From NCBI GenBank assembly GCA_963703955.1, contig CAVPGK010000014.1, positions 32,001 to 96,000 of the forward strand: a DNA stretch of 64,000 nt. Reading direction: 5' to 3'. The position numbers and the translations under genes are program-made. Below are positions 1 through 64,000 of this stretch, piece after piece (the first letter of the stretch is position 1; the number at the start of each line of letters is the position of its first letter). The notes below the pieces were generated by a model. That model was given only the letters and a program-made list of their open reading frames with translations, ran no database searches and was not told the DNA's origin. Source of the DNA: Nitrospirota bacterium (GTDB lineage Bacteria > Nitrospirota > Nitrospiria > Nitrospirales > Nitrospiraceae).

Positions 1-896
1 CCCAATATGTCGTGCTCCAACAACAGATGCTGCGCGACCAGTTGACTGAGTATCAGGCCCGTGTCGAGGCCGCTAATCATTTAGTGGATCAACGGAAGGC
101 TGCAGTGGAGGTGACGAAGGAGAATATCTTCCGATTGCAGGTGACGGTTCCATTCGAGGTGGAACGGGCTGAGGCTTACAGAAAGCTCCTTCAGGACCAG
201 TTCGTGTCCAAGCTGGATTATCTGCAATTTGAGCAGCAACGGATTGACAAGGCTCAAGAATTGGCTGGACAGAAACAGAAACTGATTCAGGATAAGGCAG
301 CTCTGGCCGAGGCGAAGAAAAATTATCGGGCGCTGATTTCGGAGTTCCTGCAGGCTCGGCAAGCCGAATTATCCGCGGTGGAAATGAAAGCCGCGTCGCT
401 GGAGCAAGAAGTCATTAAAGCGGGGCAACGCACAGAATTTCAGAAGCTCATGGCCCCAATCGACGGAGCGGTCCAACAGTTGGCCGTCCATACGGTGGGC
501 GGGGTGGTCACGCCGGCGCAGCAGCTCATGATGGTTGTCCCGCGGGAGTCTGCCCTCGATGTGGAAGCCTGGATCGAGAATAAAGATATCGGCTTTGTGA
601 AGGCGGGTCAGCCGGTAGAGATCAAAGTCGAAACCTTCCCGTTCACCCTCTATGGGACGATCGATGGCCGGATCGTCAGCACGTCAAATGACGCCGTTCC
701 ACAGGAGAAAGCCGGGCTGGTCTATGCAGCCCGGGTGAGCATGGCGCGATCGACCATGCGGGTCGAAGAGAAGCAGGTCAATCTCTCTCCCGGCATGGCC
801 GTATCAGTGGAGATCAAGACCGGCACTCGCCGCGCCATTGAATACTTCCTGAGCCCTCTCGTAAAGTCCGTGCAGGAAAGCATCCGCGAGCGCTGA
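1..896 (+). CDS. HlyD family type I secretion membrane-fusion (periplasmic adaptor) protein, 5'-truncated by window
   Basis: Coiled-coil followed by 'APIDGAVQQLAVHTVGGVVTPAQQLM', 'DIGFVKAGQPVEIKVETFPFTLYG' and 'PGMAVSVEIKTGTRRAIEYFLSP', the typical HlyD C-terminus. Confidence 0.93.
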   Translation, partial: QYVVLQQQMLRDQLTEYQARVEAANHLVDQRKAAVEVTKENIFRLQVTVPFEVERAEAYRKLLQDQFVSKLDYLQFEQQRIDKAQELAGQKQKLIQDKAALAEAKKNYRALISEFLQARQAELSAVEMKAASLEQEVIKAGQRTEFQKLMAPIDGAVQQLAVHTVGGVVTPAQQLMMVVPRESALDVEAWIENKDIGFVKAGQPVEIKVETFPFTLYGTIDGRIVSTSNDAVPQEKAGLVYAARVSMARSTMRVEEKQVNLSPGMAVSVEIKTGTRRAIEYFLSPLVKSVQESIRER

Positions 897-1220
897 CCCC
901 TAGCCAGCGGTCAACATTGATGAGTGGTCCCAATCCTCCGCGTTCTTCAGCTCCGACGCCGTATTGAACGTGGCCAGTTGATAGGCCGCTTGGCGCACTC
1001 AGTCCGATTCTGTAATTATCTGTTCCAAATCACATGGATATGGTAATTCTTCGTAGGTCGAACCATAATACTCGTCGAAAGTTCTACGACAAGAGTCGAA
1101 TTGTGGTGAGCGCCATAAGTATGGATACTTAATACACCGAAGAAATGACCGAAGGCAAGGAGAGAGTACCAAACTTCTTGGAGTCATCGGGTAATTAATG
1201 TTGCATGGAGGAACGCTGAC

Positions 1221-2036
1221 ATGAAAGTCGTCTTGTTCTGCGGCGGATACGGGATGCGGATCAGAGACTATTCACAGAATACTCCAAAGCCCATGGTCCC
1301 CATCGGATATCGCCCGATCCTCTGGCATGTCATGAAGTATTATGCCCATTTTGGGCACAAGGAATTTATCCTCTGCTTAGGGTACGGCGCCGATGTAATT
1401 AAAAGTTATTTTCTAAGCTACAATGAATGCCTTTCAAATGATTTCGTCCTCTCCGGCGGGGGCAAGAATCTTGAGCTTATCAACACGGATATTCAGGATT
1501 GGAAGATCACCTTTGCAGATACAGGCATTGGATCCTCTATCGGGGAACGTCTGAAGGTGGTGGAGAAGTATCTGGGCGACGACGAAGAATTTTTAGCGAC
1601 CTACAGCGACGGATTAACGGACTTGCCACTCTCTGAGCACATCGAACATTTTCACAAGCATGACCTCATTGGGAGCTTTCTGTGCGTGAGACCGAGACTA
1701 ACTTACCACTCGGTCAAGTTGGAGGATGGCGACCATGTGGCAGAGGTTCAGGAGTTGAATGTCACCGGTCTGAGGATCAACGGGGGGTACTTTGTGTTCA
1801 AACGAAAGGTATTCGACTATATCCGCAACGGGGAAGATTTGGTCAATGAGCCGTTTCAGAGACTGATTAAGGAACGACAACTCCTAGGGTATCGCTACGA
1901 TGGTTTCTGGGGATGTATGGACACGTTTAAGGACAAGCAGTATCTCGACGAGTTAGATTCGAGCGGAAGCGCGCCGTGGGAAGTATGGAAAAAGTGCCCC
2001 AGACCTGAACGTGAGGCGGCTCCTGTGGGTCGATAG
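1221..2036 (+). CDS. rfbF: Glucose-1-phosphate cytidylyltransferase
   Basis: 'KVVLFCGGYGMR', 'PKPMVPIG..PILWHVMKYYAHFGHKEF', 'INGGYFVF', 'GFWGCMDT'; GGAGGA RBS. Confidence 0.85.
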   Translation: MKVVLFCGGYGMRIRDYSQNTPKPMVPIGYRPILWHVMKYYAHFGHKEFILCLGYGADVIKSYFLSYNECLSNDFVLSGGGKNLELINTDIQDWKITFADTGIGSSIGERLKVVEKYLGDDEEFLATYSDGLTDLPLSEHIEHFHKHDLIGSFLCVRPRLTYHSVKLEDGDHVAEVQELNVTGLRINGGYFVFKRKVFDYIRNGEDLVNEPFQRLIKERQLLGYRYDGFWGCMDTFKDKQYLDELDSSGSAPWEVWKKCPRPEREAAPVGR

Positions 2037-2054
2037 CAGGGGGGTGATCTTGTC

Positions 2055-2732
2055 ATGTTTCAATTGGGTCGCATCGCCGATCATAAAGCAACATGTAGCA
2101 TCTTGTGCCTCGGAGCTCATTCCGACGATATCGAAATTGGCTGTGGCGGTACGATTCTTCAACTTTCTCAAGCCTATCAGCACATCGAATGGCACTGGAT
2201 CGTCTTTAGCGCGGACCGTCAACGTCGCCAGGAGGCGGTCCAGAGCGCCGAACTCTTCCTTCGCCATGCCAAGCGGAAGACGATTGTGGTGAATAATTTC
2301 AAAGATGGTTGTTTCCCGTTCATCGGAAGTCGAATCAAGTCCTATTTTGAGAAGATCAAGCAATCCTGCTCGCCTGACCTCATTTTGACGCATTATCGCA
2401 ATGATTTGCATCAGGATCATCGGGTGATCTCTGATCTTACCTGGAATACCTTTAGGGATCATCTGATACTGGAATACGAGATTCCCAAGTATGATGGCGA
2501 TGTGGGATCCCCCAACTTCTTTGTACACTTGAACGAGCCGCAGTGTATGACAAAGACCCGCCATATTATGGAGTGTTTCAAAACACAAGCGGGGAAGCAG
2601 TGGTTTACCGAGGACACGTTCCTTTCGGTGATGAGGATCAGAGGAATCGAATCCAATGCGCCGAGCAAATATGCCGAAGGGTTCTATTGTCGAAAGATGG
2701 TATTTGAAGGAAAAGGAGTGGCTGCAAGATAA
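2055..2732 (+). CDS. PIG-L/LmbE family deacetylase
   Basis: 'GAHSDDIEIGCGG' and 'DLHQDH' metal-binding motifs. Confidence 0.88.
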   Translation: MFQLGRIADHKATCSILCLGAHSDDIEIGCGGTILQLSQAYQHIEWHWIVFSADRQRRQEAVQSAELFLRHAKRKTIVVNNFKDGCFPFIGSRIKSYFEKIKQSCSPDLILTHYRNDLHQDHRVISDLTWNTFRDHLILEYEIPKYDGDVGSPNFFVHLNEPQCMTKTRHIMECFKTQAGKQWFTEDTFLSVMRIRGIESNAPSKYAEGFYCRKMVFEGKGVAAR

Positions 2733-2958
2733 AGAACAGGACCTGACGATTCCATAGGTCAAACGCTCCACTCGAATTCGCCTCTCATCTGACCCACCTC
2801 ACTTGCCTCCTTGAGTCCTTTGGCGTGTAATTCCCCTGGATCATAATAGATAAGGTTCTCAACTACGTAGAATAACTAAAAGGTCGCGTCGGGTTCTGCC
2901 GGGATAGTCCGGACGATCCTATTGACCGGATTAGGTTCCGGTCGAGACGAGATGTTCC

Positions 2959-3180
2959 TTATGATAGCTTATGGGAGCCGAGTCGTATCGTAAGAAAAAG
3001 CGGCTTGCTACTTTCAGGGAGCGTAAGTGGCCGGCGCAGTAACCACTGTCCTTCAGGTTGTTCGATAGCGGCCGTAAAGCTTCGTAATTCACCGGTCTGC
3101 TCATTAAAGAGAATGGGCATATCCGTGTTCCGCCATCGCCGGTAGCTCTTGAGTTTTCGCCAGTTCGTTGCGAATCCCAT
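2959..3180 (-). CDS. Small hypothetical protein (73 aa)
   Basis: ATG preceded by strong AGGAGGAG Shine-Dalgarno on the minus strand (~3188-3195); no recognisable motif. Confidence 0.5.
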   Translation of the reverse strand: MGFATNWRKLKSYRRWRNTDMPILFNEQTGELRSFTAAIEQPEGQWLLRRPLTLPESSKPLFLTIRLGSHKLS

Positions 3181-3412
3181 TACGAGGCTCCTCCTGTCAT
3201 GAGGTCGGTGGAAGAATGAAAATCGCGTTGACGAAAATTAGTATAGCGCGTGTCCTCAGTTCCGCAACTACGCAGTCAGACGAATGCTGCTGTCATCGCG
3301 GAGAGAGGGTGAGATGAAAAAGTCGGCGGGTCATCGGCATCGGCGGTGGGGCGTCGACCTCGACGGCCGGCGCGGTCTGTCAGACAAGAATGGACTGACA
3401 AGTCACTGATTG

Positions 3413-4126
3413 TTAACCCGCATTATTCATGAAGCGTGAAGGCGCTATCATTGCGGAGCGGGAATCCGACGGTTCTTTCATTCCCAATTCCTCATAACGG
3501 CCAGAGGGAGGCTCATATGGTCTTGGCATTTTGATCTGGCACATATCCGCGGACGGCACTTCATGATAACCCGCGGGACGAAAGCCCCATACCGTCGCCA
3601 AAGCCTGACAGGCCAGGTTCGTCAACGCTCCGTCGTGTTCATGGGTGATTGGAGAATAGGACGCCTGGGCGTTCCACTCCGTGTCCCCGGTCTTGACGTC
3701 TACTCCTCGAATGGCCACCGTGGTTGAATGACGGGCTGTGAGATCGATTGGACGACCCGTCTGGTGCCCCTGGGAAGACATTGACGCGCGAGAGGTGTCG
3801 ACAAATACGAGCGTGTCCACGCCGAGAACGTGGGCGGCCTGCAGTACCGCGGTCTCATCCTGCGAGTGCGGGCTTCGGTCGGGAGTGTGTTCATCCAAAA
3901 CCCTTTGCAATTGTTCGCGTTCGACGACCACAAGCCCTCGTTTTTGCAGCCAAGTTGCGACAGCGGTCTCCGCTTCGACCTGAGTGGGTCCCCAGACGAC
4001 CAAACGAGTAGGTTGTTGCGGAAGCGTCCGATATGACCCTGTGGTAACCGGGTACACGGTTTTGGTGCACGCCGTCATGAACAGTAAGAGCCCGAGTCCG
4101 ATCAACAAGCGAAGTGGTCGTGTCAT
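3413..4126 (-). CDS. Hypothetical lipoprotein (CsgG/penicillin-binding activator-like alpha/beta fold possible)
   Basis: Start re-placed at MTRPLRLL; hydrophobic stretch plus lipobox 'MTAC'; 'VVEREQLQRVLDE' resembles CsgG-like proteins. Confidence 0.6.
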   Translation of the reverse strand: MTRPLRLLIGLGLLLFMTACTKTVYPVTTGSYRTLPQQPTRLVVWGPTQVEAETAVATWLQKRGLVVVEREQLQRVLDEHTPDRSPHSQDETAVLQAAHVLGVDTLVFVDTSRASMSSQGHQTGRPIDLTARHSTTVAIRGVDVKTGDTEWNAQASYSPITHEHDGALTNLACQALATVWGFRPAGYHEVPSADMCQIKMPRPYEPPSGRYEELGMKEPSDSRSAMIAPSRFMNNAG

Positions 4127-4455
4127 GGTTGACTCTCTTGTGTGGGGTCGGGGGCGTGATACTACCGAGTGTGTGAGCGCGCCGATTGACTTGGCAGATT
4201 CTATCACGTAATGCGATGGCAGAAGATTAAAACATTCCCGCGATTCCCTGTACTGAGTTTCTCTTACAGCAACATCGTGGACACCCGACCTCATTTCGAG
4301 TAAGACCGTTTTTCTCGCCCCTACCACTGTGAACACGGTCTTCATCCAGAACCGGTATAACGTCTCCTGCTCCGGAATTCTCGCGCTGGTCCAACATTCA
4401 GTAATAATACTTGAGTCTGGCCCACTTTACAAGCCAGCTGCGTTCGGGCGCAGGC

Positions 4456-5799
4456 TCAGGCGTGACGTTTGGTTACAATCGCTGCGGCACAGAGGTCCCC
4501 GCTATGGATGGCGCTTTCTACGGTGGAGGGGAGGCCGGTGTCGGTCCAATCGCCGGCGAGAAAGAAGTTGGGGAATGGACTCTGTTGCAATGGACGAAGG
4601 GCCATCGTGCGGGGACGGACGGAAAGAAACGCGCGAGGCTCTCGGATGATGTAATGATCTGACACAGGTGCCGCCTTCGCTTCCGGAATCGCCGCCCGGA
4701 GATCGGCGACGGCCAAATCCAACACGTCCTTCTCTGAATATTCCAGCAAGGTCGGCTGTCCCGTGGCTACTAGGGAGGCGAGCAGCCGCCGGTTGCCGGA
4801 ACTTTCCGGCCGCAGGACCATCCAATGATACTGGTAGGGTCGGCCTGCCAACAGCAGGACCCGTGAGCGGGAGATCGCAAAGTCCATCCAGACATGAGCC
4901 ACCAGTGCCGGGCTATCGATCAGTTGTGGCAATTGTTGAAAATATGAAAAGCGTGTCACTGCGCGCTCAGGCAGCAGAGGGCTCAGATCCCGGTGCGGGA
5001 TGGCGGCCACGTACCAATCCGCGGTGACGGTACCGCCGTCATCGAGTTGGACGCCGGTCACGCCCTGGGCATTGATTCGAATCTGGCTCACCGGCGTGTC
5101 TGGTCGCAGGGTCACCCCGACCTTGCGCAAGGACTGCACGCAGGGTTCTACCAGCAAGCAGCCCATGCTGTCGTTGGGAATGGCAAGCATGGAGTGACAC
5201 CGGGATGACAGAAAGCAACTGATCAACACCCTCAGAAATAAGGCTGCGGAGACGGTCTTGAGGTCGTCTCCGAGCAGAAAACGGGAAAGCGGGGACCAGG
5301 TGCCAAGCCGGCCCGCCTCCGACTGCCCGATTCTTCTGAACCATGCCTCTGCCGTGTGGTTGTCGAGGTCCGCGGGAAGCGCCGGGTCTTTTTCCCATGT
5401 CCGCTCGATCCAGTTAAGGAATTTCCAGCGGTCTCGAAGCGGCAGTCCGCGAAAGATCGCCAAGCTTAAAATCGTACCCCACGGGGCCGGTAGCAGCGGA
5501 CGACGGAGCCGAATGGGGCGCTTGCCGAAGCCCGCGAATTCCAAAGATAGACCGGAGGAAAAGCGAACGCGCGGTGCCATCCCGAGAGTGTTGAGTAAGG
5601 CCTGCGTGGCGTGGTGACATCCCAGGAACACGGTGGGTATCGCGTCGGTGTAGGGCGGCTTGGCTGTCGTATGGATCAACCGACCGCCCCACGCGTCCCC
5701 TTGTTCAAGGAGAGTGACGAGGTAGCCCTGTTTACTCAGGCGAAGGGCGGCTGTAAGAGCAGCAAGGCCGCCCCCTATGATCAGCACGTTTCGTTTCAC
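4456..5799 (-). CDS. hpnE: Hydroxysqualene dehydroxylase (FAD-dependent, squalene/hopanoid pathway)
   Basis: N-terminal 'IIGGGLAALTAA..L', 'WGGR', C-terminal 'FLAGDWTDTGLPSTVESAIHSG'; directly downstream of hpnD. Confidence 0.85.
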   Translation of the reverse strand: MKRNVLIIGGGLAALTAALRLSKQGYLVTLLEQGDAWGGRLIHTTAKPPYTDAIPTVFLGCHHATQALLNTLGMAPRVRFSSGLSLEFAGFGKRPIRLRRPLLPAPWGTILSLAIFRGLPLRDRWKFLNWIERTWEKDPALPADLDNHTAEAWFRRIGQSEAGRLGTWSPLSRFLLGDDLKTVSAALFLRVLISCFLSSRCHSMLAIPNDSMGCLLVEPCVQSLRKVGVTLRPDTPVSQIRINAQGVTGVQLDDGGTVTADWYVAAIPHRDLSPLLPERAVTRFSYFQQLPQLIDSPALVAHVWMDFAISRSRVLLLAGRPYQYHWMVLRPESSGNRRLLASLVATGQPTLLEYSEKDVLDLAVADLRAAIPEAKAAPVSDHYIIREPRAFLSVRPRTMALRPLQQSPFPNFFLAGDWTDTGLPSTVESAIHSGDLCAAAIVTKRHA

Positions 5800-5898
5800 A
5801 TCAGTTTCGTGTTTAGCGTAAGATTAAGGCCTATTGGGCCATCACTTCTAAGATCCTCAACCTTAGCCTTAGATTGTTGAGCAACATGTTCTTAGGAT

Positions 5899-6759
5899 TT
5901 AGGATAAGAAGGAGCGGATCCACACGCCTCCGGCAATCGCGAGACGGTAAGACGGGGCGAGACTGACGCGAGTGCCGTACACCCGATAGCCGGATCGCTC
6001 GATACGTCCCAGGATTCGGATGTAAACCCCCCGCATGATCTCAGCTACGGTCAGAGTGCGCCGATCCGTTGTCGGTAAGGATTCGGCCGCTTCTCGGGCC
6101 TTCCGATAATAGTCGCGGACCCGAGCGCATTGGAACTTCATCAGTTCCACAAAGCTAGGTGAATAGGTGCGTGCCAACAGCTCGGATTCTGAGTATCCAA
6201 AGCGCGCCAGGTCTTCCTGCGGGAGGTAGATACGTCCACGCTCGGCGTCCGTGCCGAGATCTCTGAGGATATTGGTGAGTTGAAAGGCCAGCCCCAGATC
6301 GTTGGCATACTGTCGTGCTTCGGGTGAACGGGTGCCGAAAATATGCAGGCAGATCAACCCGACAACGGAAGCGACCCGATAGCAATAGAGCGAGAGCTCG
6401 TCAAAGGTCGCGTACCGGGTGGTCGAGAGATCCATTTCTACCCCCGCCAGGAGATCCTCAAAATACTGTTGGGGAATGTTCAACCGCCGGACATGTTCGG
6501 CGAGGCTGATCGTGACGGGATGCGATGGGGTGCCATGGTAGGCGGCCGCCAATTCCTGGTGCCAGCGCGTGAGCTGTTCACGGGGATCGGTGCTCGCCGG
6601 GGCGTCATCCACCGCGCTGTCAACCTCCTTGCAGAAGGCATACACGGTGTACATGGCTTCACGGCGAGGGCGTGGGAGAAACAGAAACGAATAGTAAAAG
6701 TTGCTCTTGCTCCGTTTCGTGACGGTCTCGCAGTAGGTCTGGGCTTCGGAGAGAGTCAT
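5899..6759 (-). CDS. hpnD: Presqualene diphosphate synthase (squalene/phytoene synthase family)
   Basis: 'SNFYYSFLFLP', 'YAFCKEVDSAVD', 'YCYRVASVVG', 'FQLTNILRD', 'GRIYLPQEDL'; start re-placed at MTLSEAQ. Confidence 0.85.
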   Translation of the reverse strand: MTLSEAQTYCETVTKRSKSNFYYSFLFLPRPRREAMYTVYAFCKEVDSAVDDAPASTDPREQLTRWHQELAAAYHGTPSHPVTISLAEHVRRLNIPQQYFEDLLAGVEMDLSTTRYATFDELSLYCYRVASVVGLICLHIFGTRSPEARQYANDLGLAFQLTNILRDLGTDAERGRIYLPQEDLARFGYSESELLARTYSPSFVELMKFQCARVRDYYRKAREAAESLPTTDRRTLTVAEIMRGVYIRILGRIERSGYRVYGTRVSLAPSYRLAIAGGVWIRSFLS

Positions 6760-6788
6760 AAGTTCTAGGCCGCCCTCAAAAAGCGCTT

Positions 6789-7035
6789 CAGGATGCTCAA
6801 GAAGACAAGCCGACAGGGCCGCAGGGGCCCGCGGCGCGATGAATAAAGAGCGCCACGTTTGTGCGCGCCGCCGAGACGAATAAGGAGCCTCACGTTTGCG
6901 CACGCCCGCGAGCCGGTGAGCGGGCAGTGTCTTCGGTGAGGCGGCCGGGTCTTTGGACGCCGAGGCCTACAGTGCGAGCACGTGAAGGCATCCAAGTGAC
7001 CGAAAACGAAGTTGGGTGCCTCTTTCAGCATCCTG
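6789..7035. repeat. MITE/REP-like intergenic element with imperfect terminal inverted repeats
   Basis: Left end CAGGATGCTCAAGAA, right end TCTTTCAGCATCCTG; left end recurs at 9580. Confidence 0.7.
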
Positions 7036-7942
7036 CGATGCGGTGGGCGCCGGGTGGGACACGTTCCCCAACCAGGGATGGATGGCACAAGGCCGCCAGT
7101 AGGGCAACGCCATCAACCAGTCGTGGTCCGGGTCGGCTGAAATAGGCACCGGCGTCCACCGCGAAGACACGACCATTGCGTACAGCTGGGAGCCGTGTCC
7201 ATTCTGGATGAGATTGGACGCGGCTGATTTCCTTCTGAGTGCGATCGATGGAGAATCCACACGGCATCAACACCAGAACGTCGGGCTTGGTCATCGCCAG
7301 TCGTTCCCAAGTGATCCGCTCGGATGGGGCGCCCGCTGTGCCGAGTACATCGTTCCCGCCAGCCCATGCGACCATCTCCGGAACCCAGTGGCCGGCGGCA
7401 AAAAGGGGGTCGAGCCACTCGATGCATGCGACATTCGGCCGTTCGCGCGCCGACATGAGGCTGGCACGAATGGATTCGAGGCGTGAACGGGACGAGGCGA
7501 TAAGCGCACGGGCTTCAGACGCTTTTCCGAGAGCGGTCCCGATCCGCTCGATGTCTCCGAAGATATGATCAAGGCGAGTGGGGTTCAGCGTCAGCACGTG
7601 AGGCGGGTTCGGCAGCGCATGGAGCGCCTGCTGTAGTTGGTTCGGCGTGATCGCGCAAACGTGGCAAAGGTCTTGAGTGATGACCACGTCCGGGCATGCG
7701 CGCCCGAATCCCGTGTCATCCAAGGCATATAAGTATTGCTGGCTGCTGAGCGCCGAGCGGACCTGCCGGTCGATGTCGGAACTCGACGCCCGTTCTGAAT
7801 CGATGATAGCGCGGACCATGACGGGCTTGTCCCGCACCTCCGGGGGATAGTCGCACTCGTGACTAACTCCGACTAAGTTATCCGCCAGTCCCAAGGCTGC
7901 TACCACTTCAGTTGCTCCGGGTAAGAGAGAACAGATTCTCAT
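7025..7942 (-). CDS. BtuF-like cobalamin/siderophore-binding fold protein
   Basis: 'RICSLLPGATEVVAALG', 'VGVSHECDYP', 'TQDLCHVCA', 'EWLDP..AGHWVPEM', 'YFSRPGPRLVDG'. Confidence 0.82.
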   Translation of the reverse strand: MRICSLLPGATEVVAALGLADNLVGVSHECDYPPEVRDKPVMVRAIIDSERASSSDIDRQVRSALSSQQYLYALDDTGFGRACPDVVITQDLCHVCAITPNQLQQALHALPNPPHVLTLNPTRLDHIFGDIERIGTALGKASEARALIASSRSRLESIRASLMSARERPNVACIEWLDPLFAAGHWVPEMVAWAGGNDVLGTAGAPSERITWERLAMTKPDVLVLMPCGFSIDRTQKEISRVQSHPEWTRLPAVRNGRVFAVDAGAYFSRPGPRLVDGVALLAALCHPSLVGERVPPGAHRIAGC

Positions 7943-8023
7943 GCCGTTCGTCTTGCCCCCGTAATGGACGGTCCCGCCCAGCATGGTGCGGGGATCGCCA
8001 AAGGCGTGTACGACAGCCAGGCC

Positions 8024-8722
8024 TTACGGCGCCTCCTCGAATTTCCAAAGCCGACGTTCCAGGTCCCTCAATCTGACGTCTGAGAGCGATCGGGTGACCG
8101 CGTCCGCCTCATCCAATTCCTCGACGGGATGCGTATTCGCCACGGCCAGCACTTTCATTCCGGCGGCATGGGCTCCTTGAATGCCGGGAATCGAGTCTTC
8201 GATCACCAGGCAGTCTTCGGCGGTCAGCTTTGGTCCGGTGTTTGGCTGATTGAGTCCGTGCATGGCGTGGAGAAAACCCTCCGGATTGGGCTTGCCGTGG
8301 CTGACGTCTTCGGAACTGGTGATATGTTCGAACTCTTTCCGAATTCCTGCTTCTTCCAGGATGAGCTCGATCTCGTGGCGGAGTGCCCCTGAACATATGG
8401 CGAGGCGATGTCGCTTGGCCGCATCGCAGACAAATGCGCGCACCCCCGGAAAAATGGCGAGTTGCTGTCGAATACACAGGAGGTAGGCAGCCGCCTTGCG
8501 ACGAACCAACTGAGCGATGATCTCGGAAGAGGTGGGGTGACCGTGCGCGGCAAGAAATGCGGCAAAGCAACCTTTGTCGTCGTAGCCCAAATAGTTGGCG
8601 TAATATTCTTCCTTGCTGAGAAAGAGTCCCAATTCCCCCAGCACCCCTTGAAAGACCGCAAAGTGCACGGGTTCGGTATCCGCCACCACCCCATCAAAGT
8701 CGAGAATGATCGCGCGCAACAA
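8024..8722 (-). CDS. HAD family phosphatase (beta-phosphoglucomutase-like)
   Basis: Motif I 'DFDGVVADT', 'GKPNPEGF', 'VIEDS..GIQGAHAAGM'. Confidence 0.9.
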   Translation of the reverse strand: MLRAIILDFDGVVADTEPVHFAVFQGVLGELGLFLSKEEYYANYLGYDDKGCFAAFLAAHGHPTSSEIIAQLVRRKAAAYLLCIRQQLAIFPGVRAFVCDAAKRHRLAICSGALRHEIELILEEAGIRKEFEHITSSEDVSHGKPNPEGFLHAMHGLNQPNTGPKLTAEDCLVIEDSIPGIQGAHAAGMKVLAVANTHPVEELDEADAVTRSLSDVRLRDLERRLWKFEEAP

Positions 8723-8858
8723 GGGGTCCTCGCTATGAAGTCGAACCTGGTGATGTCATCTGCCCTGCTCCGCGGAGTTGCGGTTTCGACGTGACGGCGT
8801 GCCGCTGCCGAATGAGGCACACAGTATAACAGAGTGAGACTCTGGTTGGGGAATGACC

Positions 8859-9491
8859 TTATCTGATTGCGAGTCGATTTTCCGCGACCCAGCCTCTGAC
8901 GCCGGTTTCTGCGCGAACTGAGTAGATCCAGACGTTATTCTGAAGCTCGGCGTCGAGCACAGTCAACGTGGACCCAGTGCGAATGGTAGGCCCCGGTCGC
9001 GTGCCTTCAGCATCGCTGGTTAGCGAGATGCTTCCGGTCGGTGAACTCGAATCCGGCTTCACGGTCACACGCTGGCCTTCACTGAAGAGAGGGGTGGGTA
9101 CGTTGGCGGGAGCGGGAGGAAAAATGACCGGCAACCCCGAAGTCGGCGATTCAGGCGCGGGCGGTGGAGAAGGCGCGATTTCGGCCGGTGGCTGGGCGAC
9201 CGTCGGTGGCGGGACGGGAGAGGGCGCAGAGGGCGGACCCTGTCCGATCAGATCGAGCACCAGGCTGGGGTCTGAGGCCAAGTAGGTCCCTCCCGCCACC
9301 ATCAGGAGGAGCAGGACTAGAATCCATGGTCTAAGACGGGGAGGCTTTGTCGAAGGTTCAGGCGATCCCAGAACCACGGGCTCATCTGGGCCGTCATCCT
9401 TCTCGAATTCAGGTTCCGGCTCACGGGCAAACGATAGATTCCACCCTGGTACTCCATTCACCGTCCTCATTGCGGCGGAATGTGAATACAT
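8859..9491 (-). CDS. Membrane-anchored proline-rich protein with C-terminal SH3-like domain
   Basis: One TM (WILVLLLLMVAGGTYL), Pro-rich linker, C-terminal 'WIYSVRAETGVRGWV'; GGAGG RBS. Confidence 0.6.
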   Translation of the reverse strand: MYSHSAAMRTVNGVPGWNLSFAREPEPEFEKDDGPDEPVVLGSPEPSTKPPRLRPWILVLLLLMVAGGTYLASDPSLVLDLIGQGPPSAPSPVPPPTVAQPPAEIAPSPPPAPESPTSGLPVIFPPAPANVPTPLFSEGQRVTVKPDSSSPTGSISLTSDAEGTRPGPTIRTGSTLTVLDAELQNNVWIYSVRAETGVRGWVAENRLAIR

Positions 9492-9579
9492 TCAGCCTCC
9501 TTTCTCCTCTGACCAGGTTGTCACACGAGAATGGTAGATATCACTATAAGATGGGCCTGTCAAACAACTGTCGTCCTTT

Positions 9580-9815
9580 CAGGATGCTCGAAAAGGCATT
9601 TACATTCGCTCCCGCCGGGTGCCGTTTCACCTACGGCCCCCGAGCCCGCCAAGACAGGCTCTGTTCTCGTGGAACGCGCTCATTCCCGTCGCAACAAGGC
9701 CGCAAATCCCTTCACACGAACACGAGGGATGTTGAGGCGCTTCCTACTCCTCGCGACCACCGTGCACATCTGCTCGGGAGAGCGCGTCTTGGCGAGCCGG
9801 GTACTGGGTCAACGT
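9580..9815. repeat. Second copy (composite/degenerate) of the CAGGATGCTC-type repeat with an internal inverted repeat
   Basis: Begins CAGGATGCTCGAAAAGG; CCCGAGCCCGCCAAGACAGGCTCT (~9639-9662) pairs with AGAGCGCGTCTTGGCGAGCCGGG (~9779-9801); contains CAAGGCCGCA similar to the first copy. Confidence 0.6.
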
Positions 9816-9820
9816 CCTGA

Positions 9821-11608
9821 TCAGCAGTATTGGACATTGGCGCACGCCATCACCTGTTTGTCGCGACTCCCTGCGCGAAAGACCGTGATGCCCTTGCAAC
9901 CCAGACGATACGCCAGCCGCAAGGCCGAAGCAACCTCAGTCGGAGAGGCCGTAGCCGGCAGATTGATGGTCTTTGAGACGCCACTGTCGCTGTATTTCTG
10001 GAATACGGCCTGCATTCGAACATGGTGTTCGGGAGTCACATCGTGGGCGGTAACAAAGACACGGCGGATCGACGCCGGGATGTTCGTCAGGTGTTGGATT
10101 GATTCATTCGCGGCCACCTGTTCGATGAGACGGTTGGAATAGATCCCGGCGCGGCGGGCCTGCCGCGCAAAGAGCGGATGGACTGAGACCAATCGCACGT
10201 CCTCCATGACCGTTCTGACAAAACTAACCCCGTAGAGAGGTTCGATGCCTGGTGAGCAATCGGCAATGATGCTGATCGTTCCAGTCGGCGCCACCGTCGT
10301 GACCGTGGCGTTACGAAGCCGGTGGCCGTTCGACTCGATCCGGCTCCCTTTGAAGTTCGGAAAGACCCCACGTTCCTGGGCCAACTCTTTCGACGCGTCT
10401 CGTGCTCGTTCCCAAATGAAGCGCATCAGTCGCTCGCCGATTCGCAGCGCCCGATCCGAATGATAAGGAATGTTGAGCGTGAGCAGGAGGTCGGCAAATC
10501 CCATGACCCCCAATCCGATCTTACGGTTGGCTTTGGTGATCGCGGCGATTTCAGGTAAGGGATACTGATTGATGTCGATGACATTGTCTAGAAAGCGGAC
10601 GGCGATCGGAATCACCTGTGCCAAGCGGCCAAAATCGATGCGGGGGCGAGTCGAAGAGCGGGTGATGAATCGCGCCAGATTAATCGAGCCGAGGTTGCAT
10701 GATTCATAAGGCAGCAGCGGTTGCTCCGCGCAGGGATTTGTCGCTTCCATGGGACCGATGTGCGGAGTGGGATTGGTGGCATTAATGGTATCCAAGAATA
10801 CCACGCCCGGTTCCCCGGTGCTCCAGGCCGCTTCCACAATCCGGTCAAATACGACGGATGCGCGGATGCGGCTGACTGTTCGCCCGGTTCGCGGGTGGAT
10901 CAGGGGATACTCTTGTCCCCGGTCGAGCGCCCGCATGAATGCATCGGTCACGCCCACAGAAAGATTGAAGTTCGTCAATTCGTGGTGATCCCGCTTGATG
11001 TCGATGAACCCGAGAATATCGGGATGGTCGATGCGCAGGATGCCCATATTGGCGCCACGCCGCGTGCCGCCCTGTTTGACGACTTCCGTGGCCATATTAA
11101 AGACACGCATGAAGGACACCGGTCCCGATGCAATGCCGCTGGTTGAGGACACGGGATCGTTTTTTGGGCGGAGATGACTGAACGCAAAGCCGGTCCCGCC
11201 GCCCGACTGATGGATGAGCGCTTGGTGCTTCACCGCTTCGAAGATCGACTCCAGCGAGTCTTCGACCGGCAGGACGAAACAGGCCGACAGTTGCTGCAAC
11301 TCGCGTCCCGCATTCATCAAGGTGGGGGAGTTCGGGAGAAACTCCAGGCGGCTCATCATCACATAGAACGCTTGAGCGATCGACGCCTTGGTCCGCTCAT
11401 CTCCGCCGTTCAATCGCTCCGCTTCGGCGATATTGTTCGCCACGCGGCGAAACAGTCGCAGTGGGGTTTCAATGACCCGACCGTCGGCAGCCTTTTTCAG
11501 ATAGCGGCGACGAAGGACCGTCAAGGCATTCGCCGAGAGACGCGGCGCCGGTTGACCGCTTGACCGAGAATGGATGATCATCGCATGACCCGAACGAAAT
11601 GGATTCAA
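9821..11608 (-). CDS. nrdJ: Class II (adenosylcobalamin-dependent) ribonucleotide reductase
   Basis: '[10 protein letters not shown]', 'QLSACFV', '[10 protein letters not shown]', 'TNPCAEQPL', 'CNLGSINL', 'APTGTIS', 'GCKGITVFR'; no radical tyrosine pair; start uncertain. Confidence 0.9.
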
Positions 11609-11741
11609 GACTTATTATATGGTACACGGGGCTCAGAGACCATGCCCGCATCGGACAAGCGTACCAGGATGCGAGTCCGACCCTTATGGGCTTGCATCTT
11701 CAATATTATGTCGTGCAGAATGCTGCCAGGTTGAGCACGCG

Positions 11742-12155
11742 ATGAAGTCCTACCGCGAAGAACTCTGGTTCGAAACCAAGACCAGACGGGCTTACATCAA
11801 CATTACTCCGCAGGTTGAACGCGCCGTGCATAAGAGCGGCGTGCGCGAGGGGCTCGTTCTTATCAACGCGATGCACATCAGCGCCAGCGTATACATTAAT
11901 GATGATGAGCAAGGGTTGTTGAAAGACTATGATGCCTTCTTGGAGAGATTGGCCCCCCAGAGCGGCACGTATTGCCATAATGAGACGGGCGAAGATAACG
12001 GTGATGCCCATATCAAGCGGCAGATCATGGGTCGGGAGGTCGTCGTGGCGATTACGAACGGGCGGCTCGACTTCGGTCCCTGGGAGCAGATCTTCTATGG
12101 GGAATTCGACGGACGTCGCCGTAAACGAGTGCTCATCAAAGTCATCGGGGAGTAG
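11742..12155 (+). CDS. yjbQ: UPF0047/YjbQ family protein (secondary thiamine-phosphate synthase)
   Basis: '[10 protein letters not shown]', 'NGDAHIK', '[15 protein letters not shown]'. Confidence 0.88.
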
Positions 12156-12296
12156 CCGTCTGGTGAGCAAGAAGACAACAACAAAAAACAAAAGTGTGGG
12201 CTTGGCTCTTGCCTCTTGAAAGAAAGTTTGGCAACATGAACACGCGTTTGGATGAACATCTCGTGCCTTACGGCATGGACGATGGAGGAGGGTCAT

Positions 12297-13319
12297 ATGT
12301 TTAGTAGCGCGCGGCCCGATCCCTTGACGCGCGATCTCATCCACCTGATCAACGCCCGTCGTCACGACCATGGCGACGCTGATGCGGCCGTTGAGACCTT
12401 GCAAGCCATTCTTGAGCAGGACCGCGAGCAAGATTTGCTGACGGTGCTTGCTGCGCTGGATGAGGAGATGGCGGAATGGATGTTCGATCTGTTGGCGGAG
12501 GCAGCCTGTTCGGTTGCCGTTGAGCACGATCAGGCAGGACCAGAAGATAAACCTACCTATGCCATTATGGCCGCGCTCGAGCTGCCCCTGCAGGCCGATC
12601 TCAGCTCGCCGCTTCGATTGAAGATCGATCCGGTCGCTACCGCTGACCTGCTGCATAAACATCTTCATCTGCCGGCCGGCACTGTCGTCATGGTGGAACC
12701 GAGACTGCTCACCGACGCTACCTTGGATTTGTTGACCTTGCACGGGTTAAATGAACACATCTCCTCGCTTGCCGATTCCCAGCGCCGTCATCCGATTGCT
12801 GCTCGCTTGCATCCACCCGTCGAATCAACTGCGTACTTGATTTTCGAGCTGATCGGCTCACCCGAATCCGGGTTGCCCGATTCGGTTGAGGAGCAAGACC
12901 GTCAGGCTCTTGTCGGAGGACTCGCCTCGCAGTGTTCAGAGTTGGCTTCCGCGCCGCAGATGCTAGAAGCCCCAGTCTATGCCGCCTATGCGATGTTCGA
13001 TGCGCAAAATGCCGTGCGGCTGCATCGGCTGGCCGATGAAACGATTGGTGTGTGGCGAGATCTCGATCCGAACGTGCGCGGTCGGACCATCGTGCATCTT
13101 CACACGCAATGCGGCAACGGAGTGTACATGCCGGTCTGGACCGATCTTTTTGACCCCGAGTTACCCGAAGACCACGGCCCGGTCTGGACCTCGCCGGATG
13201 TCTGGGTCTTCACCGCCGATCTCCCTATCGAGTGGCCCGGAGAAATGCTGACCAACCGGCTGCTCGCTGAAGGCTGCACCCGCTTCGAAAACCACATCGT
13301 GGAAACTCCGGAGAATTAA
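12297..13319 (+). CDS. Hypothetical acidic protein (340 aa)
   Basis: Long ORF, GGAGGAGG RBS before ATG 12297; no family recognised. Confidence 0.65.
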   Translation: MFSSARPDPLTRDLIHLINARRHDHGDADAAVETLQAILEQDREQDLLTVLAALDEEMAEWMFDLLAEAACSVAVEHDQAGPEDKPTYAIMAALELPLQADLSSPLRLKIDPVATADLLHKHLHLPAGTVVMVEPRLLTDATLDLLTLHGLNEHISSLADSQRRHPIAARLHPPVESTAYLIFELIGSPESGLPDSVEEQDRQALVGGLASQCSELASAPQMLEAPVYAAYAMFDAQNAVRLHRLADETIGVWRDLDPNVRGRTIVHLHTQCGNGVYMPVWTDLFDPELPEDHGPVWTSPDVWVFTADLPIEWPGEMLTNRLLAEGCTRFENHIVETPEN

Positions 13320-13523
13320 TCCGACCGATCACAGCAGTGAATCGTCCTACGTTCGCTTCTCTCGACCACCTTGGACCGTCCGGCCGCAGGCAGTGCGGAA
13401 TTTTCCACGATCAGGAAAGGAGGCGGCGCTTTGGCAACCGCCGGAGTTAGCTTGTAGGAGTTTAGGTGCCCGAATTCAAGATGCGACTGGAACTTACTGA
13501 AACGTCTCGTGACGCTGCCGGAG

Positions 13524-13922
13524 TTACTGCGTTCCGAATCCCCCGAAGCCGGGGCTCCCTAGGGGCTCAAGACCGCGGGGCGTGGGTTGAGGTGTGAGCA
13601 ACGGGAGAGGCGGCGGCTGAACCGCTGGTGCATGTGGGGCGGGGATGGCCGGAATCGTTTGCTTCGCGGCGGAAGAGCCGAAGTGGTAGATCGTACCTGA
13701 CTGTGTCTGTCCCCCTGGACCGATGAACTGCGACGTAGGGCCGAACTTGTAAGCCATGCCCATCGTGCCGTGCGGGTCCTGATAGACGCCGACTCCACCG
13801 AAATCGTATACCGTTCCCGTCGTCCCGTCTTTCCCCCGAAAGATCCTCATCTCACCGAAGGCGATTCCGGCCACCAATGAGACTCCGACGATCATTCCAG
13901 CAATGAGCTGTCGCATAGGCAA
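13524..13922 (-). CDS. Secreted Gly/Pro-rich hypothetical protein
   Basis: N-terminal signal-like hydrophobic segment; repeated 'GT(V/I)Y.FG' units; Pro-rich tail. Confidence 0.6.
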   Translation of the reverse strand: MPMRQLIAGMIVGVSLVAGIAFGEMRIFRGKDGTTGTVYDFGGVGVYQDPHGTMGMAYKFGPTSQFIGPGGQTQSGTIYHFGSSAAKQTIPAIPAPHAPAVQPPPLPLLTPQPTPRGLEPLGSPGFGGFGTQ

Positions 13923-14115
13923 GCCGTTAATTCACTATAACACTAGGAGATCCGGCAAACAGCTTGACTATCACGTTCCTTTCATAACGGAATTCTTGCG
14001 CGCGTTCGATCACTCCATCAGAAGGTTCTCTTGAGAAAGGGTGCCTCACGTGAAGCATCAGATGGATTTCAAGGTGAAAGTGACCTCACTCTCTGCCGGC
14101 ATACCGATGCCCCGG

Positions 14116-14475
14116 CTACTCCGCAACTCCCCCATAAGATCCCCAGGGCATGTAGCAATTGCAGGGGGCGCCGACCGCATAGGTGTACGACGTGGCCGGG
14201 TTCAACCAGCAGCGTCCCTGTGGTGTCACGCACCATTGCACCCATCGGTTTTGACCCTCTCCTGCTAGAATTCCCCAAGGGCTGCTGGGTGGGATGTTGC
14301 TCGATTGCTGACCGCACATATCTTCGACTTCAACCACCGTATACCCTGCCTGATGAAGTCGAAGTCGGTCCTGCACCGTGCATTCACCGCCTGCACTCTG
14401 CGCCTCGTAGGAAGCCGTCATCCCGAAGACCGTCGAGAGAGAGATCACGATGATAAGAAGAGATTGCCGTCTCAT
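14116..14475 (-). CDS. Small secreted cysteine-rich protein
   Basis: GGAGGA RBS, signal peptide, C-terminal 'CVTPQGRC...GAPCNC' motif. Confidence 0.65.
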   Translation of the reverse strand: MRRQSLLIIVISLSTVFGMTASYEAQSAGGECTVQDRLRLHQAGYTVVEVEDMCGQQSSNIPPSSPWGILAGEGQNRWVQWCVTPQGRCWLNPATSYTYAVGAPCNCYMPWGSYGGVAE

Positions 14476-14591
14476 ATTGTCCTCCATGGCTGGGTTTCCT
14501 GAGCAACCTAGGCAATTATACGTGGTATAAGCCGATCTTCGCAACCAGGCAAACAGGCCCGGACATCAATATGGTTTAGCCTTCACTGTCG

Positions 14592-15440
14592 TCAGGACGT
14601 CGCCGCCTTTCTCAATGGCTCCAAGAGCTTGCTCGGAACCTGCAAATTGCCGCGCCCGATTCCTACCTCGATGTCCGGCTTGGTAATGCCGTGGAAGTCG
14701 CTGCCCCCGGTCACCAACAGTTCCAGATGGCGGGCGATTTCCAAGTATTGGGCTGTCTGCTCCGGGCGGTGGGTGCTGTAGTGGACCTCGACTCCGGCCA
14801 GGCCATCGGATTTTAACCGGTCACAGATTTGGTAGATCCCTTCCGAGCGATCCAGCCAGGCGGGATGAGCGAGCACCGGGACCCCGCCGGCGGCTCTGAT
14901 CATGGCGATGGCTTCTGCCGGCAAGGGGAGCTCGCGGGGTACATACGCAGCGGCGCCATCGGCCAGATACCGATCGAAGGCCTCCTTGGCTGACTTCACA
15001 TACCCTTTGTTCATCAAGACACGTGCGATGTGAGGCCGTCCGACGGAATCCGTGTGAGCGAGCTGTTTGACCTCCTCGTAGGTGATCTCGATGCTCAAGC
15101 CATTCAACTTTTCAATAATGAGGGGGTTCCGCACATGGCGTGCGTCGCGAAGTCGGTTGAGATGATTCAACAGGGTCGTGTCCTTCCAATCGAGAAAATA
15201 GCCGAGGATATGCAGCTCGCTTGACCCGAGGCGTGAACTGATTTCAATCCCTGGGATCACCTCGATGCCGAACCGGCTGCCGGCTTCGATAGCCCCAGGA
15301 ATCCCGTCCACGGTGTCATGGTCGGTGATCGCGAGCGCGCTGACGTTGACTTTCCGGGCCAGTGCCAAGACCTCAGCCGGCGGGAGGCTGCCGTCGGAAA
15401 AGGTGGTGTGCAAGTGGAGATCAAGTCGGTCCATGACCAC
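14592..15440 (-). CDS. PHP domain phosphoesterase (TrpH/YciV-like)
   Basis: 'DLHLHTTFSDG', 'AITDHDT', 'GRPHIA', 'LAHP', 'TGGSDFHG'. Confidence 0.92.
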   Translation of the reverse strand: MVMDRLDLHLHTTFSDGSLPPAEVLALARKVNVSALAITDHDTVDGIPGAIEAGSRFGIEVIPGIEISSRLGSSELHILGYFLDWKDTTLLNHLNRLRDARHVRNPLIIEKLNGLSIEITYEEVKQLAHTDSVGRPHIARVLMNKGYVKSAKEAFDRYLADGAAAYVPRELPLPAEAIAMIRAAGGVPVLAHPAWLDRSEGIYQICDRLKSDGLAGVEVHYSTHRPEQTAQYLEIARHLELLVTGGSDFHGITKPDIEVGIGRGNLQVPSKLLEPLRKAATS

Positions 15441-15479
15441 GCTCGTGTCGTCGATGCGTTTGATGCCGCTGTTGCCCGT

Positions 15480-16403
15480 TCATCGTTCTTTCTGGGCGAG
15501 GAGTCTCGCCGTGAAAGCGGGCCGAGGGTCGCGTCCTGTTCCATGCTCACCCTCCTCATAATGCAGCACGCGAAGCCCCGCTGCGAGTCGCAAGAGTTCG
15601 TTGTGCGTCAGACAGAACTCGCGACGGCTGGGATGGTGGTAGCGGAGATGATTCTCGATCAAGAAGGTTTCATACATCAGAACGCCCCCGGGCTTGAGGG
15701 CTTGAAAAAGGGCCGGGAGGATTGGACGGTAGAGATAAAAGAACACCATGATGGCGTCGTATTGCTCTTTCTGCAGATCTGGCGATCGATCCGGATCTTG
15801 CTCCAGGTCCATCATTCGTATGGTCACCCGCTCCAGATTCCTTTGCCGGGCCTGTCTGGCGAGTTCTCCCAATGCCTGCTCGTCGCGATCGATGGCTTCG
15901 ACGGAATATCCCTGTGTCGCAAGAAACAGAGAGTTCCGGCCGTGGCCTGCGGCTAGGTCGAGCACGTCGCCCTTGGGAAGCTTTTGCCAGTGATCCAGAA
16001 GAAAGCGAGCGGGTTTCGGTTCCGGGAGTTGGTCTGCTCGTGTGCGGTGAAGTCGGACACCGGCTGATCCCTGCACTCCTTTCACGGGGGGCTTGAGCTT
16101 TCTCACCCAGAGACGCACTCCCGAAATCGGAAATTCCGAAAAGAGCCTCCCGCTGATCCGCTCCGCCAACGTTTCCAAGAGGCGAAACTCCTGCTCTCGG
16201 CCAGCTTGGATGACCCGCTCGGCGACGCGGGAGTAATCCACAGCCTGGGCAATATCATCGGCCTCGACAACGGTCTGAAGGGCATAATCAGGGTAGTCGA
16301 GCTCTAGATCGACTCCAATGGGTTGGGCGATCCGACGCTCTTCGACTGTCACGCCGATATGGGCTTGAAATTCGAGGTGTTCGAGAACCAGTCTGTCAAC
16401 CAT
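15480..16403 (-). CDS. folB: Dihydroneopterin aldolase fused to a class I SAM methyltransferase (TehB-like)
   Basis: N-half 'HIGVTVEER..AQ...VDL', 'VDYS', 'LLETLAERI', 'VRKLKPP'; C-half 'VLDLAAGHGRNSLFLA', 'LKPGG'. Confidence 0.85.
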   Translation of the reverse strand: MVDRLVLEHLEFQAHIGVTVEERRIAQPIGVDLELDYPDYALQTVVEADDIAQAVDYSRVAERVIQAGREQEFRLLETLAERISGRLFSEFPISGVRLWVRKLKPPVKGVQGSAGVRLHRTRADQLPEPKPARFLLDHWQKLPKGDVLDLAAGHGRNSLFLATQGYSVEAIDRDEQALGELARQARQRNLERVTIRMMDLEQDPDRSPDLQKEQYDAIMVFFYLYRPILPALFQALKPGGVLMYETFLIENHLRYHHPSRREFCLTHNELLRLAAGLRVLHYEEGEHGTGRDPRPAFTARLLAQKER

Positions 16404-16585
16404 GGTGTTCAGTTCCAGGGCTATGAGCCATTCTCATCGATAGGATTCCACAGAGTCAAGCTAAAGGGACTCACTCGGGTTGTTTGTAACTATTTGATGT
16501 CCCAATGCTTTTAAGCTCTGGCACCTCGTCACCATTTTAGAGTACAATGCACCTCGAAAGCCGTTCTATTTCAAGGAGTAACCCC

Positions 16586-16927
16586 ATGTTGGCCAAAAAC
16601 ATGCGCGATGGTGCCCAGGAGCAGACAGAGATTGAACTTCGGCAGCGTGCATTGAAATCTTTACTGGCTATGCGACAGAAACAGCTTCGCGAGTCCCTCG
16701 ATCACCGAATCAAGCGAGCTTGGAAAGAAGGGGAAGGGCAAAACCTGACGCGTGCGGAATGGGCAAGTTTACATAAGCAGGAGATTGCTCATGCCCGTGT
16801 GCAACTGGCGGATTTGCAACTGCAGAGTGTACGCACGAAAGGGCAGTTGAGCAAGTTAAAACGCGCAATGAACCGGGCAAGACGACTTCGGGCTTCTCAG
16901 TCTTCTACTTCCAGAAAACGGAAATAA
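16586..16927 (+). CDS. Basic coiled-coil hypothetical protein
   Basis: AAGGAG RBS before ATG 16586; K/R/Q-rich helical sequence. Confidence 0.55.
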   Translation: MLAKNMRDGAQEQTEIELRQRALKSLLAMRQKQLRESLDHRIKRAWKEGEGQNLTRAEWASLHKQEIAHARVQLADLQLQSVRTKGQLSKLKRAMNRARRLRASQSSTSRKRK

Positions 16928-17007
16928 GGTTCCCCGCCATCTCGTTTGATTTACTAAGCGCCGAAGCCGGTGGTCGGATCAACTAAAGGCATTCATTTCT
17001 CAAGGAA

Positions 17008-17499
17008 ATGGCCGAACTTACCCATTTCAATGATTCCGGCAGGGCCCGCATGGTCGATGTATCGGGGAAGAACTCGACCGAGCGAGTCGCCACGGCGCAA
17101 GGCCGGGTCTGGCTGAAACCGGAAACGTTGGAGAAGATCCAACGGGGGAAGATTGCCAAGGGCGACGTGCTCGCGGTTGCACAGGTGGCCGGGGTCATGG
17201 GCGCTAAACGCACCCCCGACCTCATCCCCATGTGCCATCCCGTCTTGATCACCAGCGTCGACATCGGATTCAAAGAGGAACCTCAACCAGACCGGCAAGG
17301 ACTCTGCTCGATTACGATCAGCGCGACAGCGAAAACCATGGGGCAAACGGGCGTCGAAATGGAGGCGATGACCGCCGTCTCCGTGGCTGCGCTTACCATC
17401 TATGATATGTGCAAGGCCGTCGACAAGGGGATCACCTTCAGCGACATCTGCCTTGTCTCGAAGTCCGGTGGAAAATCAGGCACCTATGCACGTCCTTAG
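17008..17499 (+). CDS. moaC: Cyclic pyranopterin monophosphate synthase
   Basis: 'LTHF...GRARMVDVSGK', 'KGDVL', 'LIPMCHP', 'TGVEMEA', 'IYDMCKAVD', 'KSGGKSG'. Confidence 0.96.
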   Translation: MAELTHFNDSGRARMVDVSGKNSTERVATAQGRVWLKPETLEKIQRGKIAKGDVLAVAQVAGVMGAKRTPDLIPMCHPVLITSVDIGFKEEPQPDRQGLCSITISATAKTMGQTGVEMEAMTAVSVAALTIYDMCKAVDKGITFSDICLVSKSGGKSGTYARP

Positions 17500-17513
17500 G
17501 GCGATATGACCAC

Positions 17514-18218
17514 ATGATGGTCACGATCAAACTGTTCGGTCTCATGAAAAGCCTCGCCGGCAACCGAACCGACATCTCGGTCGCGCTCAACGGCGCCCGC
17601 ACTATGAAAAATTTGCTCTCCACGCTCGAACCGGCGTATCCTCAAATTGCCGAACTGATTGACAAGAAGAAGGTTCTGGTATCGGTGAACCACGAGATTG
17701 CACGGGACGACACTGAGATTCGAGAAGGCGACGAAGTCGCATTGCTTCCGCCATTTGCTGGGGGGACGGACCAGGGGGCGACCCTCTTCGACGAGGCCAT
17801 GCTGGTTCGCGTGCAGCGTGAAAATTTTTCGATTGATGCCGAGATCGACCGAGTGCGACGACGTTCCAACCGGATCGGAGGGATTGCGACTTTCCTGGGC
17901 ACCGCGCGAGATCGTTCGAAGGGCCGTGACGTCAGTGGAATTACGTTCGAGCATTACGAAGGAATGGCGCAAAAGAAACTGAGGGAGATCCGGGAACGCG
18001 CTCTGAAAGATTTTGATGTCATTGAGGTGCTGATCCTGCACCGTTATGGCGCGATTGAGATCAGCGAGAACATTGTGCTGATTGTTGTCGGAGCGGAGCA
18101 CAGAGCGGACGCGTTCAGGGCCTGCCAGTGGTGCATCGATGAGCTGAAGCAGATCACTCCAATCTGGAAATTGGAACAGACGCCGGAAGGGCAGGTGTGG
18201 GTCGAGGAGCATCCATGA
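17514..18218 (+). CDS. Molybdopterin synthase MoaD-MoaE fusion (MoaX-like)
   Basis: Ubiquitin-like 'GDEVALLPPFAGG' followed in frame by MoaE 'GGIATFLGTAR', 'HRYG', 'HRADAF', 'IDELK..PIWK'. Confidence 0.92.
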   Translation: MMVTIKLFGLMKSLAGNRTDISVALNGARTMKNLLSTLEPAYPQIAELIDKKKVLVSVNHEIARDDTEIREGDEVALLPPFAGGTDQGATLFDEAMLVRVQRENFSIDAEIDRVRRRSNRIGGIATFLGTARDRSKGRDVSGITFEHYEGMAQKKLREIRERALKDFDVIEVLILHRYGAIEISENIVLIVVGAEHRADAFRACQWCIDELKQITPIWKLEQTPEGQVWVEEHP

Positions 18219-19279
18219 ATCCTGTTTCCGTGGAGAGTCCAGCCCCACTGACGGTCGATGCCTTCGGCCGTCCACTGCGCAGCCTACGAATTTCCGTTAC
18301 GGATCGATGTAACCTGCGATGCAGGTACTGCATGCCGGAAGAGGAGTACGCGTGGCTTCCCCGGGAGACCCTGTTCTCCTTTGAAGAGATCAACACCATC
18401 ACGGCTTTGTTCACGGAAATCGGCGTCGACAAAGTCCGCTTGACGGGAGGAGAACCGCTCCTGCGTAGAGACCTCACGGTCCTGATACGAATGCTCGCCA
18501 AGAATCGCCGTCTCAAAGATATCGCTTTGACGACGAACGGCATCCTCTTGGGTGAGCAGGCGCAGTCGCTCTATGACGCAGGATTACATCGCGTAACCGT
18601 CAGCCTCGATACGCTGAGGGCCGAACGCTTTCGCTTGCTCACCCGGCGCGACAGTTTTGACAGAGTTCTGGAGGGTATCGGCACGGTCGTGAAAGTCGGG
18701 TTTCCAGCCCTCAAGCTCGACAGCGTGGCGATTCGTGGATTCAACGATGACGAACTGGTGGATCTGATAGAGTACGGCAAACGGGTGACCGCTGAAGTCC
18801 GATTCATCGAGTATATGGATGTCGGCGGGGCAACCGACTGGTCGATGGATAAAGTCCTCTCTCGAGTGGCCATCCTTGACATCCTGGCCCGGCGGTACGG
18901 AAGGATTGAGCCGATCTGCGAAGACAGCTCCGCGCCGGCACAGCGATTCCGTTTGTCGGATGGCGCAACCTTCGGGATCATTCCTTCAACGACGATGCCG
19001 TTTTGCTCGTCCTGCGATCGGAGCCGGATCACGGCCGATGGTTTCTGGTATCTCTGTCTCTATGCCAAAGACGGCATTGACCTTCGGGGGCCCCTGCGGG
19101 GCGGCGCTTCGAGGGATGAGATCAAAGCCCTCATTCTTTCCGCGTGGCAAGGGCGCAGGGATCGAGGGGCGGAGGAGCGAAAAGCTCTCGAACGACTCGG
19201 TCTACGAGAGGATCGATTGATCGAGATCGATCAACTTCGTGAGGATCCTCACCTCGAGATGCACGCCAGAGGTGGATGA
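18215..19279 (+). CDS. moaA: GTP 3',8-cyclase (radical SAM)
   Basis: 'LRISVTDRCNLRCRYCMP', 'RLTGGEP', 'FCSSCDRSRIT..G..YLCL', C-terminal GG; ATGA overlap with moaDE. Confidence 0.96.
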   Translation: MNPVSVESPAPLTVDAFGRPLRSLRISVTDRCNLRCRYCMPEEEYAWLPRETLFSFEEINTITALFTEIGVDKVRLTGGEPLLRRDLTVLIRMLAKNRRLKDIALTTNGILLGEQAQSLYDAGLHRVTVSLDTLRAERFRLLTRRDSFDRVLEGIGTVVKVGFPALKLDSVAIRGFNDDELVDLIEYGKRVTAEVRFIEYMDVGGATDWSMDKVLSRVAILDILARRYGRIEPICEDSSAPAQRFRLSDGATFGIIPSTTMPFCSSCDRSRITADGFWYLCLYAKDGIDLRGPLRGGASRDEIKALILSAWQGRRDRGAEERKALERLGLREDRLIEIDQLREDPHLEMHARGG

Positions 19280-19374
19280 ATGCGCGCGACGTAGGATTCA
19301 CCTGTCTTCGTCTCGCCTCAGAGCCGACTGCCTCTACTCGTTCTATCCCCGCGAATATTTTCAGGAACGGTCTC

Positions 19375-20082
19375 ATGCCTGATATTCAGTTTTTCACCGT
19401 GTTGGGCCTCGGTTTTCTCCTTGGGGCTCGTCATGCGTTGGACGCTGATCATGTAGCCGCGGTGTCCACGATGCTGTCGCAACGTCCTAGCCTCCGTGCG
19501 TCCGGTCTCATCGGGTTCTCGTGGGGTTTTGGGCATACGGTGGTGCTCTTGCTGGTGGGCCTGGCGGTCATCCTGCTGAAGATCAGCATTCCTGCGCGAC
19601 TGGCAATGGCGTGCGAATTTGTTGTGGGGATGATGCTAGTCGGCCTGGGCAGTTCGCTGGCGTGGACCCTTTATCGAGAGCGATGGCATGTGCACGCGCA
19701 CCGGCATGACGGGGCGACTCATTTGCACTTACATAGCCATGGGGTTCACACCGACCACGGTCATGAGCATTGGCTCAGGGTTTCTCTTCGACCGTTTCTC
19801 GTCGGCATGGTCCATGGGCTGGCGGGATCTGCAGCCCTCATGTTCATGGTCTTGTCCACGGTTCGCACCTTGTGGGAAGGAATCGCCTACATCCTCGTCT
19901 TCGGAATCGGTTCTATCGTCGGGATGATGCTCCTGGGTGTGCTCATCAGCCTCCCTCTTGTCTTGTCGGCTTCGCTCGGCCGGCGTGCACAGCTGGCGGT
20001 GCAGGGGCTGGCGAGTCTGGGAAGCGTAGGCCTTGGCTTCGTCATGATCATCCGGATCGCCTTGGGAGAGGGTGGGTTGTAG
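19375..20082 (+). CDS. NiCoT/UreH-like His-rich nickel/cobalt transporter
   Basis: 'RHALDADHVAAV', 'WGFGHT', His-rich loop, 'GMVHGLAGS'; multiple TM helices. Confidence 0.82.
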   Translation: MPDIQFFTVLGLGFLLGARHALDADHVAAVSTMLSQRPSLRASGLIGFSWGFGHTVVLLLVGLAVILLKISIPARLAMACEFVVGMMLVGLGSSLAWTLYRERWHVHAHRHDGATHLHLHSHGVHTDHGHEHWLRVSLRPFLVGMVHGLAGSAALMFMVLSTVRTLWEGIAYILVFGIGSIVGMMLLGVLISLPLVLSASLGRRAQLAVQGLASLGSVGLGFVMIIRIALGEGGL

Positions 20083-20259
20083 CAGAGTGCATGATGAACG
20101 CCTCGTGCGCCAGCCGACCCTCTCGACCAAGCTCCTCCTGTTCAGTGAATCGGCTGTCTCGCCATCGCGGTGGCGTCAGAAGATGTGACGCGAGTTATTT
20201 TCTCGCGTCGCAGGGCTGGCGACGGCATTCATGACCGATCCGGGCTGTCTCCCCCCGTG

Positions 20260-20288
20260 TTGACAGGCTCTTATCCGCTAGGTAAAGT
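20260..20288 (+). promoter_or_regulatory. Putative sigma-70 promoter
   Basis: TTGACA-N17-TAAAGT. Confidence 0.55.
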
Positions 20289-20497
20289 TGCAGCGCCCTT
20301 GTCGGATTGTTGTCTCTAGAACTCGACGCACTTCTTCCAGCATCGTGTCGGAACGCAGAGTGAGCCGTATCTTTGCTCCGGTTGCAAGGTGGCTTCCGGG
20401 GAGTTGATTGAGAACGCGGTGGCTTCTGCGCCATGGGGTGGTCTAGCTCGGGTAGGGCGACGGTGTCGGTGACACCGACCTGTGAGGCAGATCCGCG

Positions 20498-21286
20498 GTG
20501 AAAATCCGTGTGCTGGGGTGCCATGGCTCAGACCAAGTCCTTGATGGAGACCCCGCACCAGTCCAATGCCGCACGTGTGGATTCCTCATCAATGACACTG
20601 TCATGGTGGATGCGGGGACAATCGGCGCTGCGCTGACCCTCCAGGAAGAGAAGCGCATCCGGCATGTTCTGCTTAGCCATCTCCACTTCGATCATATCCA
20701 GGGGTTGCCGACGCTCGCAGATAACCTGGTTGAGGATGCTGGTGACCCGGTAGTGATTACCAGCATTCCCGACGTGTTGAACGGTCTCGTGGCGCACATT
20801 TTCAACGACATGGTCTATCCGAATTTCTTGAAGTTGCCGACCCCGCAGCAGCCCGTGTTTACGCGTCGCGCCTTGGAAGCCGGGAAATCGAGCGAAGTGG
20901 TAGGTCTTCAGGTCATGCCCGTTCACGTGAACCACTTGGTCCCCGCGGTGGGCTTTGTGATTCGTGAAGGCTCCTCGTCCATTCTCTATAGTGGGGACAC
21001 CTATGAGACCGACGAGATCTGGGCCGTGGCGCGGCGAGAGCCGACGCTGAAAGCCGCCTTTATTGAAACATCGTTTCCGGATCAGATGGCGGACATGGCT
21101 ATGGCGAGTCGGCACCTGACGCCATCCCTGTTCGCGCGGGAGTTTCGGAAAATCGGGCGCCCTGGTCTCCCGGTCTATGTGTATCATCTGAAACCAAGAT
21201 GGCGCGCGGTCATTGGGGAACAACTCAAAGGCCTGCACGTTGAGAATTTGACGATACTGAAGGAAGGACAGGTCATCGAAATCTAG
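20498..21286 (+). CDS. Class II 3',5'-cyclic nucleotide phosphodiesterase (metallo-beta-lactamase fold)
   Basis: 'VLGCHGS', 'VDAGT', 'LSHLHFDHIQG', 'FNDMVYPNF', 'YSGDT', 'IETSFP', 'HLTP', 'YHLKP'. Confidence 0.85.
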   Translation: MKIRVLGCHGSDQVLDGDPAPVQCRTCGFLINDTVMVDAGTIGAALTLQEEKRIRHVLLSHLHFDHIQGLPTLADNLVEDAGDPVVITSIPDVLNGLVAHIFNDMVYPNFLKLPTPQQPVFTRRALEAGKSSEVVGLQVMPVHVNHLVPAVGFVIREGSSSILYSGDTYETDEIWAVARREPTLKAAFIETSFPDQMADMAMASRHLTPSLFAREFRKIGRPGLPVYVYHLKPRWRAVIGEQLKGLHVENLTILKEGQVIEI

Positions 21287-21320
21287 GAAGGCTCAGGTTT
21301 AGTATACCTCTTGTCTCTCT

Positions 21321-22157
21321 ATGGCTTGGTTCAAGAAACAAAAGACAGCAACCCCCGAAACTCCGCGGCGATCCAAGTCGGTCGAAGGGATGTGGCTTAA
21401 GTGCAACCACTGCCGGGAAATCGTTTATCGCAAGGAAGTCGATCGCAACAATAAAGTCTGCCCGAAATGCGATTATCATTTTCCAATCTCAGTGTCGGAA
21501 CGCATTGCCCTGCTCGCAGACCTCGGTACGTTTCGAGAGTTGGATGCGGACATCGAGCCTCAAGACCCCTTGAAGTTTACCGACACGCAATCCTATCAGG
21601 ACCGGCTCAGGGCGCAGCAGGAGAAAACGGGTCGGAAAGATGCGTTGGTCGTCGGCGAAGCGGCCATCAATGGGCGGCGCGTAGCGCTGGCGGTCTTTGA
21701 CTTCGGGTTCATGGGCGGCAGCATGGGCTCGGTCGTGGGGGAAAAATTCTGCCGCGCGGCAGAGCGGGCCCAAACATCCCGCTATCCTCTCGTGCTGATT
21801 ACGACCTCAGGCGGCGCGCGCATGCAGGAAGGGATTCTTTCCTTGATGCAGATGGCCAGGACAGCGGCAGCTGTCGCGAAGCTCGCTGAGGCACGGGTGC
21901 CGTTCATTTGCATTTTGGCCGATCCGACCTTTGGAGGGGTGACGGCGAGCGTAGCGATGCTGGGCGATGTCATCATTGCAGAACCGAAGGCGCTGATCGG
22001 GTTCGCCGGACCTCGCGTGATCGAGCAGACCATCAAGCAGCAATTGCCGGAGGAATTTCAACGAGCGGAATTTCTCCTGGAACACGGCATGATCGATATG
22101 ATCGTGGAACGCAAGCAATTGAAAGAAGCCCTCAGCACTCTGCTGAGTCATTTGTAA
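21321..22157 (+). CDS. accD: Acetyl-CoA carboxylase carboxyltransferase beta subunit
   Basis: Zn finger CNHC/CPKC, '[13 protein letters not shown]', 'SGGARMQEG', '[12 protein letters not shown]'. Confidence 0.97.
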
Positions 22158-22255
22158 GCGTGACGCGCGAGGGGTAAGAAGCCGGAGGTTAGAGGGTTAA
22201 GGCGGCCTCAACTGTTGGCTGAACCCCTTGATCCCGTTCTTCGCTCTTGGTTCCT

Positions 22256-23554
22256 ATGACATCGTACGCCGAAACCCTTCACTTTTTGTACGGGCTTCAG
22301 AAGCACGGCGTGAAGTTGGGCTTGGAAACCGTGGCTTCACTGCTCCGGCGGTTGGGCGATCCACAGACTCGGTATCCCGTCCTTCACATTGGAGGAACGA
22401 ATGGGAAAGGTTCGACGGCCGCGATGACGGCCTCGATCCTGCAAGCCTCGGGTTTGCGCATCGCGCTGTACACCTCTCCGCATCTTGTTGCGTTCAACGA
22501 ACGTATCCGTGTGAACGGCGAAACGATCGGCAATGAGGAGATTGTCGACCTTACCGTGCGCCTCCGGAGGGTCGCGGGAGCCACGCTGGATCCGACATTT
22601 TTCGAATTTACGACGGCCATGGCGTTTCAATATTTTGCAGACAGAGCAGCGGATGTGGCTGTCCTGGAGGTTGGGATGGGAGGGCGGTTTGACGCCACCA
22701 ACGTGGTGACGCCCCTGGTCTCGGCCATCACGAATGTCGCGTTGGATCACCAAGCCTATTTAGGAGAGACCGTCGGCGCGATCGCATTTGAGAAAGCGGG
22801 GATTGTCAAGCCTCAGGTGCCGCTTGTGGTCGGACGTCTCAGCCCGGGCGCGGCGACGGTCATCGAATCTGTGGCTGTGGAGCGTCAGGCGCCCGCCTTC
22901 CGGTTGAACAAAGAATTTCGGGTCGAGGGGAATTCGATGGCGGAATTTGGGTACGCAGGTATGCAATGGTCGTTTGCTCATCTCTCTTGTCCACTCCCCG
23001 GCGCCCATCAACTCGACAATGCCGGGTGCTCGCTCGCGACGCTCGAACTGGCCTCTGATCATGGATTCCACGTCTCGGAGGACGCGGTTCGAGCCGGGTT
23101 GCGCTCGGTCCAGTTGGAAGGCCGTCTGGAAACCGTCGAGCGCCAGCCGTTGCTGGTCTTGGACGGCGCCCACAATCCGGCAGCCGGAAGGGCCCTCGCC
23201 GATCATCTGGCTCGGCATCGCAGGGCGCATCCGGAGTCCCGAATTATCCTGGTGGTCAGCATGATGCGAGACAAGGATCGTCTCGGGTTTTTTCAGGCAG
23301 TCTTGCCGGTGACGGACGAGGTCGTCCTCACCCGAGCGCAGCTTGACAGGGCCGCGACGGTGGAGGAACTTCGCGACACGTTGGGAGACTGGAGCGGCGA
23401 GGTGACGGAATCGCCGTCGCCTGCCGAGGCATTGACCTTGGCTCGTAAACTGGCGTCCCCGGACGATCTCATTTGTGTAACAGGGTCTTTGATGCTGGTG
23501 GGTGATATCAAAGCTCTGTTGCGCGGGTGTGTTCTTTCTTCTCTCCGTGGCTGA
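22256..23554 (+). CDS. folC: Folylpolyglutamate synthase/dihydrofolate synthase
   Basis: 'HIGGTNGKGST', 'YTSPHL', 'EVGMGGRFDATN', 'IAFEKAGI', 'LDGAHN'; follows accD. Confidence 0.96.
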   Translation: MTSYAETLHFLYGLQKHGVKLGLETVASLLRRLGDPQTRYPVLHIGGTNGKGSTAAMTASILQASGLRIALYTSPHLVAFNERIRVNGETIGNEEIVDLTVRLRRVAGATLDPTFFEFTTAMAFQYFADRAADVAVLEVGMGGRFDATNVVTPLVSAITNVALDHQAYLGETVGAIAFEKAGIVKPQVPLVVGRLSPGAATVIESVAVERQAPAFRLNKEFRVEGNSMAEFGYAGMQWSFAHLSCPLPGAHQLDNAGCSLATLELASDHGFHVSEDAVRAGLRSVQLEGRLETVERQPLLVLDGAHNPAAGRALADHLARHRRAHPESRIILVVSMMRDKDRLGFFQAVLPVTDEVVLTRAQLDRAATVEELRDTLGDWSGEVTESPSPAEALTLARKLASPDDLICVTGSLMLVGDIKALLRGCVLSSLRG

Positions 23555-23555
23555 A

Positions 23556-25925
23556 ATGGGCCCACGCCCCTGGTTGGTGACCCGACCATTCGTTTTTCTG
23601 GCTTTCCTTCTTTGGTTGACTGGAATTCCCCTAGGTTTTGCCGCGCCGCAGGAGGCACCACCGGCCGTCTCAGTCAAACCACCCGCTCCCTCCGCGCAGC
23701 CGATTCAAATTACCGCCGAACACCTGGAGTATCTTCAAAACGTCGATGTGTATGAGGCGGACGGCTCCGTCGTGGTCGTCCAAGGGCCGGTCCGGCTGAC
23801 GGCCGACCATATCACGCTGATGATGCTGACGGGGACGATGGTCGCGACCGGACAGGTCCACCTGACGGATCCTACGAGCGACCTGCACGCGGAGCGTTTA
23901 GAGCTGGATGTCAATACCGACAGCGGGGTGGTGACCAACGGGAAGCTGTATATCAAGCAAAGCAACACTCTGATCACCGGCCGCATCCTGCAACGATTTT
24001 CGGAAAATCACTATCGGGCAAAAGACGGTTCCTTCACAAATTGCGATGCGCAGGAGGGACAGATTCCGGCCTGGCGTTTCACGTTTGAGGATTTCGACCT
24101 CAACGTGGGGGAAGGGGTGTATGGAAGGAAAGTCTGGTTTTGCGTCAACGACAAGCCTCTGATCCGGCTGCCCTCGATGTTCTATCCGATCCAGACTGCC
24201 CGCAAGACCGGATGGCTAATCCCGACGGCTGGGTACGACAACCGCTTTGGGCTGACGTATCGACAAAGCTTTTTCTGGGCGATCAATCCGCACCAAGACG
24301 CGATCATCTCTCCCAACTTCTTGAGCAATCGAGGGTATGGCGCCGATCTCGAGTATCGCTACGTCCTGAATCGGTTGTCCCGAGGCGAATGGCTGTTAAG
24401 TTTCCTTCAAGACACCAAAGAAAGCAAACCTCTCTTCTTGATGAGCGGACTCCATCGGCAGCAAGTGAACCCCGATCTCAGCATTAATGCGCGAGCGTTC
24501 CTGCTTTCCGATACGGATTACTTGAAGAACCTCAGCAACTCAGGCGTCCAGCGAGCGCTTCCAAGCGGCGATACATTTCTGAATGTCAATCAGCGCTTTA
24601 CGAACGGCAATCTCTATCTGCTGGGGCAATTCCTGCAGCCGATAAACGCCGGGGGAAAAGACAGCTTCCAGCGACTGCCCGAGATCGGGCACAGCCTCGT
24701 CAACGTCGCGCCGTTGAATGGACCCGTCCTGCTTGGAATGGATACAACGGTGATGAACTGGGGCAGGGAGGAAGGGTTCAGTTTTCAGCGGGTGGATCTC
24801 GTGCCGTCTCTGTCGACGGATGTGCTCAGTGTCGGTCATGTGGTGGGTGTCAGACCCCAAGTGCGGTTGCGAGAGGTCTTTTACACAAGGGGCGTGACCG
24901 GAGACGAATCGGTCAACCGGGTAACCTTTTGGGGCGCGCTTCAAGCCGATTCACGGCTGACTCGACGTTTCACGATCGGTGAAAACCGGAGCCTAATGCA
25001 TACGATCGAGCCGCGCGTGATCTATGAATTTGTTCCCGCGACGAACCAATCGGATATCATTCAGGTCGATGCCGTCGATAACCTTCCGTACAAGAACTTG
25101 ATCACCTATTCACTCACGAGCCGATTGTTCGAGCAGAAAGCCTCCGCGACGCTCAACAGCTGGATGGATCTGACGATTGCGCAGAGTTACCATGTGGGTA
25201 GGACGCAGAGCCAAGCCGTTGATTTTTTCTTCGCTGGGAATCCGCTTTTCGGGTCGGAAACTCAACCATTACAGCCTCCCACCGTGGGCGTGGACGGGAC
25301 CAAGTTTTCGAATATTTGGACCCGGGCGGTGATCGGCAATCCTGTGAACATCATAAGGGCGATCGATCACGTGCTGACGATCGACGCATTCTACGACCCC
25401 TATGGAGGAGGATTCAGCCAATTCAATGCCGATCTCCGGTTCCAGCATGGGAAGGAGTGGTATGTGGAGGTGGGGGAACGGCACACGAGAGCAGGAAATC
25501 GCCCTCAGCGGGGCGATATCTGGAATCCCTATTCGTTCGGTGATGTGTTCGCGCCCACCCCTGAAATAACCTTCGTCACACTGTCCGCCGCCTTCAAAGG
25601 CCCGTTCGGCCTGATCTTCGGGGCGAGAACCTACTACGACTTCCAGAACGGAAATAGCCCGGAAACCGATGTCGTCGCTCTCTACCGGAATCCCTGCCAA
25701 TGCTGGTCCGTGGGGTTCTACTATATTCAGTTCCCCGACCGGGTGAACTACAATTTTATGGTCAGCCTGACGGGCATCGGCGCGACGCAGAATTTCGGAA
25801 CGGAAATCATGAGGTATCTGCTCTATCCGCTGACGTACGGAGAGCGAGGGCTGCCGTGGGCTTCTCCCTACGGCGCGAGGACGACACCGACCCCGGCGGC
25901 CTCGCAACCTCTTGGCCTCCCTTGA
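23556..25925 (+). CDS. lptD: LPS assembly outer membrane protein
   Basis: Signal peptide, OstA-like N-domain ('ITAEHLEY','LTADHI'), 'FTNC', 'RLPE', 'HTIEPR', C-terminal 'CQCW'; start approximate. Confidence 0.85.
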   Translation: MGPRPWLVTRPFVFLAFLLWLTGIPLGFAAPQEAPPAVSVKPPAPSAQPIQITAEHLEYLQNVDVYEADGSVVVVQGPVRLTADHITLMMLTGTMVATGQVHLTDPTSDLHAERLELDVNTDSGVVTNGKLYIKQSNTLITGRILQRFSENHYRAKDGSFTNCDAQEGQIPAWRFTFEDFDLNVGEGVYGRKVWFCVNDKPLIRLPSMFYPIQTARKTGWLIPTAGYDNRFGLTYRQSFFWAINPHQDAIISPNFLSNRGYGADLEYRYVLNRLSRGEWLLSFLQDTKESKPLFLMSGLHRQQVNPDLSINARAFLLSDTDYLKNLSNSGVQRALPSGDTFLNVNQRFTNGNLYLLGQFLQPINAGGKDSFQRLPEIGHSLVNVAPLNGPVLLGMDTTVMNWGREEGFSFQRVDLVPSLSTDVLSVGHVVGVRPQVRLREVFYTRGVTGDESVNRVTFWGALQADSRLTRRFTIGENRSLMHTIEPRVIYEFVPATNQSDIIQVDAVDNLPYKNLITYSLTSRLFEQKASATLNSWMDLTIAQSYHVGRTQSQAVDFFFAGNPLFGSETQPLQPPTVGVDGTKFSNIWTRAVIGNPVNIIRAIDHVLTIDAFYDPYGGGFSQFNADLRFQHGKEWYVEVGERHTRAGNRPQRGDIWNPYSFGDVFAPTPEITFVTLSAAFKGPFGLIFGARTYYDFQNGNSPETDVVALYRNPCQCWSVGFYYIQFPDRVNYNFMVSLTGIGATQNFGTEIMRYLLYPLTYGERGLPWASPYGARTTPTPAASQPLGLP

Positions 25926-26020
25926 CAATGACGGGACCGGCCTGAATAATCCGGCGAGTCCCCTGGCTGGGCGAAACTTTCACAAATCCTCTGACTGTCG
26001 CTCGAAAGGATTAAGAGGCT

Positions 26021-28234
26021 ATGACTCACAAGAAGGATCAAGGGTTCTCCGTCAAAGACGTCATCCGCGTCAAGGATCAATTCTATATTCTCGCTAGCTC
26101 CTCACTGGCGGATGCTCGAACCCGAGTATTGAAGCAGGGCGAAACCTTTGCCGTCTTTGATCGTCACGGGGATGTCGGGCCGGTCGGGCTCGGGGTGCAG
26201 GGATTGTATCATGAGGGCACGAGGTTTTTGTCGAGGCTGGAATTGAGGCTGGGGAATGACCGGCCCATGCTCCTAAGCTCGACGGTAACGGACGACAACA
26301 TGCTGCTCACGGTGGACCTCACCAATCAGGATGTGTATGACAACGGCGAAATCAGCGTCTGTCGTGGAACCGTGCATCTGTCCCGCTCGATGTTCCTCTG
26401 GCAGGGACGGTGCTACGAGTGTCTTCGAATATGGAATTATGGCCTTATGTCCCTCGATCTGTCGTTTTCCTTTCAGTTTGAAGCGGACTTTGCCGATATC
26501 TTCGAGGTGCGAGGCCTGAAACGGAAGCAGAGGGGTAGACGCCTCGATCCCGTCGTGGAAAACGGAAGCATCGTCATGGCTTATGAAGGATTGGACGGAA
26601 TCACGCGTCGGAGTCGGCTCGAATGCTCTCCGGCACCACAGAGGGTTTCAGGAGCCTCCGCCCACTTTGAGACCCGGCTTCCGCAGAAAGGGGAGACGAC
26701 CGTCTTTCTGACCGTCTCGTGCGAGGTCCAGGAGACCTCACATCCCCGTCTTTCCTACTCGGACGCCCTTGTGGAAGCACGTAAGGCAAGCAGCGAGGTC
26801 TGGGGCCAGGACAGCCATATCTATACCTCCAACGAAGGATTCAATGATTGGCTGAATCGATCCGTCGCTGATCTCCATATGATGGTAACCATGACTTCGG
26901 AGGGCCCGTATCCCTATGCGGGCGTCCCGTGGTTCAGCACGCCTTTCGGTCGAGACGGCTTGATTACCGCGATGGCCTCCCTTTGGATCAACCCGAGCAT
27001 TGCTCGCGGGGTCCTGGCATATCTCGCCGCAACGCAGGCCAAGGACGTGGCGCCGGAGCAGGATGCCGAACCCGGTAAGATCCTGCATGAAACGCGGTGC
27101 GGCGAAATGGCGGCGTTGGCGGAGATTCCTTTCGGTCGCTATTACGGCAGCGTCGATGCGGTGCCGCTCTTTGTCATCTTGGCGGGGGAGTATTATCATC
27201 TGACCGGAGACCTCGCGTTTATCCGATCGATTTGGCCGAGCATCGAGCTTGCCTTGCAGTGGATGGAGACATACGGCGATGCGGATCACGATGGCTTTGT
27301 GGAGTATGCCAGGCAGTCTCCTCAAGGACTTGTTCAGCAAGGCTGGAAGGATTCGAAAGACTCCGTCTTCCATGCCGACGGGACATTGGCAGAAGGTCCC
27401 ATCGCCTTGTGCGAAGTGCAGGCGTACGTGTACGGAGCCAGGATCATGGCCGCCCACATGGCCGTGTCGCTCGGTCTTGGGGAGCGAGCGGATGCCTTCC
27501 TGGACCGCGCCGAGAACCTGCGACAGCGATTTGAGCAGACCTTTTGGAGTGAGGAACTCTCTACCTACGTCCTGGCTCTGGACGGAAAGAAACAGCCCTG
27601 TCGCGTTCGGACGTCGAATGCGGGACATTGTCTGTTGACGGGGATCGCGGATGGGGAGCGCGCTCGACGCATGGCTGAGGTGCTTATGCAGGATGATTCC
27701 TTTTCCGGATGGGGAATCAGAACTCTCGCCGCGTCCGAGGTTCGGTACAATCCGATGTCCTATCATAACGGCTCCGTGTGGCCTCACGATAATGCGTTGA
27801 TTGCAGCAGGATTCGCCCGCTACGGACTCAAGCAGCCTGTGCTGAAGATCTTGACGGGCCTATTTGATGCATCGTTGTTTTTGGACCTTCGTCGGTTGCC
27901 TGAACTCTTCTGTGGATTCGTACGACGGCCCAGCGAAGGTCCAACGCTCTACCCCGTCGCCTGCTCCCCTCAGGCCTGGGCGGCCGCCTCAGCGTTTCAC
28001 CTCCTTCAAGCCTGTCTGGGCCTTTCCATTGATGGAGCGACCGGACGACTGACCTTGACCAACCCGATCTTACCGGAGTTTCTTGAAGAGGTGCGGATCA
28101 GCAACCTCAAGGTCGGAAAGGCCAAGGTGGATTTGCTGTTCCAACGCTATCCGCAGGACATAAGTGTCCGTGTCCTTCGAATGGACGGACAGGTCGTCAT
28201 CGAAAAGACCGGTATCGGGTCGTCATCCCTCTAG
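26021..28234 (+). CDS. Amylo-alpha-1,6-glucosidase / glycogen debranching enzyme
   Basis: 'AGVPWFSTPFGRD', 'EPGKILHE', 'YYGSVDA', 'QGWKDS', 'SYHNGSVWPHDN', 'ACSPQAWA'. Confidence 0.93.
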   Translation: MTHKKDQGFSVKDVIRVKDQFYILASSSLADARTRVLKQGETFAVFDRHGDVGPVGLGVQGLYHEGTRFLSRLELRLGNDRPMLLSSTVTDDNMLLTVDLTNQDVYDNGEISVCRGTVHLSRSMFLWQGRCYECLRIWNYGLMSLDLSFSFQFEADFADIFEVRGLKRKQRGRRLDPVVENGSIVMAYEGLDGITRRSRLECSPAPQRVSGASAHFETRLPQKGETTVFLTVSCEVQETSHPRLSYSDALVEARKASSEVWGQDSHIYTSNEGFNDWLNRSVADLHMMVTMTSEGPYPYAGVPWFSTPFGRDGLITAMASLWINPSIARGVLAYLAATQAKDVAPEQDAEPGKILHETRCGEMAALAEIPFGRYYGSVDAVPLFVILAGEYYHLTGDLAFIRSIWPSIELALQWMETYGDADHDGFVEYARQSPQGLVQQGWKDSKDSVFHADGTLAEGPIALCEVQAYVYGARIMAAHMAVSLGLGERADAFLDRAENLRQRFEQTFWSEELSTYVLALDGKKQPCRVRTSNAGHCLLTGIADGERARRMAEVLMQDDSFSGWGIRTLAASEVRYNPMSYHNGSVWPHDNALIAAGFARYGLKQPVLKILTGLFDASLFLDLRRLPELFCGFVRRPSEGPTLYPVACSPQAWAAASAFHLLQACLGLSIDGATGRLTLTNPILPEFLEEVRISNLKVGKAKVDLLFQRYPQDISVRVLRMDGQVVIEKTGIGSSSL

Positions 28235-28277
28235 CTCTTCTCGCTCTGTGTCGATCTCCATGCCAGAGGAGGTCTCA

Positions 28278-28805
28278 ATGAAATGGCTCATCCCGCCCGC
28301 GCTTCTTCTCATCACGTGTACGCAATGCGTAGGTCTTGGTCGGGTGGATGCGGCCCCAGCAGCCGAGGGGACGCGGGATCATCTCAAGAGAGCCAAGGTC
28401 TTTCTGGCAGCAGGCGATTACCGCCGCGCGTTGGAAGCCTGTCAGAAAGAAGTGGAAGAGGCGCCTTCAGCGGCCAGCTACGTGTATCTGACCTATGTCT
28501 TTCAAGCGATCGACGGCTATCTGGATCATTTGGCGACCGCCGATCGTTGGGTGGGCGTGGAACAGCTCTACTGGAACTTGATCTCTCAAGGACCCCAGGA
28601 TCTGACCGATCCCCCGGATGTCTTGGCACGGATTGCCAAAGAAATCATTCAGGAGAGTTCCCGGAAACAGTCCGACGTGACGGCGGCGATGGCCGCGCGG
28701 CTGGATGCATCCGAGGTGACACGTCTCTGGAAGCAGCAGACGGCCTGGCGCAGCGAACGCCCTGTCGGCTGGTGGGCGGGCGTGCCCGCCGAGTGGGGGT
28801 GGTGA
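28278..28805 (+). CDS. Secreted TPR-like hypothetical protein
   Basis: GGAGG RBS, signal peptide, TPR-like 'AKVFLAAGDYRRALEAC'. Confidence 0.65.
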   Translation: MKWLIPPALLLITCTQCVGLGRVDAAPAAEGTRDHLKRAKVFLAAGDYRRALEACQKEVEEAPSAASYVYLTYVFQAIDGYLDHLATADRWVGVEQLYWNLISQGPQDLTDPPDVLARIAKEIIQESSRKQSDVTAAMAARLDASEVTRLWKQQTAWRSERPVGWWAGVPAEWGW

Positions 28806-28810
28806 AGCTG

Positions 28811-28907
28811 AGAGGGGTAGACGGACTGCCCTTTGTGCTCACGCAGCGCGCACGATCAGAATGTGCTCGCTGGACGCGCGCAGTAAAGGGCAGTCCGTCC
28901 ACCCTCT
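28811..28907. repeat. REP-like palindromic element (~23-bp arms)
   Basis: AGAGGGGTAGACGGACTGCCCTTT ... AAAGGGCAGTCCGTCCACCCTCT. Confidence 0.8.
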
Positions 28908-28963
28908 AGCTATTTTGCTGGGTTAAAAAGAACTGAGCTGACCCCGTCAATAAGGGAGGGCAT

Positions 28964-29137
28964 ATGACCTTCAAAGACTTCATGAGCCCGGCTTTAAAAG
29001 ACTTTGAGAAACATTTAAAACAACAGAGGATGACGGCCAACACGGTCGACAGTCGGATGAGAGGAGCTAGGGAATTTGCTCGGCATGTTTCTGGCGACCC
29101 TCATCTCTATGGCGAGCGCACGAAGGATAGTATTTGA
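28964..29137 (+). CDS. 57-aa ORF resembling a tyrosine-integrase N-terminal SAM-like (core-binding) segment
   Basis: Below ORF-track cutoff; AAGGGAGGG RBS; translates MTFKDFMSPALKDFEKHLKQQRMTANTVDSRMRGAREFARHVSGDPHLYGERTKDSI. Confidence 0.5.
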   Translation: MTFKDFMSPALKDFEKHLKQQRMTANTVDSRMRGAREFARHVSGDPHLYGERTKDSI

Positions 29138-29163
29138 CTGAAGAGACCACGGGCGCCGCTAGG

Positions 29164-29193
29164 TTGACAGTTTCGAGAGGCGTGGGTTACGAT
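29164..29193 (+). promoter_or_regulatory. Putative sigma-70 promoter of trxA
   Basis: TTGACA-N18-TACGAT; overlaps the ORF-track ATG, supporting the GTG start at 29222. Confidence 0.55.
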
Positions 29194-29221
29194 GACTGAT
29201 AGTTTAGTGAAGGAGGTCAGA

Positions 29222-29569
29222 GTGGGTACACTGGCAATGAAAGTTGACGAAAGCAGCTGGGACGCTGAGGTACTGGGGGCGTCCGGTTTGGTGATGGTGG
29301 ATTTTTGGGCGGTCTGGTGCGGTCCTTGTCAAATGGTCGCGCCGATTGTCGATGAGTTGGCCGGCGAATACGCAGGCAAGCTCAAGGTGATGAAACTCAA
29401 CACCGATGAAAATCCAGAAATTGCGGGTCGCTATCAGGTGATGAGTATTCCAACCATTGTCTTTTTCAAGAATGGACAGCCGGCCGAGAAGTTGATCGGA
29501 GCCAGGCCGAAGCGGCAATTTAAGGAAGTCATCGACACCCTACTCACGCAATCCTCCGCAAACGCATAA
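29222..29569 (+). CDS. trxA: Thioredoxin
   Basis: '[11 protein letters not shown]', 'MSIPT'; AAGGAGG RBS before GTG 29222. Confidence 0.96.
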
Positions 29570-29672
29570 CCGACTGGAGTCGGCGGTCGAGGGACGCATC
29601 AGGAGAGAAACGTGGGCGCAGGCGTTTCCATTCTGGCACGCATCGTCAGTCGCTGATGGTTCATCGCGTGGC

Positions 29673-31364
29673 ATGCTCACCGAGCTCCGCATTTCCAACT
29701 TCGCTGTTATCGACCGTCTCGGGCTGAATTTCTCATCTGGATTTCACGTCTTAACCGGGGAAACCGGTGCCGGTAAGTCGATTCTTGTCGATGCTATCGC
29801 GCTGCTGATCGGCGGACGAGGATCGGTGGATCAGATTCGGTCCGATGCCGATGAGGCTGTGCTAGAAGCCTCATTCGCGATTCCCGCCGAAGGGCCGGTC
29901 GCCGATCGGTTTCGGACTCTTGACCTCCTGGAACCCGGTGCGACGGAACTCATCATCCGTCGAATCTTGTCGCGAACCGGTCGCCACCGGATTTACGTCA
30001 ATGGAGTGCTGACCCCCCTCCATGCTCTTGAACATCTCGCCGGGACCCTCGTCGACATTCACGGACAGCATGAACAACAATCCTTGCTCTCCTCGCAAGC
30101 GCAGATGAATGCCGTAGATGCGTTCGGCCATCTGAGCGGTCTCCGACAAGACTATGCCGAACAGTTTGCCCGTTGGCATGCCCGACGACGTGAACTGGAG
30201 GAGGCTGAGCGTCTCGCCGTAGACCAGGCCGCTCGCGAAGAGCTGCTTCACTTCCAGTATCGAGAGCTTGAAGGGGCTGACCTGCGCCCCGGTGAGGAGG
30301 AGATGCTCGCCGCAGAGCGGGACCGGCTGGCCCACGCTCGCCGTCTTGCCGAACTTCAGCATGAGGCCTACGAGTTGCTGTATGACAGCGATACATCGAT
30401 TCTGGGACGATTGGGAATCGTCGCCGATCGGCTGCGAGAATTTGAAAAAATCGACCCCCAGACCAGAGAATGGATGGAACTCTCTAACGGGGCCACCGCG
30501 CACCTTCAGGAACTGGCTCAGCAACTCCGGTCCTATCGTGAACGTTTTGATGAAGATCCGGATCGATTGGGTCATATCGAAGAGCGTCTCGATCGACTCC
30601 AACGCCTCCGCAAGAAGTATGGTGGAACCATCGATTCCCTATTATCCCGAGCACGGGATCTCAAACGACAGATTGATGACTTGGCTGAGGTGGAGACAAG
30701 GACGGCTGACCTGCGTCTCGCCGTCGAGCAGAATTGGCGTCGGGTGCAAGAACTCGCCCAACGACTGTCGGACCGTCGTCGGATAGTGGCCCGCGAAATG
30801 GAAGCGCAGGTCGAAGCGGAACTGGCTGCGCTGCGCATGGATCATACCCAATTCCGAATCACGGTTCGAACGGGTACTGAAGAGGTCGAGCTTGGTCCGA
30901 CCGGACGGGATCATATTGAGTACCTTCTTTCGGCCAACCAAGGGGAGCCTCTCCAGCCTCTGGCTCGTGTGGCGTCGGGCGGGGAACTCTCTCGGGTGAT
31001 GCTTGCCATCAAGACGGTCCTTGCCGAAACCGATAGGGTACCGGTGCTCATTTTCGATGAGGTGGACGCCGGGATCGGCGGTGCCGTGGCGGCAGTCATG
31101 GGGCGGAGACTTCGGGCCCTATCCGGCTATCACCAGGTGTTTTGCCTGACACACCTCCCGCAAATTGCTTCTCAGGCCGGGGCGCATTTTCGCGTACACA
31201 AAACGTTAGTCAAAAAGCGAACGGTCACCCGCGTCATTCACCTTGATTCCGATGGTAGAAGGGATGAAATCGCTCGCATGCTAGGCGGCCTGGCTATTAC
31301 CAAAGCGGTACGGGACACTGCAGCAGAGATGATCGAAGAGGCAGAACGGCACTGTTCACGATAA
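29673..31364 (+). CDS. recN: DNA repair protein RecN
   Basis: 'TGETGAGKSI', 'DIHGQHE', 'ASGGELSRVML', 'IFDEVDAGIGG', 'THLPQIA'. Confidence 0.97.
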   Translation: MLTELRISNFAVIDRLGLNFSSGFHVLTGETGAGKSILVDAIALLIGGRGSVDQIRSDADEAVLEASFAIPAEGPVADRFRTLDLLEPGATELIIRRILSRTGRHRIYVNGVLTPLHALEHLAGTLVDIHGQHEQQSLLSSQAQMNAVDAFGHLSGLRQDYAEQFARWHARRRELEEAERLAVDQAAREELLHFQYRELEGADLRPGEEEMLAAERDRLAHARRLAELQHEAYELLYDSDTSILGRLGIVADRLREFEKIDPQTREWMELSNGATAHLQELAQQLRSYRERFDEDPDRLGHIEERLDRLQRLRKKYGGTIDSLLSRARDLKRQIDDLAEVETRTADLRLAVEQNWRRVQELAQRLSDRRRIVAREMEAQVEAELAALRMDHTQFRITVRTGTEEVELGPTGRDHIEYLLSANQGEPLQPLARVASGGELSRVMLAIKTVLAETDRVPVLIFDEVDAGIGGAVAAVMGRRLRALSGYHQVFCLTHLPQIASQAGAHFRVHKTLVKKRTVTRVIHLDSDGRRDEIARMLGGLAITKAVRDTAAEMIEEAERHCSR

Positions 31365-31528
31365 AGTATCTGGAGCTCAATGCAGGAGTCTCGTGTTCCG
31401 TACCATCTACGGTCGTGGCCACCGATCGGTCGCGGTAAGAGGCCCTGTGCGCGTCAGCCTGGCCCATGCGTGACCGTGCCCAGGTGGATTCTCGTGCATT
31501 CCTTGGTCTCAGGGGCCTGATTGAAGGA

Positions 31529-32245
31529 ATGGGGATGATCCGGGTAGAGAGCAGACAGGGACTCGCGATATTCGGTGTGGTATGCGTTGTTCTTTTCATA
31601 GTGGGTCCGTCGGTGCTGGCGCAAACACCGAGCTCGTCCGACTCGAAACCTTCGAACCCCACGAAAGGGACGGAGATCGACGGAGAAAAACACTCTCCCG
31701 AAAAGTTGGAGAAGGACTCCCTCATCGTTACGTCTGAATACTACATTGGTCCAGAGGATGTGCTGGAGATCATCGTATGGAGGAACGCGGACCTTTCCAA
31801 AGTCGTAACGGTCCGACCTGACGGGCGTATCTCCTTGCCGCTGCTCGGTGACATTGAGGCCACGGGGCTCACTCCTGCAGAATTGACGGCCAGTATCGTC
31901 GGCCGCCTGAAGCAGTTCAAAGAAACGCCAACCGTGTCTGTTCTCCTCCAACAGGTCAATAGCTACGGAATTTATGTCTTGGGCGAAGTCACCAAACCTA
32001 ACCGCTATTTTCTGAAGAGCAAAACTACGCTCATCCAAGCGATCACCATCGCGGGAGGATTCACCCCCATCGCCGCGCGAAACAAGATCGTGATCTTCCG
32101 ATGGGGAGAAGGTAAAAACAACGAGATCAAGTTGAAAGCGAGCTACGACGACATCGTGTTAAAGGACGGAACCCAACAGAATATTATTTTGAAGCCGGGA
32201 GATACGATCGTCGTGCCGGCTGAAACCATGGTGCTCACGCAATAA
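31529..32245 (+). CDS. Polysaccharide biosynthesis/export protein (Wza/EpsE-like, Poly_export + SLBB)
   Basis: 'YYIGPEDVLEIIVW', 'VRPDGRISLPLLGDI', 'YVLGEV', 'AGGFT', 'LKPGDTIVVP'. Confidence 0.9.
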   Translation: MGMIRVESRQGLAIFGVVCVVLFIVGPSVLAQTPSSSDSKPSNPTKGTEIDGEKHSPEKLEKDSLIVTSEYYIGPEDVLEIIVWRNADLSKVVTVRPDGRISLPLLGDIEATGLTPAELTASIVGRLKQFKETPTVSVLLQQVNSYGIYVLGEVTKPNRYFLKSKTTLIQAITIAGGFTPIAARNKIVIFRWGEGKNNEIKLKASYDDIVLKDGTQQNIILKPGDTIVVPAETMVLTQ

Positions 32246-32574
32246 GACCGGCGCTGGAACCAGCTCAGGCGAGTGACGATCCGCATGAATACAGCCAAGG
32301 GATTCTAACAGGGTGACTTCCGTGACGCTGACCTCTTCTCCACGTGTAGGATTGTGCGACCTGCACGGGTAGAATGAATCGAAACAGCCTTACGGGGTGG
32401 GATGATCGGCTCAGTGCACCCTTCACAATTTACACAAGCATGTTGACATCGCCGGATGTTGTGGGCCTATTGCTTCTATAGGCAGATACCCCTATGATGG
32501 CTATGCCCGCGGAACACCAGTATTGACGGGTTCCCGTTTGCAGGTGCATTCTGGGTGGCACGGAAACGATCGCC

Positions 32575-34857
32575 ATGCCCAAAGCACACCCTTACCGCCT
32601 TCAGGTCCTCACATGCGTCTGGGTTTTGGCCGTCGTCGCCGGAGTGCTGTTGGCGGTCGCGGTCATCGGAATCGTTGTCTGGCGTTCCGCCAGCGAACGT
32701 GTTCTGGAGCGGACCGGAGAGAGTCTCGCTCTCTCCGCCACCCATCTTGCAGACTCGTTGAACCGACTTCTATTCGAACAGGCACAGCATGCGCAAATGA
32801 TCGCCGAGGCTCCCGTTCTCCAGGGGCAAGATCGTGAAGAAATAGCTCGATACCTGCGCGCGTTGCAACGCACCAACCCGTCGTACGCATGGGCGGGAGT
32901 CACCGATGTCGACGGTCGGGTAGTCGCCGCGAGCGATGGGTCCGGTACGAGCTTTGAGGAGACTGGATCCGCTTGGTTCCAATCAGTCCGTCAAGCGGCC
33001 GGTATTGACATCAGAGAATTGGCTCAGACCCAAGGCGTGACTTCTCTTCTCATTGCCGTTCCGTTGCATGATCATGCGGGGCAATTTTGTGGAGCGGTCG
33101 TGTTGCAGATAGGGCTGACCAGCTTTACCTTCGTGTTGGATGAAGCTGTCCGTTCCAGCCGCCTCGTGCGCCAGGGGGGTACGGCTCAGGAATATCGATT
33201 CCTGGGTAGTGACGGAACGGTGCTCTTCGATTCAAGCATCCGTGACCTCGGGAGAATCAACTTGAGACACATGGGCCTGCCGTCGGCTATATTGATCCCC
33301 TCGGGACGCGCGGGCTATGTTGAAGAGACGGATGTTGGGCGGCGAGTTCCTGTTGTCACCGGTTTTGCCCAAGCCAATGGTTATGCCAAATTTCCTGGGT
33401 TGCGGTGGGGAATTACCGTCAGCATGGACCGGACCGATGTGGTGGCTCTCGTTCACCGTGATTTGAGAAGAGTCGCATTGTGGGGTGGACTCGGATGTCT
33501 TATCGTGGCTGCGTTCCTAGTTTGGACGTTGGAACGTCTGCGACGAGCCTGGATCACGGCCAAAGAAAGGGAAGGGTGGTTCTCTTCTCTTTTGAAGAGC
33601 ATGGCCGGCGGAGTGATTGCCACGGACAGTCGGGGTCGCGTTGTCTTTTTGAACCGCGCCGCGCAATCGATGACCGGATGGGGTTCAAGAGAGGCCTGTG
33701 GAAAAAGGTTGGCAGAAGTTTTGACAATCGTTCAGAAAGCGACAAGTTGTTGCGAAGTCACGCCGGTCGCCGCGGCGAGCCGGAAGGATGGCTTGTGTTT
33801 TTCCTCAGGGTCAGAACATTTGGTTGCGCGCGATGGATCGACCCTATCAGTTATCTCCCGAGCGGCGCCGATCGACGCGCCAGCGGGGGGGTCGGTTGTC
33901 GTCTGTCTGCACGAACGACCGCGTGAATCCGCGGAGTCGGATACTCGTGACACTCGAGCGGAGGGTGCGATCCAGCAGAAAGAAATGGGCAGCGATTGGG
34001 CCGGTTCAGATGGTCAAGCACTCTGGGAAAGCGTTCGACATTGGGTTCGTCTTATGGAGGTCTATCGAGTCAGTCTGTATGAAACCCGCCGGGGAGAGGA
34101 CAGGACTCTCTGGGCCAATGGGCGGTACGAATGGATCGGTCCGGGGGCTATCGGCAAAGCAGAGTGGTCGCGGTGGTTCAGTTGGTCCCTACGGGAGAAA
34201 GGATTCTCACGGTGGGAAGAGATGTTGAGCGCCGGACAGCTCATTTACGGAAGGGTGGAGGAGTTTCCCGAATCCGAACGGAGAGCATTGTCCTCCTACG
34301 GCGTTCACACTGTGGTGGTCGTCCCAGTCTTCGTCCGTCACTCCTGGTGGGGATTCATTGAGTTCGATCATGGCCTCGGCAAGCGCGAATGGACGACCCA
34401 GGAAGTCGTTGAGTTGGAGGCGTTTGCATGGCGTCTTAGCACCATGTTCCAGAATATCCACGGGGATGAACATCTGCAGCGCCTGCTCTTCGATTTGGAC
34501 GCAGCGCTGGAATTCACCAAGGATGGACTCTTGGTCGTGAATGACCAAGGTCATGTGACGGGTCTCAATCAACGCTTGCTCTCGATGTGGGATATCCCGG
34601 GCTCGGTGGGCGAATTCCGAACCAGCGATCAAATTCTAGGCTTGATGAAGGAACGGTTGGCGACCCCCGACACCCTTCTAAGAACTATCAGTGAATTGGA
34701 TTGCCAACCAGATGCGGAAAGCTACGATATCTTGGAATTGAAGGACGGTCGGACGATCGAGCGGTTCTCGAGACCGAAGCAGGAAGGCGATCAGTTTGTT
34801 GGCCGTGTGTGGAGTTTTCACGAAGTCACGGGCAGTCTGGCTCCAGCTCCATTGTAG
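32575..34857 (+). CDS. Membrane sensor: TM-Cache-TM-PAS-GAF-PAS with no output domain
   Basis: Two TMs flanking Cache-like region; PAS 'GVIATDSRGRVVFLNRAAQSMTGW'; GAF 'VVVPVFV..WWGFIEFD'; PAS ending 'GRVWSFHEVT'; no HisKA/HATPase/GGDEF. Confidence 0.8.
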   Translation: MPKAHPYRLQVLTCVWVLAVVAGVLLAVAVIGIVVWRSASERVLERTGESLALSATHLADSLNRLLFEQAQHAQMIAEAPVLQGQDREEIARYLRALQRTNPSYAWAGVTDVDGRVVAASDGSGTSFEETGSAWFQSVRQAAGIDIRELAQTQGVTSLLIAVPLHDHAGQFCGAVVLQIGLTSFTFVLDEAVRSSRLVRQGGTAQEYRFLGSDGTVLFDSSIRDLGRINLRHMGLPSAILIPSGRAGYVEETDVGRRVPVVTGFAQANGYAKFPGLRWGITVSMDRTDVVALVHRDLRRVALWGGLGCLIVAAFLVWTLERLRRAWITAKEREGWFSSLLKSMAGGVIATDSRGRVVFLNRAAQSMTGWGSREACGKRLAEVLTIVQKATSCCEVTPVAAASRKDGLCFSSGSEHLVARDGSTLSVISRAAPIDAPAGGSVVVCLHERPRESAESDTRDTRAEGAIQQKEMGSDWAGSDGQALWESVRHWVRLMEVYRVSLYETRRGEDRTLWANGRYEWIGPGAIGKAEWSRWFSWSLREKGFSRWEEMLSAGQLIYGRVEEFPESERRALSSYGVHTVVVVPVFVRHSWWGFIEFDHGLGKREWTTQEVVELEAFAWRLSTMFQNIHGDEHLQRLLFDLDAALEFTKDGLLVVNDQGHVTGLNQRLLSMWDIPGSVGEFRTSDQILGLMKERLATPDTLLRTISELDCQPDAESYDILELKDGRTIERFSRPKQEGDQFVGRVWSFHEVTGSLAPAPL

Positions 34858-35062
34858 GGGCAGTCCTGTTGTGACCACGGAAAGACTCGGTGCCTGCAGG
34901 TATTGACGAGAAGAGTTTGTAACCGTTCAGGGGAGCGATCGAAGGTATCAGGCAACCCGGCAATCCATGATAGATGGGCGGGCATGGCTTTCTTCTGGTT
35001 GAGTGTGGGAGGTGGACAGGGAGAGCAACCACAGTCACGGTCCTGCTACACGGAGAACGATC

Positions 35063-35695
35063 ATGATTAAAGTTCTGATTGCCGATGACCATGCCGTTGT
35101 CCTGGAGGGACTGAAGCAAATTCTTTCGGAAACGCCTGATATCGTTGTCTCGGCCCAGGCACGTGATGGACAAGAAGTGCTGGAGAAGATTCGGTCGAAC
35201 AATGTCGATGTCGTCGTGCTCGATATTGCGATGCCGGGACGAAGCGGATTGGATACTCTCATGCATATCAAACGGGAACGGCCCAACCTGCCCGTTCTTG
35301 TGCTCAGCATCCATCCCGAGGATCAGTACGCGGTTCGTGTGCTGAAGGCAGGTGCCTATGGATATCTAACCAAGGACAGCGCGCCGGACCAATTGATCAG
35401 CGCCATTCGAAAGGTGGTGATGGGTCGGAAGTATGTCAGCCCCTCTCTGGCTGAAAAATTAGCTTTCGATCTAGAGTCAGACACAGGGAAGCCTCCACAT
35501 GAAATTCTCTCTGATCGCGAATATGAAGTGCTCTGTATGATTGCGGTGGGAAAAACCGTCAAGGAGATCGCGGATAAGCTTTCCCTAAGCGTCAAAACAA
35601 TCAGCACATATCGCGCCCGCATTCTTGAAAAAATGAAAATGAAGAATAATGCGGAGCTCACCCACTACGTCATTCGGGAAGGCTTGCTTGACTAA
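35063..35695 (+). CDS. NarL/FixJ (UvrY-like) response regulator, REC + LuxR HTH
   Basis: 'LIADDH', 'VLDIAMP', 'GYLTK', 'LSDREYEVL', 'LSVKTISTYRARILEK'. Confidence 0.95.
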   Translation: MIKVLIADDHAVVLEGLKQILSETPDIVVSAQARDGQEVLEKIRSNNVDVVVLDIAMPGRSGLDTLMHIKRERPNLPVLVLSIHPEDQYAVRVLKAGAYGYLTKDSAPDQLISAIRKVVMGRKYVSPSLAEKLAFDLESDTGKPPHEILSDREYEVLCMIAVGKTVKEIADKLSLSVKTISTYRARILEKMKMKNNAELTHYVIREGLLD

Positions 35696-36161
35696 CGAAT
35701 AAGAAATCGTCTGCATATTGAGTCGCCTATCGGTCGCGGGAGCCTCTTACCCTCCCCGAACGACTGTCTAGCAGGTTGTCGAAGGATCCGAGCGGTGACT
35801 ATGGAAAAGTGTTGTGAGCAATATCATGGGCGACACCGTGCATCCTTCAGGATGTTCAAATGGCAGCCCAACAAGGCGGCAGCGAGGAGCATGGCGCGAA
35901 ACGAATAGGAGCCGCATGTGTGTGCGCCAGCAGTGTCTTCAAGCCGAGGCGTGGTCGTCTTCACGCACCCCTCGAGCCTGCCAAGATCGCCTCATTTCTC
36001 ATATGCGGCACATTGAGGCACGAAAATAAACCATACGCTTATCCAGCGGCGCTGGACATAGGAGAGACGAGACCGGAGGACTTTTACCATCCTACTTGCT
36101 GGAAAATAGTCACGCGATACTCAGCAGAGGTCTGAGCCTTAAGTGGACTTGTGAGAGCGTC

Positions 36162-37295
36162 TTAGTCCTCAGAAATGAGCGCGGGCCTGGATGAAGCCGC
36201 GAGAGTTGGAAGGGAAGCGGTGGATTCACGTGCGATACGGACGAAGGTGTCGGCAAGTTTAGGATCGAATTCAGTACCGGCCAGTCGCCTTATTTGTTCG
36301 ATGGCATCATGCACGCTCAGCGCTGAGGCCTGTGCAGGTTGTTCGGCGGTCAGATGGTCGAACACTTGGGCAATGGAGACGATTCGGGCGAGCAGCGGAA
36401 TCCCGTCCCCCTGGAGCCCATAGGGATAGCCCATACCATCATACCGCTCGTGGTGGTAGAGGATGATCTGCCCCACCTCCGCCGGAACCCTAAGGGGGAG
36501 ACTCAATCGAGATCCCATCTCCGGATGACGCTTGAAGAGTTCGGACTCTCGTTCGTCCAAAACCCGCCTCTTGTCCAGGAGGCGGTCATCAAGCCCTATC
36601 TGTCCGACGTCATGAAGGAAGGACCCGATGGCGAGGGTTTTCCGCGCTTCTTCACTTAGGCCAAGATGTTTCCCAAGGAGTCCGGCATAGAAAGTCGTGC
36701 GGCTCGAATGATTGAAAAGATCGCGATTCTTAGCTTCCAACAAGTCTAAAAGAAGCGAAGTGGCTTCCCCGCTGTCGGACGCGCGGGATTCAGGCTTATG
36801 CTTTGAACGAGTCTGTTGGCAGAGATCACGAAGCTGATTCCATGCGGCAGACGATTCATGCTCTGTTCCCCAGAGTCCTTCCGAGTGCTTGAGGAAAAGC
36901 CGGAGCCCGGCGAGACGTTTCTTCTTGCCGAGCGTCTGATCGATAACGGCCAACAATTCTGTCACGTTGAAGGGCTTGAGCAGGTACGCTGCCGCTCCGT
37001 AGCGGATGGCATCCATCGCGGATTTCAGGCTGCCGTACCCGGTGATGATAACCACCTCAACATCACCACGCACCTCTTTGATTTGCTGCAAAAGGTCCAT
37101 GCCATTGCGATCGGGCAGCTTCATGTCAAGGGTCACGAGGTCAATCGTATTTTCTTTGAGGGTACGGATCGCCGCATGACCGTTGTCAACCGCGTGGAGA
37201 TTATAGAACGGTCGCAGGATGACCTTGAGGGCATTCCGGGGCCCTAACTCGTCTTCCACGATCAGTATGGTGGGTTTGTGGTCTTCTTGAAACAT
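36162..37295 (-). CDS. REC + HD-GYP domain protein (possibly degenerate c-di-GMP phosphodiesterase)
   Basis: REC 'IVEDE','LDMKLP','LLKPF'; 'LHDVGQ', 'HHERYDGMGYP', 'ARIVSIAQVFD'. Confidence 0.88.
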   Translation of the reverse strand: MFQEDHKPTILIVEDELGPRNALKVILRPFYNLHAVDNGHAAIRTLKENTIDLVTLDMKLPDRNGMDLLQQIKEVRGDVEVVIITGYGSLKSAMDAIRYGAAAYLLKPFNVTELLAVIDQTLGKKKRLAGLRLFLKHSEGLWGTEHESSAAWNQLRDLCQQTRSKHKPESRASDSGEATSLLLDLLEAKNRDLFNHSSRTTFYAGLLGKHLGLSEEARKTLAIGSFLHDVGQIGLDDRLLDKRRVLDERESELFKRHPEMGSRLSLPLRVPAEVGQIILYHHERYDGMGYPYGLQGDGIPLLARIVSIAQVFDHLTAEQPAQASALSVHDAIEQIRRLAGTEFDPKLADTFVRIARESTASLPTLAASSRPALISED

Positions 37296-37317
37296 CGGCG
37301 CCAAGAGTCTATTCGCC

Positions 37318-37346
37318 CTTATACGTCCGAAGACACATTTTGTCAA
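37318..37346 (-). promoter_or_regulatory. Putative internal sigma-70 promoter of the HD-GYP gene
   Basis: Minus strand TTGACA-N17-TATAAG just upstream of ATG 37295. Confidence 0.55.
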
Positions 37347-37378
37347 GCAAAACCAGTGTCTTATATCTTCGGCCTGGG

Positions 37379-38794
37379 TCAGGAAGGAGCAAAGGCTTCC
37401 CTATGTTCGGCTGATCCGTTCGAATCATCTCGGCGGATCCCGAGCATATCCATGCGGTATTTGAGCATCCGGCGGCTGATGCCCAGTAGCGCTGAGGCAT
37501 GAGTCTGGACATAATCCGTTTTCTGAAGGGCATCGAGGATGATCTTTCGCTCGAATTCCATGACGGCCCTTTCCAATGAGATCCGTCCGGAAAGAGTTTC
37601 ATTACGTAAGGAGTCGGAATGGGTGTCGGTTCTGAGACCACCCGGGAGGTGTTCCGGAAGGATGGTGTGGCCGTCCGACCAGACAATGGCCTGTTCAACC
37701 ACGTTTTCCAGTTCACGGACATTGCCGGGCCAGTTGTACTTGCTGAGGATCTCCAAGGTCTCCTTCGAAAATTCCTGGTGCGGGTGGTGCTCCTCTTCCA
37801 GTCGTTTGGCCAGGAAATGTTTCGCAAGCAATGGAATATCCTCGCGCCGATCGCGGAGAGCCGGCAGATATAGCGACACTACGTTAATTCGATAATAGAG
37901 ATCCTCTCGAAACTCTTTCCGTCGAAGGAGTTCCTCCAAATTCTTGTTGGTGGCCGCCATAATCCTCACGTCAACTTTGATCGGATGCGTTCCTCCAATG
38001 CGGGTGAATTCTCGTTCTTGGATGACCCGAAGCAACTTGGCTTGTGTCGCCAGGCTGAGGTCTCCAATTTCGTCGAGAAACACACTTCCGCCATGGGCAA
38101 GCTCAAACTGACCCAGGCGGCGTGACTGAGCGTCTGTGAAGGACCCTTTCTCGTGTCCGAACAGTTCGCTTTCGATCAATGTTTCGGGTAATGCGGCGCA
38201 ATTCAATGCAATAAACGGACGATCCCGACGTAAACTGTTGTAGTGAAGCGCGCGAGCGACCAACTCTTTCCCCGTGCCGCTCTCGCCGGTGATCAGGACC
38301 GTGGTCCGCGTGTCGGCGACCTGCACGATCTTGGCGTAAATGTCGCGCATGGCTGGACTTTTGCCCACGAGACTGTCAAATCCGTATTTATGTGCGACCT
38401 GGGCTCGAAGATATCGAACTTCCCGCTCTAACGCCTGTTTCTCGATTGCGTTTTCCATCGTGAGGCGAAGTTCTTCGATCTCAAACGGCTTGGTGAGATA
38501 GTCGGCGGCCCCCATCTTCATGGCGTCGACCACGGTTTTCACCATTTTTGTCCCTGTGAGCATGATGATCGGAATCCGAGGATCTTCCGAATGCATGGTC
38601 TTAAGCACCGAGAGACCGTCTTCGCCAGGCAGCATGACGTCCAATAAAACGAGATCAGGCGAATCACGCTTGTAGAGGTTCACGCCTTCTTCCCCCTCGG
38701 AGGCGCAGATGAGCTCATAGGTCGGTTCAAGGACCATCTTCAATGACATGTGGATGCTGGATTCGTCATCGACCAATAGAACCCGCTTTTTCAT
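37379..38794 (-). CDS. Sigma-54-dependent response regulator (NtrC family: REC-AAA+-Fis HTH)
   Basis: 'GESGTGKE', 'ESELFGHEKGSFTDA', 'FLDEIG', 'FREDLYYR', 'WPGNVRELEN', 'LLGISRRML'. Confidence 0.95.
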   Translation of the reverse strand: MKKRVLLVDDESSIHMSLKMVLEPTYELICASEGEEGVNLYKRDSPDLVLLDVMLPGEDGLSVLKTMHSEDPRIPIIMLTGTKMVKTVVDAMKMGAADYLTKPFEIEELRLTMENAIEKQALEREVRYLRAQVAHKYGFDSLVGKSPAMRDIYAKIVQVADTRTTVLITGESGTGKELVARALHYNSLRRDRPFIALNCAALPETLIESELFGHEKGSFTDAQSRRLGQFELAHGGSVFLDEIGDLSLATQAKLLRVIQEREFTRIGGTHPIKVDVRIMAATNKNLEELLRRKEFREDLYYRINVVSLYLPALRDRREDIPLLAKHFLAKRLEEEHHPHQEFSKETLEILSKYNWPGNVRELENVVEQAIVWSDGHTILPEHLPGGLRTDTHSDSLRNETLSGRISLERAVMEFERKIILDALQKTDYVQTHASALLGISRRMLKYRMDMLGIRRDDSNGSAEHREAFAPS

Positions 38795-41699
38795 GTTCGC
38801 TTTGTTCCTTTTTTGATGACACGTGTGCTAATGGGTTGGCTCTTAGATTGACATAGAATGTCGTTCCACTTCCCAGGGTACTCTCAACCTCAATGAAACC
38901 ATGGTGCTCCTGGATGATTTGATGGACGATGTTGAGGCCCAGTCCGGTTCCTTCACGTTCTCCACTCTCATGCTTGGTGGTATAGAAAGGGTCGAAAATG
39001 TGCTCCAAGTTGGCAGGTGCGATCCCGCTCCCCGTATCGGACACCTCGATCTGAACCCACAGATCGCCGGAGAGTTTTGTCACGCGATGCGTTCTCACGG
39101 TCAATTGGCCACCATCCTTATCCATCGCCTCCATCGCATTCTGAAACAGATTGTGCAAGACTTGTATGATTTGTTGCCGGTCGAGGAGGATACGGGGCAA
39201 ATCATCAGTCAGGTCTCGCTCGATTGTAATGGACTTGTTGGCAGCCTTGACCTCTATATAATAGAGACAGGAGGCCACGACGTCGTTGAGGTCCTCCTCA
39301 TTCAACTTGGGTTCCATGTATCGGGCGTAATCCAGGATTTCGTGGATCAGACGCTCGATCCGGCGGACATCTTCGATAACCACTTTGCTGAATTGATCGA
39401 TAAACTCTGCATCATGTCTTCGGCTTGGCGCCAACTGGATAAAGGTCTTAATGGATGTGAGGGGGTTTCGAATCTCATGTGCAAATCCACCTGCCATCGT
39501 TTCGAGAGAACGGAGGCGATCGGTGCGCCGCATGAGGAGTTGGGAGCGTTTGAGGTCCGTGTAGAGGATGGCATTGTCCAGAGCGACGGCGGCGTTCTGA
39601 GCTAGGGAAGTCAGCAGATTCAGATCGTCTTCGGTGTACTGGTAATGGTCATTCCGATGTCCCAAGTTAATAAAACCGATGACGCGATCCTTGTTGATCA
39701 AGGGAAGGCAAACCTCGGATGACATCTGCTGTAGGGTCTGCATGACGGATCGAGGAACGTCCGGGCTCCGCGCGTGCTCCAATTCTTCGCGGACGAGAAT
39801 CGATTGACAATATCTTAAGTGATAGGGCAAGCCGTCCTCTGCCGGTAGGCGGATGGTCTTGAGCTTCTCCGAATCTCTTGAATTTGCCAGCGCCAATGTG
39901 TAGAGGGCCTTTTCGTTATCCAGCAAAAACAACGAGATGTGTTTGATGCCCAATGATTTTTCGAGGGTGGCCAAAATGGTCTGAGTAAGTGTCGGCAGGT
40001 CCAAGATCGACACCATGGCCTTGCTGAATTCTCTCAAGGTGTCATAGGCCTCCTGTCTGCCCTTAAACAGGGTCTTGCCCACGATGCCTTCCACGTGTTT
40101 CTGCAGAGTGGCAAGAATTCCGGCGAAAATCATGTTGGTGGCCAGCAGGATTCCCGCCAACTGATAGTGCATGGAGCCGGTAAAGAGTCTAACCAAGAAG
40201 AGGATCACCACGTATGAAAGGGTTCCGATTGAAAACGCTTCGATATATGGGAGAACTTTGGATTTCGTCAGGACGAGGGAAATGTCCAGGAGTTGGTACC
40301 TGGCAATCGCATAGGAAACGATCAGAGTCCACGCGCTGACACAAAGGTAGCCCAGGGGATAGAACTCGACGCCGTAGTTCTGCACGAAATCGAGAGAGGC
40401 AAGATAGCCGATGACAAACGCCCAGAAGACATACTTAACCCGTGTGGCTTCAAGGGCATGTGCGGCAGCTTTATAGCCTGTGTGAAGCTTGAAAATCGAC
40501 AAGACGCTGACCCAGCCGAAATACACCAAGAAAACCGGGTGAAGGAGACCAGCTCTTGGATAGAACCCCCAAAAATAGGAGTAGTAGCCATCGATCAAAT
40601 AGGTGGTGGGAACGAGAAACAGGAAGATCGTGCTGATCAGGTAATTTGGCACAATCCACCTACAGCGGGGATGCGTTTGCAGAAGACTCACGCAGAAGTG
40701 GTAGAAAAAGGCCGGAATATAGACCACACCGGCGTAGACCACTTTGGCCCAGAACTGGACCTCTTCCGCACTCGATGCCGAATAAATCATGAAGAATCCG
40801 AACAGCCAGGTACTTAAACCGATGCAAATCAGACTGAAGGTGATATTCTTCACGGTCCGATGGCTTTTCATGAAAATCCATAAGCCACAGGCGACAACCA
40901 AACTGCCCGCGAGCAGCGGCGGGAGCGAATAGAGTGTGGCGCGTTCGCTGATGAGCACACCTAGGTAGATTGGCAACGTGATCGCCGCCAACAAGAGTCC
41001 GTAGGTAAGACCTTTGTGCATTACGATGGTGATGTCCATTAGTCGATGGCGGACGATCGCGTAAGAAATGATTCCGGCGAACAAGACCAGAAGGAAATCG
41101 TGCGGAAATGGCTCTACTTGGACATAGGCTCCGACGAAATGCATGAGCCCGGCGGTGTAGGCAAGCGCAAACGAAGCAAGGACGTACCCGAGCTGATTTC
41201 TTCTTAATCCCGTTGACTGAACATAGCTTCTAAAGGTCTTGTAGAACGCGAAACCGCAACCCAATCCAAAAAATGCCGTGAAAGGTATAAAGAGCCCACC
41301 GGGAATGACCGCGTACAAGAAATCGTGGCGGACGACCCCTTGTATAAAGCTGTGACTGAATGCGAAGGCCGAGAAAACAAATGAGCAAACAAGTAAGCCT
41401 GTCAAGAAGTGTCGTTCGAAAGGATCGTGTTCCAAATGCAAGAGGACGACGACAAAATAATAAAATGCAGTTGGCACAAACGGAGCGAATACGTACACTA
41501 TTCGACCCACGATAGCAGCCGTTTCATCACTCGCGGGAAGGGAGATAAGAAAAGGGAAAACGGTCCACGTGCCTGCAAGGAAGGCGATGAGCGCAAAGGA
41601 TCGGTTAAGAAGTTTCTCGGTATCCTTTAAGTAAACTAAAAGCCCTACGCTCAGGCAGCTAGCTGATGCTGTCAGGGAGGCGAGCGGATAGAGATTCAC
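38766..41699 (-). CDS. Sensor histidine kinase with two tandem 7TM (HisKA_7TM-like) domains, GAF, HisKA, HATPase
   Basis: Repeated membrane modules ending 'YAIVRHRLMDI' and 'YAIARYQLLDI'; 'AHEIRNPL', 'NLFQNAMEA', 'DTGSGI', 'GTGLGL'; GTG start overlaps upstream TGA (GTGA 41696-41699). Confidence 0.92.
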   Translation of the reverse strand: MNLYPLASLTASASCLSVGLLVYLKDTEKLLNRSFALIAFLAGTWTVFPFLISLPASDETAAIVGRIVYVFAPFVPTAFYYFVVVLLHLEHDPFERHFLTGLLVCSFVFSAFAFSHSFIQGVVRHDFLYAVIPGGLFIPFTAFFGLGCGFAFYKTFRSYVQSTGLRRNQLGYVLASFALAYTAGLMHFVGAYVQVEPFPHDFLLVLFAGIISYAIVRHRLMDITIVMHKGLTYGLLLAAITLPIYLGVLISERATLYSLPPLLAGSLVVACGLWIFMKSHRTVKNITFSLICIGLSTWLFGFFMIYSASSAEEVQFWAKVVYAGVVYIPAFFYHFCVSLLQTHPRCRWIVPNYLISTIFLFLVPTTYLIDGYYSYFWGFYPRAGLLHPVFLVYFGWVSVLSIFKLHTGYKAAAHALEATRVKYVFWAFVIGYLASLDFVQNYGVEFYPLGYLCVSAWTLIVSYAIARYQLLDISLVLTKSKVLPYIEAFSIGTLSYVVILFLVRLFTGSMHYQLAGILLATNMIFAGILATLQKHVEGIVGKTLFKGRQEAYDTLREFSKAMVSILDLPTLTQTILATLEKSLGIKHISLFLLDNEKALYTLALANSRDSEKLKTIRLPAEDGLPYHLRYCQSILVREELEHARSPDVPRSVMQTLQQMSSEVCLPLINKDRVIGFINLGHRNDHYQYTEDDLNLLTSLAQNAAVALDNAILYTDLKRSQLLMRRTDRLRSLETMAGGFAHEIRNPLTSIKTFIQLAPSRRHDAEFIDQFSKVVIEDVRRIERLIHEILDYARYMEPKLNEEDLNDVVASCLYYIEVKAANKSITIERDLTDDLPRILLDRQQIIQVLHNLFQNAMEAMDKDGGQLTVRTHRVTKLSGDLWVQIEVSDTGSGIAPANLEHIFDPFYTTKHESGEREGTGLGLNIVHQIIQEHHGFIEVESTLGSGTTFYVNLRANPLAHVSSKKEQSEHEKAGSIGR

Positions 41700-43948
41700 T
41701 TGCTGGTTTTCCGCATCCTGGTTATGGTAATGCCTTGTAGGTGGGAGGTTTTCTGCCACACGTAGTTCAACTCGCCATATGGTCCTCCTGTTCTGCGGGT
41801 CCCTCCATGCGTCGCCAAAAAAGGTGAGAAGCCTGCATGTCGACAATTGATTCGCAAGAGCCCACTGTTGTGGATCTGCTCGGAAAATTTATTGACGTAA
41901 AAGGGCGATGAAGCCCAAGCGGACACTCGGAGGCCATACTCATTGTTGTTTGCTACGTGGACCATTTTCTTGAAGATAACCATGTCCTTCGTGCCCTTAT
42001 CAGCGCCCCTCGCATCTGCAGAGACTCTTATGAGTGGGATCAGGGGAAAAAAGTTTTCCTCGTTCATACACCTCATTTGAGACGCCTTCGAAAGATCCTT
42101 TACCCTGATCACCGTCGGAGTAATGAATTGACCATGATTGTCAGGAATCGCCTTATAATTCACTCTGTATCCACCACAGAGCAACTCGGCTCCTTTGGCT
42201 AACGCTTCCTCTAGGAACTCGAAGAACTCAGGAATCTTTATGACCGGTGAGAAAGTAACGTGTGGATCGGTTGGCAACCCGATTCGCAGCTTTTTGACAG
42301 CTGAAAGAAATAGCTCCTGAAAAGACTCAAAAATATCCTCGTGGATAAAGGCTTTTTTCGGTACCATGCAAACCTGTGTGGAACCCATAAACCCGTCCAA
42401 TAATGATTGGACCGCCATCTCCAAGGGAGCATCCTTCCAAACGAACATCATGTCGTTTCCAGAAAGTTCGAGAATAGGTTTTTTCCCATTCTCATAGGCT
42501 CGAGCCCCAATCTTGAGTCCAGTCTTGCTGTCTCCAATGAAAATTAGGTCGTTAACAAGTTGACTGTTGAGCCATTCATCAACAATCAACTCGGAGTTTC
42601 CAACTACAAGATTCACTGTTCCATCGGGTGCATGATTGTGTTTCAATGACTCGTGAACGACGTTCTTCCAGAGGAAGAGGGTGGAAATAGGGGATTGAAG
42701 CGGAGGCTTCACAACGAGAGTATTCCCGGAAAGAAGAGCGAAACCGGCGATTAATGAGGCGCTGCACGGCGCGTTCCTAGGAGGGCTGACGCACACAACT
42801 CCATCGGGCTTTCTCTTCCAATACAGATTCTCTTCGTCGACCACGGCTATCTTCCTTGTGAGGTGTTGAACATAAAAGTCGAGTGAAGGCTTGCGGTAAG
42901 CCTGTTCCATTCCAAGGAATTCCCATTCGGCCAACTGTCGTGGGTGACCTTCAACAACCATGAGTTCGATCAGCTGGTCTTTATTTATCAGCAGAAGGTC
43001 ATGTATGTCTGTGGCGATCCTTAGGCGTTTGGAAAGAGAGAAATAGCGAAATTCCTGGCTGGCCGCGTAGGCGGCCTCGAGAGCCGCTCGATTGGTATCT
43101 TTCTTGCCGAAACAATAACGCGCGTATATGTAATCCTTATAGTTTGGTGGAACCTGTCCTCGCTTGACCTGCTTCATCACCTGCGAGACTGCTTCCTGGT
43201 CCGTAAGAAGTTTAGCTGCGGGGACCACATACTTGTAATGGCCTGTGTCGATATCGTTACCGTTGATCAGCAAGGCGAAGGTCGGAATATCCAGATTGAG
43301 GGCGAGGGGTGCTTCCTTGTCGACAGGATGAGATATTTGGACGAACGGCAGGGGCGGTTGAGTCTGTGGTTGCCGTGCAGATATCAGCGCGTCATACGTC
43401 AAAGGAGGAAGGATCTGTGGGACGTTGGCCATGTCGGCATGAGCCTTGTCGTTAGCAGGAGGGCGGTACAACCTTGCAGCTTCTTCAGCAAGACTGTCTC
43501 GAGAGAGGAAAATGGTCAGGAGAGATTTGTCACGCGTCGGGCCTATTCGGCCTAGTTCGTCCAAAAGTGAAAGAAGAATGATCTGCTCCCATTCTCGAAT
43601 ATCTGAAAACTTAATCCCGATGATATCGAGTGCGCCATGTTGCGCGTAACGGCAGTAGACAATCTGTCCGCAAACGTTCAAATAACAGATATTGCCGCCG
43701 AATGAAAACTTGAGGGCGAGAGGGGTGCCCATAGCCAAGGGGACGCCGCTGACTACTCTCAAACCTCCTGGGCTGATATCTTCCGTCTGACAAGAAATTG
43801 AAGTGTCCTTGATATGGATGCAGGTGGGGATGTGAAGTGACTTCCGTATATGTCGACGGACATACGGTCGTTGTGTCTCAGACTCCAGACTTTCCCATGC
43901 CGACAGCATGGTTCTCTTAGGGAGGTGTTCTTTAGTACCTTGTGGCAT
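41696..43948 (-). CDS. PilZ domain - aldehyde dehydrogenase family fusion
   Basis: PilZ 'RRHIR...DISPGG'; ALDH 'PPRNAP', 'GNTLVVKP', 'FIGDSKTG', 'LELSGND', 'TQVCM', 'EENFFP', 'NNEYGL'. Confidence 0.88.
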   Translation of the reverse strand: MPQGTKEHLPKRTMLSAWESLESETQRPYVRRHIRKSLHIPTCIHIKDTSISCQTEDISPGGLRVVSGVPLAMGTPLALKFSFGGNICYLNVCGQIVYCRYAQHGALDIIGIKFSDIREWEQIILLSLLDELGRIGPTRDKSLLTIFLSRDSLAEEAARLYRPPANDKAHADMANVPQILPPLTYDALISARQPQTQPPLPFVQISHPVDKEAPLALNLDIPTFALLINGNDIDTGHYKYVVPAAKLLTDQEAVSQVMKQVKRGQVPPNYKDYIYARYCFGKKDTNRAALEAAYAASQEFRYFSLSKRLRIATDIHDLLLINKDQLIELMVVEGHPRQLAEWEFLGMEQAYRKPSLDFYVQHLTRKIAVVDEENLYWKRKPDGVVCVSPPRNAPCSASLIAGFALLSGNTLVVKPPLQSPISTLFLWKNVVHESLKHNHAPDGTVNLVVGNSELIVDEWLNSQLVNDLIFIGDSKTGLKIGARAYENGKKPILELSGNDMMFVWKDAPLEMAVQSLLDGFMGSTQVCMVPKKAFIHEDIFESFQELFLSAVKKLRIGLPTDPHVTFSPVIKIPEFFEFLEEALAKGAELLCGGYRVNYKAIPDNHGQFITPTVIRVKDLSKASQMRCMNEENFFPLIPLIRVSADARGADKGTKDMVIFKKMVHVANNNEYGLRVSAWASSPFYVNKFSEQIHNSGLLRINCRHAGFSPFLATHGGTRRTGGPYGELNYVWQKTSHLQGITITRMRKTSK

Positions 43949-44086
43949 CCTAAATGCCTTTGAAGCTACAATGGCGCGCCCTGCACATTACGAAACCGAC
44001 TTCATGCTAAAGAATCAGGAAGGAAAGCAGTCTGAAGGTTCTCATGATCATCAGACACTTAGCTCGTCGAAGCTTTGATCGACAAA

Positions 44087-44114
44087 ATTGTACACTCTTC
44101 TGCATATAATGCAA
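44087..44114 (-). promoter_or_regulatory. Possible promoter of the PilZ-ALDH/HK/NtrC operon with overlapping palindrome
   Basis: Minus strand TTGCAT-N16-TACAAT; TGCAT-ATA-ATGCA palindrome at 44101-44113. Confidence 0.35.
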
Positions 44115-44310
44115 TACCTAAGAGGAATATTGACCTCGGAGGTTCCAGGCTCTCAGCGGGCTAGAGATTCTATAGAAGTCCAAACTGAAGAGTTTTTTCG
44201 GCGGTGTATGTGATTCAGAAGCCCTCGCTATGCCTGATAATTTTGAAAATATCAAGAAAAATATTTAGGAATACTAAAATTACATCAGAGACGTGCAGTT
44301 GGGGCTCATC

Positions 44311-47300
44311 TCAGGTCATCTTTTGTCCCCCCTTTTCTGCAACAGCGATGTAGGCCTGGTTCGCGAATGTCGAATAGATACGGGGCTGCAGGGCCCCGGA
44401 CGAGATCAACAGCGTCGCCAACTCTTGCCGATCGAAGAATCGAAAAACGCCTTCCTGCTCCCGCTGCGCAATCTTCCCTGATGTGTTCAATACCTGTTTC
44501 GCTTTTTCAATTTCCTCGGCTGGTTTACCGAGTCCAAGAAAATTCCGATAAATAGGAGAGAGATCCGCCTGAGGCTTGAAGATCGTCATGACCAGTCTTC
44601 CTCCCGGGGATAGCACTCGCATTAGTTCACGAAGAGTAAAGAGGGGGTCGCGAAGGTATCCGATGACCAAGTTACACAAGATTCGATTGAACTGGTTATC
44701 ATGAAAGGGCAATGTCTGGTCAAGGTCTGCTTGCGCGAGCGCCGACGCCAGAATCGGAAGGGGCCTTTCGGTTGAAGGGAACCGCTCATGAATGTCGGCA
44801 GCGACCCTTGACAAGTTAAGCTGCGCCTGCGAGAGCCCGCTCATAACGAAATCGACTCCCAAGTACCGCATTCGTTGGGTAACCGGAGAGTTTCGTAAGC
44901 GATATGATTCGTTAATAAACAAGAACATCCCAAAATTGCCGTTTCCGCAGCCGGCGTCCAAAACGCAGTCGTTCTCGCCAAGATTACCCATGAGACGGTA
45001 GATGTGGTCGAGGAGATGCCAATAGTCAGAAAAGTTCACAATGAACTGAGACTGGTCGAGATAGTCTCGCCAGAATTCAAACGCCTCAGATTTGGCCATG
45101 TGGTGTTGCGTGCGAGCACGCTCTCGTTCAAGCCGAACCTGGCGATCGAGTTCGTGATCCGACGGGAGAGCAAGTTGGAACGCATCGGAGAGCGGATAGA
45201 ACCAAGCTCGGCAACACTGCACCATCCGTTGAAAGACGTCCCGCGCACGCTCCGGGCGTTTGTGGATGTCATGAACCGCATCGGCCATGAGATACCAGTC
45301 AATGGCATATTCCCGCAGGGAGGTTTTCACCTTCTTTAACGCGCCTTGATCAACCCACGAATCGTGTTCCGATGAAAAGAAAACGACCGGGGTTTTCACT
45401 TGCTCGGCATCCTTCAGCGTCGTCTCCAGATCGGAATACTCTTGTCGGGTCGCATCTGCCAGCCATCGATCTGCATCAACCGAAAACCCCAGCAGATTGC
45501 TGACCCCCCGTCTCATGCCGTGAAGGTGGCCGCCAACCAAATCTTCCCCGTGTACGGTCCGTAACGTCGACTGCACGTCAACCACTCCGCCCAAGAGAAG
45601 AAGGAACTTGACAGTACGGCTCTGCAAGATAGTCTTCAACGCGACCCGGCCGGTCACTCCCGAGGCTACCACAAGGACCGGACTGGCGGGCCAGAGACGA
45701 TCAGCGTAGCTCAGAATCGCGCGGAGATCTTCGTTCATCGTCGTGAGCGTGGTATGGACGATGTCGCCCTGACTGTCGCCGATATGAAATGTGTGGTCAT
45801 ATCGAATCACCCGAAAGCCGTTGCCGGCGAAATGATAGGCCAACGAGACATAGTCTCTCTTGGTTTCTCCGAATCCAGGGGCAAGAATGACGAGCGGAGA
45901 GCCAGGCGGGAGTGCCTCACGGGGATGATCATGGTACAGCACGAGGCGACGTCCTCTTTCATTGAGGCATTCCAGCAACTCACTAACCAAGGTCGTTTGT
46001 TCATGAGGGTCCTGGATACGGTCGGGCGAGGTAAGGTAGTGAGTGATGAGTTCCGCAATCCTGCGCTCGGAGGCGCCGTCAAAACGTATGAACCGAAGCC
46101 CGATGAGGAGGGGAGTTGCTGATGAGGGCTCTGAAGGAGTTGTCGAAACAGCGGAGGCCGAAGAAACCCACACCACGTCGCCCATGACGCAATCTTCCTT
46201 CCCTGGCGCGTTCTCCGTGGAACGATCCGATACCGTTCGAGAAGTGTCCAGACACAGACGAATGCGATGACCCACTACGTCGGGTGAGGCGTGTAGTCGC
46301 ACCCGGGCCCCAGTGGTCGTCAAATCGACCAGGTGAGCCTCCACACGGTCAAATCTCGGGGCAGTTCCGATTGATCCCACTTGAACAGGGACATCGAGAT
46401 GTACGCGAGCTGATACGCGCCGATCCCCGGGACCCCCTTCATTCTTCTTGGCAAAGCCTGCCGGGATATCAACGAGCTCAACACGCTCATGATCGGTCAG
46501 TATGCCGGACTGGTGCTGTCCTGCGTCGCGCGGTAGGAGCACGGCGGTCAGCTTGACCGTGACTGTTCGACTGCGGAGGCCTTCGAACAGCGATTTCAGT
46601 ATTCGGCTTTCCGAATCCTGGAGGACTGAGAATTCAACGGCGAGTCCGGTCAATGAGAGCTTGTCGTGGTGATCCTGAGTGACAGCGGGCTCACGGAGTT
46701 CACAGACCCTCCCCGAAATCTCCAAGATCCCCACGTCGCTGATGAATCCTAATCGGATCGACTGGAACACATGTGCGGACACCGGCCCTTTGAATACTGT
46801 GTATACGCCGCCCAGGCTGACGTTCAGGGTCGTGCCGGTCCACGCGGTCCCATTGAGTCGCAGATAGGTCTCCATCTGAACTTCAGTTCGCGGAGAGCGG
46901 CGTCGTTCGGGGAAAAGGCACTCGTCGGTTGTCTTGGACGGAACGAGGCGGATGGGTGAGTCTTCGACTTTCGTCGACATCGGGGGAGTGTGAGGAACTG
47001 CGGACCCCGACGATCCATAACCGAACTCTTTCTGAACATCCTGCAAGGTGTGAAGCAGTTGCTCCGCGTTCGCGAGGATCGTGGCGAGGGGGGGTGCCAA
47101 GTCCGCGAGCCGGCGCGCCAGGCGTTCCTTATCTTGCGATTCAACGACTGGCCTCAGTACGCCAGTCGTTCCGAGATACTGGCGATACCGATCGTACAGA
47201 GCCGTGGCATTGACCTCGACGACGATGGGTTTCTGCGCTTCTCCTTTGACCTTGAGTTGAAGCTGGAGCTTCCTCGTCGCGCGGGGCAATGAACGTCGTT

Positions 47301-47907
47301 CGTTGAAGTGCCGATTCGCCTTCACCAATTCATCGGAGCCGAGGATCGAGGAATACGGGAGTCCGATCAATTCGTGAGGCTCATAATTGAGCAATGCCTT
47401 CACGGCCGGGCTGAGATACACAAATCGCCCCTCGGCATCGAGTTCATAAATCGTTTCAGTCAGGTTCTCGATCAGGTTTTGGTACCGATCCTGCGAGAGA
47501 TCGAGCCGTGAACGCAGATCCCGCTTTTCGAGCGCCTCTCGGGTGACAATCGGCAGGTCCATGAGCGCTGCGGGTGAATACTTGAAAAAATAATAATCTG
47601 CTCCGCCGCGCATCACGCGAAGCGCGACGCGCGGGTCTTGCTGAACGCCTTCGACGATGATGGCGGATTGTGGAGCTCGACGCCTGATTTCCTGGAGAAG
47701 ATCGAGATCGCCCGCATGGGGAAGTTGCTCGTCGAGAAGGATCATGTGCCAGTCGAGTTTGGATGCCCACTCCAAGGCCTCGTTCGCGGAATAGACGGCC
47801 TCCACTCGACATCCGGGGTAAAAGGATCTCAGACTCACGGTCATGAGTTTGATTTCCTCCGCTTGCTCATTGACGAGCAAGACTGTCATGGCTTCAGATT
47901 TAGGCAT
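44311..47907 (-). CDS. Multidomain REC-PAS-PilZ-PilZ-LuxD-like acyltransferase/thioesterase-SAM methyltransferase
   Basis: REC 'ILLDEQLP'; PAS 'IYELDAEGRFVYLSP'; PilZ 'RRRSPR..NVSLGG' and 'RRVSAR..DLTTTG'; LuxD-like 'APGFG','NGFRVIRYD..HIGDSQG','GVVDV','DSWV','HDI'; MTase 'VLDAGCGNG','LSPGG'. Confidence 0.85.
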   Translation of the reverse strand: MPKSEAMTVLLVNEQAEEIKLMTVSLRSFYPGCRVEAVYSANEALEWASKLDWHMILLDEQLPHAGDLDLLQEIRRRAPQSAIIVEGVQQDPRVALRVMRGGADYYFFKYSPAALMDLPIVTREALEKRDLRSRLDLSQDRYQNLIENLTETIYELDAEGRFVYLSPAVKALLNYEPHELIGLPYSSILGSDELVKANRHFNERRSLPRATRKLQLQLKVKGEAQKPIVVEVNATALYDRYRQYLGTTGVLRPVVESQDKERLARRLADLAPPLATILANAEQLLHTLQDVQKEFGYGSSGSAVPHTPPMSTKVEDSPIRLVPSKTTDECLFPERRRSPRTEVQMETYLRLNGTAWTGTTLNVSLGGVYTVFKGPVSAHVFQSIRLGFISDVGILEISGRVCELREPAVTQDHHDKLSLTGLAVEFSVLQDSESRILKSLFEGLRSRTVTVKLTAVLLPRDAGQHQSGILTDHERVELVDIPAGFAKKNEGGPGDRRVSARVHLDVPVQVGSIGTAPRFDRVEAHLVDLTTTGARVRLHASPDVVGHRIRLCLDTSRTVSDRSTENAPGKEDCVMGDVVWVSSASAVSTTPSEPSSATPLLIGLRFIRFDGASERRIAELITHYLTSPDRIQDPHEQTTLVSELLECLNERGRRLVLYHDHPREALPPGSPLVILAPGFGETKRDYVSLAYHFAGNGFRVIRYDHTFHIGDSQGDIVHTTLTTMNEDLRAILSYADRLWPASPVLVVASGVTGRVALKTILQSRTVKFLLLLGGVVDVQSTLRTVHGEDLVGGHLHGMRRGVSNLLGFSVDADRWLADATRQEYSDLETTLKDAEQVKTPVVFFSSEHDSWVDQGALKKVKTSLREYAIDWYLMADAVHDIHKRPERARDVFQRMVQCCRAWFYPLSDAFQLALPSDHELDRQVRLERERARTQHHMAKSEAFEFWRDYLDQSQFIVNFSDYWHLLDHIYRLMGNLGENDCVLDAGCGNGNFGMFLFINESYRLRNSPVTQRMRYLGVDFVMSGLSQAQLNLSRVAADIHERFPSTERPLPILASALAQADLDQTLPFHDNQFNRILCNLVIGYLRDPLFTLRELMRVLSPGGRLVMTIFKPQADLSPIYRNFLGLGKPAEEIEKAKQVLNTSGKIAQREQEGVFRFFDRQELATLLISSGALQPRIYSTFANQAYIAVAEKGGQKMT

Positions 47908-48401
47908 GGGCACTCGCCAATGCGGGGGGATGAAGAGCCGAGTTGACGCAGGGCCCGATGACCACCGGCACATGATCGAAGGGCGTCCAATAGCTGCCAC
48001 CTGACCGAGGAGCCGATACGAAATAAGCAGTGGGTGTGCGCATGAGCGGAAGAAACGGGATCGCCGTCAATGGTCGAGGCGTCGCGGTCGATCCGGCTCG
48101 CGTCGAGGGATGGGAGGGAGACGTGCTCGGGCGACGATTCTCTCCTGGGCGCCCCTTGCTCATGAGGTCATCTGTCGGCCATAGCCCGGAATGGCTGGGA
48201 GGGGGATGGTGAAAAATGAGCAGGAGCAGGAAGCCGGTGTCCCACGCAGGCTCATGCACGTACATTCACCTACAATTCAGACCACAAGCTGTCATACCAC
48301 GATGAGGCAGTCAATTAGACTTTAGACCTAAAACGGCCCAGGCTGGTTGACACACGGAAGATCGTCGGCCGTATCGATGACGGTCAAGCGACACATTCAC
48401 G

Positions 48402-49406
48402 TTACCGGGCCTCGACTCTCTCGTCGGCGCCGCAGATCCCCGGTGTCATGTACAGAAGGTAGTTCCCCATGCCGTGCTGAACGCGGGGATCGTGCAAAGG
48501 ATGGTGATAGACCATCACCATCTCATACTCATCCTTCGTTGTCACTGAAAACCCTTGAGCATCTCTATATACCTGGTGAGGCTGAAACGCAATGAATGTC
48601 CCGTCTTGGGCCACGTCCGGAACCGTGCGAAGAAGGGTTCGACCGGCCGTCCTGTTTTCGAGCGCAATCAGAAGTAATTCGTCGTGTCCGTGGGGATACG
48701 CGAATTTGACACATCCGTCCATCCGAAACTTCAGCGTGGACGATAGGGTGTGAACCCCCGGCTTGATTTCGATTCCCTCATCGGTCTGGTCTTTCCCGCG
48801 TTGTCCAAACTTGCTGTAGCAGACGATGTTCACGCCGACTTGATAGACGTCCATTTCTTTGATGGGAGTACCGTCAGGAGCCATCTCCATCGTGAAGGTT
48901 GCCATCACATCCTTCATCGGCGGGGCCTTATGATAGAAGGCGACCACGGACATCAGCTTCTTGCCCTTTTCCAATTTCACCCCATAGCCGGACGGAAAAC
49001 GGGCCTCGGTCATCTCCAAGCCGGCGCCTGAGAAGAATAGCGGCTCGCCGGGACACGAGACGCTTTCTTTATCGTTGTTCATCATGAGAATGTGATGCAG
49101 ATACTGCTGTGGCAGGGGCCTGCCTTCTTTCGTAAAGACAGCCGATTTGAAGCCGACCAAATACATATCCTTCGGGAGTTCGAAAATATGCTTCGGCATG
49201 CTGGCCGCCAATTCACCGTCGTGTGCGGCCGGAAGGTCGATCGGTCCGAATGTCAGGGTGACCGTAGTGCCTTCAACCGTGACAGTGGTGGTGGTCTGTC
49301 CGTCCAATGTCGGAACGCCATGCGAATGGCTCTCACTTCCCAGTGCCGGGCCGGCCATGGCTGAGAACATCAGCATCAGCAATCCTACCGAGACCAATCG
49401 CTTCAT
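48402..49406 (-). CDS. Secreted protein with copper type II (PHM/DBH-like) monooxygenase ligand pattern
   Basis: GGAGGA RBS, signal peptide; 'YLHHILM', 'FYH', 'PHGH', 'HGMGNY'. Confidence 0.6.
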   Translation of the reverse strand: MKRLVSVGLLMLMFSAMAGPALGSESHSHGVPTLDGQTTTTVTVEGTTVTLTFGPIDLPAAHDGELAASMPKHIFELPKDMYLVGFKSAVFTKEGRPLPQQYLHHILMMNNDKESVSCPGEPLFFSGAGLEMTEARFPSGYGVKLEKGKKLMSVVAFYHKAPPMKDVMATFTMEMAPDGTPIKEMDVYQVGVNIVCYSKFGQRGKDQTDEGIEIKPGVHTLSSTLKFRMDGCVKFAYPHGHDELLLIALENRTAGRTLLRTVPDVAQDGTFIAFQPHQVYRDAQGFSVTTKDEYEMVMVYHHPLHDPRVQHGMGNYLLYMTPGICGADERVEAR

Positions 49407-49438
49407 CGTTCCTCCTGGTGTACTTGAGTGGCCACAAG

Positions 49439-50326
49439 CTACGGAGTCGACGCAGAGTTTGAATCTGGAGAAGGAGTCAGTCGTTTCAACAGATACTTAC
49501 CCCCCCATTGCCTGGCAGGAATGTCTTTCCGATCACCGACGCGTGTATACCACCAGACGCCTCTTGCTTGCGTTCCATCCTCAGACAGGAGCACTTCAAA
49601 CGCCCCCTCTCGGTCGTTTCCGGACTGGTGCCATGTCCCTTGCCACTTTTGGTCGGCAACCCCAGTGGTGGTGATCTTGCCATTTTGCCACGTATAAGTG
49701 CCGTTCCCGTCACGGTCAAGGGTGGCTTTATAAGACTTATCTTCTTCTTGGATATCCCATTCCCCGCTGAGATCGGGCCTTTGAGACAGCTGAGCGGCGC
49801 TGATCGGACCCGCGGCACCTTGAACGGACCCGGAACTGACCGCAGTGCTTCCGGTTCTTGCGGATTCGTGCCAGGCGACCAAGATCCATGTTCCATTCCG
49901 GCGCTCCAGAACACCGGTCTCACGAAGCGGAATGACGGTTCCGGCGGTTTTCTCGCCGGCTACATGGCGGATATAGTCCAGTTCCATTGCAAACCAGGCG
50001 GTGTCACCGCGAGTCCACACGGCGAGGTCGGTGATGGGAATTTCCAAGCGCTCGACCGAGTCGAACTCCAGTCGCATGTCGCGCGCAAAATCGGCCCACC
50101 CGACATACTTTCGGCCTCCGATCGTATAACTGATCATATCCGGATCGCGTGACATGAATCGTTCCATACCGGCCAGATCTTTGGCTGCATTGGCCTGCAC
50201 GAGAGCCCGCAATACGTCTTCCGGAGTCGAAGGATCCTCTGATTTGGCGAAGGCTTGAAATACAAGAAGGAATATCACGGACCCGGCGAACAGGAGTCGA
50301 CCCAACTGCATGCAGCGTTTACTCAA
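49439..50326 (-). CDS. Secreted SnoaL/NTF2-like domain protein with C-terminal Trp/Gly-rich beta domain
   Basis: Signal peptide; 'RETGVLERRNGTWILVAWHES'; C-domain 'DLSGEW','WQGTW','GVWWY'. Confidence 0.75.
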   Translation of the reverse strand: MSKRCMQLGRLLFAGSVIFLLVFQAFAKSEDPSTPEDVLRALVQANAAKDLAGMERFMSRDPDMISYTIGGRKYVGWADFARDMRLEFDSVERLEIPITDLAVWTRGDTAWFAMELDYIRHVAGEKTAGTVIPLRETGVLERRNGTWILVAWHESARTGSTAVSSGSVQGAAGPISAAQLSQRPDLSGEWDIQEEDKSYKATLDRDGNGTYTWQNGKITTTGVADQKWQGTWHQSGNDREGAFEVLLSEDGTQARGVWWYTRVGDRKDIPARQWGGKYLLKRLTPSPDSNSASTP

Positions 50327-50405
50327 CAGGAAAGGACCAGATGAAGGCAGCCTGACAACAAACGGTCGACGACCACCTGAAGGTCGGCAACGTTAGCGGA
50401 TCAGG

Positions 50406-51182
50406 CTACAGGCGTCCCCCCTCGTTTGTCAATTCATTTCTCACGATGACGACCGAAACGTTGTCGTCGCCGCCCCGGCGGTTTGCCTCCTTCACCAGTG
50501 CCGAGCAGGCAGTCTCGGGCGAAGACTTAGTTCGAACGAGGGTATCCCGTATGTGGTCATCACTCATCATTTTTGTCAGTCCATCCGTGCACAAGAGAAG
50601 AAGATCCTCCGGTTGGAGCGCGTAGACCGAAATGTCTGGTTCCACTACTGTCTCGGTGCCCAGCGCCCGTGTGAGGACATGGCGAAGGGGATGCGCGAGC
50701 GCTTCTTCTTCCGAGAGTTGGCCTTCTGACACGGCGTCTTCTACGAATGAGTGATCGCGGGTGAGTCGAGTCAACCGGTCCCCTCGCAACAGATAGGCCC
50801 GACTATCACCGACATGGGTGATCGTGGCTTCCGATGTTGTTTGGACGATGGTGACGATGACGACGGTCGTGCCCATCCCGATGAATTCGGGACGCCTGAG
50901 GGCCTCATCGCGGATCGCTTGATTCGATGCTTGGATGGCCTGGCGTAGCGCGGTCGCGCGTTCGTCTCGTGCGAGGCGGGAGAACATGCCTGAATGGCGA
51001 TCCTGCGCGAATTCGCGGGCCAGCGTGTCGACGGCCATCCGACTGGCGACGTCCCCCCCCACGCGCCCTCCCATTCCATCGGCGACGACCCAGACACCGA
51101 GATCATTCATGACCGTAAAGGCATCCTGGTTGGACCGCCGAACCCGACCCCGGTCGGTGATACCTGTTCCCTGCCAGGGCAT
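50406..51182 (-). CDS. Stp1/PrpC family PP2C Ser/Thr protein phosphatase
   Basis: 'TDRGRVR.SNQD', 'VADGMGG', 'GMGTT', 'HVGDSRAY', 'LCTDGL', 'GGDDN'. Confidence 0.95.
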   Translation of the reverse strand: MPWQGTGITDRGRVRRSNQDAFTVMNDLGVWVVADGMGGRVGGDVASRMAVDTLAREFAQDRHSGMFSRLARDERATALRQAIQASNQAIRDEALRRPEFIGMGTTVVIVTIVQTTSEATITHVGDSRAYLLRGDRLTRLTRDHSFVEDAVSEGQLSEEEALAHPLRHVLTRALGTETVVEPDISVYALQPEDLLLLCTDGLTKMMSDDHIRDTLVRTKSSPETACSALVKEANRRGGDDNVSVVIVRNELTNEGGRL

Positions 51183-51208
51183 AGCATTCGACCTCTGCGC
51201 AAAGATCA

Positions 51209-51601
51209 TTATGCGAAAGGTGGTCGAGGTGTGTGGGGGTGATGGCGCTCCACCGGTGGACAATGGATCAGGCCAGCGGGTCCCAAATTGCGCGTGTCGG
51301 CCTCATTGTACTCAATCGGCCGATCGTGGGTGTCAGTTCGGCCTCGGCGCCGCTCATGTCGGAGCCTGACCGCATCCCATCCATCCAAGCCGTCGACCGG
51401 CGTAGGGACCCGCCACGGCGACGTCTCCCTGTGGAGGCGGCTCGCTACAGTTGCAGTCATTGAGGAGTTTTCGTTCGGGGCTGATGCCAGGAAGAGACTC
51501 GACGGCGGGAAGACATGCCAATGCGACACGCCCTGCACCCGGAGCTTTCGCTCTGTCAGTTCGCCGATGCCCTTGAACAAGATAAGGGTCGATTCAATCA
51601 T
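51209..51601 (-). pseudogene. Internally deleted RNase H-like (YprB-type) exonuclease remnant
   Basis: Family-like N-terminus 'GIGELTERKL..QGVSHW..F' and C-terminus 'GLDGWDAVRL....G......YNEADTRNL' with the central DIET catalytic core missing. Confidence 0.6.
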
Positions 51602-51741
51602 TGCGAGCCTTAGCCGGGGATTCTAGCCTTGCTTTCGATGGAGAAACAAGATAAATTCCGCCTTATTATGACACAACAGTGACGCGGGACGATATCGTGG
51701 CGCGAGGCTCCGCATGTCACGCATGAAACGGAATCCAGATC

Positions 51742-52125
51742 GTGAGTGTTCCCAGCAGGCGAATCCTGATTTCAGTCGGCGGGGTGAGTCTCGAGGCCGA
51801 ATTAAGAAGCAACAAGACGGCAGACGCTATTTTTGCGGCTTTGCCGATCGAGAGCGCCTGTAACACCTGGGGAGAAGAATTTTATTGCAAGATCCCCGGC
51901 GTCAAAGATCATCGGGAGACCGCCACGACCCAAGTGAAGGTCGGCGATGTGGCCTTTTGGGGAGCCGGTGAAGTGCTGGCGATTTTTTTTGGACGGACTC
52001 CGATGAGTATGGGCCCCGATCCAGTGCCGGCCGACCGGGTGAATGTTGTCGGGCGCATCATCGGGGATGCCACCAAGTTCCGCAACGTGATCAATCCGAC
52101 CACTATCAAGGTTGAGAAGGTCTAA
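51742..52125 (+). CDS. Cyclophilin-like fold protein (DUF369/TM1367-like)
   Basis: 'TADAIFAALP', 'TWGEEFY', 'GDVAFW', 'AIFFGRTP', 'VNVVGRI'. Confidence 0.8.
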   Translation: MSVPSRRILISVGGVSLEAELRSNKTADAIFAALPIESACNTWGEEFYCKIPGVKDHRETATTQVKVGDVAFWGAGEVLAIFFGRTPMSMGPDPVPADRVNVVGRIIGDATKFRNVINPTTIKVEKV

Positions 52126-52149
52126 AGACCGAACGGCAGGATCTGAGCC

Positions 52150-52431
52150 GTGAAGTTGTCGAAAGCCCGGGTCGGTCGCTTAGCAGACACATTGATTTCA
52201 CGCTTGCAGCAGTCCGGCCATCTTGACGTGGTGGGAGATAAGAAGGTCGTGATTGATGCCTTGGACCGGGCCATCAGTGAAGAATTGTCGGTGGAAGATC
52301 GGTTGAATGCCGAAGTTCGGGAACTGATGAAGCAGTATGATGTAGAAATCGAACGCGGGGGCGTGGATTACCAGAAAATGTTTACGATGATCAAGAACAA
52401 GCTGGTAAGAGAACGGGGGCTGATCCTGTGA
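52150..52431 (+). CDS. DUF507 family protein
   Basis: 'EDRLNAEVRELM', 'DYQKMF..IK.KL..ERG'. Confidence 0.75.
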   Translation: MKLSKARVGRLADTLISRLQQSGHLDVVGDKKVVIDALDRAISEELSVEDRLNAEVRELMKQYDVEIERGGVDYQKMFTMIKNKLVRERGLIL

Positions 52432-52518
52432 GACGTCGGGTCCGTTTGGTCCGTTCAATCAGCTTTGCCAGTGAACGAAGCAAATGGTCAACACGGATAA
52501 CACGGACGTGACGCTTCC

Positions 52519-52797
52519 ATGTTGCTGAGTGATGACAAAGTCAGCCACCTCTCCCATGTGATCATGACCTCTCTCAAGAAGACTTCGGCGGCCCGTCTCA
52601 AAGGAGATGAAGAATTGGCGCTACGCGAGATCAAGCGGGTGTTGGCCGGCGAGCTGGCTGAAGAAGAAACCACTGATCGCACCGTTCGGGCGCGGTTGGC
52701 CTCCTACTCGCGTCGGCTGATCGAAGGAAGTCCGGAATGGGACGTCTTGTATCGGAAACTCTTTGAAGAGGAATTGCGCAAGCGGAACAAACTGTGA
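52519..52797 (+). CDS. DUF507 family protein (paralog)
   Basis: 'LSDDKVSHLSH', 'SYSR...EGSPEWDVLYRK.FEEE'. Confidence 0.75.
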   Translation: MLLSDDKVSHLSHVIMTSLKKTSAARLKGDEELALREIKRVLAGELAEEETTDRTVRARLASYSRRLIEGSPEWDVLYRKLFEEELRKRNKL

Positions 52798-52804
52798 GGA
52801 CCTT

Positions 52805-53257
52805 ATGAAACGTACCGGTCTGTTGCTGATGATCATGGTGACGCTGCTTTGGGTACCCGGATGTTCGAGTGCGCCTAAGACCAAGCAGAGGTCGCCATTG
52901 CCGGTCAAGGCATCGGTTTCTCAAAACGTCACCCAACATAATGTACAGGGCACCGAGGCTTATCAGAACAAGCAATTCACGGAAGCCAGAACGCACTTCC
53001 AGCAGGTGGTTGTCGGTGCGCCGAATTCAGCCGAAGCGCACTACAACCTCGGCTTGGCGCTCTTCGCGCTCGGTGAAAACGATCGGGCCCGCGAGCAGTT
53101 CATCGAAGCGGCCAACCTGGCACCAGGGGATAAAGTGATTTGGGATTCTCCGGCGTTGCATCAGTATGGATCGCCTGAGTCCAATATTCCCAAACAGATG
53201 AAGGACCAGGCGTATAACAATCAGCGACCGACGTTCGGTGGCTCACCGAGACGGTGA
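52805..53257 (+). CDS. TPR lipoprotein
   Basis: Lipobox 'VPGC'; TPR 'AEAHYNLGLAL'. Confidence 0.8.
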   Translation: MKRTGLLLMIMVTLLWVPGCSSAPKTKQRSPLPVKASVSQNVTQHNVQGTEAYQNKQFTEARTHFQQVVVGAPNSAEAHYNLGLALFALGENDRAREQFIEAANLAPGDKVIWDSPALHQYGSPESNIPKQMKDQAYNNQRPTFGGSPRR

Positions 53258-53279
53258 GGCGAGAAGGAGCATCAACAAG

Positions 53280-53753
53280 ATGGCTGCGGAGCTGAAGGTC
53301 GGCGACAAGGCCCCGGCATTTTCGCTCCCGAACCAGGCAGGGCAGAGCGTCACGCTGAAGAGCCTGAAAGGCATGTCGGTCGTGCTGTATTTCTACCCCA
53401 AGGATGATACACCGGGATGCACTAAGGAGGCGTGCGGATTTCGGGACTCGATGGCATCGCTAAAGAAGACCGGCGCGGTCGTTGTGGGGGTCAGTCTGGA
53501 CGACGCTGACTCACACCGCAAGTTTGTCGACAAGTATGGGTTGCCGTTCTCCTTGCTCAGTGACGAAGAGGCCGTCGTGTCCAAAGCGTATGGTGTCTAC
53601 AAGCAGAAGAACATGTACGGAAAGAAGTTTTGGGGAATTGAACGAAGCACGTTCGTGATTGATGGAGCAGGAACGATCACGGCGATCTTCCGCAAGGTCA
53701 AGGTGGATGGTCATGTGGACGAAGTGCTAGCGGCCTTGAACCGGCATGGATGA
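53280..53753 (+). CDS. bcp: Thioredoxin-dependent thiol peroxidase (BCP/PrxQ)
   Basis: 'YFYPKDDTPGCTKEACGFRD', 'GIERSTF'. Confidence 0.95.
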   Translation: MAAELKVGDKAPAFSLPNQAGQSVTLKSLKGMSVVLYFYPKDDTPGCTKEACGFRDSMASLKKTGAVVVGVSLDDADSHRKFVDKYGLPFSLLSDEEAVVSKAYGVYKQKNMYGKKFWGIERSTFVIDGAGTITAIFRKVKVDGHVDEVLAALNRHG

Positions 53754-53985
53754 CCGGGAGAGAACGTGGCGTGGGCTCCAGGCGGCTTCTCTTTCGATCA
53801 TCACCGGAGTGGGGCATTTGTATCTTGGCGAAAAACGCGGGTATGCGCTGTTCGCTTGCGGCGCGGCGCTGTTTCTCATCTCTCGCCTGTTTTGGCCGCC
53901 CGCGGAATTGTTGTACATCAGTCTCATGATCTTTTCTGCGGTCGACGCGTATGGGATCGCCAAGCGCGGTCATGGCCTGTTCTGA
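53746..53985 (+). CDS. Small membrane protein
   Basis: 'S.IITGVGHLYLG' TM2-like motif, 2-3 TM segments; overlaps bcp stop. Confidence 0.65.
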   Translation: MDDRERTWRGLQAASLSIITGVGHLYLGEKRGYALFACGAALFLISRLFWPPAELLYISLMIFSAVDAYGIAKRGHGLF

Positions 53986-54031
53986 CCGCCCGCGCTCCTC
54001 GTGAATCGTTCATCGAGCAGGAGGTGTCGCG

Positions 54032-55414
54032 GTGCGCGATCGTTCACGACGCTCTTCGTCTCCTCTCAAGTCCCGGACGAATCTCATCCCCTTGATAACC
54101 GTCACGCCGCCCGGTTCCCAGGCCAAGGCCTGGGTCGCGCGAGATCAGCGCAGCCTTTCCCAGTCGGCAACCCGAATTTATCCGCTCGTCGTGCAAAAGG
54201 CGCGAGGGGCCATCGTTGAGGACGTGGACGGTAACCGGTATCTGGACTTCACGGCGGGGATCGCGGTGGTGTCGACGGGCCATGCACATCCGAAGGTGGT
54301 GGCGGCGATCCGGAAACAGGCGGCGCGCTTTCTTCACATGTCCGGAACGGATTTTTATTACCCTGCGCAAATCAAGCTGGCGGAGACCATCGGACGCATC
54401 ACGCCGGGCAAGAAACCCAAGCGAGCCTTTTTCAGCAACTCGGGCGCAGAGGCGGTCGAAGCCGCCTTCAAGTTAGCGCGATACCGCACTCGCCGTCCGC
54501 TTATGATTGCGTTTCAAGGTGGGTTTCACGGGCGCACGATGGGGGCGCTGTCGCTGACGGGAAGCAAGGCCGTTCAACGCCGCCACTTCTCCCCGCTGGT
54601 CCCGGGCGTGACCCATGTACCATACGCGAATTGTTACCGCTGTCCGTACGGCCTGACCTACCCGTCGTGCAAAATGCACTGTGTCCAGGTCATCCGGGAT
54701 GTGTATTTCAAGAGCACTGTTCCCCCCGAAGAAGTCGCTGCAATCGTCGTCGAGCCGATCCAAGGCGAAGGCGGTATCATCGTGCCGCCTCCCGAGTTCC
54801 ACCCCATGCTGGCTTCCCTGGCAAAAGAGTTCGGCATTCTCTATGTCGTCGATGAGGTCCAGACGGGAATGGGCCGAACCGGGAAGATGTTCGCCAGTGA
54901 GCACTGGGGATTGCTGCCGGACATCATGGCCATCGGAAAAGGGATCGCCTCGGGTCTTCCTATGGGCGCGACGGTCGCGCTGGCCGACGTGATGGATTGG
55001 CCTGCCGGCTCACATGCCAATACCTTCGGGGGAAATCCCGTCGCGTGCGAAGCGGCCCTTGTCACGATCGAACTGCTGGAACAACGTCTGGTGAAAAATG
55101 CGGCCGTGGTGGGTCAATATCTCCTGAAGGCCTTGGACGAGATGAAGGCTCGCCACCGGCTCATCGGCGAGGTGCGCGGAAAGGGATTGATGATCGGAAT
55201 CGAATGTGTTCGCGACCCTGACACCAAGGAAATGGCGATTCAGGAACGGAATGACGTGGTGCGGCGCTGCTTCCGGAAAGGATTGCTGTTGCTCGGGTGT
55301 GGGCAGAACGTGATCAGGATGGTGCCACCTTTGACCATTACGAAACGGGACGCGGACGTGGCGTTGGACATTTTGGACGGGGTGCTCAGTGATGTCGAAG
55401 GAAGGCGCCATTAA
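54032..55414 (+). CDS. Class III PLP aminotransferase (acetylornithine/4-aminobutyrate family)
   Basis: 'NSGAEAVE', 'FHGRT', 'EPIQGEGG', 'DEVQTGMGRTG', 'IGKGIASG', 'TFGGNP'. Confidence 0.93.
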   Translation: MRDRSRRSSSPLKSRTNLIPLITVTPPGSQAKAWVARDQRSLSQSATRIYPLVVQKARGAIVEDVDGNRYLDFTAGIAVVSTGHAHPKVVAAIRKQAARFLHMSGTDFYYPAQIKLAETIGRITPGKKPKRAFFSNSGAEAVEAAFKLARYRTRRPLMIAFQGGFHGRTMGALSLTGSKAVQRRHFSPLVPGVTHVPYANCYRCPYGLTYPSCKMHCVQVIRDVYFKSTVPPEEVAAIVVEPIQGEGGIIVPPPEFHPMLASLAKEFGILYVVDEVQTGMGRTGKMFASEHWGLLPDIMAIGKGIASGLPMGATVALADVMDWPAGSHANTFGGNPVACEAALVTIELLEQRLVKNAAVVGQYLLKALDEMKARHRLIGEVRGKGLMIGIECVRDPDTKEMAIQERNDVVRRCFRKGLLLLGCGQNVIRMVPPLTITKRDADVALDILDGVLSDVEGRRH

Positions 55415-56270
55415 GCTGCGGCCGCGGCTCGCTGGCTTGATCGGCCTGGCATGCCTGACGCTGGGTGAGGCTCTTGCGGGAGAAAAGGTTGCGGGCACCC
55501 TGTCGGTGCGCGATGGGTTGACGATGCCCGGACGTCCGGTCATGATCGAGGCCACATTGGTTCAGGACACCCTTCTGAGGCAGGCCGGAATAGGCGGGGA
55601 GCTCGTCGAGTTTTTGGTGGGAGGAAAGAAAGCCGGCACCTCGATGACGGGCGGCGATGGGCGCGCGCGCCTGCAATACACCCCTCACATGCGTGGGAAC
55701 CAGACGGTGACGGCGAAGCTTGCCGAAAGCAAGCGCGTGCAATCGCCGGAAGCCGCAGGCACGCTGTTCGTCTGGGAACGGCGGCGGCCAGTCTTGCTGG
55801 TCGAGTTTGCCGCGCTGACCGAACCCGCCAAGAATCCGGTCGTCGCAATCCCGCCGCTGGCCGGGAAATTGACCGGTCAGCCATCTCCCACTCCGCTTCC
55901 GGAGGCGGCGGATGAGCTGAAGCGGCTCGCCGATTTCTTTTTCAATGTGACCTACGTCTCGCGAACCGGTGTCGCCATGAGCACCACCGAAGCCCAGCGA
56001 GAGTGGCTGCGGCAACACAGCTTTCCTTCGGGGTTCCTGGTCGACATCAAACCGGACAAGGCGGCTCTTGGGACCGTGATTGAAGAGCTGCGTGATCAGG
56101 GTTGGGATAACCTGAAATCCGGGGTTGGGCGAACCAAGGACTTCGCCGATGTTCTGGTTGAGCATCGAATTATGGTAGTGATTGTCCCGGAACCGGAGCG
56201 GGGAGACCTGCCGAAAAAAGCCCAGGTTGCAAAGGGTTGGAAGGAGGTGAGAAAGAAGCTACAAGGCTAG
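55392..56270 (+). CDS. Secreted protein: Ig-like domain plus degenerate HAD/LNS2-like domain
   Basis: Signal peptide; 'TGGDGRA' Ig-like; 'VTYVSR', 'WLRQHSFPSG'. Confidence 0.6.
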   Translation: MSKEGAIKLRPRLAGLIGLACLTLGEALAGEKVAGTLSVRDGLTMPGRPVMIEATLVQDTLLRQAGIGGELVEFLVGGKKAGTSMTGGDGRARLQYTPHMRGNQTVTAKLAESKRVQSPEAAGTLFVWERRRPVLLVEFAALTEPAKNPVVAIPPLAGKLTGQPSPTPLPEAADELKRLADFFFNVTYVSRTGVAMSTTEAQREWLRQHSFPSGFLVDIKPDKAALGTVIEELRDQGWDNLKSGVGRTKDFADVLVEHRIMVVIVPEPERGDLPKKAQVAKGWKEVRKKLQG

Positions 56271-56303
56271 AGGATGAGGGTATCCTGGGGAATCGCAAGG
56301 CTT

Positions 56304-56333
56304 TTGAAATTTGACCCCTTATTCCTTTAAGAT
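56304..56333 (+). promoter_or_regulatory. Putative sigma-70 promoter of radA
   Basis: TTGAAA-N18-TAAGAT. Confidence 0.4.
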
Positions 56334-56383
56334 GCGGTTGAACTTGCAGTGGTGATCACAATGTGACCAAGAGGCCTCAGTCG

Positions 56384-57745
56384 ATGCGCGCGAAGACCAG
56401 TTTCCTCTGCCAGGCCTGCGGACATCAATCTCCCCGATGGCTTGGGCGTTGCCCCGATTGCGGAGGCTGGAATACGCTAAAGGAAGAACGCATCGTCGGG
56501 CCGGGCCGAGGCCGCCCTTCGGTCCTCAAACTGGCTTCGTCAACCGCCACTCCGATTGCCGAGATCAAGACGCTCGGGGAACATCGTCGTCGAACCGGGA
56601 TCGGGGAATTTGACCGGGTTCTGGGGGGCGGCGTCATTCCTGGGTCCGTCGTGTTGGTCGGCGGCGATCCCGGAATCGGAAAGACCACTCTTCTCCTGCA
56701 GGCTCTCCCTAAGTTAGGGTCCGATAGAGACACCGTACTCTATGTGTCCGGTGAGGAATCGCCTCAGCAAATCAAGATGCGAGGTCAGCGGCTGGGCGTG
56801 TGTGACTCCGGGCTCTACATTTTGGCCGAAACGTCCTTGGAGGGCATCCTCAAGACAGTTCAAGAACTCCGACCGTCGGCTCTGGTCGTCGATTCCATTC
56901 AAACCGTGTACACAGACCAGATCACATCCGCCCCGGGCAGTATCAGCCAGGTGCAGGAGGTGGCCGGTCAGCTCATGGGGTTCGCCAAGCGAAGCGGTGT
57001 CCCGGTGTTTATCATTGGGCATGTGACTAAGGAAGGCGCTATTGCCGGTCCGCGTCTTCTCGAGCATATCGTCGATACGGTCCTCTATTTTGAGGGAGAC
57101 AAGGGGCACAGCTATCGTCTCTTACGCGCGGTGAAAAACAGGTTCGGCTCAACCAATGAAATTGGCGTCTTTGAGATGAAGGACACTGGGCTCGAAGAGG
57201 TCGGCAATCCCTCAGAGCTGTTTTTGGCCGAGCGTCCGGCAAAAAGCACTGGCTCAGTTGTCGTCTCCAGCCTCGAAGGATCGAGGCCGATCCTGGTCGA
57301 GTTGCAGGCCTTGGTATCCCCGACGGGGTACTCTTTGCCGAAGCGCATGGCGAAGGGAGTCGAGAGCAACCGGGTCTCATTGCTGCTCGCGGTCATGGAA
57401 AAGCGGATGGGATTGCATCTGTCGGGTCAGGATGTGTACGTGAATGTCGTCGGCGGCATGCGGGTCGATGAGCCGGCGATTGACCTGGGTATTGTGAGCG
57501 CGGTGACGTCCAGTCTGCGCGAATGTCCTATCGACCACGGCACAGTGGTCCTGGGTGAAATGGGATTAGGGGGTGAAGTGCGCGCGATCAGTCAGGCGGA
57601 GCTTCGGGTGCGCGAAGCGGCGAAGATGGGATTCCGTCGATGCCTGCTGCCTCACCGCAACCTGTCGAAGTTGAATCTAGTGGAAGGCATCGAATTGATC
57701 GGCATCCGTGAGGTGGGAGAAGCGTTGGATGTGGTATTCGCCTAG
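56384..57745 (+). CDS. radA: DNA repair protein RadA/Sms
   Basis: Zn finger CQACG/CPDCG, 'GDPGIGKTTLL', 'KNRFG', Lon-like C-terminus. Confidence 0.97.
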   Translation: MRAKTSFLCQACGHQSPRWLGRCPDCGGWNTLKEERIVGPGRGRPSVLKLASSTATPIAEIKTLGEHRRRTGIGEFDRVLGGGVIPGSVVLVGGDPGIGKTTLLLQALPKLGSDRDTVLYVSGEESPQQIKMRGQRLGVCDSGLYILAETSLEGILKTVQELRPSALVVDSIQTVYTDQITSAPGSISQVQEVAGQLMGFAKRSGVPVFIIGHVTKEGAIAGPRLLEHIVDTVLYFEGDKGHSYRLLRAVKNRFGSTNEIGVFEMKDTGLEEVGNPSELFLAERPAKSTGSVVVSSLEGSRPILVELQALVSPTGYSLPKRMAKGVESNRVSLLLAVMEKRMGLHLSGQDVYVNVVGGMRVDEPAIDLGIVSAVTSSLRECPIDHGTVVLGEMGLGGEVRAISQAELRVREAAKMGFRRCLLPHRNLSKLNLVEGIELIGIREVGEALDVVFA

Positions 57746-57764
57746 CCAACGCGAAGGTAAAAAA

Positions 57765-58679
57765 GTGAGAGGAAAAACTATACAGCGCCGATGTGTTGCC
57801 TTTTTGCTTTGTACGGTTGTGCTCGGCGTGGTTGCAGGCTGCGCCGGCCAGTTTACCCGCTCCGAGGCGCTGCCGGAGGTGACATCCGAACAACTGATAG
57901 AGCTCCTGCGTGAACGGGAAGCCACTGTCCAGACGATGAAGGGACTGTTCAGAGCGCAGATCCAGGGCCCAGGGATTCCGATTGCTCAACGGGTAGAAGG
58001 CGCAGTGTATTATCGGCGCCAGGACGCGCTTCGGTTGCAAGGCTTCAATCGTCTTGGGGCGGAACTGTTTGAGTTCGTCCTGGGAGCGGAGGTCTATATG
58101 CTTCGGTTACCGGCGGGCCGGATCCTGACCGGGAGCCCCGCCGAGCTGGAACGGAACGGCAGTATTGCGCGACCGTTCAAGCTGAGTGTCTTGGCGATGA
58201 GCGGTGTGGTCGGCATTTCCGGGGTCACCAAAGAACAGCGGACCGTATTGTCAGTGGATGGGGATCGGTATCGCCTCGATGTGTTCGCCGGACCACGCGA
58301 TCCGCCGGACCCGTCTAGTCCGTTCAGACGCCTCTGGTTTGATCGTCGCTCCCTACAGGTTGTGCAGGAAGAACGACTGACGGCGGCCGGTGACGTGGAG
58401 GCAACGGCCCTGTTTGATGACTATCGACCCGTGGGCTCGGTAGGGGATGGCTCTGTTTCAGTCGCAGCAACTTCGGAGACCACCAATCTCGTCAAGCCGT
58501 TTCGGATCACGGCACAAGATGGGCAGGGGCGAGGATTCATTTTCCTGACGTTTCATGAAATCGTGCCGAATGCCGCGATTAAGCCCGAGGAACTCAGGCT
58601 GACAGGATGGAATGAGCAGCACAGTGGGATGGTTCCCATGATCGCGCATGACCAGTTGGGTGGTGGGTTTGTTGAGTGA
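57765..58679 (+). CDS. Lipoprotein, LolA/LolB-like fold (DUF4292-like)
   Basis: Lipobox 'VAGC'; beta-rich 'RRLWFDRRSLQVVQEE','ALFDDYR'. Confidence 0.6.
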   Translation: MRGKTIQRRCVAFLLCTVVLGVVAGCAGQFTRSEALPEVTSEQLIELLREREATVQTMKGLFRAQIQGPGIPIAQRVEGAVYYRRQDALRLQGFNRLGAELFEFVLGAEVYMLRLPAGRILTGSPAELERNGSIARPFKLSVLAMSGVVGISGVTKEQRTVLSVDGDRYRLDVFAGPRDPPDPSSPFRRLWFDRRSLQVVQEERLTAAGDVEATALFDDYRPVGSVGDGSVSVAATSETTNLVKPFRITAQDGQGRGFIFLTFHEIVPNAAIKPEELRLTGWNEQHSGMVPMIAHDQLGGGFVE

Positions 58680-59407
58680 TGAGGAAAACCGTGAAGCTCC
58701 TGGCGGTTGAAACGGCCACAACACGCCTGAGCGTGGCCTTGTTGGATGGAAAGAAGGCCGTGGCCAAGGTCAATAAGGAAGCCGAAGGACAGCATGCCAA
58801 GCATCTCATTCCGGCGATTGATCACGTCCTGCGCGCGAGCGGGCTCACGCTTCTGGAACTTCAGGGGTTGGCAGTCTCGATCGGCCCGGGCTCGTTCACG
58901 GGGCTTCGGGTCGGGCTCGCGACTGTGATGGCGTTCCGAATGGTGACCGGGCTTCCCCTCGCGGCGGTCCCGACCTTGGAAGCGCTGGCGTGGAATCTGC
59001 GTGGCACGGATCGGCTGGTCTGTCCGGTTCTCAAAGCTCGAAGCGGGGAAGTCTATTGGGCCCTCTATCGGTGGATCGAACCTGAAACGCTCACCTCTGT
59101 CGGTGAGGAACGGGTGGGCACTCTGGAAACGATGGCGCAGTCTCTCAGTGGTTCCGCTATCGTCTTCGGGGAGGGATGGGAGGCGAACCGGGACGCCCTC
59201 CGCCGGATTTTCGAGAAGAGACAATTGCAGGTCGAGGAAGCGCCGTTGAAGGCTAATACCGCATCCGCCATAAGTGTGGGGTTAGCCGGAGGTGACCGCC
59301 TTGCTCGAGGCGAGACCGCAGGCCAGGGCATTTCCCCTCGCTATGTCCAACGGGCGGAGGCGGAGCTGATGATGGAGCGTCGAGCGGCCGGAACTCGAAC
59401 GTCGTGA
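58676..59407 (+). CDS. tsaB: tRNA t6A biosynthesis protein TsaB
   Basis: 'LLAVETAT..LSVAL', 'GPGSFTGLRVG', 'ARSGEVY', 'PRYVQ'. Confidence 0.93.
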   Translation: MMRKTVKLLAVETATTRLSVALLDGKKAVAKVNKEAEGQHAKHLIPAIDHVLRASGLTLLELQGLAVSIGPGSFTGLRVGLATVMAFRMVTGLPLAAVPTLEALAWNLRGTDRLVCPVLKARSGEVYWALYRWIEPETLTSVGEERVGTLETMAQSLSGSAIVFGEGWEANRDALRRIFEKRQLQVEEAPLKANTASAISVGLAGGDRLARGETAGQGISPRYVQRAEAELMMERRAAGTRTS

Positions 59408-59904
59408 GTGTCAGTCCAAAAAGAGAGCAAGCCGGACATGTCCTCATCGAGGTGGCGACCAATCTGGACTTGGAGAGGGTGTTGGAGATCGAGCATGAAT
59501 CCTTTTCGGCTCCTTGGACACGCAAGATGTTCGAAGTAGAATTAGGAGAGAACCCATTCGGATACCTCTTTACGGCTCGGATCACGGGAGAAAATGATAC
59601 CGAGTCGGTAAGAGGCTACGTGTGTTTTTGGGTCGTCTTCGAGGAATTCCGGCTGATGAACCTTGCCGTGGCTCGTTCGGCTCGTCGGCAGGGCATCGGG
59701 AGAGAATTACTGCGAAGCGCCTTGACGCTGGGCCGGCTGGAAGGCGCAACGCGAGCCCTGCTGGAGGTACGCGCGTCGAATGCAGCGGCCCTCCAACTGT
59801 ATGAACAAACCGGATTTCGTCGAACGGCCGCAAGAGAGAAGTACTATACGAACCCCGTTGAGGACGCGGTGTTGATGGAAATGAACCCGTTAGTCGGAGG
59901 GTAG
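59404..59904 (+). CDS. rimI: Ribosomal protein S18 alanine N-acetyltransferase
   Basis: 'IEHESFSAPW', 'NLAV...RRQGIG', 'LEVRASN', 'YYTNPVEDA'; follows tsaB. Confidence 0.92.
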   Translation: MSVSPKREQAGHVLIEVATNLDLERVLEIEHESFSAPWTRKMFEVELGENPFGYLFTARITGENDTESVRGYVCFWVVFEEFRLMNLAVARSARRQGIGRELLRSALTLGRLEGATRALLEVRASNAAALQLYEQTGFRRTAAREKYYTNPVEDAVLMEMNPLVGG

Positions 59905-59975
59905 GAGGAGTTCGAGCTGATGGGGAGGCACCCGGGCTCTGTCCCTTGCGTGCTTCCTAAACCAGGAGGTGACAC

Positions 59976-60209
59976 ATGGTGAGTGAAGATCGGATTGCGG
60001 ATCAGCTGCGCGCCTCGAACACGGAGTTCCGACAATTGGAGGAATCCCACCATCGGCTGGATGTCGAATTGAGCGAGCTGCAAAAGCGGCACGTGCTCAC
60101 CCCACAGGAAGAGATGCTGAAGAAACAAATTCAAAAGGAAAAATTAGCCATGAAAGACAAAATGGCTGAATTTATCCGTCTCTATCGCCAAGAGGCTCCG
60201 TCCCACTAG
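59976..60209 (+). CDS. DUF465/YdcH family protein
   Basis: 'EFRQLEESHHRLD', 'KEKLAMKDKM'; AGGAGG RBS. Confidence 0.8.
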   Translation: MVSEDRIADQLRASNTEFRQLEESHHRLDVELSELQKRHVLTPQEEMLKKQIQKEKLAMKDKMAEFIRLYRQEAPSH

Positions 60210-60213
60210 TGTG

Positions 60214-60999
60214 ATGACACCAATGTCTGCGATTCTCCCCCCCCTGGCTCAACATTTAGCCGCAATCAAACGGCGCCTCATCATCATGGTGGTGACGATG
60301 CTGGCCGCTTTTGTGTTCACCTTTAGTTATGCGCCCGCCCTGATCGATTGGCTCAAACGTCCGTTCACCGACGATCTGATCTTCTACGGGCCGACCGAGG
60401 CGCTCTTTGCGTCGATCAAGGTCTCCTTGTTGGCCGGGGTCGTCTTAAGCTTACCTGTGATCCTCTACCAGTGCTGGAAATTCATTGAGCCCGCGCTGCT
60501 TCCCCGGGAGCAGCGCTGGGCCATTCCTCTCTTCTGCTTGGCGGTAACGTTTTTCGGCTTGGGTCTGGTGTTTTGTAACCTAATTATCCTGCCACTGGTT
60601 ATTCAGTTCTTTGTCGACTTCGGGATGGACAGGGAGCTGACGCCGCAACTCGCGGTCGGGACCTATATTGATTTCAATGTGAAGTTCTTGCTGATTTTCG
60701 GATTTGCATTTGAGCTGCCGCTTGTGCTGACGTTACTCTCCAGGGTCGGTATGATCACGCCGGCCGTGTTGGCGCGGTATCGTAAGCATGCCGTGATGCT
60801 GGCGCTCATTGTCTCGGCCATCGTGACGCCTGATGCGACCCTGTTCACGATGTTGTTGATGGCCGTGCCGCTGATGGTCCTCTACGAACTGGGTATTGTA
60901 GGAGCGAAGCTCTTCGGCCATCGCAACGTCACCGGTGAGTCTGATGGGAGCGAGAAGAGGCCGATACCGGTGGGCACGGCCGGCCAACGAGTACGCTGA
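60214..60999 (+). CDS. tatC: Twin-arginine translocase subunit TatC
   Basis: 'PTEALF', 'YQCWKFIEPAL', 'FELP', 'AIVTPDA', 'PLMVLYE'. Confidence 0.93.
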   Translation: MTPMSAILPPLAQHLAAIKRRLIIMVVTMLAAFVFTFSYAPALIDWLKRPFTDDLIFYGPTEALFASIKVSLLAGVVLSLPVILYQCWKFIEPALLPREQRWAIPLFCLAVTFFGLGLVFCNLIILPLVIQFFVDFGMDRELTPQLAVGTYIDFNVKFLLIFGFAFELPLVLTLLSRVGMITPAVLARYRKHAVMLALIVSAIVTPDATLFTMLLMAVPLMVLYELGIVGAKLFGHRNVTGESDGSEKRPIPVGTAGQRVR

Positions 61000-61036
61000 T
61001 GTGACGTTCAAAGGCAAAAATTAAAGGCAAAAGTAA

Positions 61037-62098
61037 ATGTTCGGAAGGATGAAAAATACAGGCGTCGTCGAGCCATTGATGGCAAGTGGGTTATCTCGCT
61101 TCACTATTACCTCATACATTTTTTGCTTTTGCCTTTTTACTTTCTACTTGCTGAGTCCTTTAGGTCCCGCAGAGGCCCAGCAAGCCGCCCCCAGCATTCA
61201 GGCTTTGACCACGGCCGGAACGCAGACCGTGTACGCCGGCTCCTTCGGCAAGGGTGTGTTTCGCAGTGAAGATCGCGGGCAGTCCTGGGCTGCCGCCAAT
61301 ATCGGCCTCAGTGATCCGTTCATCTTGTGCTTGGCGACAACACACGACGGAACCGTGTACGCCGGGACATTTCGGGGAGGGGTATTCCGGACCCGGGACC
61401 ATGGGAAGAGCTGGCAGCCCGTCAATACCGGGTTGAAGCGTCTTGAAATCAAATCATTGCTGATTCAGCACGGGATCATTTACGCAGGGACGGGTGATGG
61501 TCTCTATCGTCTTCCTGAGGGCACCAACGAATGGTCGGTGGTGACCAAGGGGTTGGATGAAACGCTCGTTCATGCGATCGCCATGGCTTCAGACCGAACC
61601 CTGTACGTGGGGACGTCCGGCAAAGGTCTCTTGCGTTATAAACCCGGCGCGACATCCAAGGATTCGGAGTGGCGCCGTCTCTCGCACGGGCTGATCGATC
61701 ATGAAGGGCTCGTTGAGAATTTTATTCGCGTCTTGACGATTGATAAGGAACAGGCCCTGTATGCCGGCACCTTCGACGGGGGAGTGTTTCGGAGCGGAGA
61801 TGGGGGCATGACGTGGAAGCCGATCAGCCGGGCCCTGCCCAACGATTCCATCCGAGGCATAATTACCAATGAGAAAGGGTTGTTTGTGGCGACCGGCAGG
61901 GGTGTGTTTCGAAGCCAAAACCAGGGTGGGATGTGGATGCCGATCAACAAGGGGCTGACCGAATTATCCATCCAGGCGCTCATCGTGGCCGGTGATGGGG
62001 CCCTCTATGCCGGCACGAGCTCCGGGGCGTTCAGGAGCGATGACGACGGCAAAAACTGGATCGGCATCAGCGAGGGTCTCCAAGCCGGCGGACCGTAA
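61037..62098 (+). CDS. Secreted BNR/Asp-box beta-propeller protein (YCF48/VPS10-like)
   Basis: Repeats 'YAGT..GGVFRS.D.G..W...N.GL'. Confidence 0.85.
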   Translation: MFGRMKNTGVVEPLMASGLSRFTITSYIFCFCLFTFYLLSPLGPAEAQQAAPSIQALTTAGTQTVYAGSFGKGVFRSEDRGQSWAAANIGLSDPFILCLATTHDGTVYAGTFRGGVFRTRDHGKSWQPVNTGLKRLEIKSLLIQHGIIYAGTGDGLYRLPEGTNEWSVVTKGLDETLVHAIAMASDRTLYVGTSGKGLLRYKPGATSKDSEWRRLSHGLIDHEGLVENFIRVLTIDKEQALYAGTFDGGVFRSGDGGMTWKPISRALPNDSIRGIITNEKGLFVATGRGVFRSQNQGGMWMPINKGLTELSIQALIVAGDGALYAGTSSGAFRSDDDGKNWIGISEGLQAGGP

Positions 62099-62192
62099 CA
62101 ACTGACGGGCGGAGGATCAGCACTCCCGTCCTCAAGTGCTGAAGGCCTATCGGTGCATCCATCCGCAACGTTCCGATTCAAGAGGTGTTGCT

Positions 62193-62705
62193 ATGTCGCA
62201 AACGGGGAATGAACCGCGTGCCACGATCAAAATTACGATGAAGGGAGAGCCGCTGGGAGAGATCGTGTTGGGATTCTATCCGGACGTGGCTCCCAACCAC
62301 GTACAGAACTTCATGAAATTGGCCAAGGAGAAGTTTTATGACGGCTGTACCTTTCATCGGGTCATCCCGGGATTCATGATCCAGGGCGGTGACCCGAACA
62401 GTAGGAAGCCGGACCGCTCCACTCACGGTATGGGTGGACCCGGCTACCACGTTCAAGCGGAATTCAACAGCAAACCGCATAGGCGGGGAGTCCTGTCTAT
62501 GGCCCGGTCGAACGATCCCAATAGCGCCGGGTCGCAGTTCTTTATCTGCGCGGCCGACTCGCACTTTCTAGATTGGAAGTACACCGCCTTCGGCGAGGTG
62601 ATCAGCGGGATGGAGGTGGTTGACAAGATCGTCAACGTCAAGCGAGACGGGCGCGACAATCCGCTGGAACGCGTCGAGATGACGGTCGCGGTGACGGAGA
62701 AGTGA
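62193..62705 (+). CDS. Cyclophilin-type peptidyl-prolyl isomerase
   Basis: 'FHRVIPGFMIQGGDP', 'LSMAR', 'SAGSQFFI', 'YTAFGEV'. Confidence 0.95.
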   Translation: MSQTGNEPRATIKITMKGEPLGEIVLGFYPDVAPNHVQNFMKLAKEKFYDGCTFHRVIPGFMIQGGDPNSRKPDRSTHGMGGPGYHVQAEFNSKPHRRGVLSMARSNDPNSAGSQFFICAADSHFLDWKYTAFGEVISGMEVVDKIVNVKRDGRDNPLERVEMTVAVTEK

Positions 62706-62721
62706 GCGTGAGAGGTGCAGG

Positions 62722-63459
62722 TTGAGAGAAGACCGCCGGCTCCCTTACTTAGCCTTAACCTCGACCCTCTTACTGCTCGCCGGTTGCGAAATTCCCCATG
62801 TCCCCTCACGAGTCGTCTACGAAGACCCCATCAATTTTGTTCGGTTGGAACGCGATGCCGCCGTACTTGACGAATTTCCGGAGAGCAAACACAGCCATCC
62901 CTTCACGATCGGTGGAGAAGAGGTGGCCGATCTGCTGCGTGGGTTCAGCGTTCGCGAGCATCGCAACGCCGTCCAGCGGATGATTTTCGGGGAGGCTCCT
63001 CGCGAACCTGTCTTTCGTGAAGAGGAAGTTCGCCTACTGGCCGACAAGCTCGCCGAAGCCCTGTCGCAGGCAAGACCGAATGAGCGCGTGACCTTTTATC
63101 TCAGTCTTCCCCAGACGTCGATCAAGCGGCAAATTACCTCCGGTGGTCTGTACGTGCGGGAACGCCATCTTCACTTCATCCTCGGCAATTTTCGGGTTAT
63201 CTACGGTATTCCGGCATACGGGATGGTTTACGATCGACGATATCCGATGATGCCGACTTCGGCGAAAGGCTTCGACATCTTCTTTGAACCGGCCCGCGCC
63301 CTGGTCCCGCAGCAGGTCCGGTTTTGGAATAGACTGCTGGGGCAGGAAAAAGATGAAATCGTGATCGACCTGCTCAACCTGGGTCCGACGGGGCCGGTCG
63401 CCTCAGGCTCTCAAGGACCGGGGGCCTCGATCCCGGTCAGGGGAAGAGCTGCTGCATAG
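62722..63459 (+). CDS. Hypothetical lipoprotein
   Basis: Lipobox 'LAGC'; 3' end overlaps the convergent TolC-family gene. Confidence 0.7.
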   Translation: MREDRRLPYLALTSTLLLLAGCEIPHVPSRVVYEDPINFVRLERDAAVLDEFPESKHSHPFTIGGEEVADLLRGFSVREHRNAVQRMIFGEAPREPVFREEEVRLLADKLAEALSQARPNERVTFYLSLPQTSIKRQITSGGLYVRERHLHFILGNFRVIYGIPAYGMVYDRRYPMMPTSAKGFDIFFEPARALVPQQVRFWNRLLGQEKDEIVIDLLNLGPTGPVASGSQGPGASIPVRGRAAA

Positions 63460-64000
63460 GCAAGAGTGACCTCCGCGATCTTGTAGTCGTACTGCGCTTC
63501 GGCCAGTCGAGTTTGCGCCGCCCACACTGCGACTTCCGACTGTGTGACCTCCACCACGGATCCCAATCCAAGTTTGTACCGCTGCCGCGCGAGCTGAAGC
63601 GCTTCCTGTGCGGTCTTGACCTGTTCCTGCGCCAACTTGATCTGCTCAGCAAGAGTAACGGTCTCAAGGTAGGACGTTGTCACCTGTTGGGTGAGAGCCT
63701 GTTCAATATTGGCGCTCCCTGCCTGGGCGGCGGTTTGTTGTGCGGCGGCCTCTCGCACCTGGTTTTCAATCATAAATCCGGTGAAGAGCGGCATCGACAC
63801 GAATGCCCCGGCGGTCCACCATCCGCCGGTGGGAAGATCGCGACTGGTATCGAAGGTCTCATAGTTTCCCCCACTGGCCAGGGCCGAGATGGTCGGCAGG
63901 TGCTGTCGCTTCATGGCCCTCACCCGAGCCTCGGCGGAGGCAATCTGTTCCTTGGCTTTCCGAAGCTCTGGGTGCGCCAGGCTTTCGGTGATCAAGGTCT
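63411..64000 (-). CDS. TolC family outer membrane efflux protein, 5'-truncated by window
   Basis: 'HPEL..A', 'LPTIS', 'SMPLFTGF', 'RYKLGLGSVVEV', 'AQYDY'. Confidence 0.9.
   Translation of the reverse strand, partial: TLITESLAHPELRKAKEQIASAEARVRAMKRQHLPTISALASGGNYETFDTSRDLPTGGWWTAGAFVSMPLFTGFMIENQVREAAAQQTAAQAGSANIEQALTQQVTTSYLETVTLAEQIKLAQEQVKTAQEALQLARQRYKLGLGSVVEVTQSEVAVWAAQTRLAEAQYDYKIAEVTLAYAAALPLTGIEAPGP

Follow-up and report, generated by a model that had tools for sequence, protein, structure and literature searches.

A putative family of lipid-signalling loci in Nitrospirota and other groups in which an enzyme and the first 7TM domain of the adjacent kinase are exchanged together

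The conserved core of the locus analysed here is an enzyme encoded directly upstream of a HisKA_7TM-GAF kinase, where the enzyme slot is occupied by a LuxD-like thioesterase-methyltransferase (LuxD-MT), a UndA homologue, a KAS III or an aldehyde dehydrogenase (ALDH). Our preferred reading, which we consider probable, is that these loci form a signalling family, so far undescribed, of synthases and receptors whose chemistry can be exchanged, and in which the enzyme and the first 7TM domain of the kinase (7TM-1) are exchanged as a cassette and the signal is likely a lipid-derived diffusible compound. Searches of mostly open-access literature gave no description of this system, and the only signalling found there for Nitrospira was that of LuxI/LuxR AHL systems with a patchy distribution. 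A LuxI search of the genome studied here gave no match, but no control gave a signal either.

The window, a stretch of 64,000 nucleotides from a Nitrospirota genome, carries on its minus strand the five genes (A to E) reported by the first-pass annotation, and the domains ascribed to them were recovered by profile search (PilZ, PF02273, Aldedh, HisKA_7TM, NtrC type and REC-HD-GYP). Gene A (44311..47907, 1198 aa) encodes an atypical REC-PAS-PilZ-PilZ-LuxD-like alpha/beta hydrolase-SAM methyltransferase, and gene B (41696..43948, 750 aa) a PilZ domain with an ALDH of a distinct Aldedh family. Kinase C starts with GTG at 41699 (977 aa) and comprises 7TM-1 (41001..41699), the putative enzyme-specific sensor, a second HisKA_7TM domain (7TM-2, 40236..40931) and a constant half consisting of GAF-HisKA (AHEIRNP)-HATPase (38766..40199). 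Gene D (37379..38794) encodes an NtrC-type sigma-54 activator and gene E (36162..37295) a REC-HD-GYP protein of 377 aa from the ATG at 37295. The GTGA coupling of B to C and the overlap of C with D, of 29 nt, are both present in the sequence as first described. A Wza gene is also found nearby in the window.

Genes A and B are separated by a gap of 362 bp with 42% GC, in which a 22-nt block with an extended -10-like TGTACAAT (44081..44102, minus strand) was recognised from the sequence and from comparison with the nearest relative, L021, where it is identical. Because of this gap and the conserved block that it holds, a single A-E operon is doubtful, and the block is likely a separate promoter for B, C and D. 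The block was not called by a sigma-70 scan, and the predictions of the sigma-70 and terminator scan were not above the level of shuffled sequences. In one metatranscriptome dataset, a few low-depth contigs covered genes B to E and the A/B gap, and none covered gene A, a signal too faint to be used.

The hydrolase domain of gene A matched PF02273 with 83.7 bits (cut-off 20.3; E 2e-23) and the LuxD structure 1THT with E 4e-21; its score against the NCBIfam LuxD equivalog was 81.4 bits, under the 420 required. The same structure was the best fold match of the predicted model of an intact homologue (Z 30.3, rmsd 3.0, 275 aligned). The Ser-Asp-His triad, complete in most of the 7TM-linked relatives, is incomplete in gene A, where Gly750 aligns with the LuxD nucleophile Ser114 while Asp849 and His879 are kept. 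As the nucleophile is replaced, the LuxD step of gene A is probably dead and the domain likely a pseudo-thioesterase. Rescue by a shifted serine is unlikely, since intact homologues also have Ser, Thr or Ala one residue upstream and L021 reads Thr-Gly. Motif I of the methyltransferase (LDAGCGNG) is intact, PilZ-1 is canonical (RRSPR/NVSLGG) and PilZ-2 is a variant (DLTTTG) with Thr for Ser. Fold searches with a LuxD-MT model gave mostly hydrolases, and the matches of its methyltransferase part were all to class I enzymes of a generic kind (CmoA, Z 20.6; BelI; OxaG). Gene A would persist as a REC/PAS/PilZ signalling scaffold, with its methyltransferase possibly working. The absence of luxA, luxB and luxE from the window was confirmed and extended to the 82%-complete genome, in which the LuxE and luciferase families had no match and the LuxC family had a single weak and unconvincing match on another contig, in a stretch also matched by ALDH in tblastn. 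A role in bioluminescence or in a LuxCDE pathway was therefore rejected.

Gene B has the Gly-rich loop of ALDH and the motifs of its catalytic Asn, Glu and Cys, together with a canonical PilZ (RPYVR/DISPGG). The catalytic Glu favours the aldehyde to acid direction, so that the ALDH type would oxidise an aldehyde to an acid; a search for the source of aldehyde that such an enzyme needs found none. UndA was not found in this genome either.

When the locus was compared across genomes, the full set A-E was seen in this genome only. The ALDH family of gene B is present in 4 of the 251 genomes of the order versus 161 for the LuxD-MT core, and the metagenome core lacks PilZ, NtrC and HD-GYP, for which reason the five-gene operon was discarded as the conserved unit. 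In contrast, the enzyme-kinase adjacency held throughout: of 80 metagenome loci, 12 were too short on the downstream side, and in each of the other 68 a stand-alone LuxD-MT had a 7TM kinase directly behind. The LuxD triad was intact in 72 of 73 metagenome cores, the remaining one being a gap, and a FadL-family gene was found in 34 of the 41 metagenome loci with enough upstream DNA. The LuxD-type sensor is kept across Nitrospirota and stand-alone metagenome forms, whose LuxD-MT cores share about 35-40% identity. PilZ is absent from the non-Nitrospirota forms of the locus, and a plasmid search with the solo LuxD-MT gave no match. The UndA homologue matched 4WWJ/6P5Q with E 5e-31 and has both motifs, ExxH and HxxYDD, preserved; no 7TM adjoins five other UndA matches (L227-L231), which are weaker or solo.

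The state of the LuxD enzyme follows that of the sensor. Among 72 loci, an intact triad was accompanied by a 7TM in 36 of 37 cases, and a broken triad by no 7TM in 31 of 35, the other four having a cargo enzyme. The proportion of conserved positions kept in LuxD/MT was 0.95/0.95 in the intact group, 0.87/0.80 in that with cargo and 0.62/0.53 in that without 7TM. The LuxD triad decays at loci in which another sensor, or none, has taken the place of the LuxD type; an independent-pairs test of triad against 7TM (p 0.5) had only three pairs and no power. Individual loci depart from this pattern: L138 has a LuxD-type 7TM despite a broken triad, L086 an intact triad with no adjacent kinase, and L026 and L088 keep the triad beside a UndA-type sensor. 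In L129 and L194, the MT is retained and LuxD deleted.

Kinase C is the sole HisKA_7TM protein found in the genome, with two stretches matching PF16927 before the HisKA-HATPase (64.8 bits; Atlas 0.98). Its 7TM-1 is predicted to adopt a GPCR-like seven-helix fold with an extracellular beta-hairpin after TM4. In a fold search, nearly all of the best 50 matches were of GPCR type (top Z 15.8, rmsd 4.5, 217 aligned), a match that lies about at chance level for helical bundles and says nothing of function.

The two ends of the kinase have different histories. In a tree of 43 first 7TM domains, clades were formed by the LuxD (33 rows, support 100), UndA (6 rows, 100), ALDH (2 rows, 100) and KAS III types (2 rows, 97), these being, as in all our trees, SH-aLRT values from quick trees, with a long-branch warning on the KAS III join. 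Each of these clades includes more than one family, and the partner of the window's 7TM-1 comes from a second ALDH locus, in another family. Metagenome 7TMs fall in the LuxD clade (99) and those of solo UndA in the UndA clade (100). The GAF-kinase half groups by taxonomy, and its tree requires nine changes of enzyme type versus three on the 7TM-1 tree; AU tests on it reject enzyme-type clades (p 3.9e-9, 2.6e-6 and 1.1e-3; 23 of 65 rows). The 7TM-2 domain forms its own clade, which tracks taxonomy rather than enzyme type. As 7TM-1 tracks enzyme type across families and the GAF-kinase half tracks taxonomy, enzyme and sensor have been swapped together, with the crossover located inside the kinase gene. 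A step in GC3 falls within gene C of the window, from 52-55% in gene B and 7TM-1 (55%) to 62-66% in 7TM-2 (65.5%), the GAF-kinase half and genes A, D and E. Synthase and receptor thus co-vary, for the ALDH type only in part: in G271 and G540, two ALDH loci coupled to 7TM kinases, the first 7TMs make up a separate clade, which is sister to that of the second 7TMs and not joined to the ALDH-type 7TM-1 of the window (the base of the tree is unresolved). Therefore, there is no single ALDH sensor type.

Regarding the output, gene D has the phospho-Asp, Walker A/B and a GSFTDA loop, a variant found in 29 of the 37 AAA+ ORFs of the loci, and rpoN is present in the genome. Gene E has Gln in place of the last metal-binding Asp and of the Lys after HD, two positions that are normally conserved in HD-GYP proteins. 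The Asp is present in only one of 41 homologues, and gene E is likely, judging from these residues, a weak or non-catalytic c-di-GMP binder or an adaptor. Upstream of gene E, a degenerate sigma-54 -24/-12-like element with GA for GG (37346..37362, minus strand) lies where relatives carry GG...TTGCT. Of 42 LuxD-MT genes without REC-PAS, 24 have a sigma-54 site in front (the opposite strand has none, and shuffled sequences give an expectation of 2.5), as have 13 of 41 HD-GYP genes; REC-PAS forms have a strict site in 3 of 34 cases versus 2.1 expected, and in the window neither A nor B is preceded by a strict site. The sites preceding synthase genes in relatives suggest positive feedback.

The pairing of an enzyme with a 7TM receptor, which had been proposed from the window, is supported by the kinase adjacency, the co-variation of sensor and enzyme and the decay of the enzyme after sensor loss, and is further backed by the nearby FadL genes and by the sigma-54 sites before the synthase in relatives. 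A private chemical signal is likely produced and sensed by each enzyme/7TM-1 pair, and in the window the current working pair is likely the PilZ-ALDH of gene B with 7TM-1. The enzyme would make the lipid-derived diffusible signal and the cognate 7TM-1 would bind it. In the putatively ancestral LuxD-MT type, a fatty acid would be freed from acyl-ACP and then methylated to a PhcB-like methyl ester; the UndA type would produce a 1-alkene, and a condensed acyl compound would come from the KAS III type. Once phosphorylated by the kinase, the NtrC-type activator would switch on sigma-54 promoters, which in relatives would include those of the synthase and of HD-GYP, leading to autoinduction. Gating by c-di-GMP through PilZ would be an addition of the Nitrospirota, suggested solely by the intact PilZ motifs.

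Cognate pairs could also exist without signalling between cells, if the 7TM reads a substrate or product of the enzyme in its own envelope, or a foreign aldehyde or lipid that is then cleared. This also predicts the co-variation of sensor and enzyme, and fits best the ALDH type, in which the residues are those of an oxidising enzyme and an aldehyde synthase is not adjacent; FadL could bring in the foreign lipids. However, three of the four types (thioesterase-methyltransferase, UndA and KAS III) are biosynthetic enzymes that draw on housekeeping acyl pools, the repeated swaps of chemically unrelated enzymes resemble the diversification of private signals, and the sigma-54 sites at the synthase suggest positive feedback, so that we regard this explanation as rather unlikely. 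Adjacent genes can also travel together without any functional match, and a recombination hot spot might carry any pre-kinase gene plus the 5' end of the kinase, with PilZ and the constant half of the kinase as homology for the crossover; L138 and the split ALDH clades would then be imperfect matches. Against such simple linkage, which seems very improbable, LuxD-MT has kept the LuxD-type sensor both in Nitrospirota and in the divergent stand-alone metagenome forms, and the enzyme decays after loss of its sensor type.

The literal model of the first-pass annotation, which places LuxD-MT and ALDH in a single pathway gated by c-di-GMP, takes the five genes as the circuit and gives HD-GYP the role of phosphodiesterase feedback, has in its favour the intact PilZ motifs in A and B, the intact MT motif, the retention of the MT despite deletion of LuxD in L129 and L194, and the sigma-54 site at HD-GYP in relatives; from the two observations on the MT, gene A might methylate the acid of gene B. 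Nevertheless, the Ser to Gly change speaks against release of fatty acid by gene A, the two enzymes are alternatives for the same slot, with ALDH occurring next to 7TM kinases without LuxD-MT (L095, L312 and L313), the metal Asp needed for a normal phosphodiesterase is missing in 40 of 41 homologues and replaced by Gln in the window, and neither the scarcity of the ALDH family nor the occurrence of the complete set in one genome agrees with a conserved circuit. We thus hold this model to be very improbable, and keep that of exchangeable synthase-receptor pairs.

HisKA_7TM is a widespread sensor for which literature searches gave no ligand. If true, the synthase-receptor reading provides ligand hypotheses for it (methyl ester, 1-alkene, ketosynthase product, acid or aldehyde) and makes the UndA-linked 7TM a candidate receptor for UndA alkenes. 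The locus family is in effect a natural experiment on how a receptor can be swapped as a unit with a synthase to which it is not related. It occurs in 161 of the order's 251 genomes and, if it serves signalling, offers a handle on the biofilm and floc behaviour of nitrite oxidisers and comammox relatives. More tentatively, and with somewhat less than even confidence, HisKA_7TM domains may be GPCR-fold receptors of lipid autoinducers in a cross-phylum quorum sensing (Nitrospirota, Opitutaceae and probably Omnitrophota) that changes its language when a chemically unrelated one-gene synthase is brought in along with the receptor domain matching it, the UndA clade being a dedicated receptor for 1-alkene volatiles and the tandem 7TM kinases reading two signals.

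Among known systems, Ralstonia PhcB/PhcS (3-OH MAME/PAME quorum sensing) uses, in the accessible text of its reports, a fatty-acid methyl ester made by a SAM methyltransferase and read by a sensor kinase (PMC8578825, PMC11960443). A SAM methyltransferase beside a membrane sensor kinase is found here too, but it forms one protein with a LuxD-like thioesterase, HisKA_7TM-GAF serves as the sensor, the output goes through NtrC/sigma-54 instead of PhcA, a LysR regulator, and the slot can also be occupied by any of three other enzymes. No PhcB/PhcS family was among the best 25 of 28 NCBIfam matches for gene A. In the RpfF/RpfC/RpfG (DSF) system of Xanthomonas, a fatty-acyl signal synthase is encoded next to a membrane kinase, with a REC-HD-GYP partner. 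A fatty-acyl signal synthase beside a membrane kinase is also described, in the available text, for Vibrio CqsA/CqsS (PMC3310172). The present locus shares with both a synthase adjoining a membrane kinase, and with Rpf the REC-HD-GYP, but neither a crotonase nor a PLP synthase is encoded by genes A-E, kinase C is of the non-hybrid kind and the HD-GYP is non-canonical; a domain search of A-E recovered neither an RpfF crotonase fold nor a hybrid RpfC.

In Pseudomonas, 1-undecene is reported as an intraspecies signal, undA adjoins the c-di-GMP enzyme gene rbdA, and the receptor is only hypothesised in the part of the source that was available (PMC10614000). The alternative cargo found here is a clear homologue of UndA (PDB 4WWJ, 6P5Q), with a dedicated 7TM clade. 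The combination of a membrane-GAF-HisKA kinase with an NtrC-type partner, and a Wza gene in the vicinity, is reminiscent of PrsK/PrsR, but the scores for TIGR02916 (120.8 of 300) and TIGR02915 (422.3 of 502.6) were both under the cut-off and the match misses the sensor. Vibrio LuxD is what the hydrolase domain matches best in both sequence and fold; unlike in LuxCDE, no luxE, luxAB or convincing luxC was found in the 82%-complete genome, and gene A lacks the Ser. In the specificity groups of staphylococcal agr, the synthase and the N-terminal sensor of the kinase co-vary, and the catalytic half and the regulator are constant. The locus resembles agr, with no sequence relation claimed, in that the enzyme and the N-terminal sensor vary jointly and the rest is constant; however, agr has a single peptide chemistry, whereas here a thioesterase-methyltransferase, a diiron decarboxylase, a ketosynthase and an ALDH interchange.

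Domain scans recovered all five minus-strand genes of the window with the domains that the first-pass annotation had named: gene A (REC-PAS-PilZ-PilZ-LuxD-like-methyltransferase, 44311..47907), gene B (PilZ-aldehyde dehydrogenase, ALDH, 41696..43948), kinase C (two HisKA_7TM domains, 7TM-1 and 7TM-2, before a GAF-HisKA-HATPase half), the NtrC-type activator D and the REC-HD-GYP protein E. The claimed coupling of B to C by GTGA was seen in the sequence, as was the overlap of C with D (29 nt), and the reported lack of luxE and luciferase genes extended from the window to the whole genome (82% complete), in which rpoN is present. PilZ motifs were canonical in B and in the first PilZ domain of A, and the 362-bp, AT-rich gap between A and B holds a 22-nt block with an extended -10-like element, common to the window and its nearest relative. 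Two enzymatic assignments were not supported. The LuxD-like domain of A, read as releasing fatty acids, retains Asp and His of the LuxD triad but has Gly750 aligned with the nucleophile Ser114; the HD-GYP protein, read as feedback, has Gln at what we take to be the last metal-binding Asp, which is kept in 1 of 41 homologues. The earlier observation stood; these two substitutions and the A-B gap alter how it is read, and its interpretation stood in part and was corrected in part.

A separate 494-aa protein of this genome (C10:182255-183733) has a REC-PAS N-terminus 45% identical to that of A. Upstream of A, in the window and in many relatives, lie minus-strand genes for a secreted-looking 334-aa protein (48402-49406; 69-84% identical in relatives, with no Pfam or NCBIfam match), a SnoaL-like protein (49439-50326) and a PP2C phosphatase (50406-51263). 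The plus-strand genes at 31466-35695, for Wza polysaccharide export, a Cache-PAS-GAF-PAS protein that lacks an output domain, and a NarL-type regulator, separate the locus from recN and are absent there in most relatives.

The expected synteny was found only partly: in 81 annotated loci, the block of A, kinase, NtrC and HD-GYP near recN was common, whereas the slot before the kinase held nothing, PilZ-ALDH, PilZ-UndA (matching 4WWJ and 6P5Q at E 5e-31) or PilZ-KAS III. Record titles place 67 of 68 relatives' loci in Nitrospirota, the remaining one being unlabelled. At order level, the LuxD-like/methyltransferase core (LuxD-MT) matched in 161 of 251 genomes and the window's ALDH family in 4 of the same 251; at phylum level, this ALDH family matched in 3 of 401. 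All three counts include the own genome. UndA-kinase or ALDH-kinase pairs with no LuxD gene nearby occur at L095, L096, L110, L112, L222-L226, L312 and L313. Profile searches also revealed stand-alone LuxD-MT proteins of ~570 aa, with cluster members named Omnitrophica and Opitutaceae, and nine of these, used as queries in a metagenome scan, yielded 80 loci without taxon labels. In all 68 of these with at least 280 nt downstream, a HisKA_7TM starts 15-30 nt past the core end, and no PilZ, linked NtrC or linked HD-GYP was seen; the triad was intact in 72 of 73 metagenome cores. Because these loci carry the kinase without those three, the conserved core is enzyme plus 7TM kinase, and PilZ, NtrC and HD-GYP are lineage add-ons.

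FadL-family genes were present in 41 of the 80 metagenome loci (34 of 41 among those with enough upstream DNA). Others lie directly upstream of a PilZ-UndA gene (L110:8569-10248), near a kinase-less LuxD-MT (L086:10660-11781) and, in the window's genome, among GAF and hybrid kinase clusters (C5:27934-29022 and C21:140699-141787). The ALDH belongs to a distinct family (P0184-P0303) that is fused to PilZ in Nitrospirota; records named as Omnitrophota have it unfused, at ~525 aa.

The sensor co-varies with the enzyme. A tree was built from 62 7TM domains (43 first, 19 second). Its first domains formed four clades matching the adjacent enzyme across family lines: LuxD (33 rows), UndA (6), ALDH (2, one from the window and one from a genome of another family) and KAS III (2, with a long-branch warning), whereas the second domains formed their own clade, following taxonomy. 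Twenty metagenome 7TMs grouped inside the LuxD clade (support 99; 12 near-duplicate loci excluded) and solo-UndA 7TMs inside the UndA clade (support 100). Enzyme type had to change 9 times on the GAF-kinase-half tree vs. 3 on the 7TM-1 tree; ALDH and UndA kinases of one genus were close sisters in the former half, for which AU tests (23 of 65 rows) rejected ALDH, UndA and KAS III clades (p 3.9e-9, 2.6e-6 and 1.1e-3, respectively). In the window, GC3 is 52-55% in B and 7TM-1 and rises to 62-66% in 7TM-2 and the kinase half of C, a range that A, D and E share; this step gives modest support for a crossover, since recN and the NarL gene are at 56-59%. As 7TM-1 tracks the enzyme, the GAF-kinase half does not and GC3 steps, the cassette boundary falls within the kinase gene. 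Two further ALDH loci (G271 and G540) count against a clean enzyme-sensor rule, their first 7TMs joining no other enzyme type's clade and forming a separate one, sister to the second-7TM clade.

The LuxD-MT enzyme decays once its sensor is gone. With 3 truncated rows and 1 duplicate set aside, 72 loci remained: a 7TM kinase accompanied 36 of 37 intact triads, and the 35 broken triads were either without 7TM (31) or with a cargo enzyme and another sensor type (4), although kin are non-independent and no more than 3 independent pairs could be drawn from the tree (p 0.5). A further set of 42 cores contains a few duplicates; in it, 25 intact triads lay ahead of a 7TM and 2 at contig ends, and the other 15 comprised 5 without 7TM, 3 before PilZ cargo, 4 truncated, 2 without data at Ser and L138, a true exception. 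Conserved positions kept in LuxD/methyltransferase fell from 0.95/0.95 at intact loci (23) to 0.87/0.80 at cargo loci (8) and 0.62/0.53 without 7TM (22), with 0.84/0.87 in gene A.

The most widespread recN-locus form (L031-L037, L111, L114-L125, L127 and L130; several genera of the window's family) combines a decayed LuxD-MT of ~1400 aa, often with Asp at the nucleophile, with a sensor-less GAF-kinase, its NtrC and HD-GYP partners being nonetheless conserved; it is possibly a pseudo-enzyme scaffold or a cross-wired output module. Genus g31 has a second, intact LuxD-MT plus double-7TM pair at another site. At L095, L096, L094, L119 and L214, enzyme and kinase genes are frameshifted or split, by assembly error or decay. 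An extra domain with no Pfam match follows the methyltransferase at L026:12588-13530 and L027 (C-terminal ~300 aa of the gene A homologues). L215:2-5462, from another order (G410), encodes in one direction an acyl-CoA dehydrogenase, a PilZ-LuxD-like-methyltransferase (triad S-D-G) and a kinase whose membrane sensor does not match HisKA_7TM; this is the same logic with another receptor.

The model of an intact LuxD-MT (pLDDT 94) had LuxD as best match (Z 30.3), and its second half matched generic methyltransferases only. In that of 7TM-1 (pLDDT 93), a beta-hairpin follows TM4 of the seven helices, and its best fold matches were nearly all GPCR-type (top Z 15.8, rmsd 4.5, 217 aligned), a score near the range helical bundles reach anyway. 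Scanning with the sigma-54 consensus found sites before 24 of 42 LuxD-MT genes without REC-PAS (2.5 expected from shuffles, 0 on the opposite strand) and before 13 of 41 HD-GYP genes, where 1.9 were expected; among LuxD-MT genes with REC-PAS, 3 of 34 had one, against an expectation of 2.1. In the window the scan found no site upstream of A or B and just a GA variant upstream of E, so the sites suggest autoinduction in relatives but not in the window copy.

Enzymes and kinases are thus paired, and exchanged as cassettes. We consider it fairly probable that they are cognate synthase-receptor pairs for lipid-derived signals: the enzyme would make the signal, which would be released and bound by the sensor, and kinase C would then pass phosphate to D, with putative gating by c-di-GMP. 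For the window's genome, the proposed pair is PilZ-ALDH with 7TM-1. Because the ALDH of B retains Asn, Glu and Cys, oxidation of aldehyde to acid is favoured, its substrate being the weakest link of the mechanism. The main rival, in which the same pairs serve a cell-autonomous or sense-and-clear use, seems rather unlikely to us.

No description of this enzyme-7TM kinase system was found in the mostly open-access literature searched. The passages on Nitrospira signalling in PMC5767232 and PMC6606698 concern AHL systems only, those on HisKA_7TM in PMC5847659 and PMC8638967 list it without ligand, and two PilZ surveys (10.1101/814665 and 10.1101/2020.02.11.943704) yielded no passage about fusions to acyl or aldehyde enzymes. 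1-Undecene is reported as a signal, with receptors hypothesised, in PMC10614000. The locus family as proposed here would work similarly to PhcB/PhcS, as outlined in passages of PMC8578825 and PMC11960443. Judged by the defining features of these systems, gene A falls outside LuxD, and the locus outside Rpf and PrsK/PrsR. In swapping enzyme and sensor, the family resembles agr.

Follow-up and report, generated by a model that had tools for sequence, protein, structure and literature searches.

LuxD of Vibrio harveyi is a myristoyl-ACP thioesterase/acyltransferase (structure 1THT; PF02273, NF052253). In the DSF system, an acyl-ACP thioesterase activity, a membrane kinase and a REC-HD-GYP regulator are clustered as RpfF, RpfC and RpfG, with RpfF being of the crotonase fold. 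In the Phc system of Ralstonia, the methyltransferase PhcB makes 3-OH MAME/PAME, which is sensed by PhcS, according to the available text of PMC11298618 and PMC9102662. Alpha/beta-hydrolases may also be inactive: DPP10 and DPP6, as described in the accessible part of PMC4350108, carry Gly or Asp in place of the catalytic Ser, keep the His and the Asp, and have a non-catalytic role. The LuxD fold, synthase-kinase pairs and Gly pseudo-hydrolases are already known ingredients. As far as the literature found goes, what appears to be new in the locus described here is the swap of a receptor head and its link to the loss of a catalytic Ser.

The window, i.e. the whole 64,000-nucleotide stretch of Nitrospirota DNA that was analysed, encodes a LuxD-like domain that shares with LuxD the fold, a full-length alignment and the positions of the Asp and the His, and its intact orthologues keep Ser-Asp-His. 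It differs from LuxD by a Gly at the position of Ser114, an identity of about 20%, a fusion with PilZ, REC, PAS and methyltransferase domains, and the lack of a lux operon. The likeness to Phc, judged from gene layout, consists in a SAM methyltransferase gene lying beside that of a membrane sensor kinase, in a setting linked to fatty acids. This adjacency holds for the intact relatives, while a dehydrogenase intervenes in the window. Unlike Phc, the intact system has a fused LuxD-type thioesterase, a HisKA_7TM-GAF kinase, NtrC and HD-GYP outputs and PilZ inputs; the window is without PhcR/PhcQ-type regulators and has an NtrC-type and a REC-HD-GYP regulator downstream. The intact system resembles DSF in clustering a thioesterase-type enzyme with a membrane kinase and a REC-HD-GYP regulator, but RpfF differs in its fold, DSF has no methyltransferase, and the sensor domain is different. 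As in DPP10, the fold is kept, the nucleophile has become Gly and purifying selection is maintained; DPP10 and DPP6, however, belong to an unrelated family of extracellular channel subunits in animals, whereas the present case is bacterial, cytoplasmic, of several origins and tied to the swap of a neighbouring receptor. We favour, with some reserve, the reading that the LuxD-type domain is a retired signal synthase whose adjacent receptor head was replaced by that of another enzyme, because the Ser is lost where the adjacent gene no longer supplies the matching sensor head.

The features of the locus are listed in Table 1. Residues of the LuxD-like protein are numbered from the first GTG of the reading frame; the probable start is the ATG at 47905-47907, giving 1198 aa, and a 97% identical relative has 1196 aa. 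For the receiver, the acceptor Asp, the acidic pocket and the Thr/Ser position were assigned from the usual anatomy of receivers.

Table 1. Features of the LuxD-like gene and its neighbours (positions in the window).
Feature	Position	Strand	Basis or remark
ORF REC-PAS-PilZ-PilZ-LuxD-like-SAM methyltransferase	44311..48000	(-)	1229 aa counted from first GTG
Atypical receiver	47551..47889	(-)	PF00072; acceptor Asp (ILLD) kept, acidic pocket and Thr/Ser position degenerate
PAS domain	47140..47487	(-)	PF00989
PilZ domain 1	46588..46908	(-)	RxxxR and NxSxxG; c-di-GMP binding predicted
PilZ domain 2	46045..46422	(-)	RxxxR and DxTxxG
LuxD-like alpha/beta-hydrolase domain, likely catalytically dead	45106..45972	(-)	PF02273 and structure match
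Gly781 (GGA), nucleophile position (LuxD Ser114)	45658..45660	(-)	alignment
Ser780, -1 residue (family default Thr/Ser)	45661..45663	(-)	alignment
Asp880, triad acid position, kept	45361..45363	(-)	alignment
His910, triad base position, kept	45271..45273	(-)	alignment
Class I SAM methyltransferase	44329..45093	(-)	motif I LDAGCGNG intact
PilZ-aldehyde dehydrogenase, directly upstream of kinase	41696..43948	(-)	catalytic-Cys motif QVC and ExFxP present; GC3 0.52-0.55
Kinase HisKA_7TM repeat 1, dehydrogenase-type head	41022..41699	(-)	GC3 0.54; GTG start overlaps dehydrogenase TGA
Remaining sensor kinase: 7TM repeat 2, GAF, HisKA, HATPase	38766..40949	(-)	GC3 0.61-0.66
NtrC-type sigma-54 response regulator	37379..38794	(-)	domain search
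REC-HD-GYP-type protein, predicted c-di-GMP phosphodiesterase	36162..37346	(-)	PF00072 and PF13487

The assignment to the LuxD family, which an earlier note on this DNA had made by eye, was borne out along the full length. PF02273 covered residues 682-927 with 83.7 bits, above the gathering cut-off of 20.3 (Pfam; E 1.8e-23). By phmmer, the top PDB match was LuxD 1THT (E 4e-21; runner-up 7.7e-6), and a family profile run against solved structures also returned 1THT as best match (E 1.6e-38). An AlphaFold2 model of the LuxD-methyltransferase part had a mean pLDDT of 87.4, with both domains forming one confident model (pTM 0.79), and its top Foldseek match was again 1THT (E 2.6e-18). Superposition of the model on V. 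harveyi LuxD gave Z 30.6 with an rmsd of 2.9 A over 283 residues (model 12-317, the C-terminal helix included), the second entry reaching Z 27.9. The LuxD equivalog cut-offs were missed by a wide distance (81-85 bits against 420 for NF052253; 80-84 against 529 for PRK13604). The domain lies, as had been proposed, outside a lux operon: its neighbours are signalling genes, and a search of the 82% complete genome turned up no LuxE and a single weak match to the LuxC family (E 2.9e-5), on another contig. The adjacent dehydrogenase was rejected as a LuxC-like partner, as it matches PF00171 and generic aldehyde dehydrogenases and not PF05893.

In the phmmer alignment to 1THT, G781 corresponded to Ser114, D880 to Asp211 and H910 to His241, so that the predicted Gly at the nucleophile position and the triad Asp and His were all recovered. 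Asp211 and His241 are the catalytic pair of LuxD. Ser114 is the acylated residue of LuxD (PMC6279958, available text), and the nucleophile of alpha/beta-hydrolases occupies the apex of the turn following strand beta5 (PMC7034887, available text). The elbow of the window reads V-V-A779-S780-G781-V-T-G-R785, with ASG at 45658-45666, and aligns without gaps. DSSP run on the model ended the strand at S780 and began the helix at G783, leaving G781 within the turn. We aligned the window protein with 133 of 139 relatives, six partial rows being dropped. In the resulting 134 rows, the nucleophile column held Ser (112), Gly (11), Asp (9) or Asn (2) and no gaps, and the -1 column held mostly Thr (102) or Ser (18). 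An assembly error as the source of the Gly was dismissed, since independent relatives share it: Gly is also present in the separate database proteins P0122, P0002, P0003 and P0124 (domain identity 97%, 89%, 63% and 61%, respectively). Among 80 Nitrospirales loci, all 42 Ser codons were AGY, and the only replacements were Gly (11), Asn (6) and Asp (21), whose codons are near neighbours of AGY via transitions. Gly, Asn and Asp also cope best with the strained geometry of the elbow.

The earlier note had left two options, a nucleophile shifted to the Ser one residue earlier or a pseudo-enzyme. The first would have Ser780 complete the triad of an active enzyme. Ser780 is indeed adjacent, the Asp and the His are there, and, L032 apart, the four closest relatives carry Ser at -1. 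This option nevertheless fails, because Ser or Thr at -1 is the default of the family and a hydroxyl at this place is ordinary in intact members. Moreover, eight of the 11 Gly rows carry Thr, Ala, Arg or His at -1 and only three carry Ser; L032, which is 77% identical to the window, has Thr; and in the model S780 is placed at the strand end, outside the turn. With the alignment of orthologues giving it no backing, we regard a shifted nucleophile as extremely improbable. The pseudo-enzyme option stood up better, as the non-Ser rows are mostly without the His, which was kept in 112/112 Ser rows and in 6/22 non-Ser rows. For the Asp clade, chemistry with an Asp nucleophile is unlikely, the His being missing in 20 of 21 Asp loci. 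One might also think of catalysis without the Ser, in which the retained His-Asp pair activates water or the substrate, given that the window, P0122, P0002 and L032 have all retained both Asp880 and His910. The His has gone, however, from the next closest Gly relatives P0003 and P0124 and from 16 of the 22 non-Ser rows, four conserved residues of the loop around His910 have drifted in the window (P906A, L909V, R911D, E914K), and DPP10 is inactive although it keeps His and Asp together with a Gly (PMC4350108, accessible part). We consider such Ser-independent catalysis very unlikely. The LuxD-like domain is thus likely a dead pseudo-enzyme, as judged from sequence.

The Ser-less domain is still under purifying selection. 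Between the window and L032, dN/dS (NG86) in the LuxD-like domain was 0.08, a rough ratio with dS at 1.7 and near saturation; seven other Ser-less pairs gave 0.10-0.20 and seven intact pairs 0.05-0.25. A decaying pseudogene was ruled out by the open frame and the low dN/dS. The window retains 52 of the 63 positions that are conserved among 36 intact copies, including the GF/GY-GE and RYD..HxGxSxG motifs, with the changes lying at the elbow and in the His loop, and its methyltransferase retains 50 of 57 family-conserved positions. The large Asp clade has kept about 0.5-0.7 of the conserved positions in the LuxD-like domain and about 0.4-0.6 in the methyltransferase, and here, too, purifying selection persists. 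A rooted tree of 45 thinned rows, with six distant Ser copies as root, required 6 changes, of which at least four were forced by starred branches, and a quick tree of 79 rows likewise gave 6 changes; the Ser was thus lost at least four times. One Ser row (L077) was nested within the Asn clade.

Such retention could be explained by an acyl-binding job, the dead domain sensing an acyl chain or acyl-ACP or presenting it to the fused methyltransferase, as the earlier note had suggested. This would be compatible with a retired synthase. It would fit a selection as strong as in intact copies, the number of conserved positions retained, an intact methyltransferase motif I and the joint folding of both domains in the model. 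On the other hand, the Asp clade has decayed in both domains and is selected all the same, so that retention does not need a working methyltransferase; two relatives (L049 and L017) are entirely without the LuxD-like domain; and the partner dehydrogenase lacks an upstream LuxD-methyltransferase in 8 of 9 loci with a visible upstream gene. A sensor or presenter role is also not what the context suggests first, the loss of the Ser tracking that of the matching head. We hold an acyl-binding job to be unlikely, albeit worth keeping in mind.

We then compared the genes next to the LuxD-like copies in Nitrospirales. From relatives hand-picked to span genera, 80 stretches were fetched, which together with the window made 81 loci, or 80 after leaving out the one without a LuxD domain (L049). 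Five of these end at the LuxD-like gene, and 75 have downstream DNA (40 Ser and 35 non-Ser copies). The next gene was a 7TM kinase for 36/40 Ser copies, one of them fused, and for 0/35 non-Ser copies. The exceptions among Ser copies were L038 and L078, where a diiron oxidase lies between, and L056 and L066, which have no kinase next. After the non-Ser copies came a kinase lacking the 7TM part in 21 cases, a regulator without kinase in 5, a PilZ-enzyme insertion in 6 and other genes in 3, the inserted PilZ-enzymes being dehydrogenases (2), haem-oxygenase-like diiron enzymes (3) and a FabH-like enzyme (1). Intact LuxD-methyltransferase genes directly precede a HisKA_7TM kinase, often with overlap of stop and start codons, as in L033, L036, L072 and L087. 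The pattern is strong, with few independent events: most rows are kin, and a test of independent pairs had only 2 usable pairs on starred branches and was underpowered (p = 1).

The pairing extends beyond Nitrospirales. A profile search returned 311 representatives (E up to 1e-30), many of them LuxD-methyltransferase proteins of 550-720 aa without PilZ, with Ser at the elbow in those listed. Genomes were also scanned with a pattern of the methyltransferase part, independently of the elbow, and the best 80 of 95 loci were kept. These came from ten phyla (Verrucomicrobiota 62, Binatota 5, Omnitrophota 3, labelled Myxococcota 3, Planctomycetota 2, singletons 5), and all 79 readable elbows were Ser-Asp-His. 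In 77 of these best 80 loci a 7TM kinase came next, and the other three stop at the contig end within 223 bases, i.e. 77/77 with room. A FadL-type outer-membrane fatty-acid channel was encoded near 49 of the 80, 42 of the 49 being Verrucomicrobiota. On the evidence of these sequences, the pairing of LuxD-methyltransferase with 7TM kinase is old and wide.

The window-type dehydrogenase subfamily is rare, with 3/401 genomes of the phylum (E up to 1e-60) and 12 metagenome loci. It lay directly 5' of a 7TM kinase in 10/10 loci with room (14 examined), and the one visible upstream LuxD-methyltransferase, in L199, was a Gly copy on a branch other than that of the window. A tree of 48 first 7TM repeats, 17 near-duplicate loci being left out, placed 32 of 33 LuxD-paired heads from several phyla on one side (100/98), the exception being L113, a Ser copy with a head that is not LuxD-type; a separate comparison took all 83 repeats. 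Heads paired with diiron oxidase (4/4) and with FabH (2/2) formed their own clades, and nine dehydrogenase-paired heads fell into two clades. The dehydrogenase tree gave no resolution on whether it mirrors these two head clades. The head tree needed 4 changes in upstream enzyme type against a shuffled mean of 14.2. First 7TM repeats thus cluster in this tree by the upstream enzyme type and not by host.

In the window, the first repeat is dehydrogenase-type (49-57% identity to its own clade, about 30-35% to others), and the second repeat groups with the second repeats of all types. The kinase core shares 74-76% identity with LuxD-paired kinases and 78% with the dehydrogenase-paired L206. As the core is equally near to both, the boundary of the swap is set by the repeat trees and by GC3, which was 0.544 for the dehydrogenase and first repeat (978 codons) against 0.626 for the flanking coding parts (2787 codons). 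No LuxD-type head turned up elsewhere in the genome, which is 82% complete.

We propose the following scheme. With an intact enzyme, a fatty acid would be freed from acyl-ACP and then methylated; the resulting ester would exit the cell and be sensed by the adjacent 7TM head, a sequence of steps to which we give about even weight. By analogy with Phc, the signal of the intact system is probably a fatty-acid methyl ester. Output via the NtrC and HD-GYP regulators and feedback via the PilZ domains would close a c-di-GMP loop. In the window lineage, a PilZ-aldehyde dehydrogenase gene with its own 7TM head would have taken the slot while the rest of the kinase stayed, an event that the pattern of heads makes likely. 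Once the matching receptor was gone, the Ser would have been freed from selection and become Gly here and Gly, Asn or Asp in other lineages, a step we hold with considerable confidence. The dead domain would then probably owe its retention to serving, in folded form, the structure or regulation of the REC-PAS-PilZ-methyltransferase protein, with acyl binding and protein contacts as other candidate reasons for its retention. That the methyltransferase now acts on the acid made by the dehydrogenase is a doubtful guess, weakened because the dehydrogenase usually stands alone. A complex prediction for the LuxD-methyltransferase part (556 aa) with GAF-HisKA-HATPase of the kinase scored 0.00 and was weighed neither way.

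The intact enzyme might instead modify a membrane lipid or a metabolite that the adjacent kinase monitors, so that the pairing would serve regulation and not cell-cell signalling. FabF, FabG, a START domain and a hot-dog thioesterase do occur near single distant copies, and the literature naming the HisKA_7TM domain, as far as its available text goes, gave no ligand for it. A diffusible small molecule, however, better fits the strict pairing of one enzyme with one head, the four unrelated enzyme types and the recurrent FadL, and we judge such monitoring to be rather unlikely.

More broadly, and only tentatively, a retired synthase in the window could be one instance of a general scheme. HisKA_7TM kinases would be the receptors of a widespread and so far undescribed family of lipid-signal systems. 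Synthase gene and first 7TM head would be exchanged jointly, as a single cassette, with LuxD-methyltransferase, aldehyde dehydrogenase, diiron oxidase or a FabH-like enzyme as the synthase, and this would give private, c-di-GMP-gated chemical dialects in nitrifiers, Opitutae, Omnitrophota, Binatota and others. Displaced synthases would become pseudo-enzymes that persist as regulators inside the cell. In Nitrospira the whole circuit may have been rewired into a cytoplasmic form, in which the synthase is dead and the kinase headless. The locus itself suggests a sequence-level rule for the birth of pseudo-enzymes, the loss of the matched receptor, seen in several lineages, and names candidate ligand-making enzymes for the HisKA_7TM membrane sensor domain. 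If the signal is real, it would mean non-AHL communication in nitrifying bacteria and in at least eight other bacterial phyla.

Our search of the openly accessible literature found nothing joining LuxD with Nitrospira or treating the LuxD-type/7TM-kinase pair or the head swap. HisKA_7TM appeared in archaeal surveys only. A paper on quorum sensing in nitrifiers (PMC8553950) names no PhcB, LuxD, DSF, methyl ester or RpfF, and the available text of a preprint on PilZ networks, whose supplements could list such proteins, mentions no fusion of the PilZ-LuxD-methyltransferase type. Searches with the methyltransferase against PDB, NCBIfam, ESM Atlas and plasmids returned generic class I matches only; none of the matches listed, from collections not known to contain PhcB, bore that name. 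PF02273 matches occurred in 199 of 301 Nitrospirales genomes, and the genome of the window has a single match.

Upstream of the LuxD-like gene, the window encodes a 334-aa His-cluster protein, which is present at this place in 10 of 21 loci. The window protein had no match in Pfam or NCBIfam; by eye, it may resemble a copper monooxygenase. Stop and start codons overlap in several intact loci (Ser nucleophile), whereas at the same place in the window an AT-rich spacer separates the probably retired LuxD-like gene from the dehydrogenase. This spacer may contain a promoter brought along by the inserted dehydrogenase module.

Among the surveyed Nitrospirales, most genomes of one genus (g31) have two PF02273 matches each. 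In some two-copy genomes, such as G007 (loci L039 and L047), an intact copy precedes a 7TM kinase and a probably dead copy, with Asp at the nucleophile position and a degenerate methyltransferase, precedes a 7TM-less kinase near recN. The LuxD domain is wholly deleted at locus L049, where a PilZ-FabH-like gene is located before the kinase, and the methyltransferase of an Asn copy is broken across two frames.

At locus L088, an intact PilZ-PilZ-LuxD-methyltransferase and its 7TM-GAF kinase form a single 1641-aa frame. Given that enzyme and kinase are two overlapping genes at the sister locus L087, a real fusion and a one-base error are both possible. Two further copies have approximately 300 additional residues at the C-terminus, and another is fused to a START/polyketide-cyclase domain. 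At other loci, a ketoacyl synthase or a hot-dog thioesterase adjoins a LuxD-methyltransferase copy, and a FadL channel lies immediately before a stand-alone dehydrogenase.

Coordinates of the features in the window and in related loci (L-numbers)
Feature	Position	Strand	Remark
His-cluster protein	window 48402-49406	-	signal-like N-terminus; HH and HxH clusters
Spacer	window 43949-44310		362 bases
REC-PAS-PilZ-methyltransferase	L049:11697-13913		
PilZ-FabH-like gene	L049:9933-11498		
Asn copy	L080:3398-5978		
Single-frame enzyme-kinase	L088:5383-10305	+	
C-terminally extended copies	L037:10436-14029; L038:10585-14133		
START/polyketide-cyclase fusion	L112:6557-8692		
FadL channel	L207:6167-7531		
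Ketoacyl synthase	L142:5501-6748		
Hot-dog thioesterase	L113:5246-5713		

Elsewhere in the window, judged by eye, 4456-6903 would encode a squalene/phytoene synthase that has a flavin desaturase-like protein beside it, 9821-11608 a ribonucleotide reductase of class II, and 26021-28234 a protein of the glycogen-debranching type.
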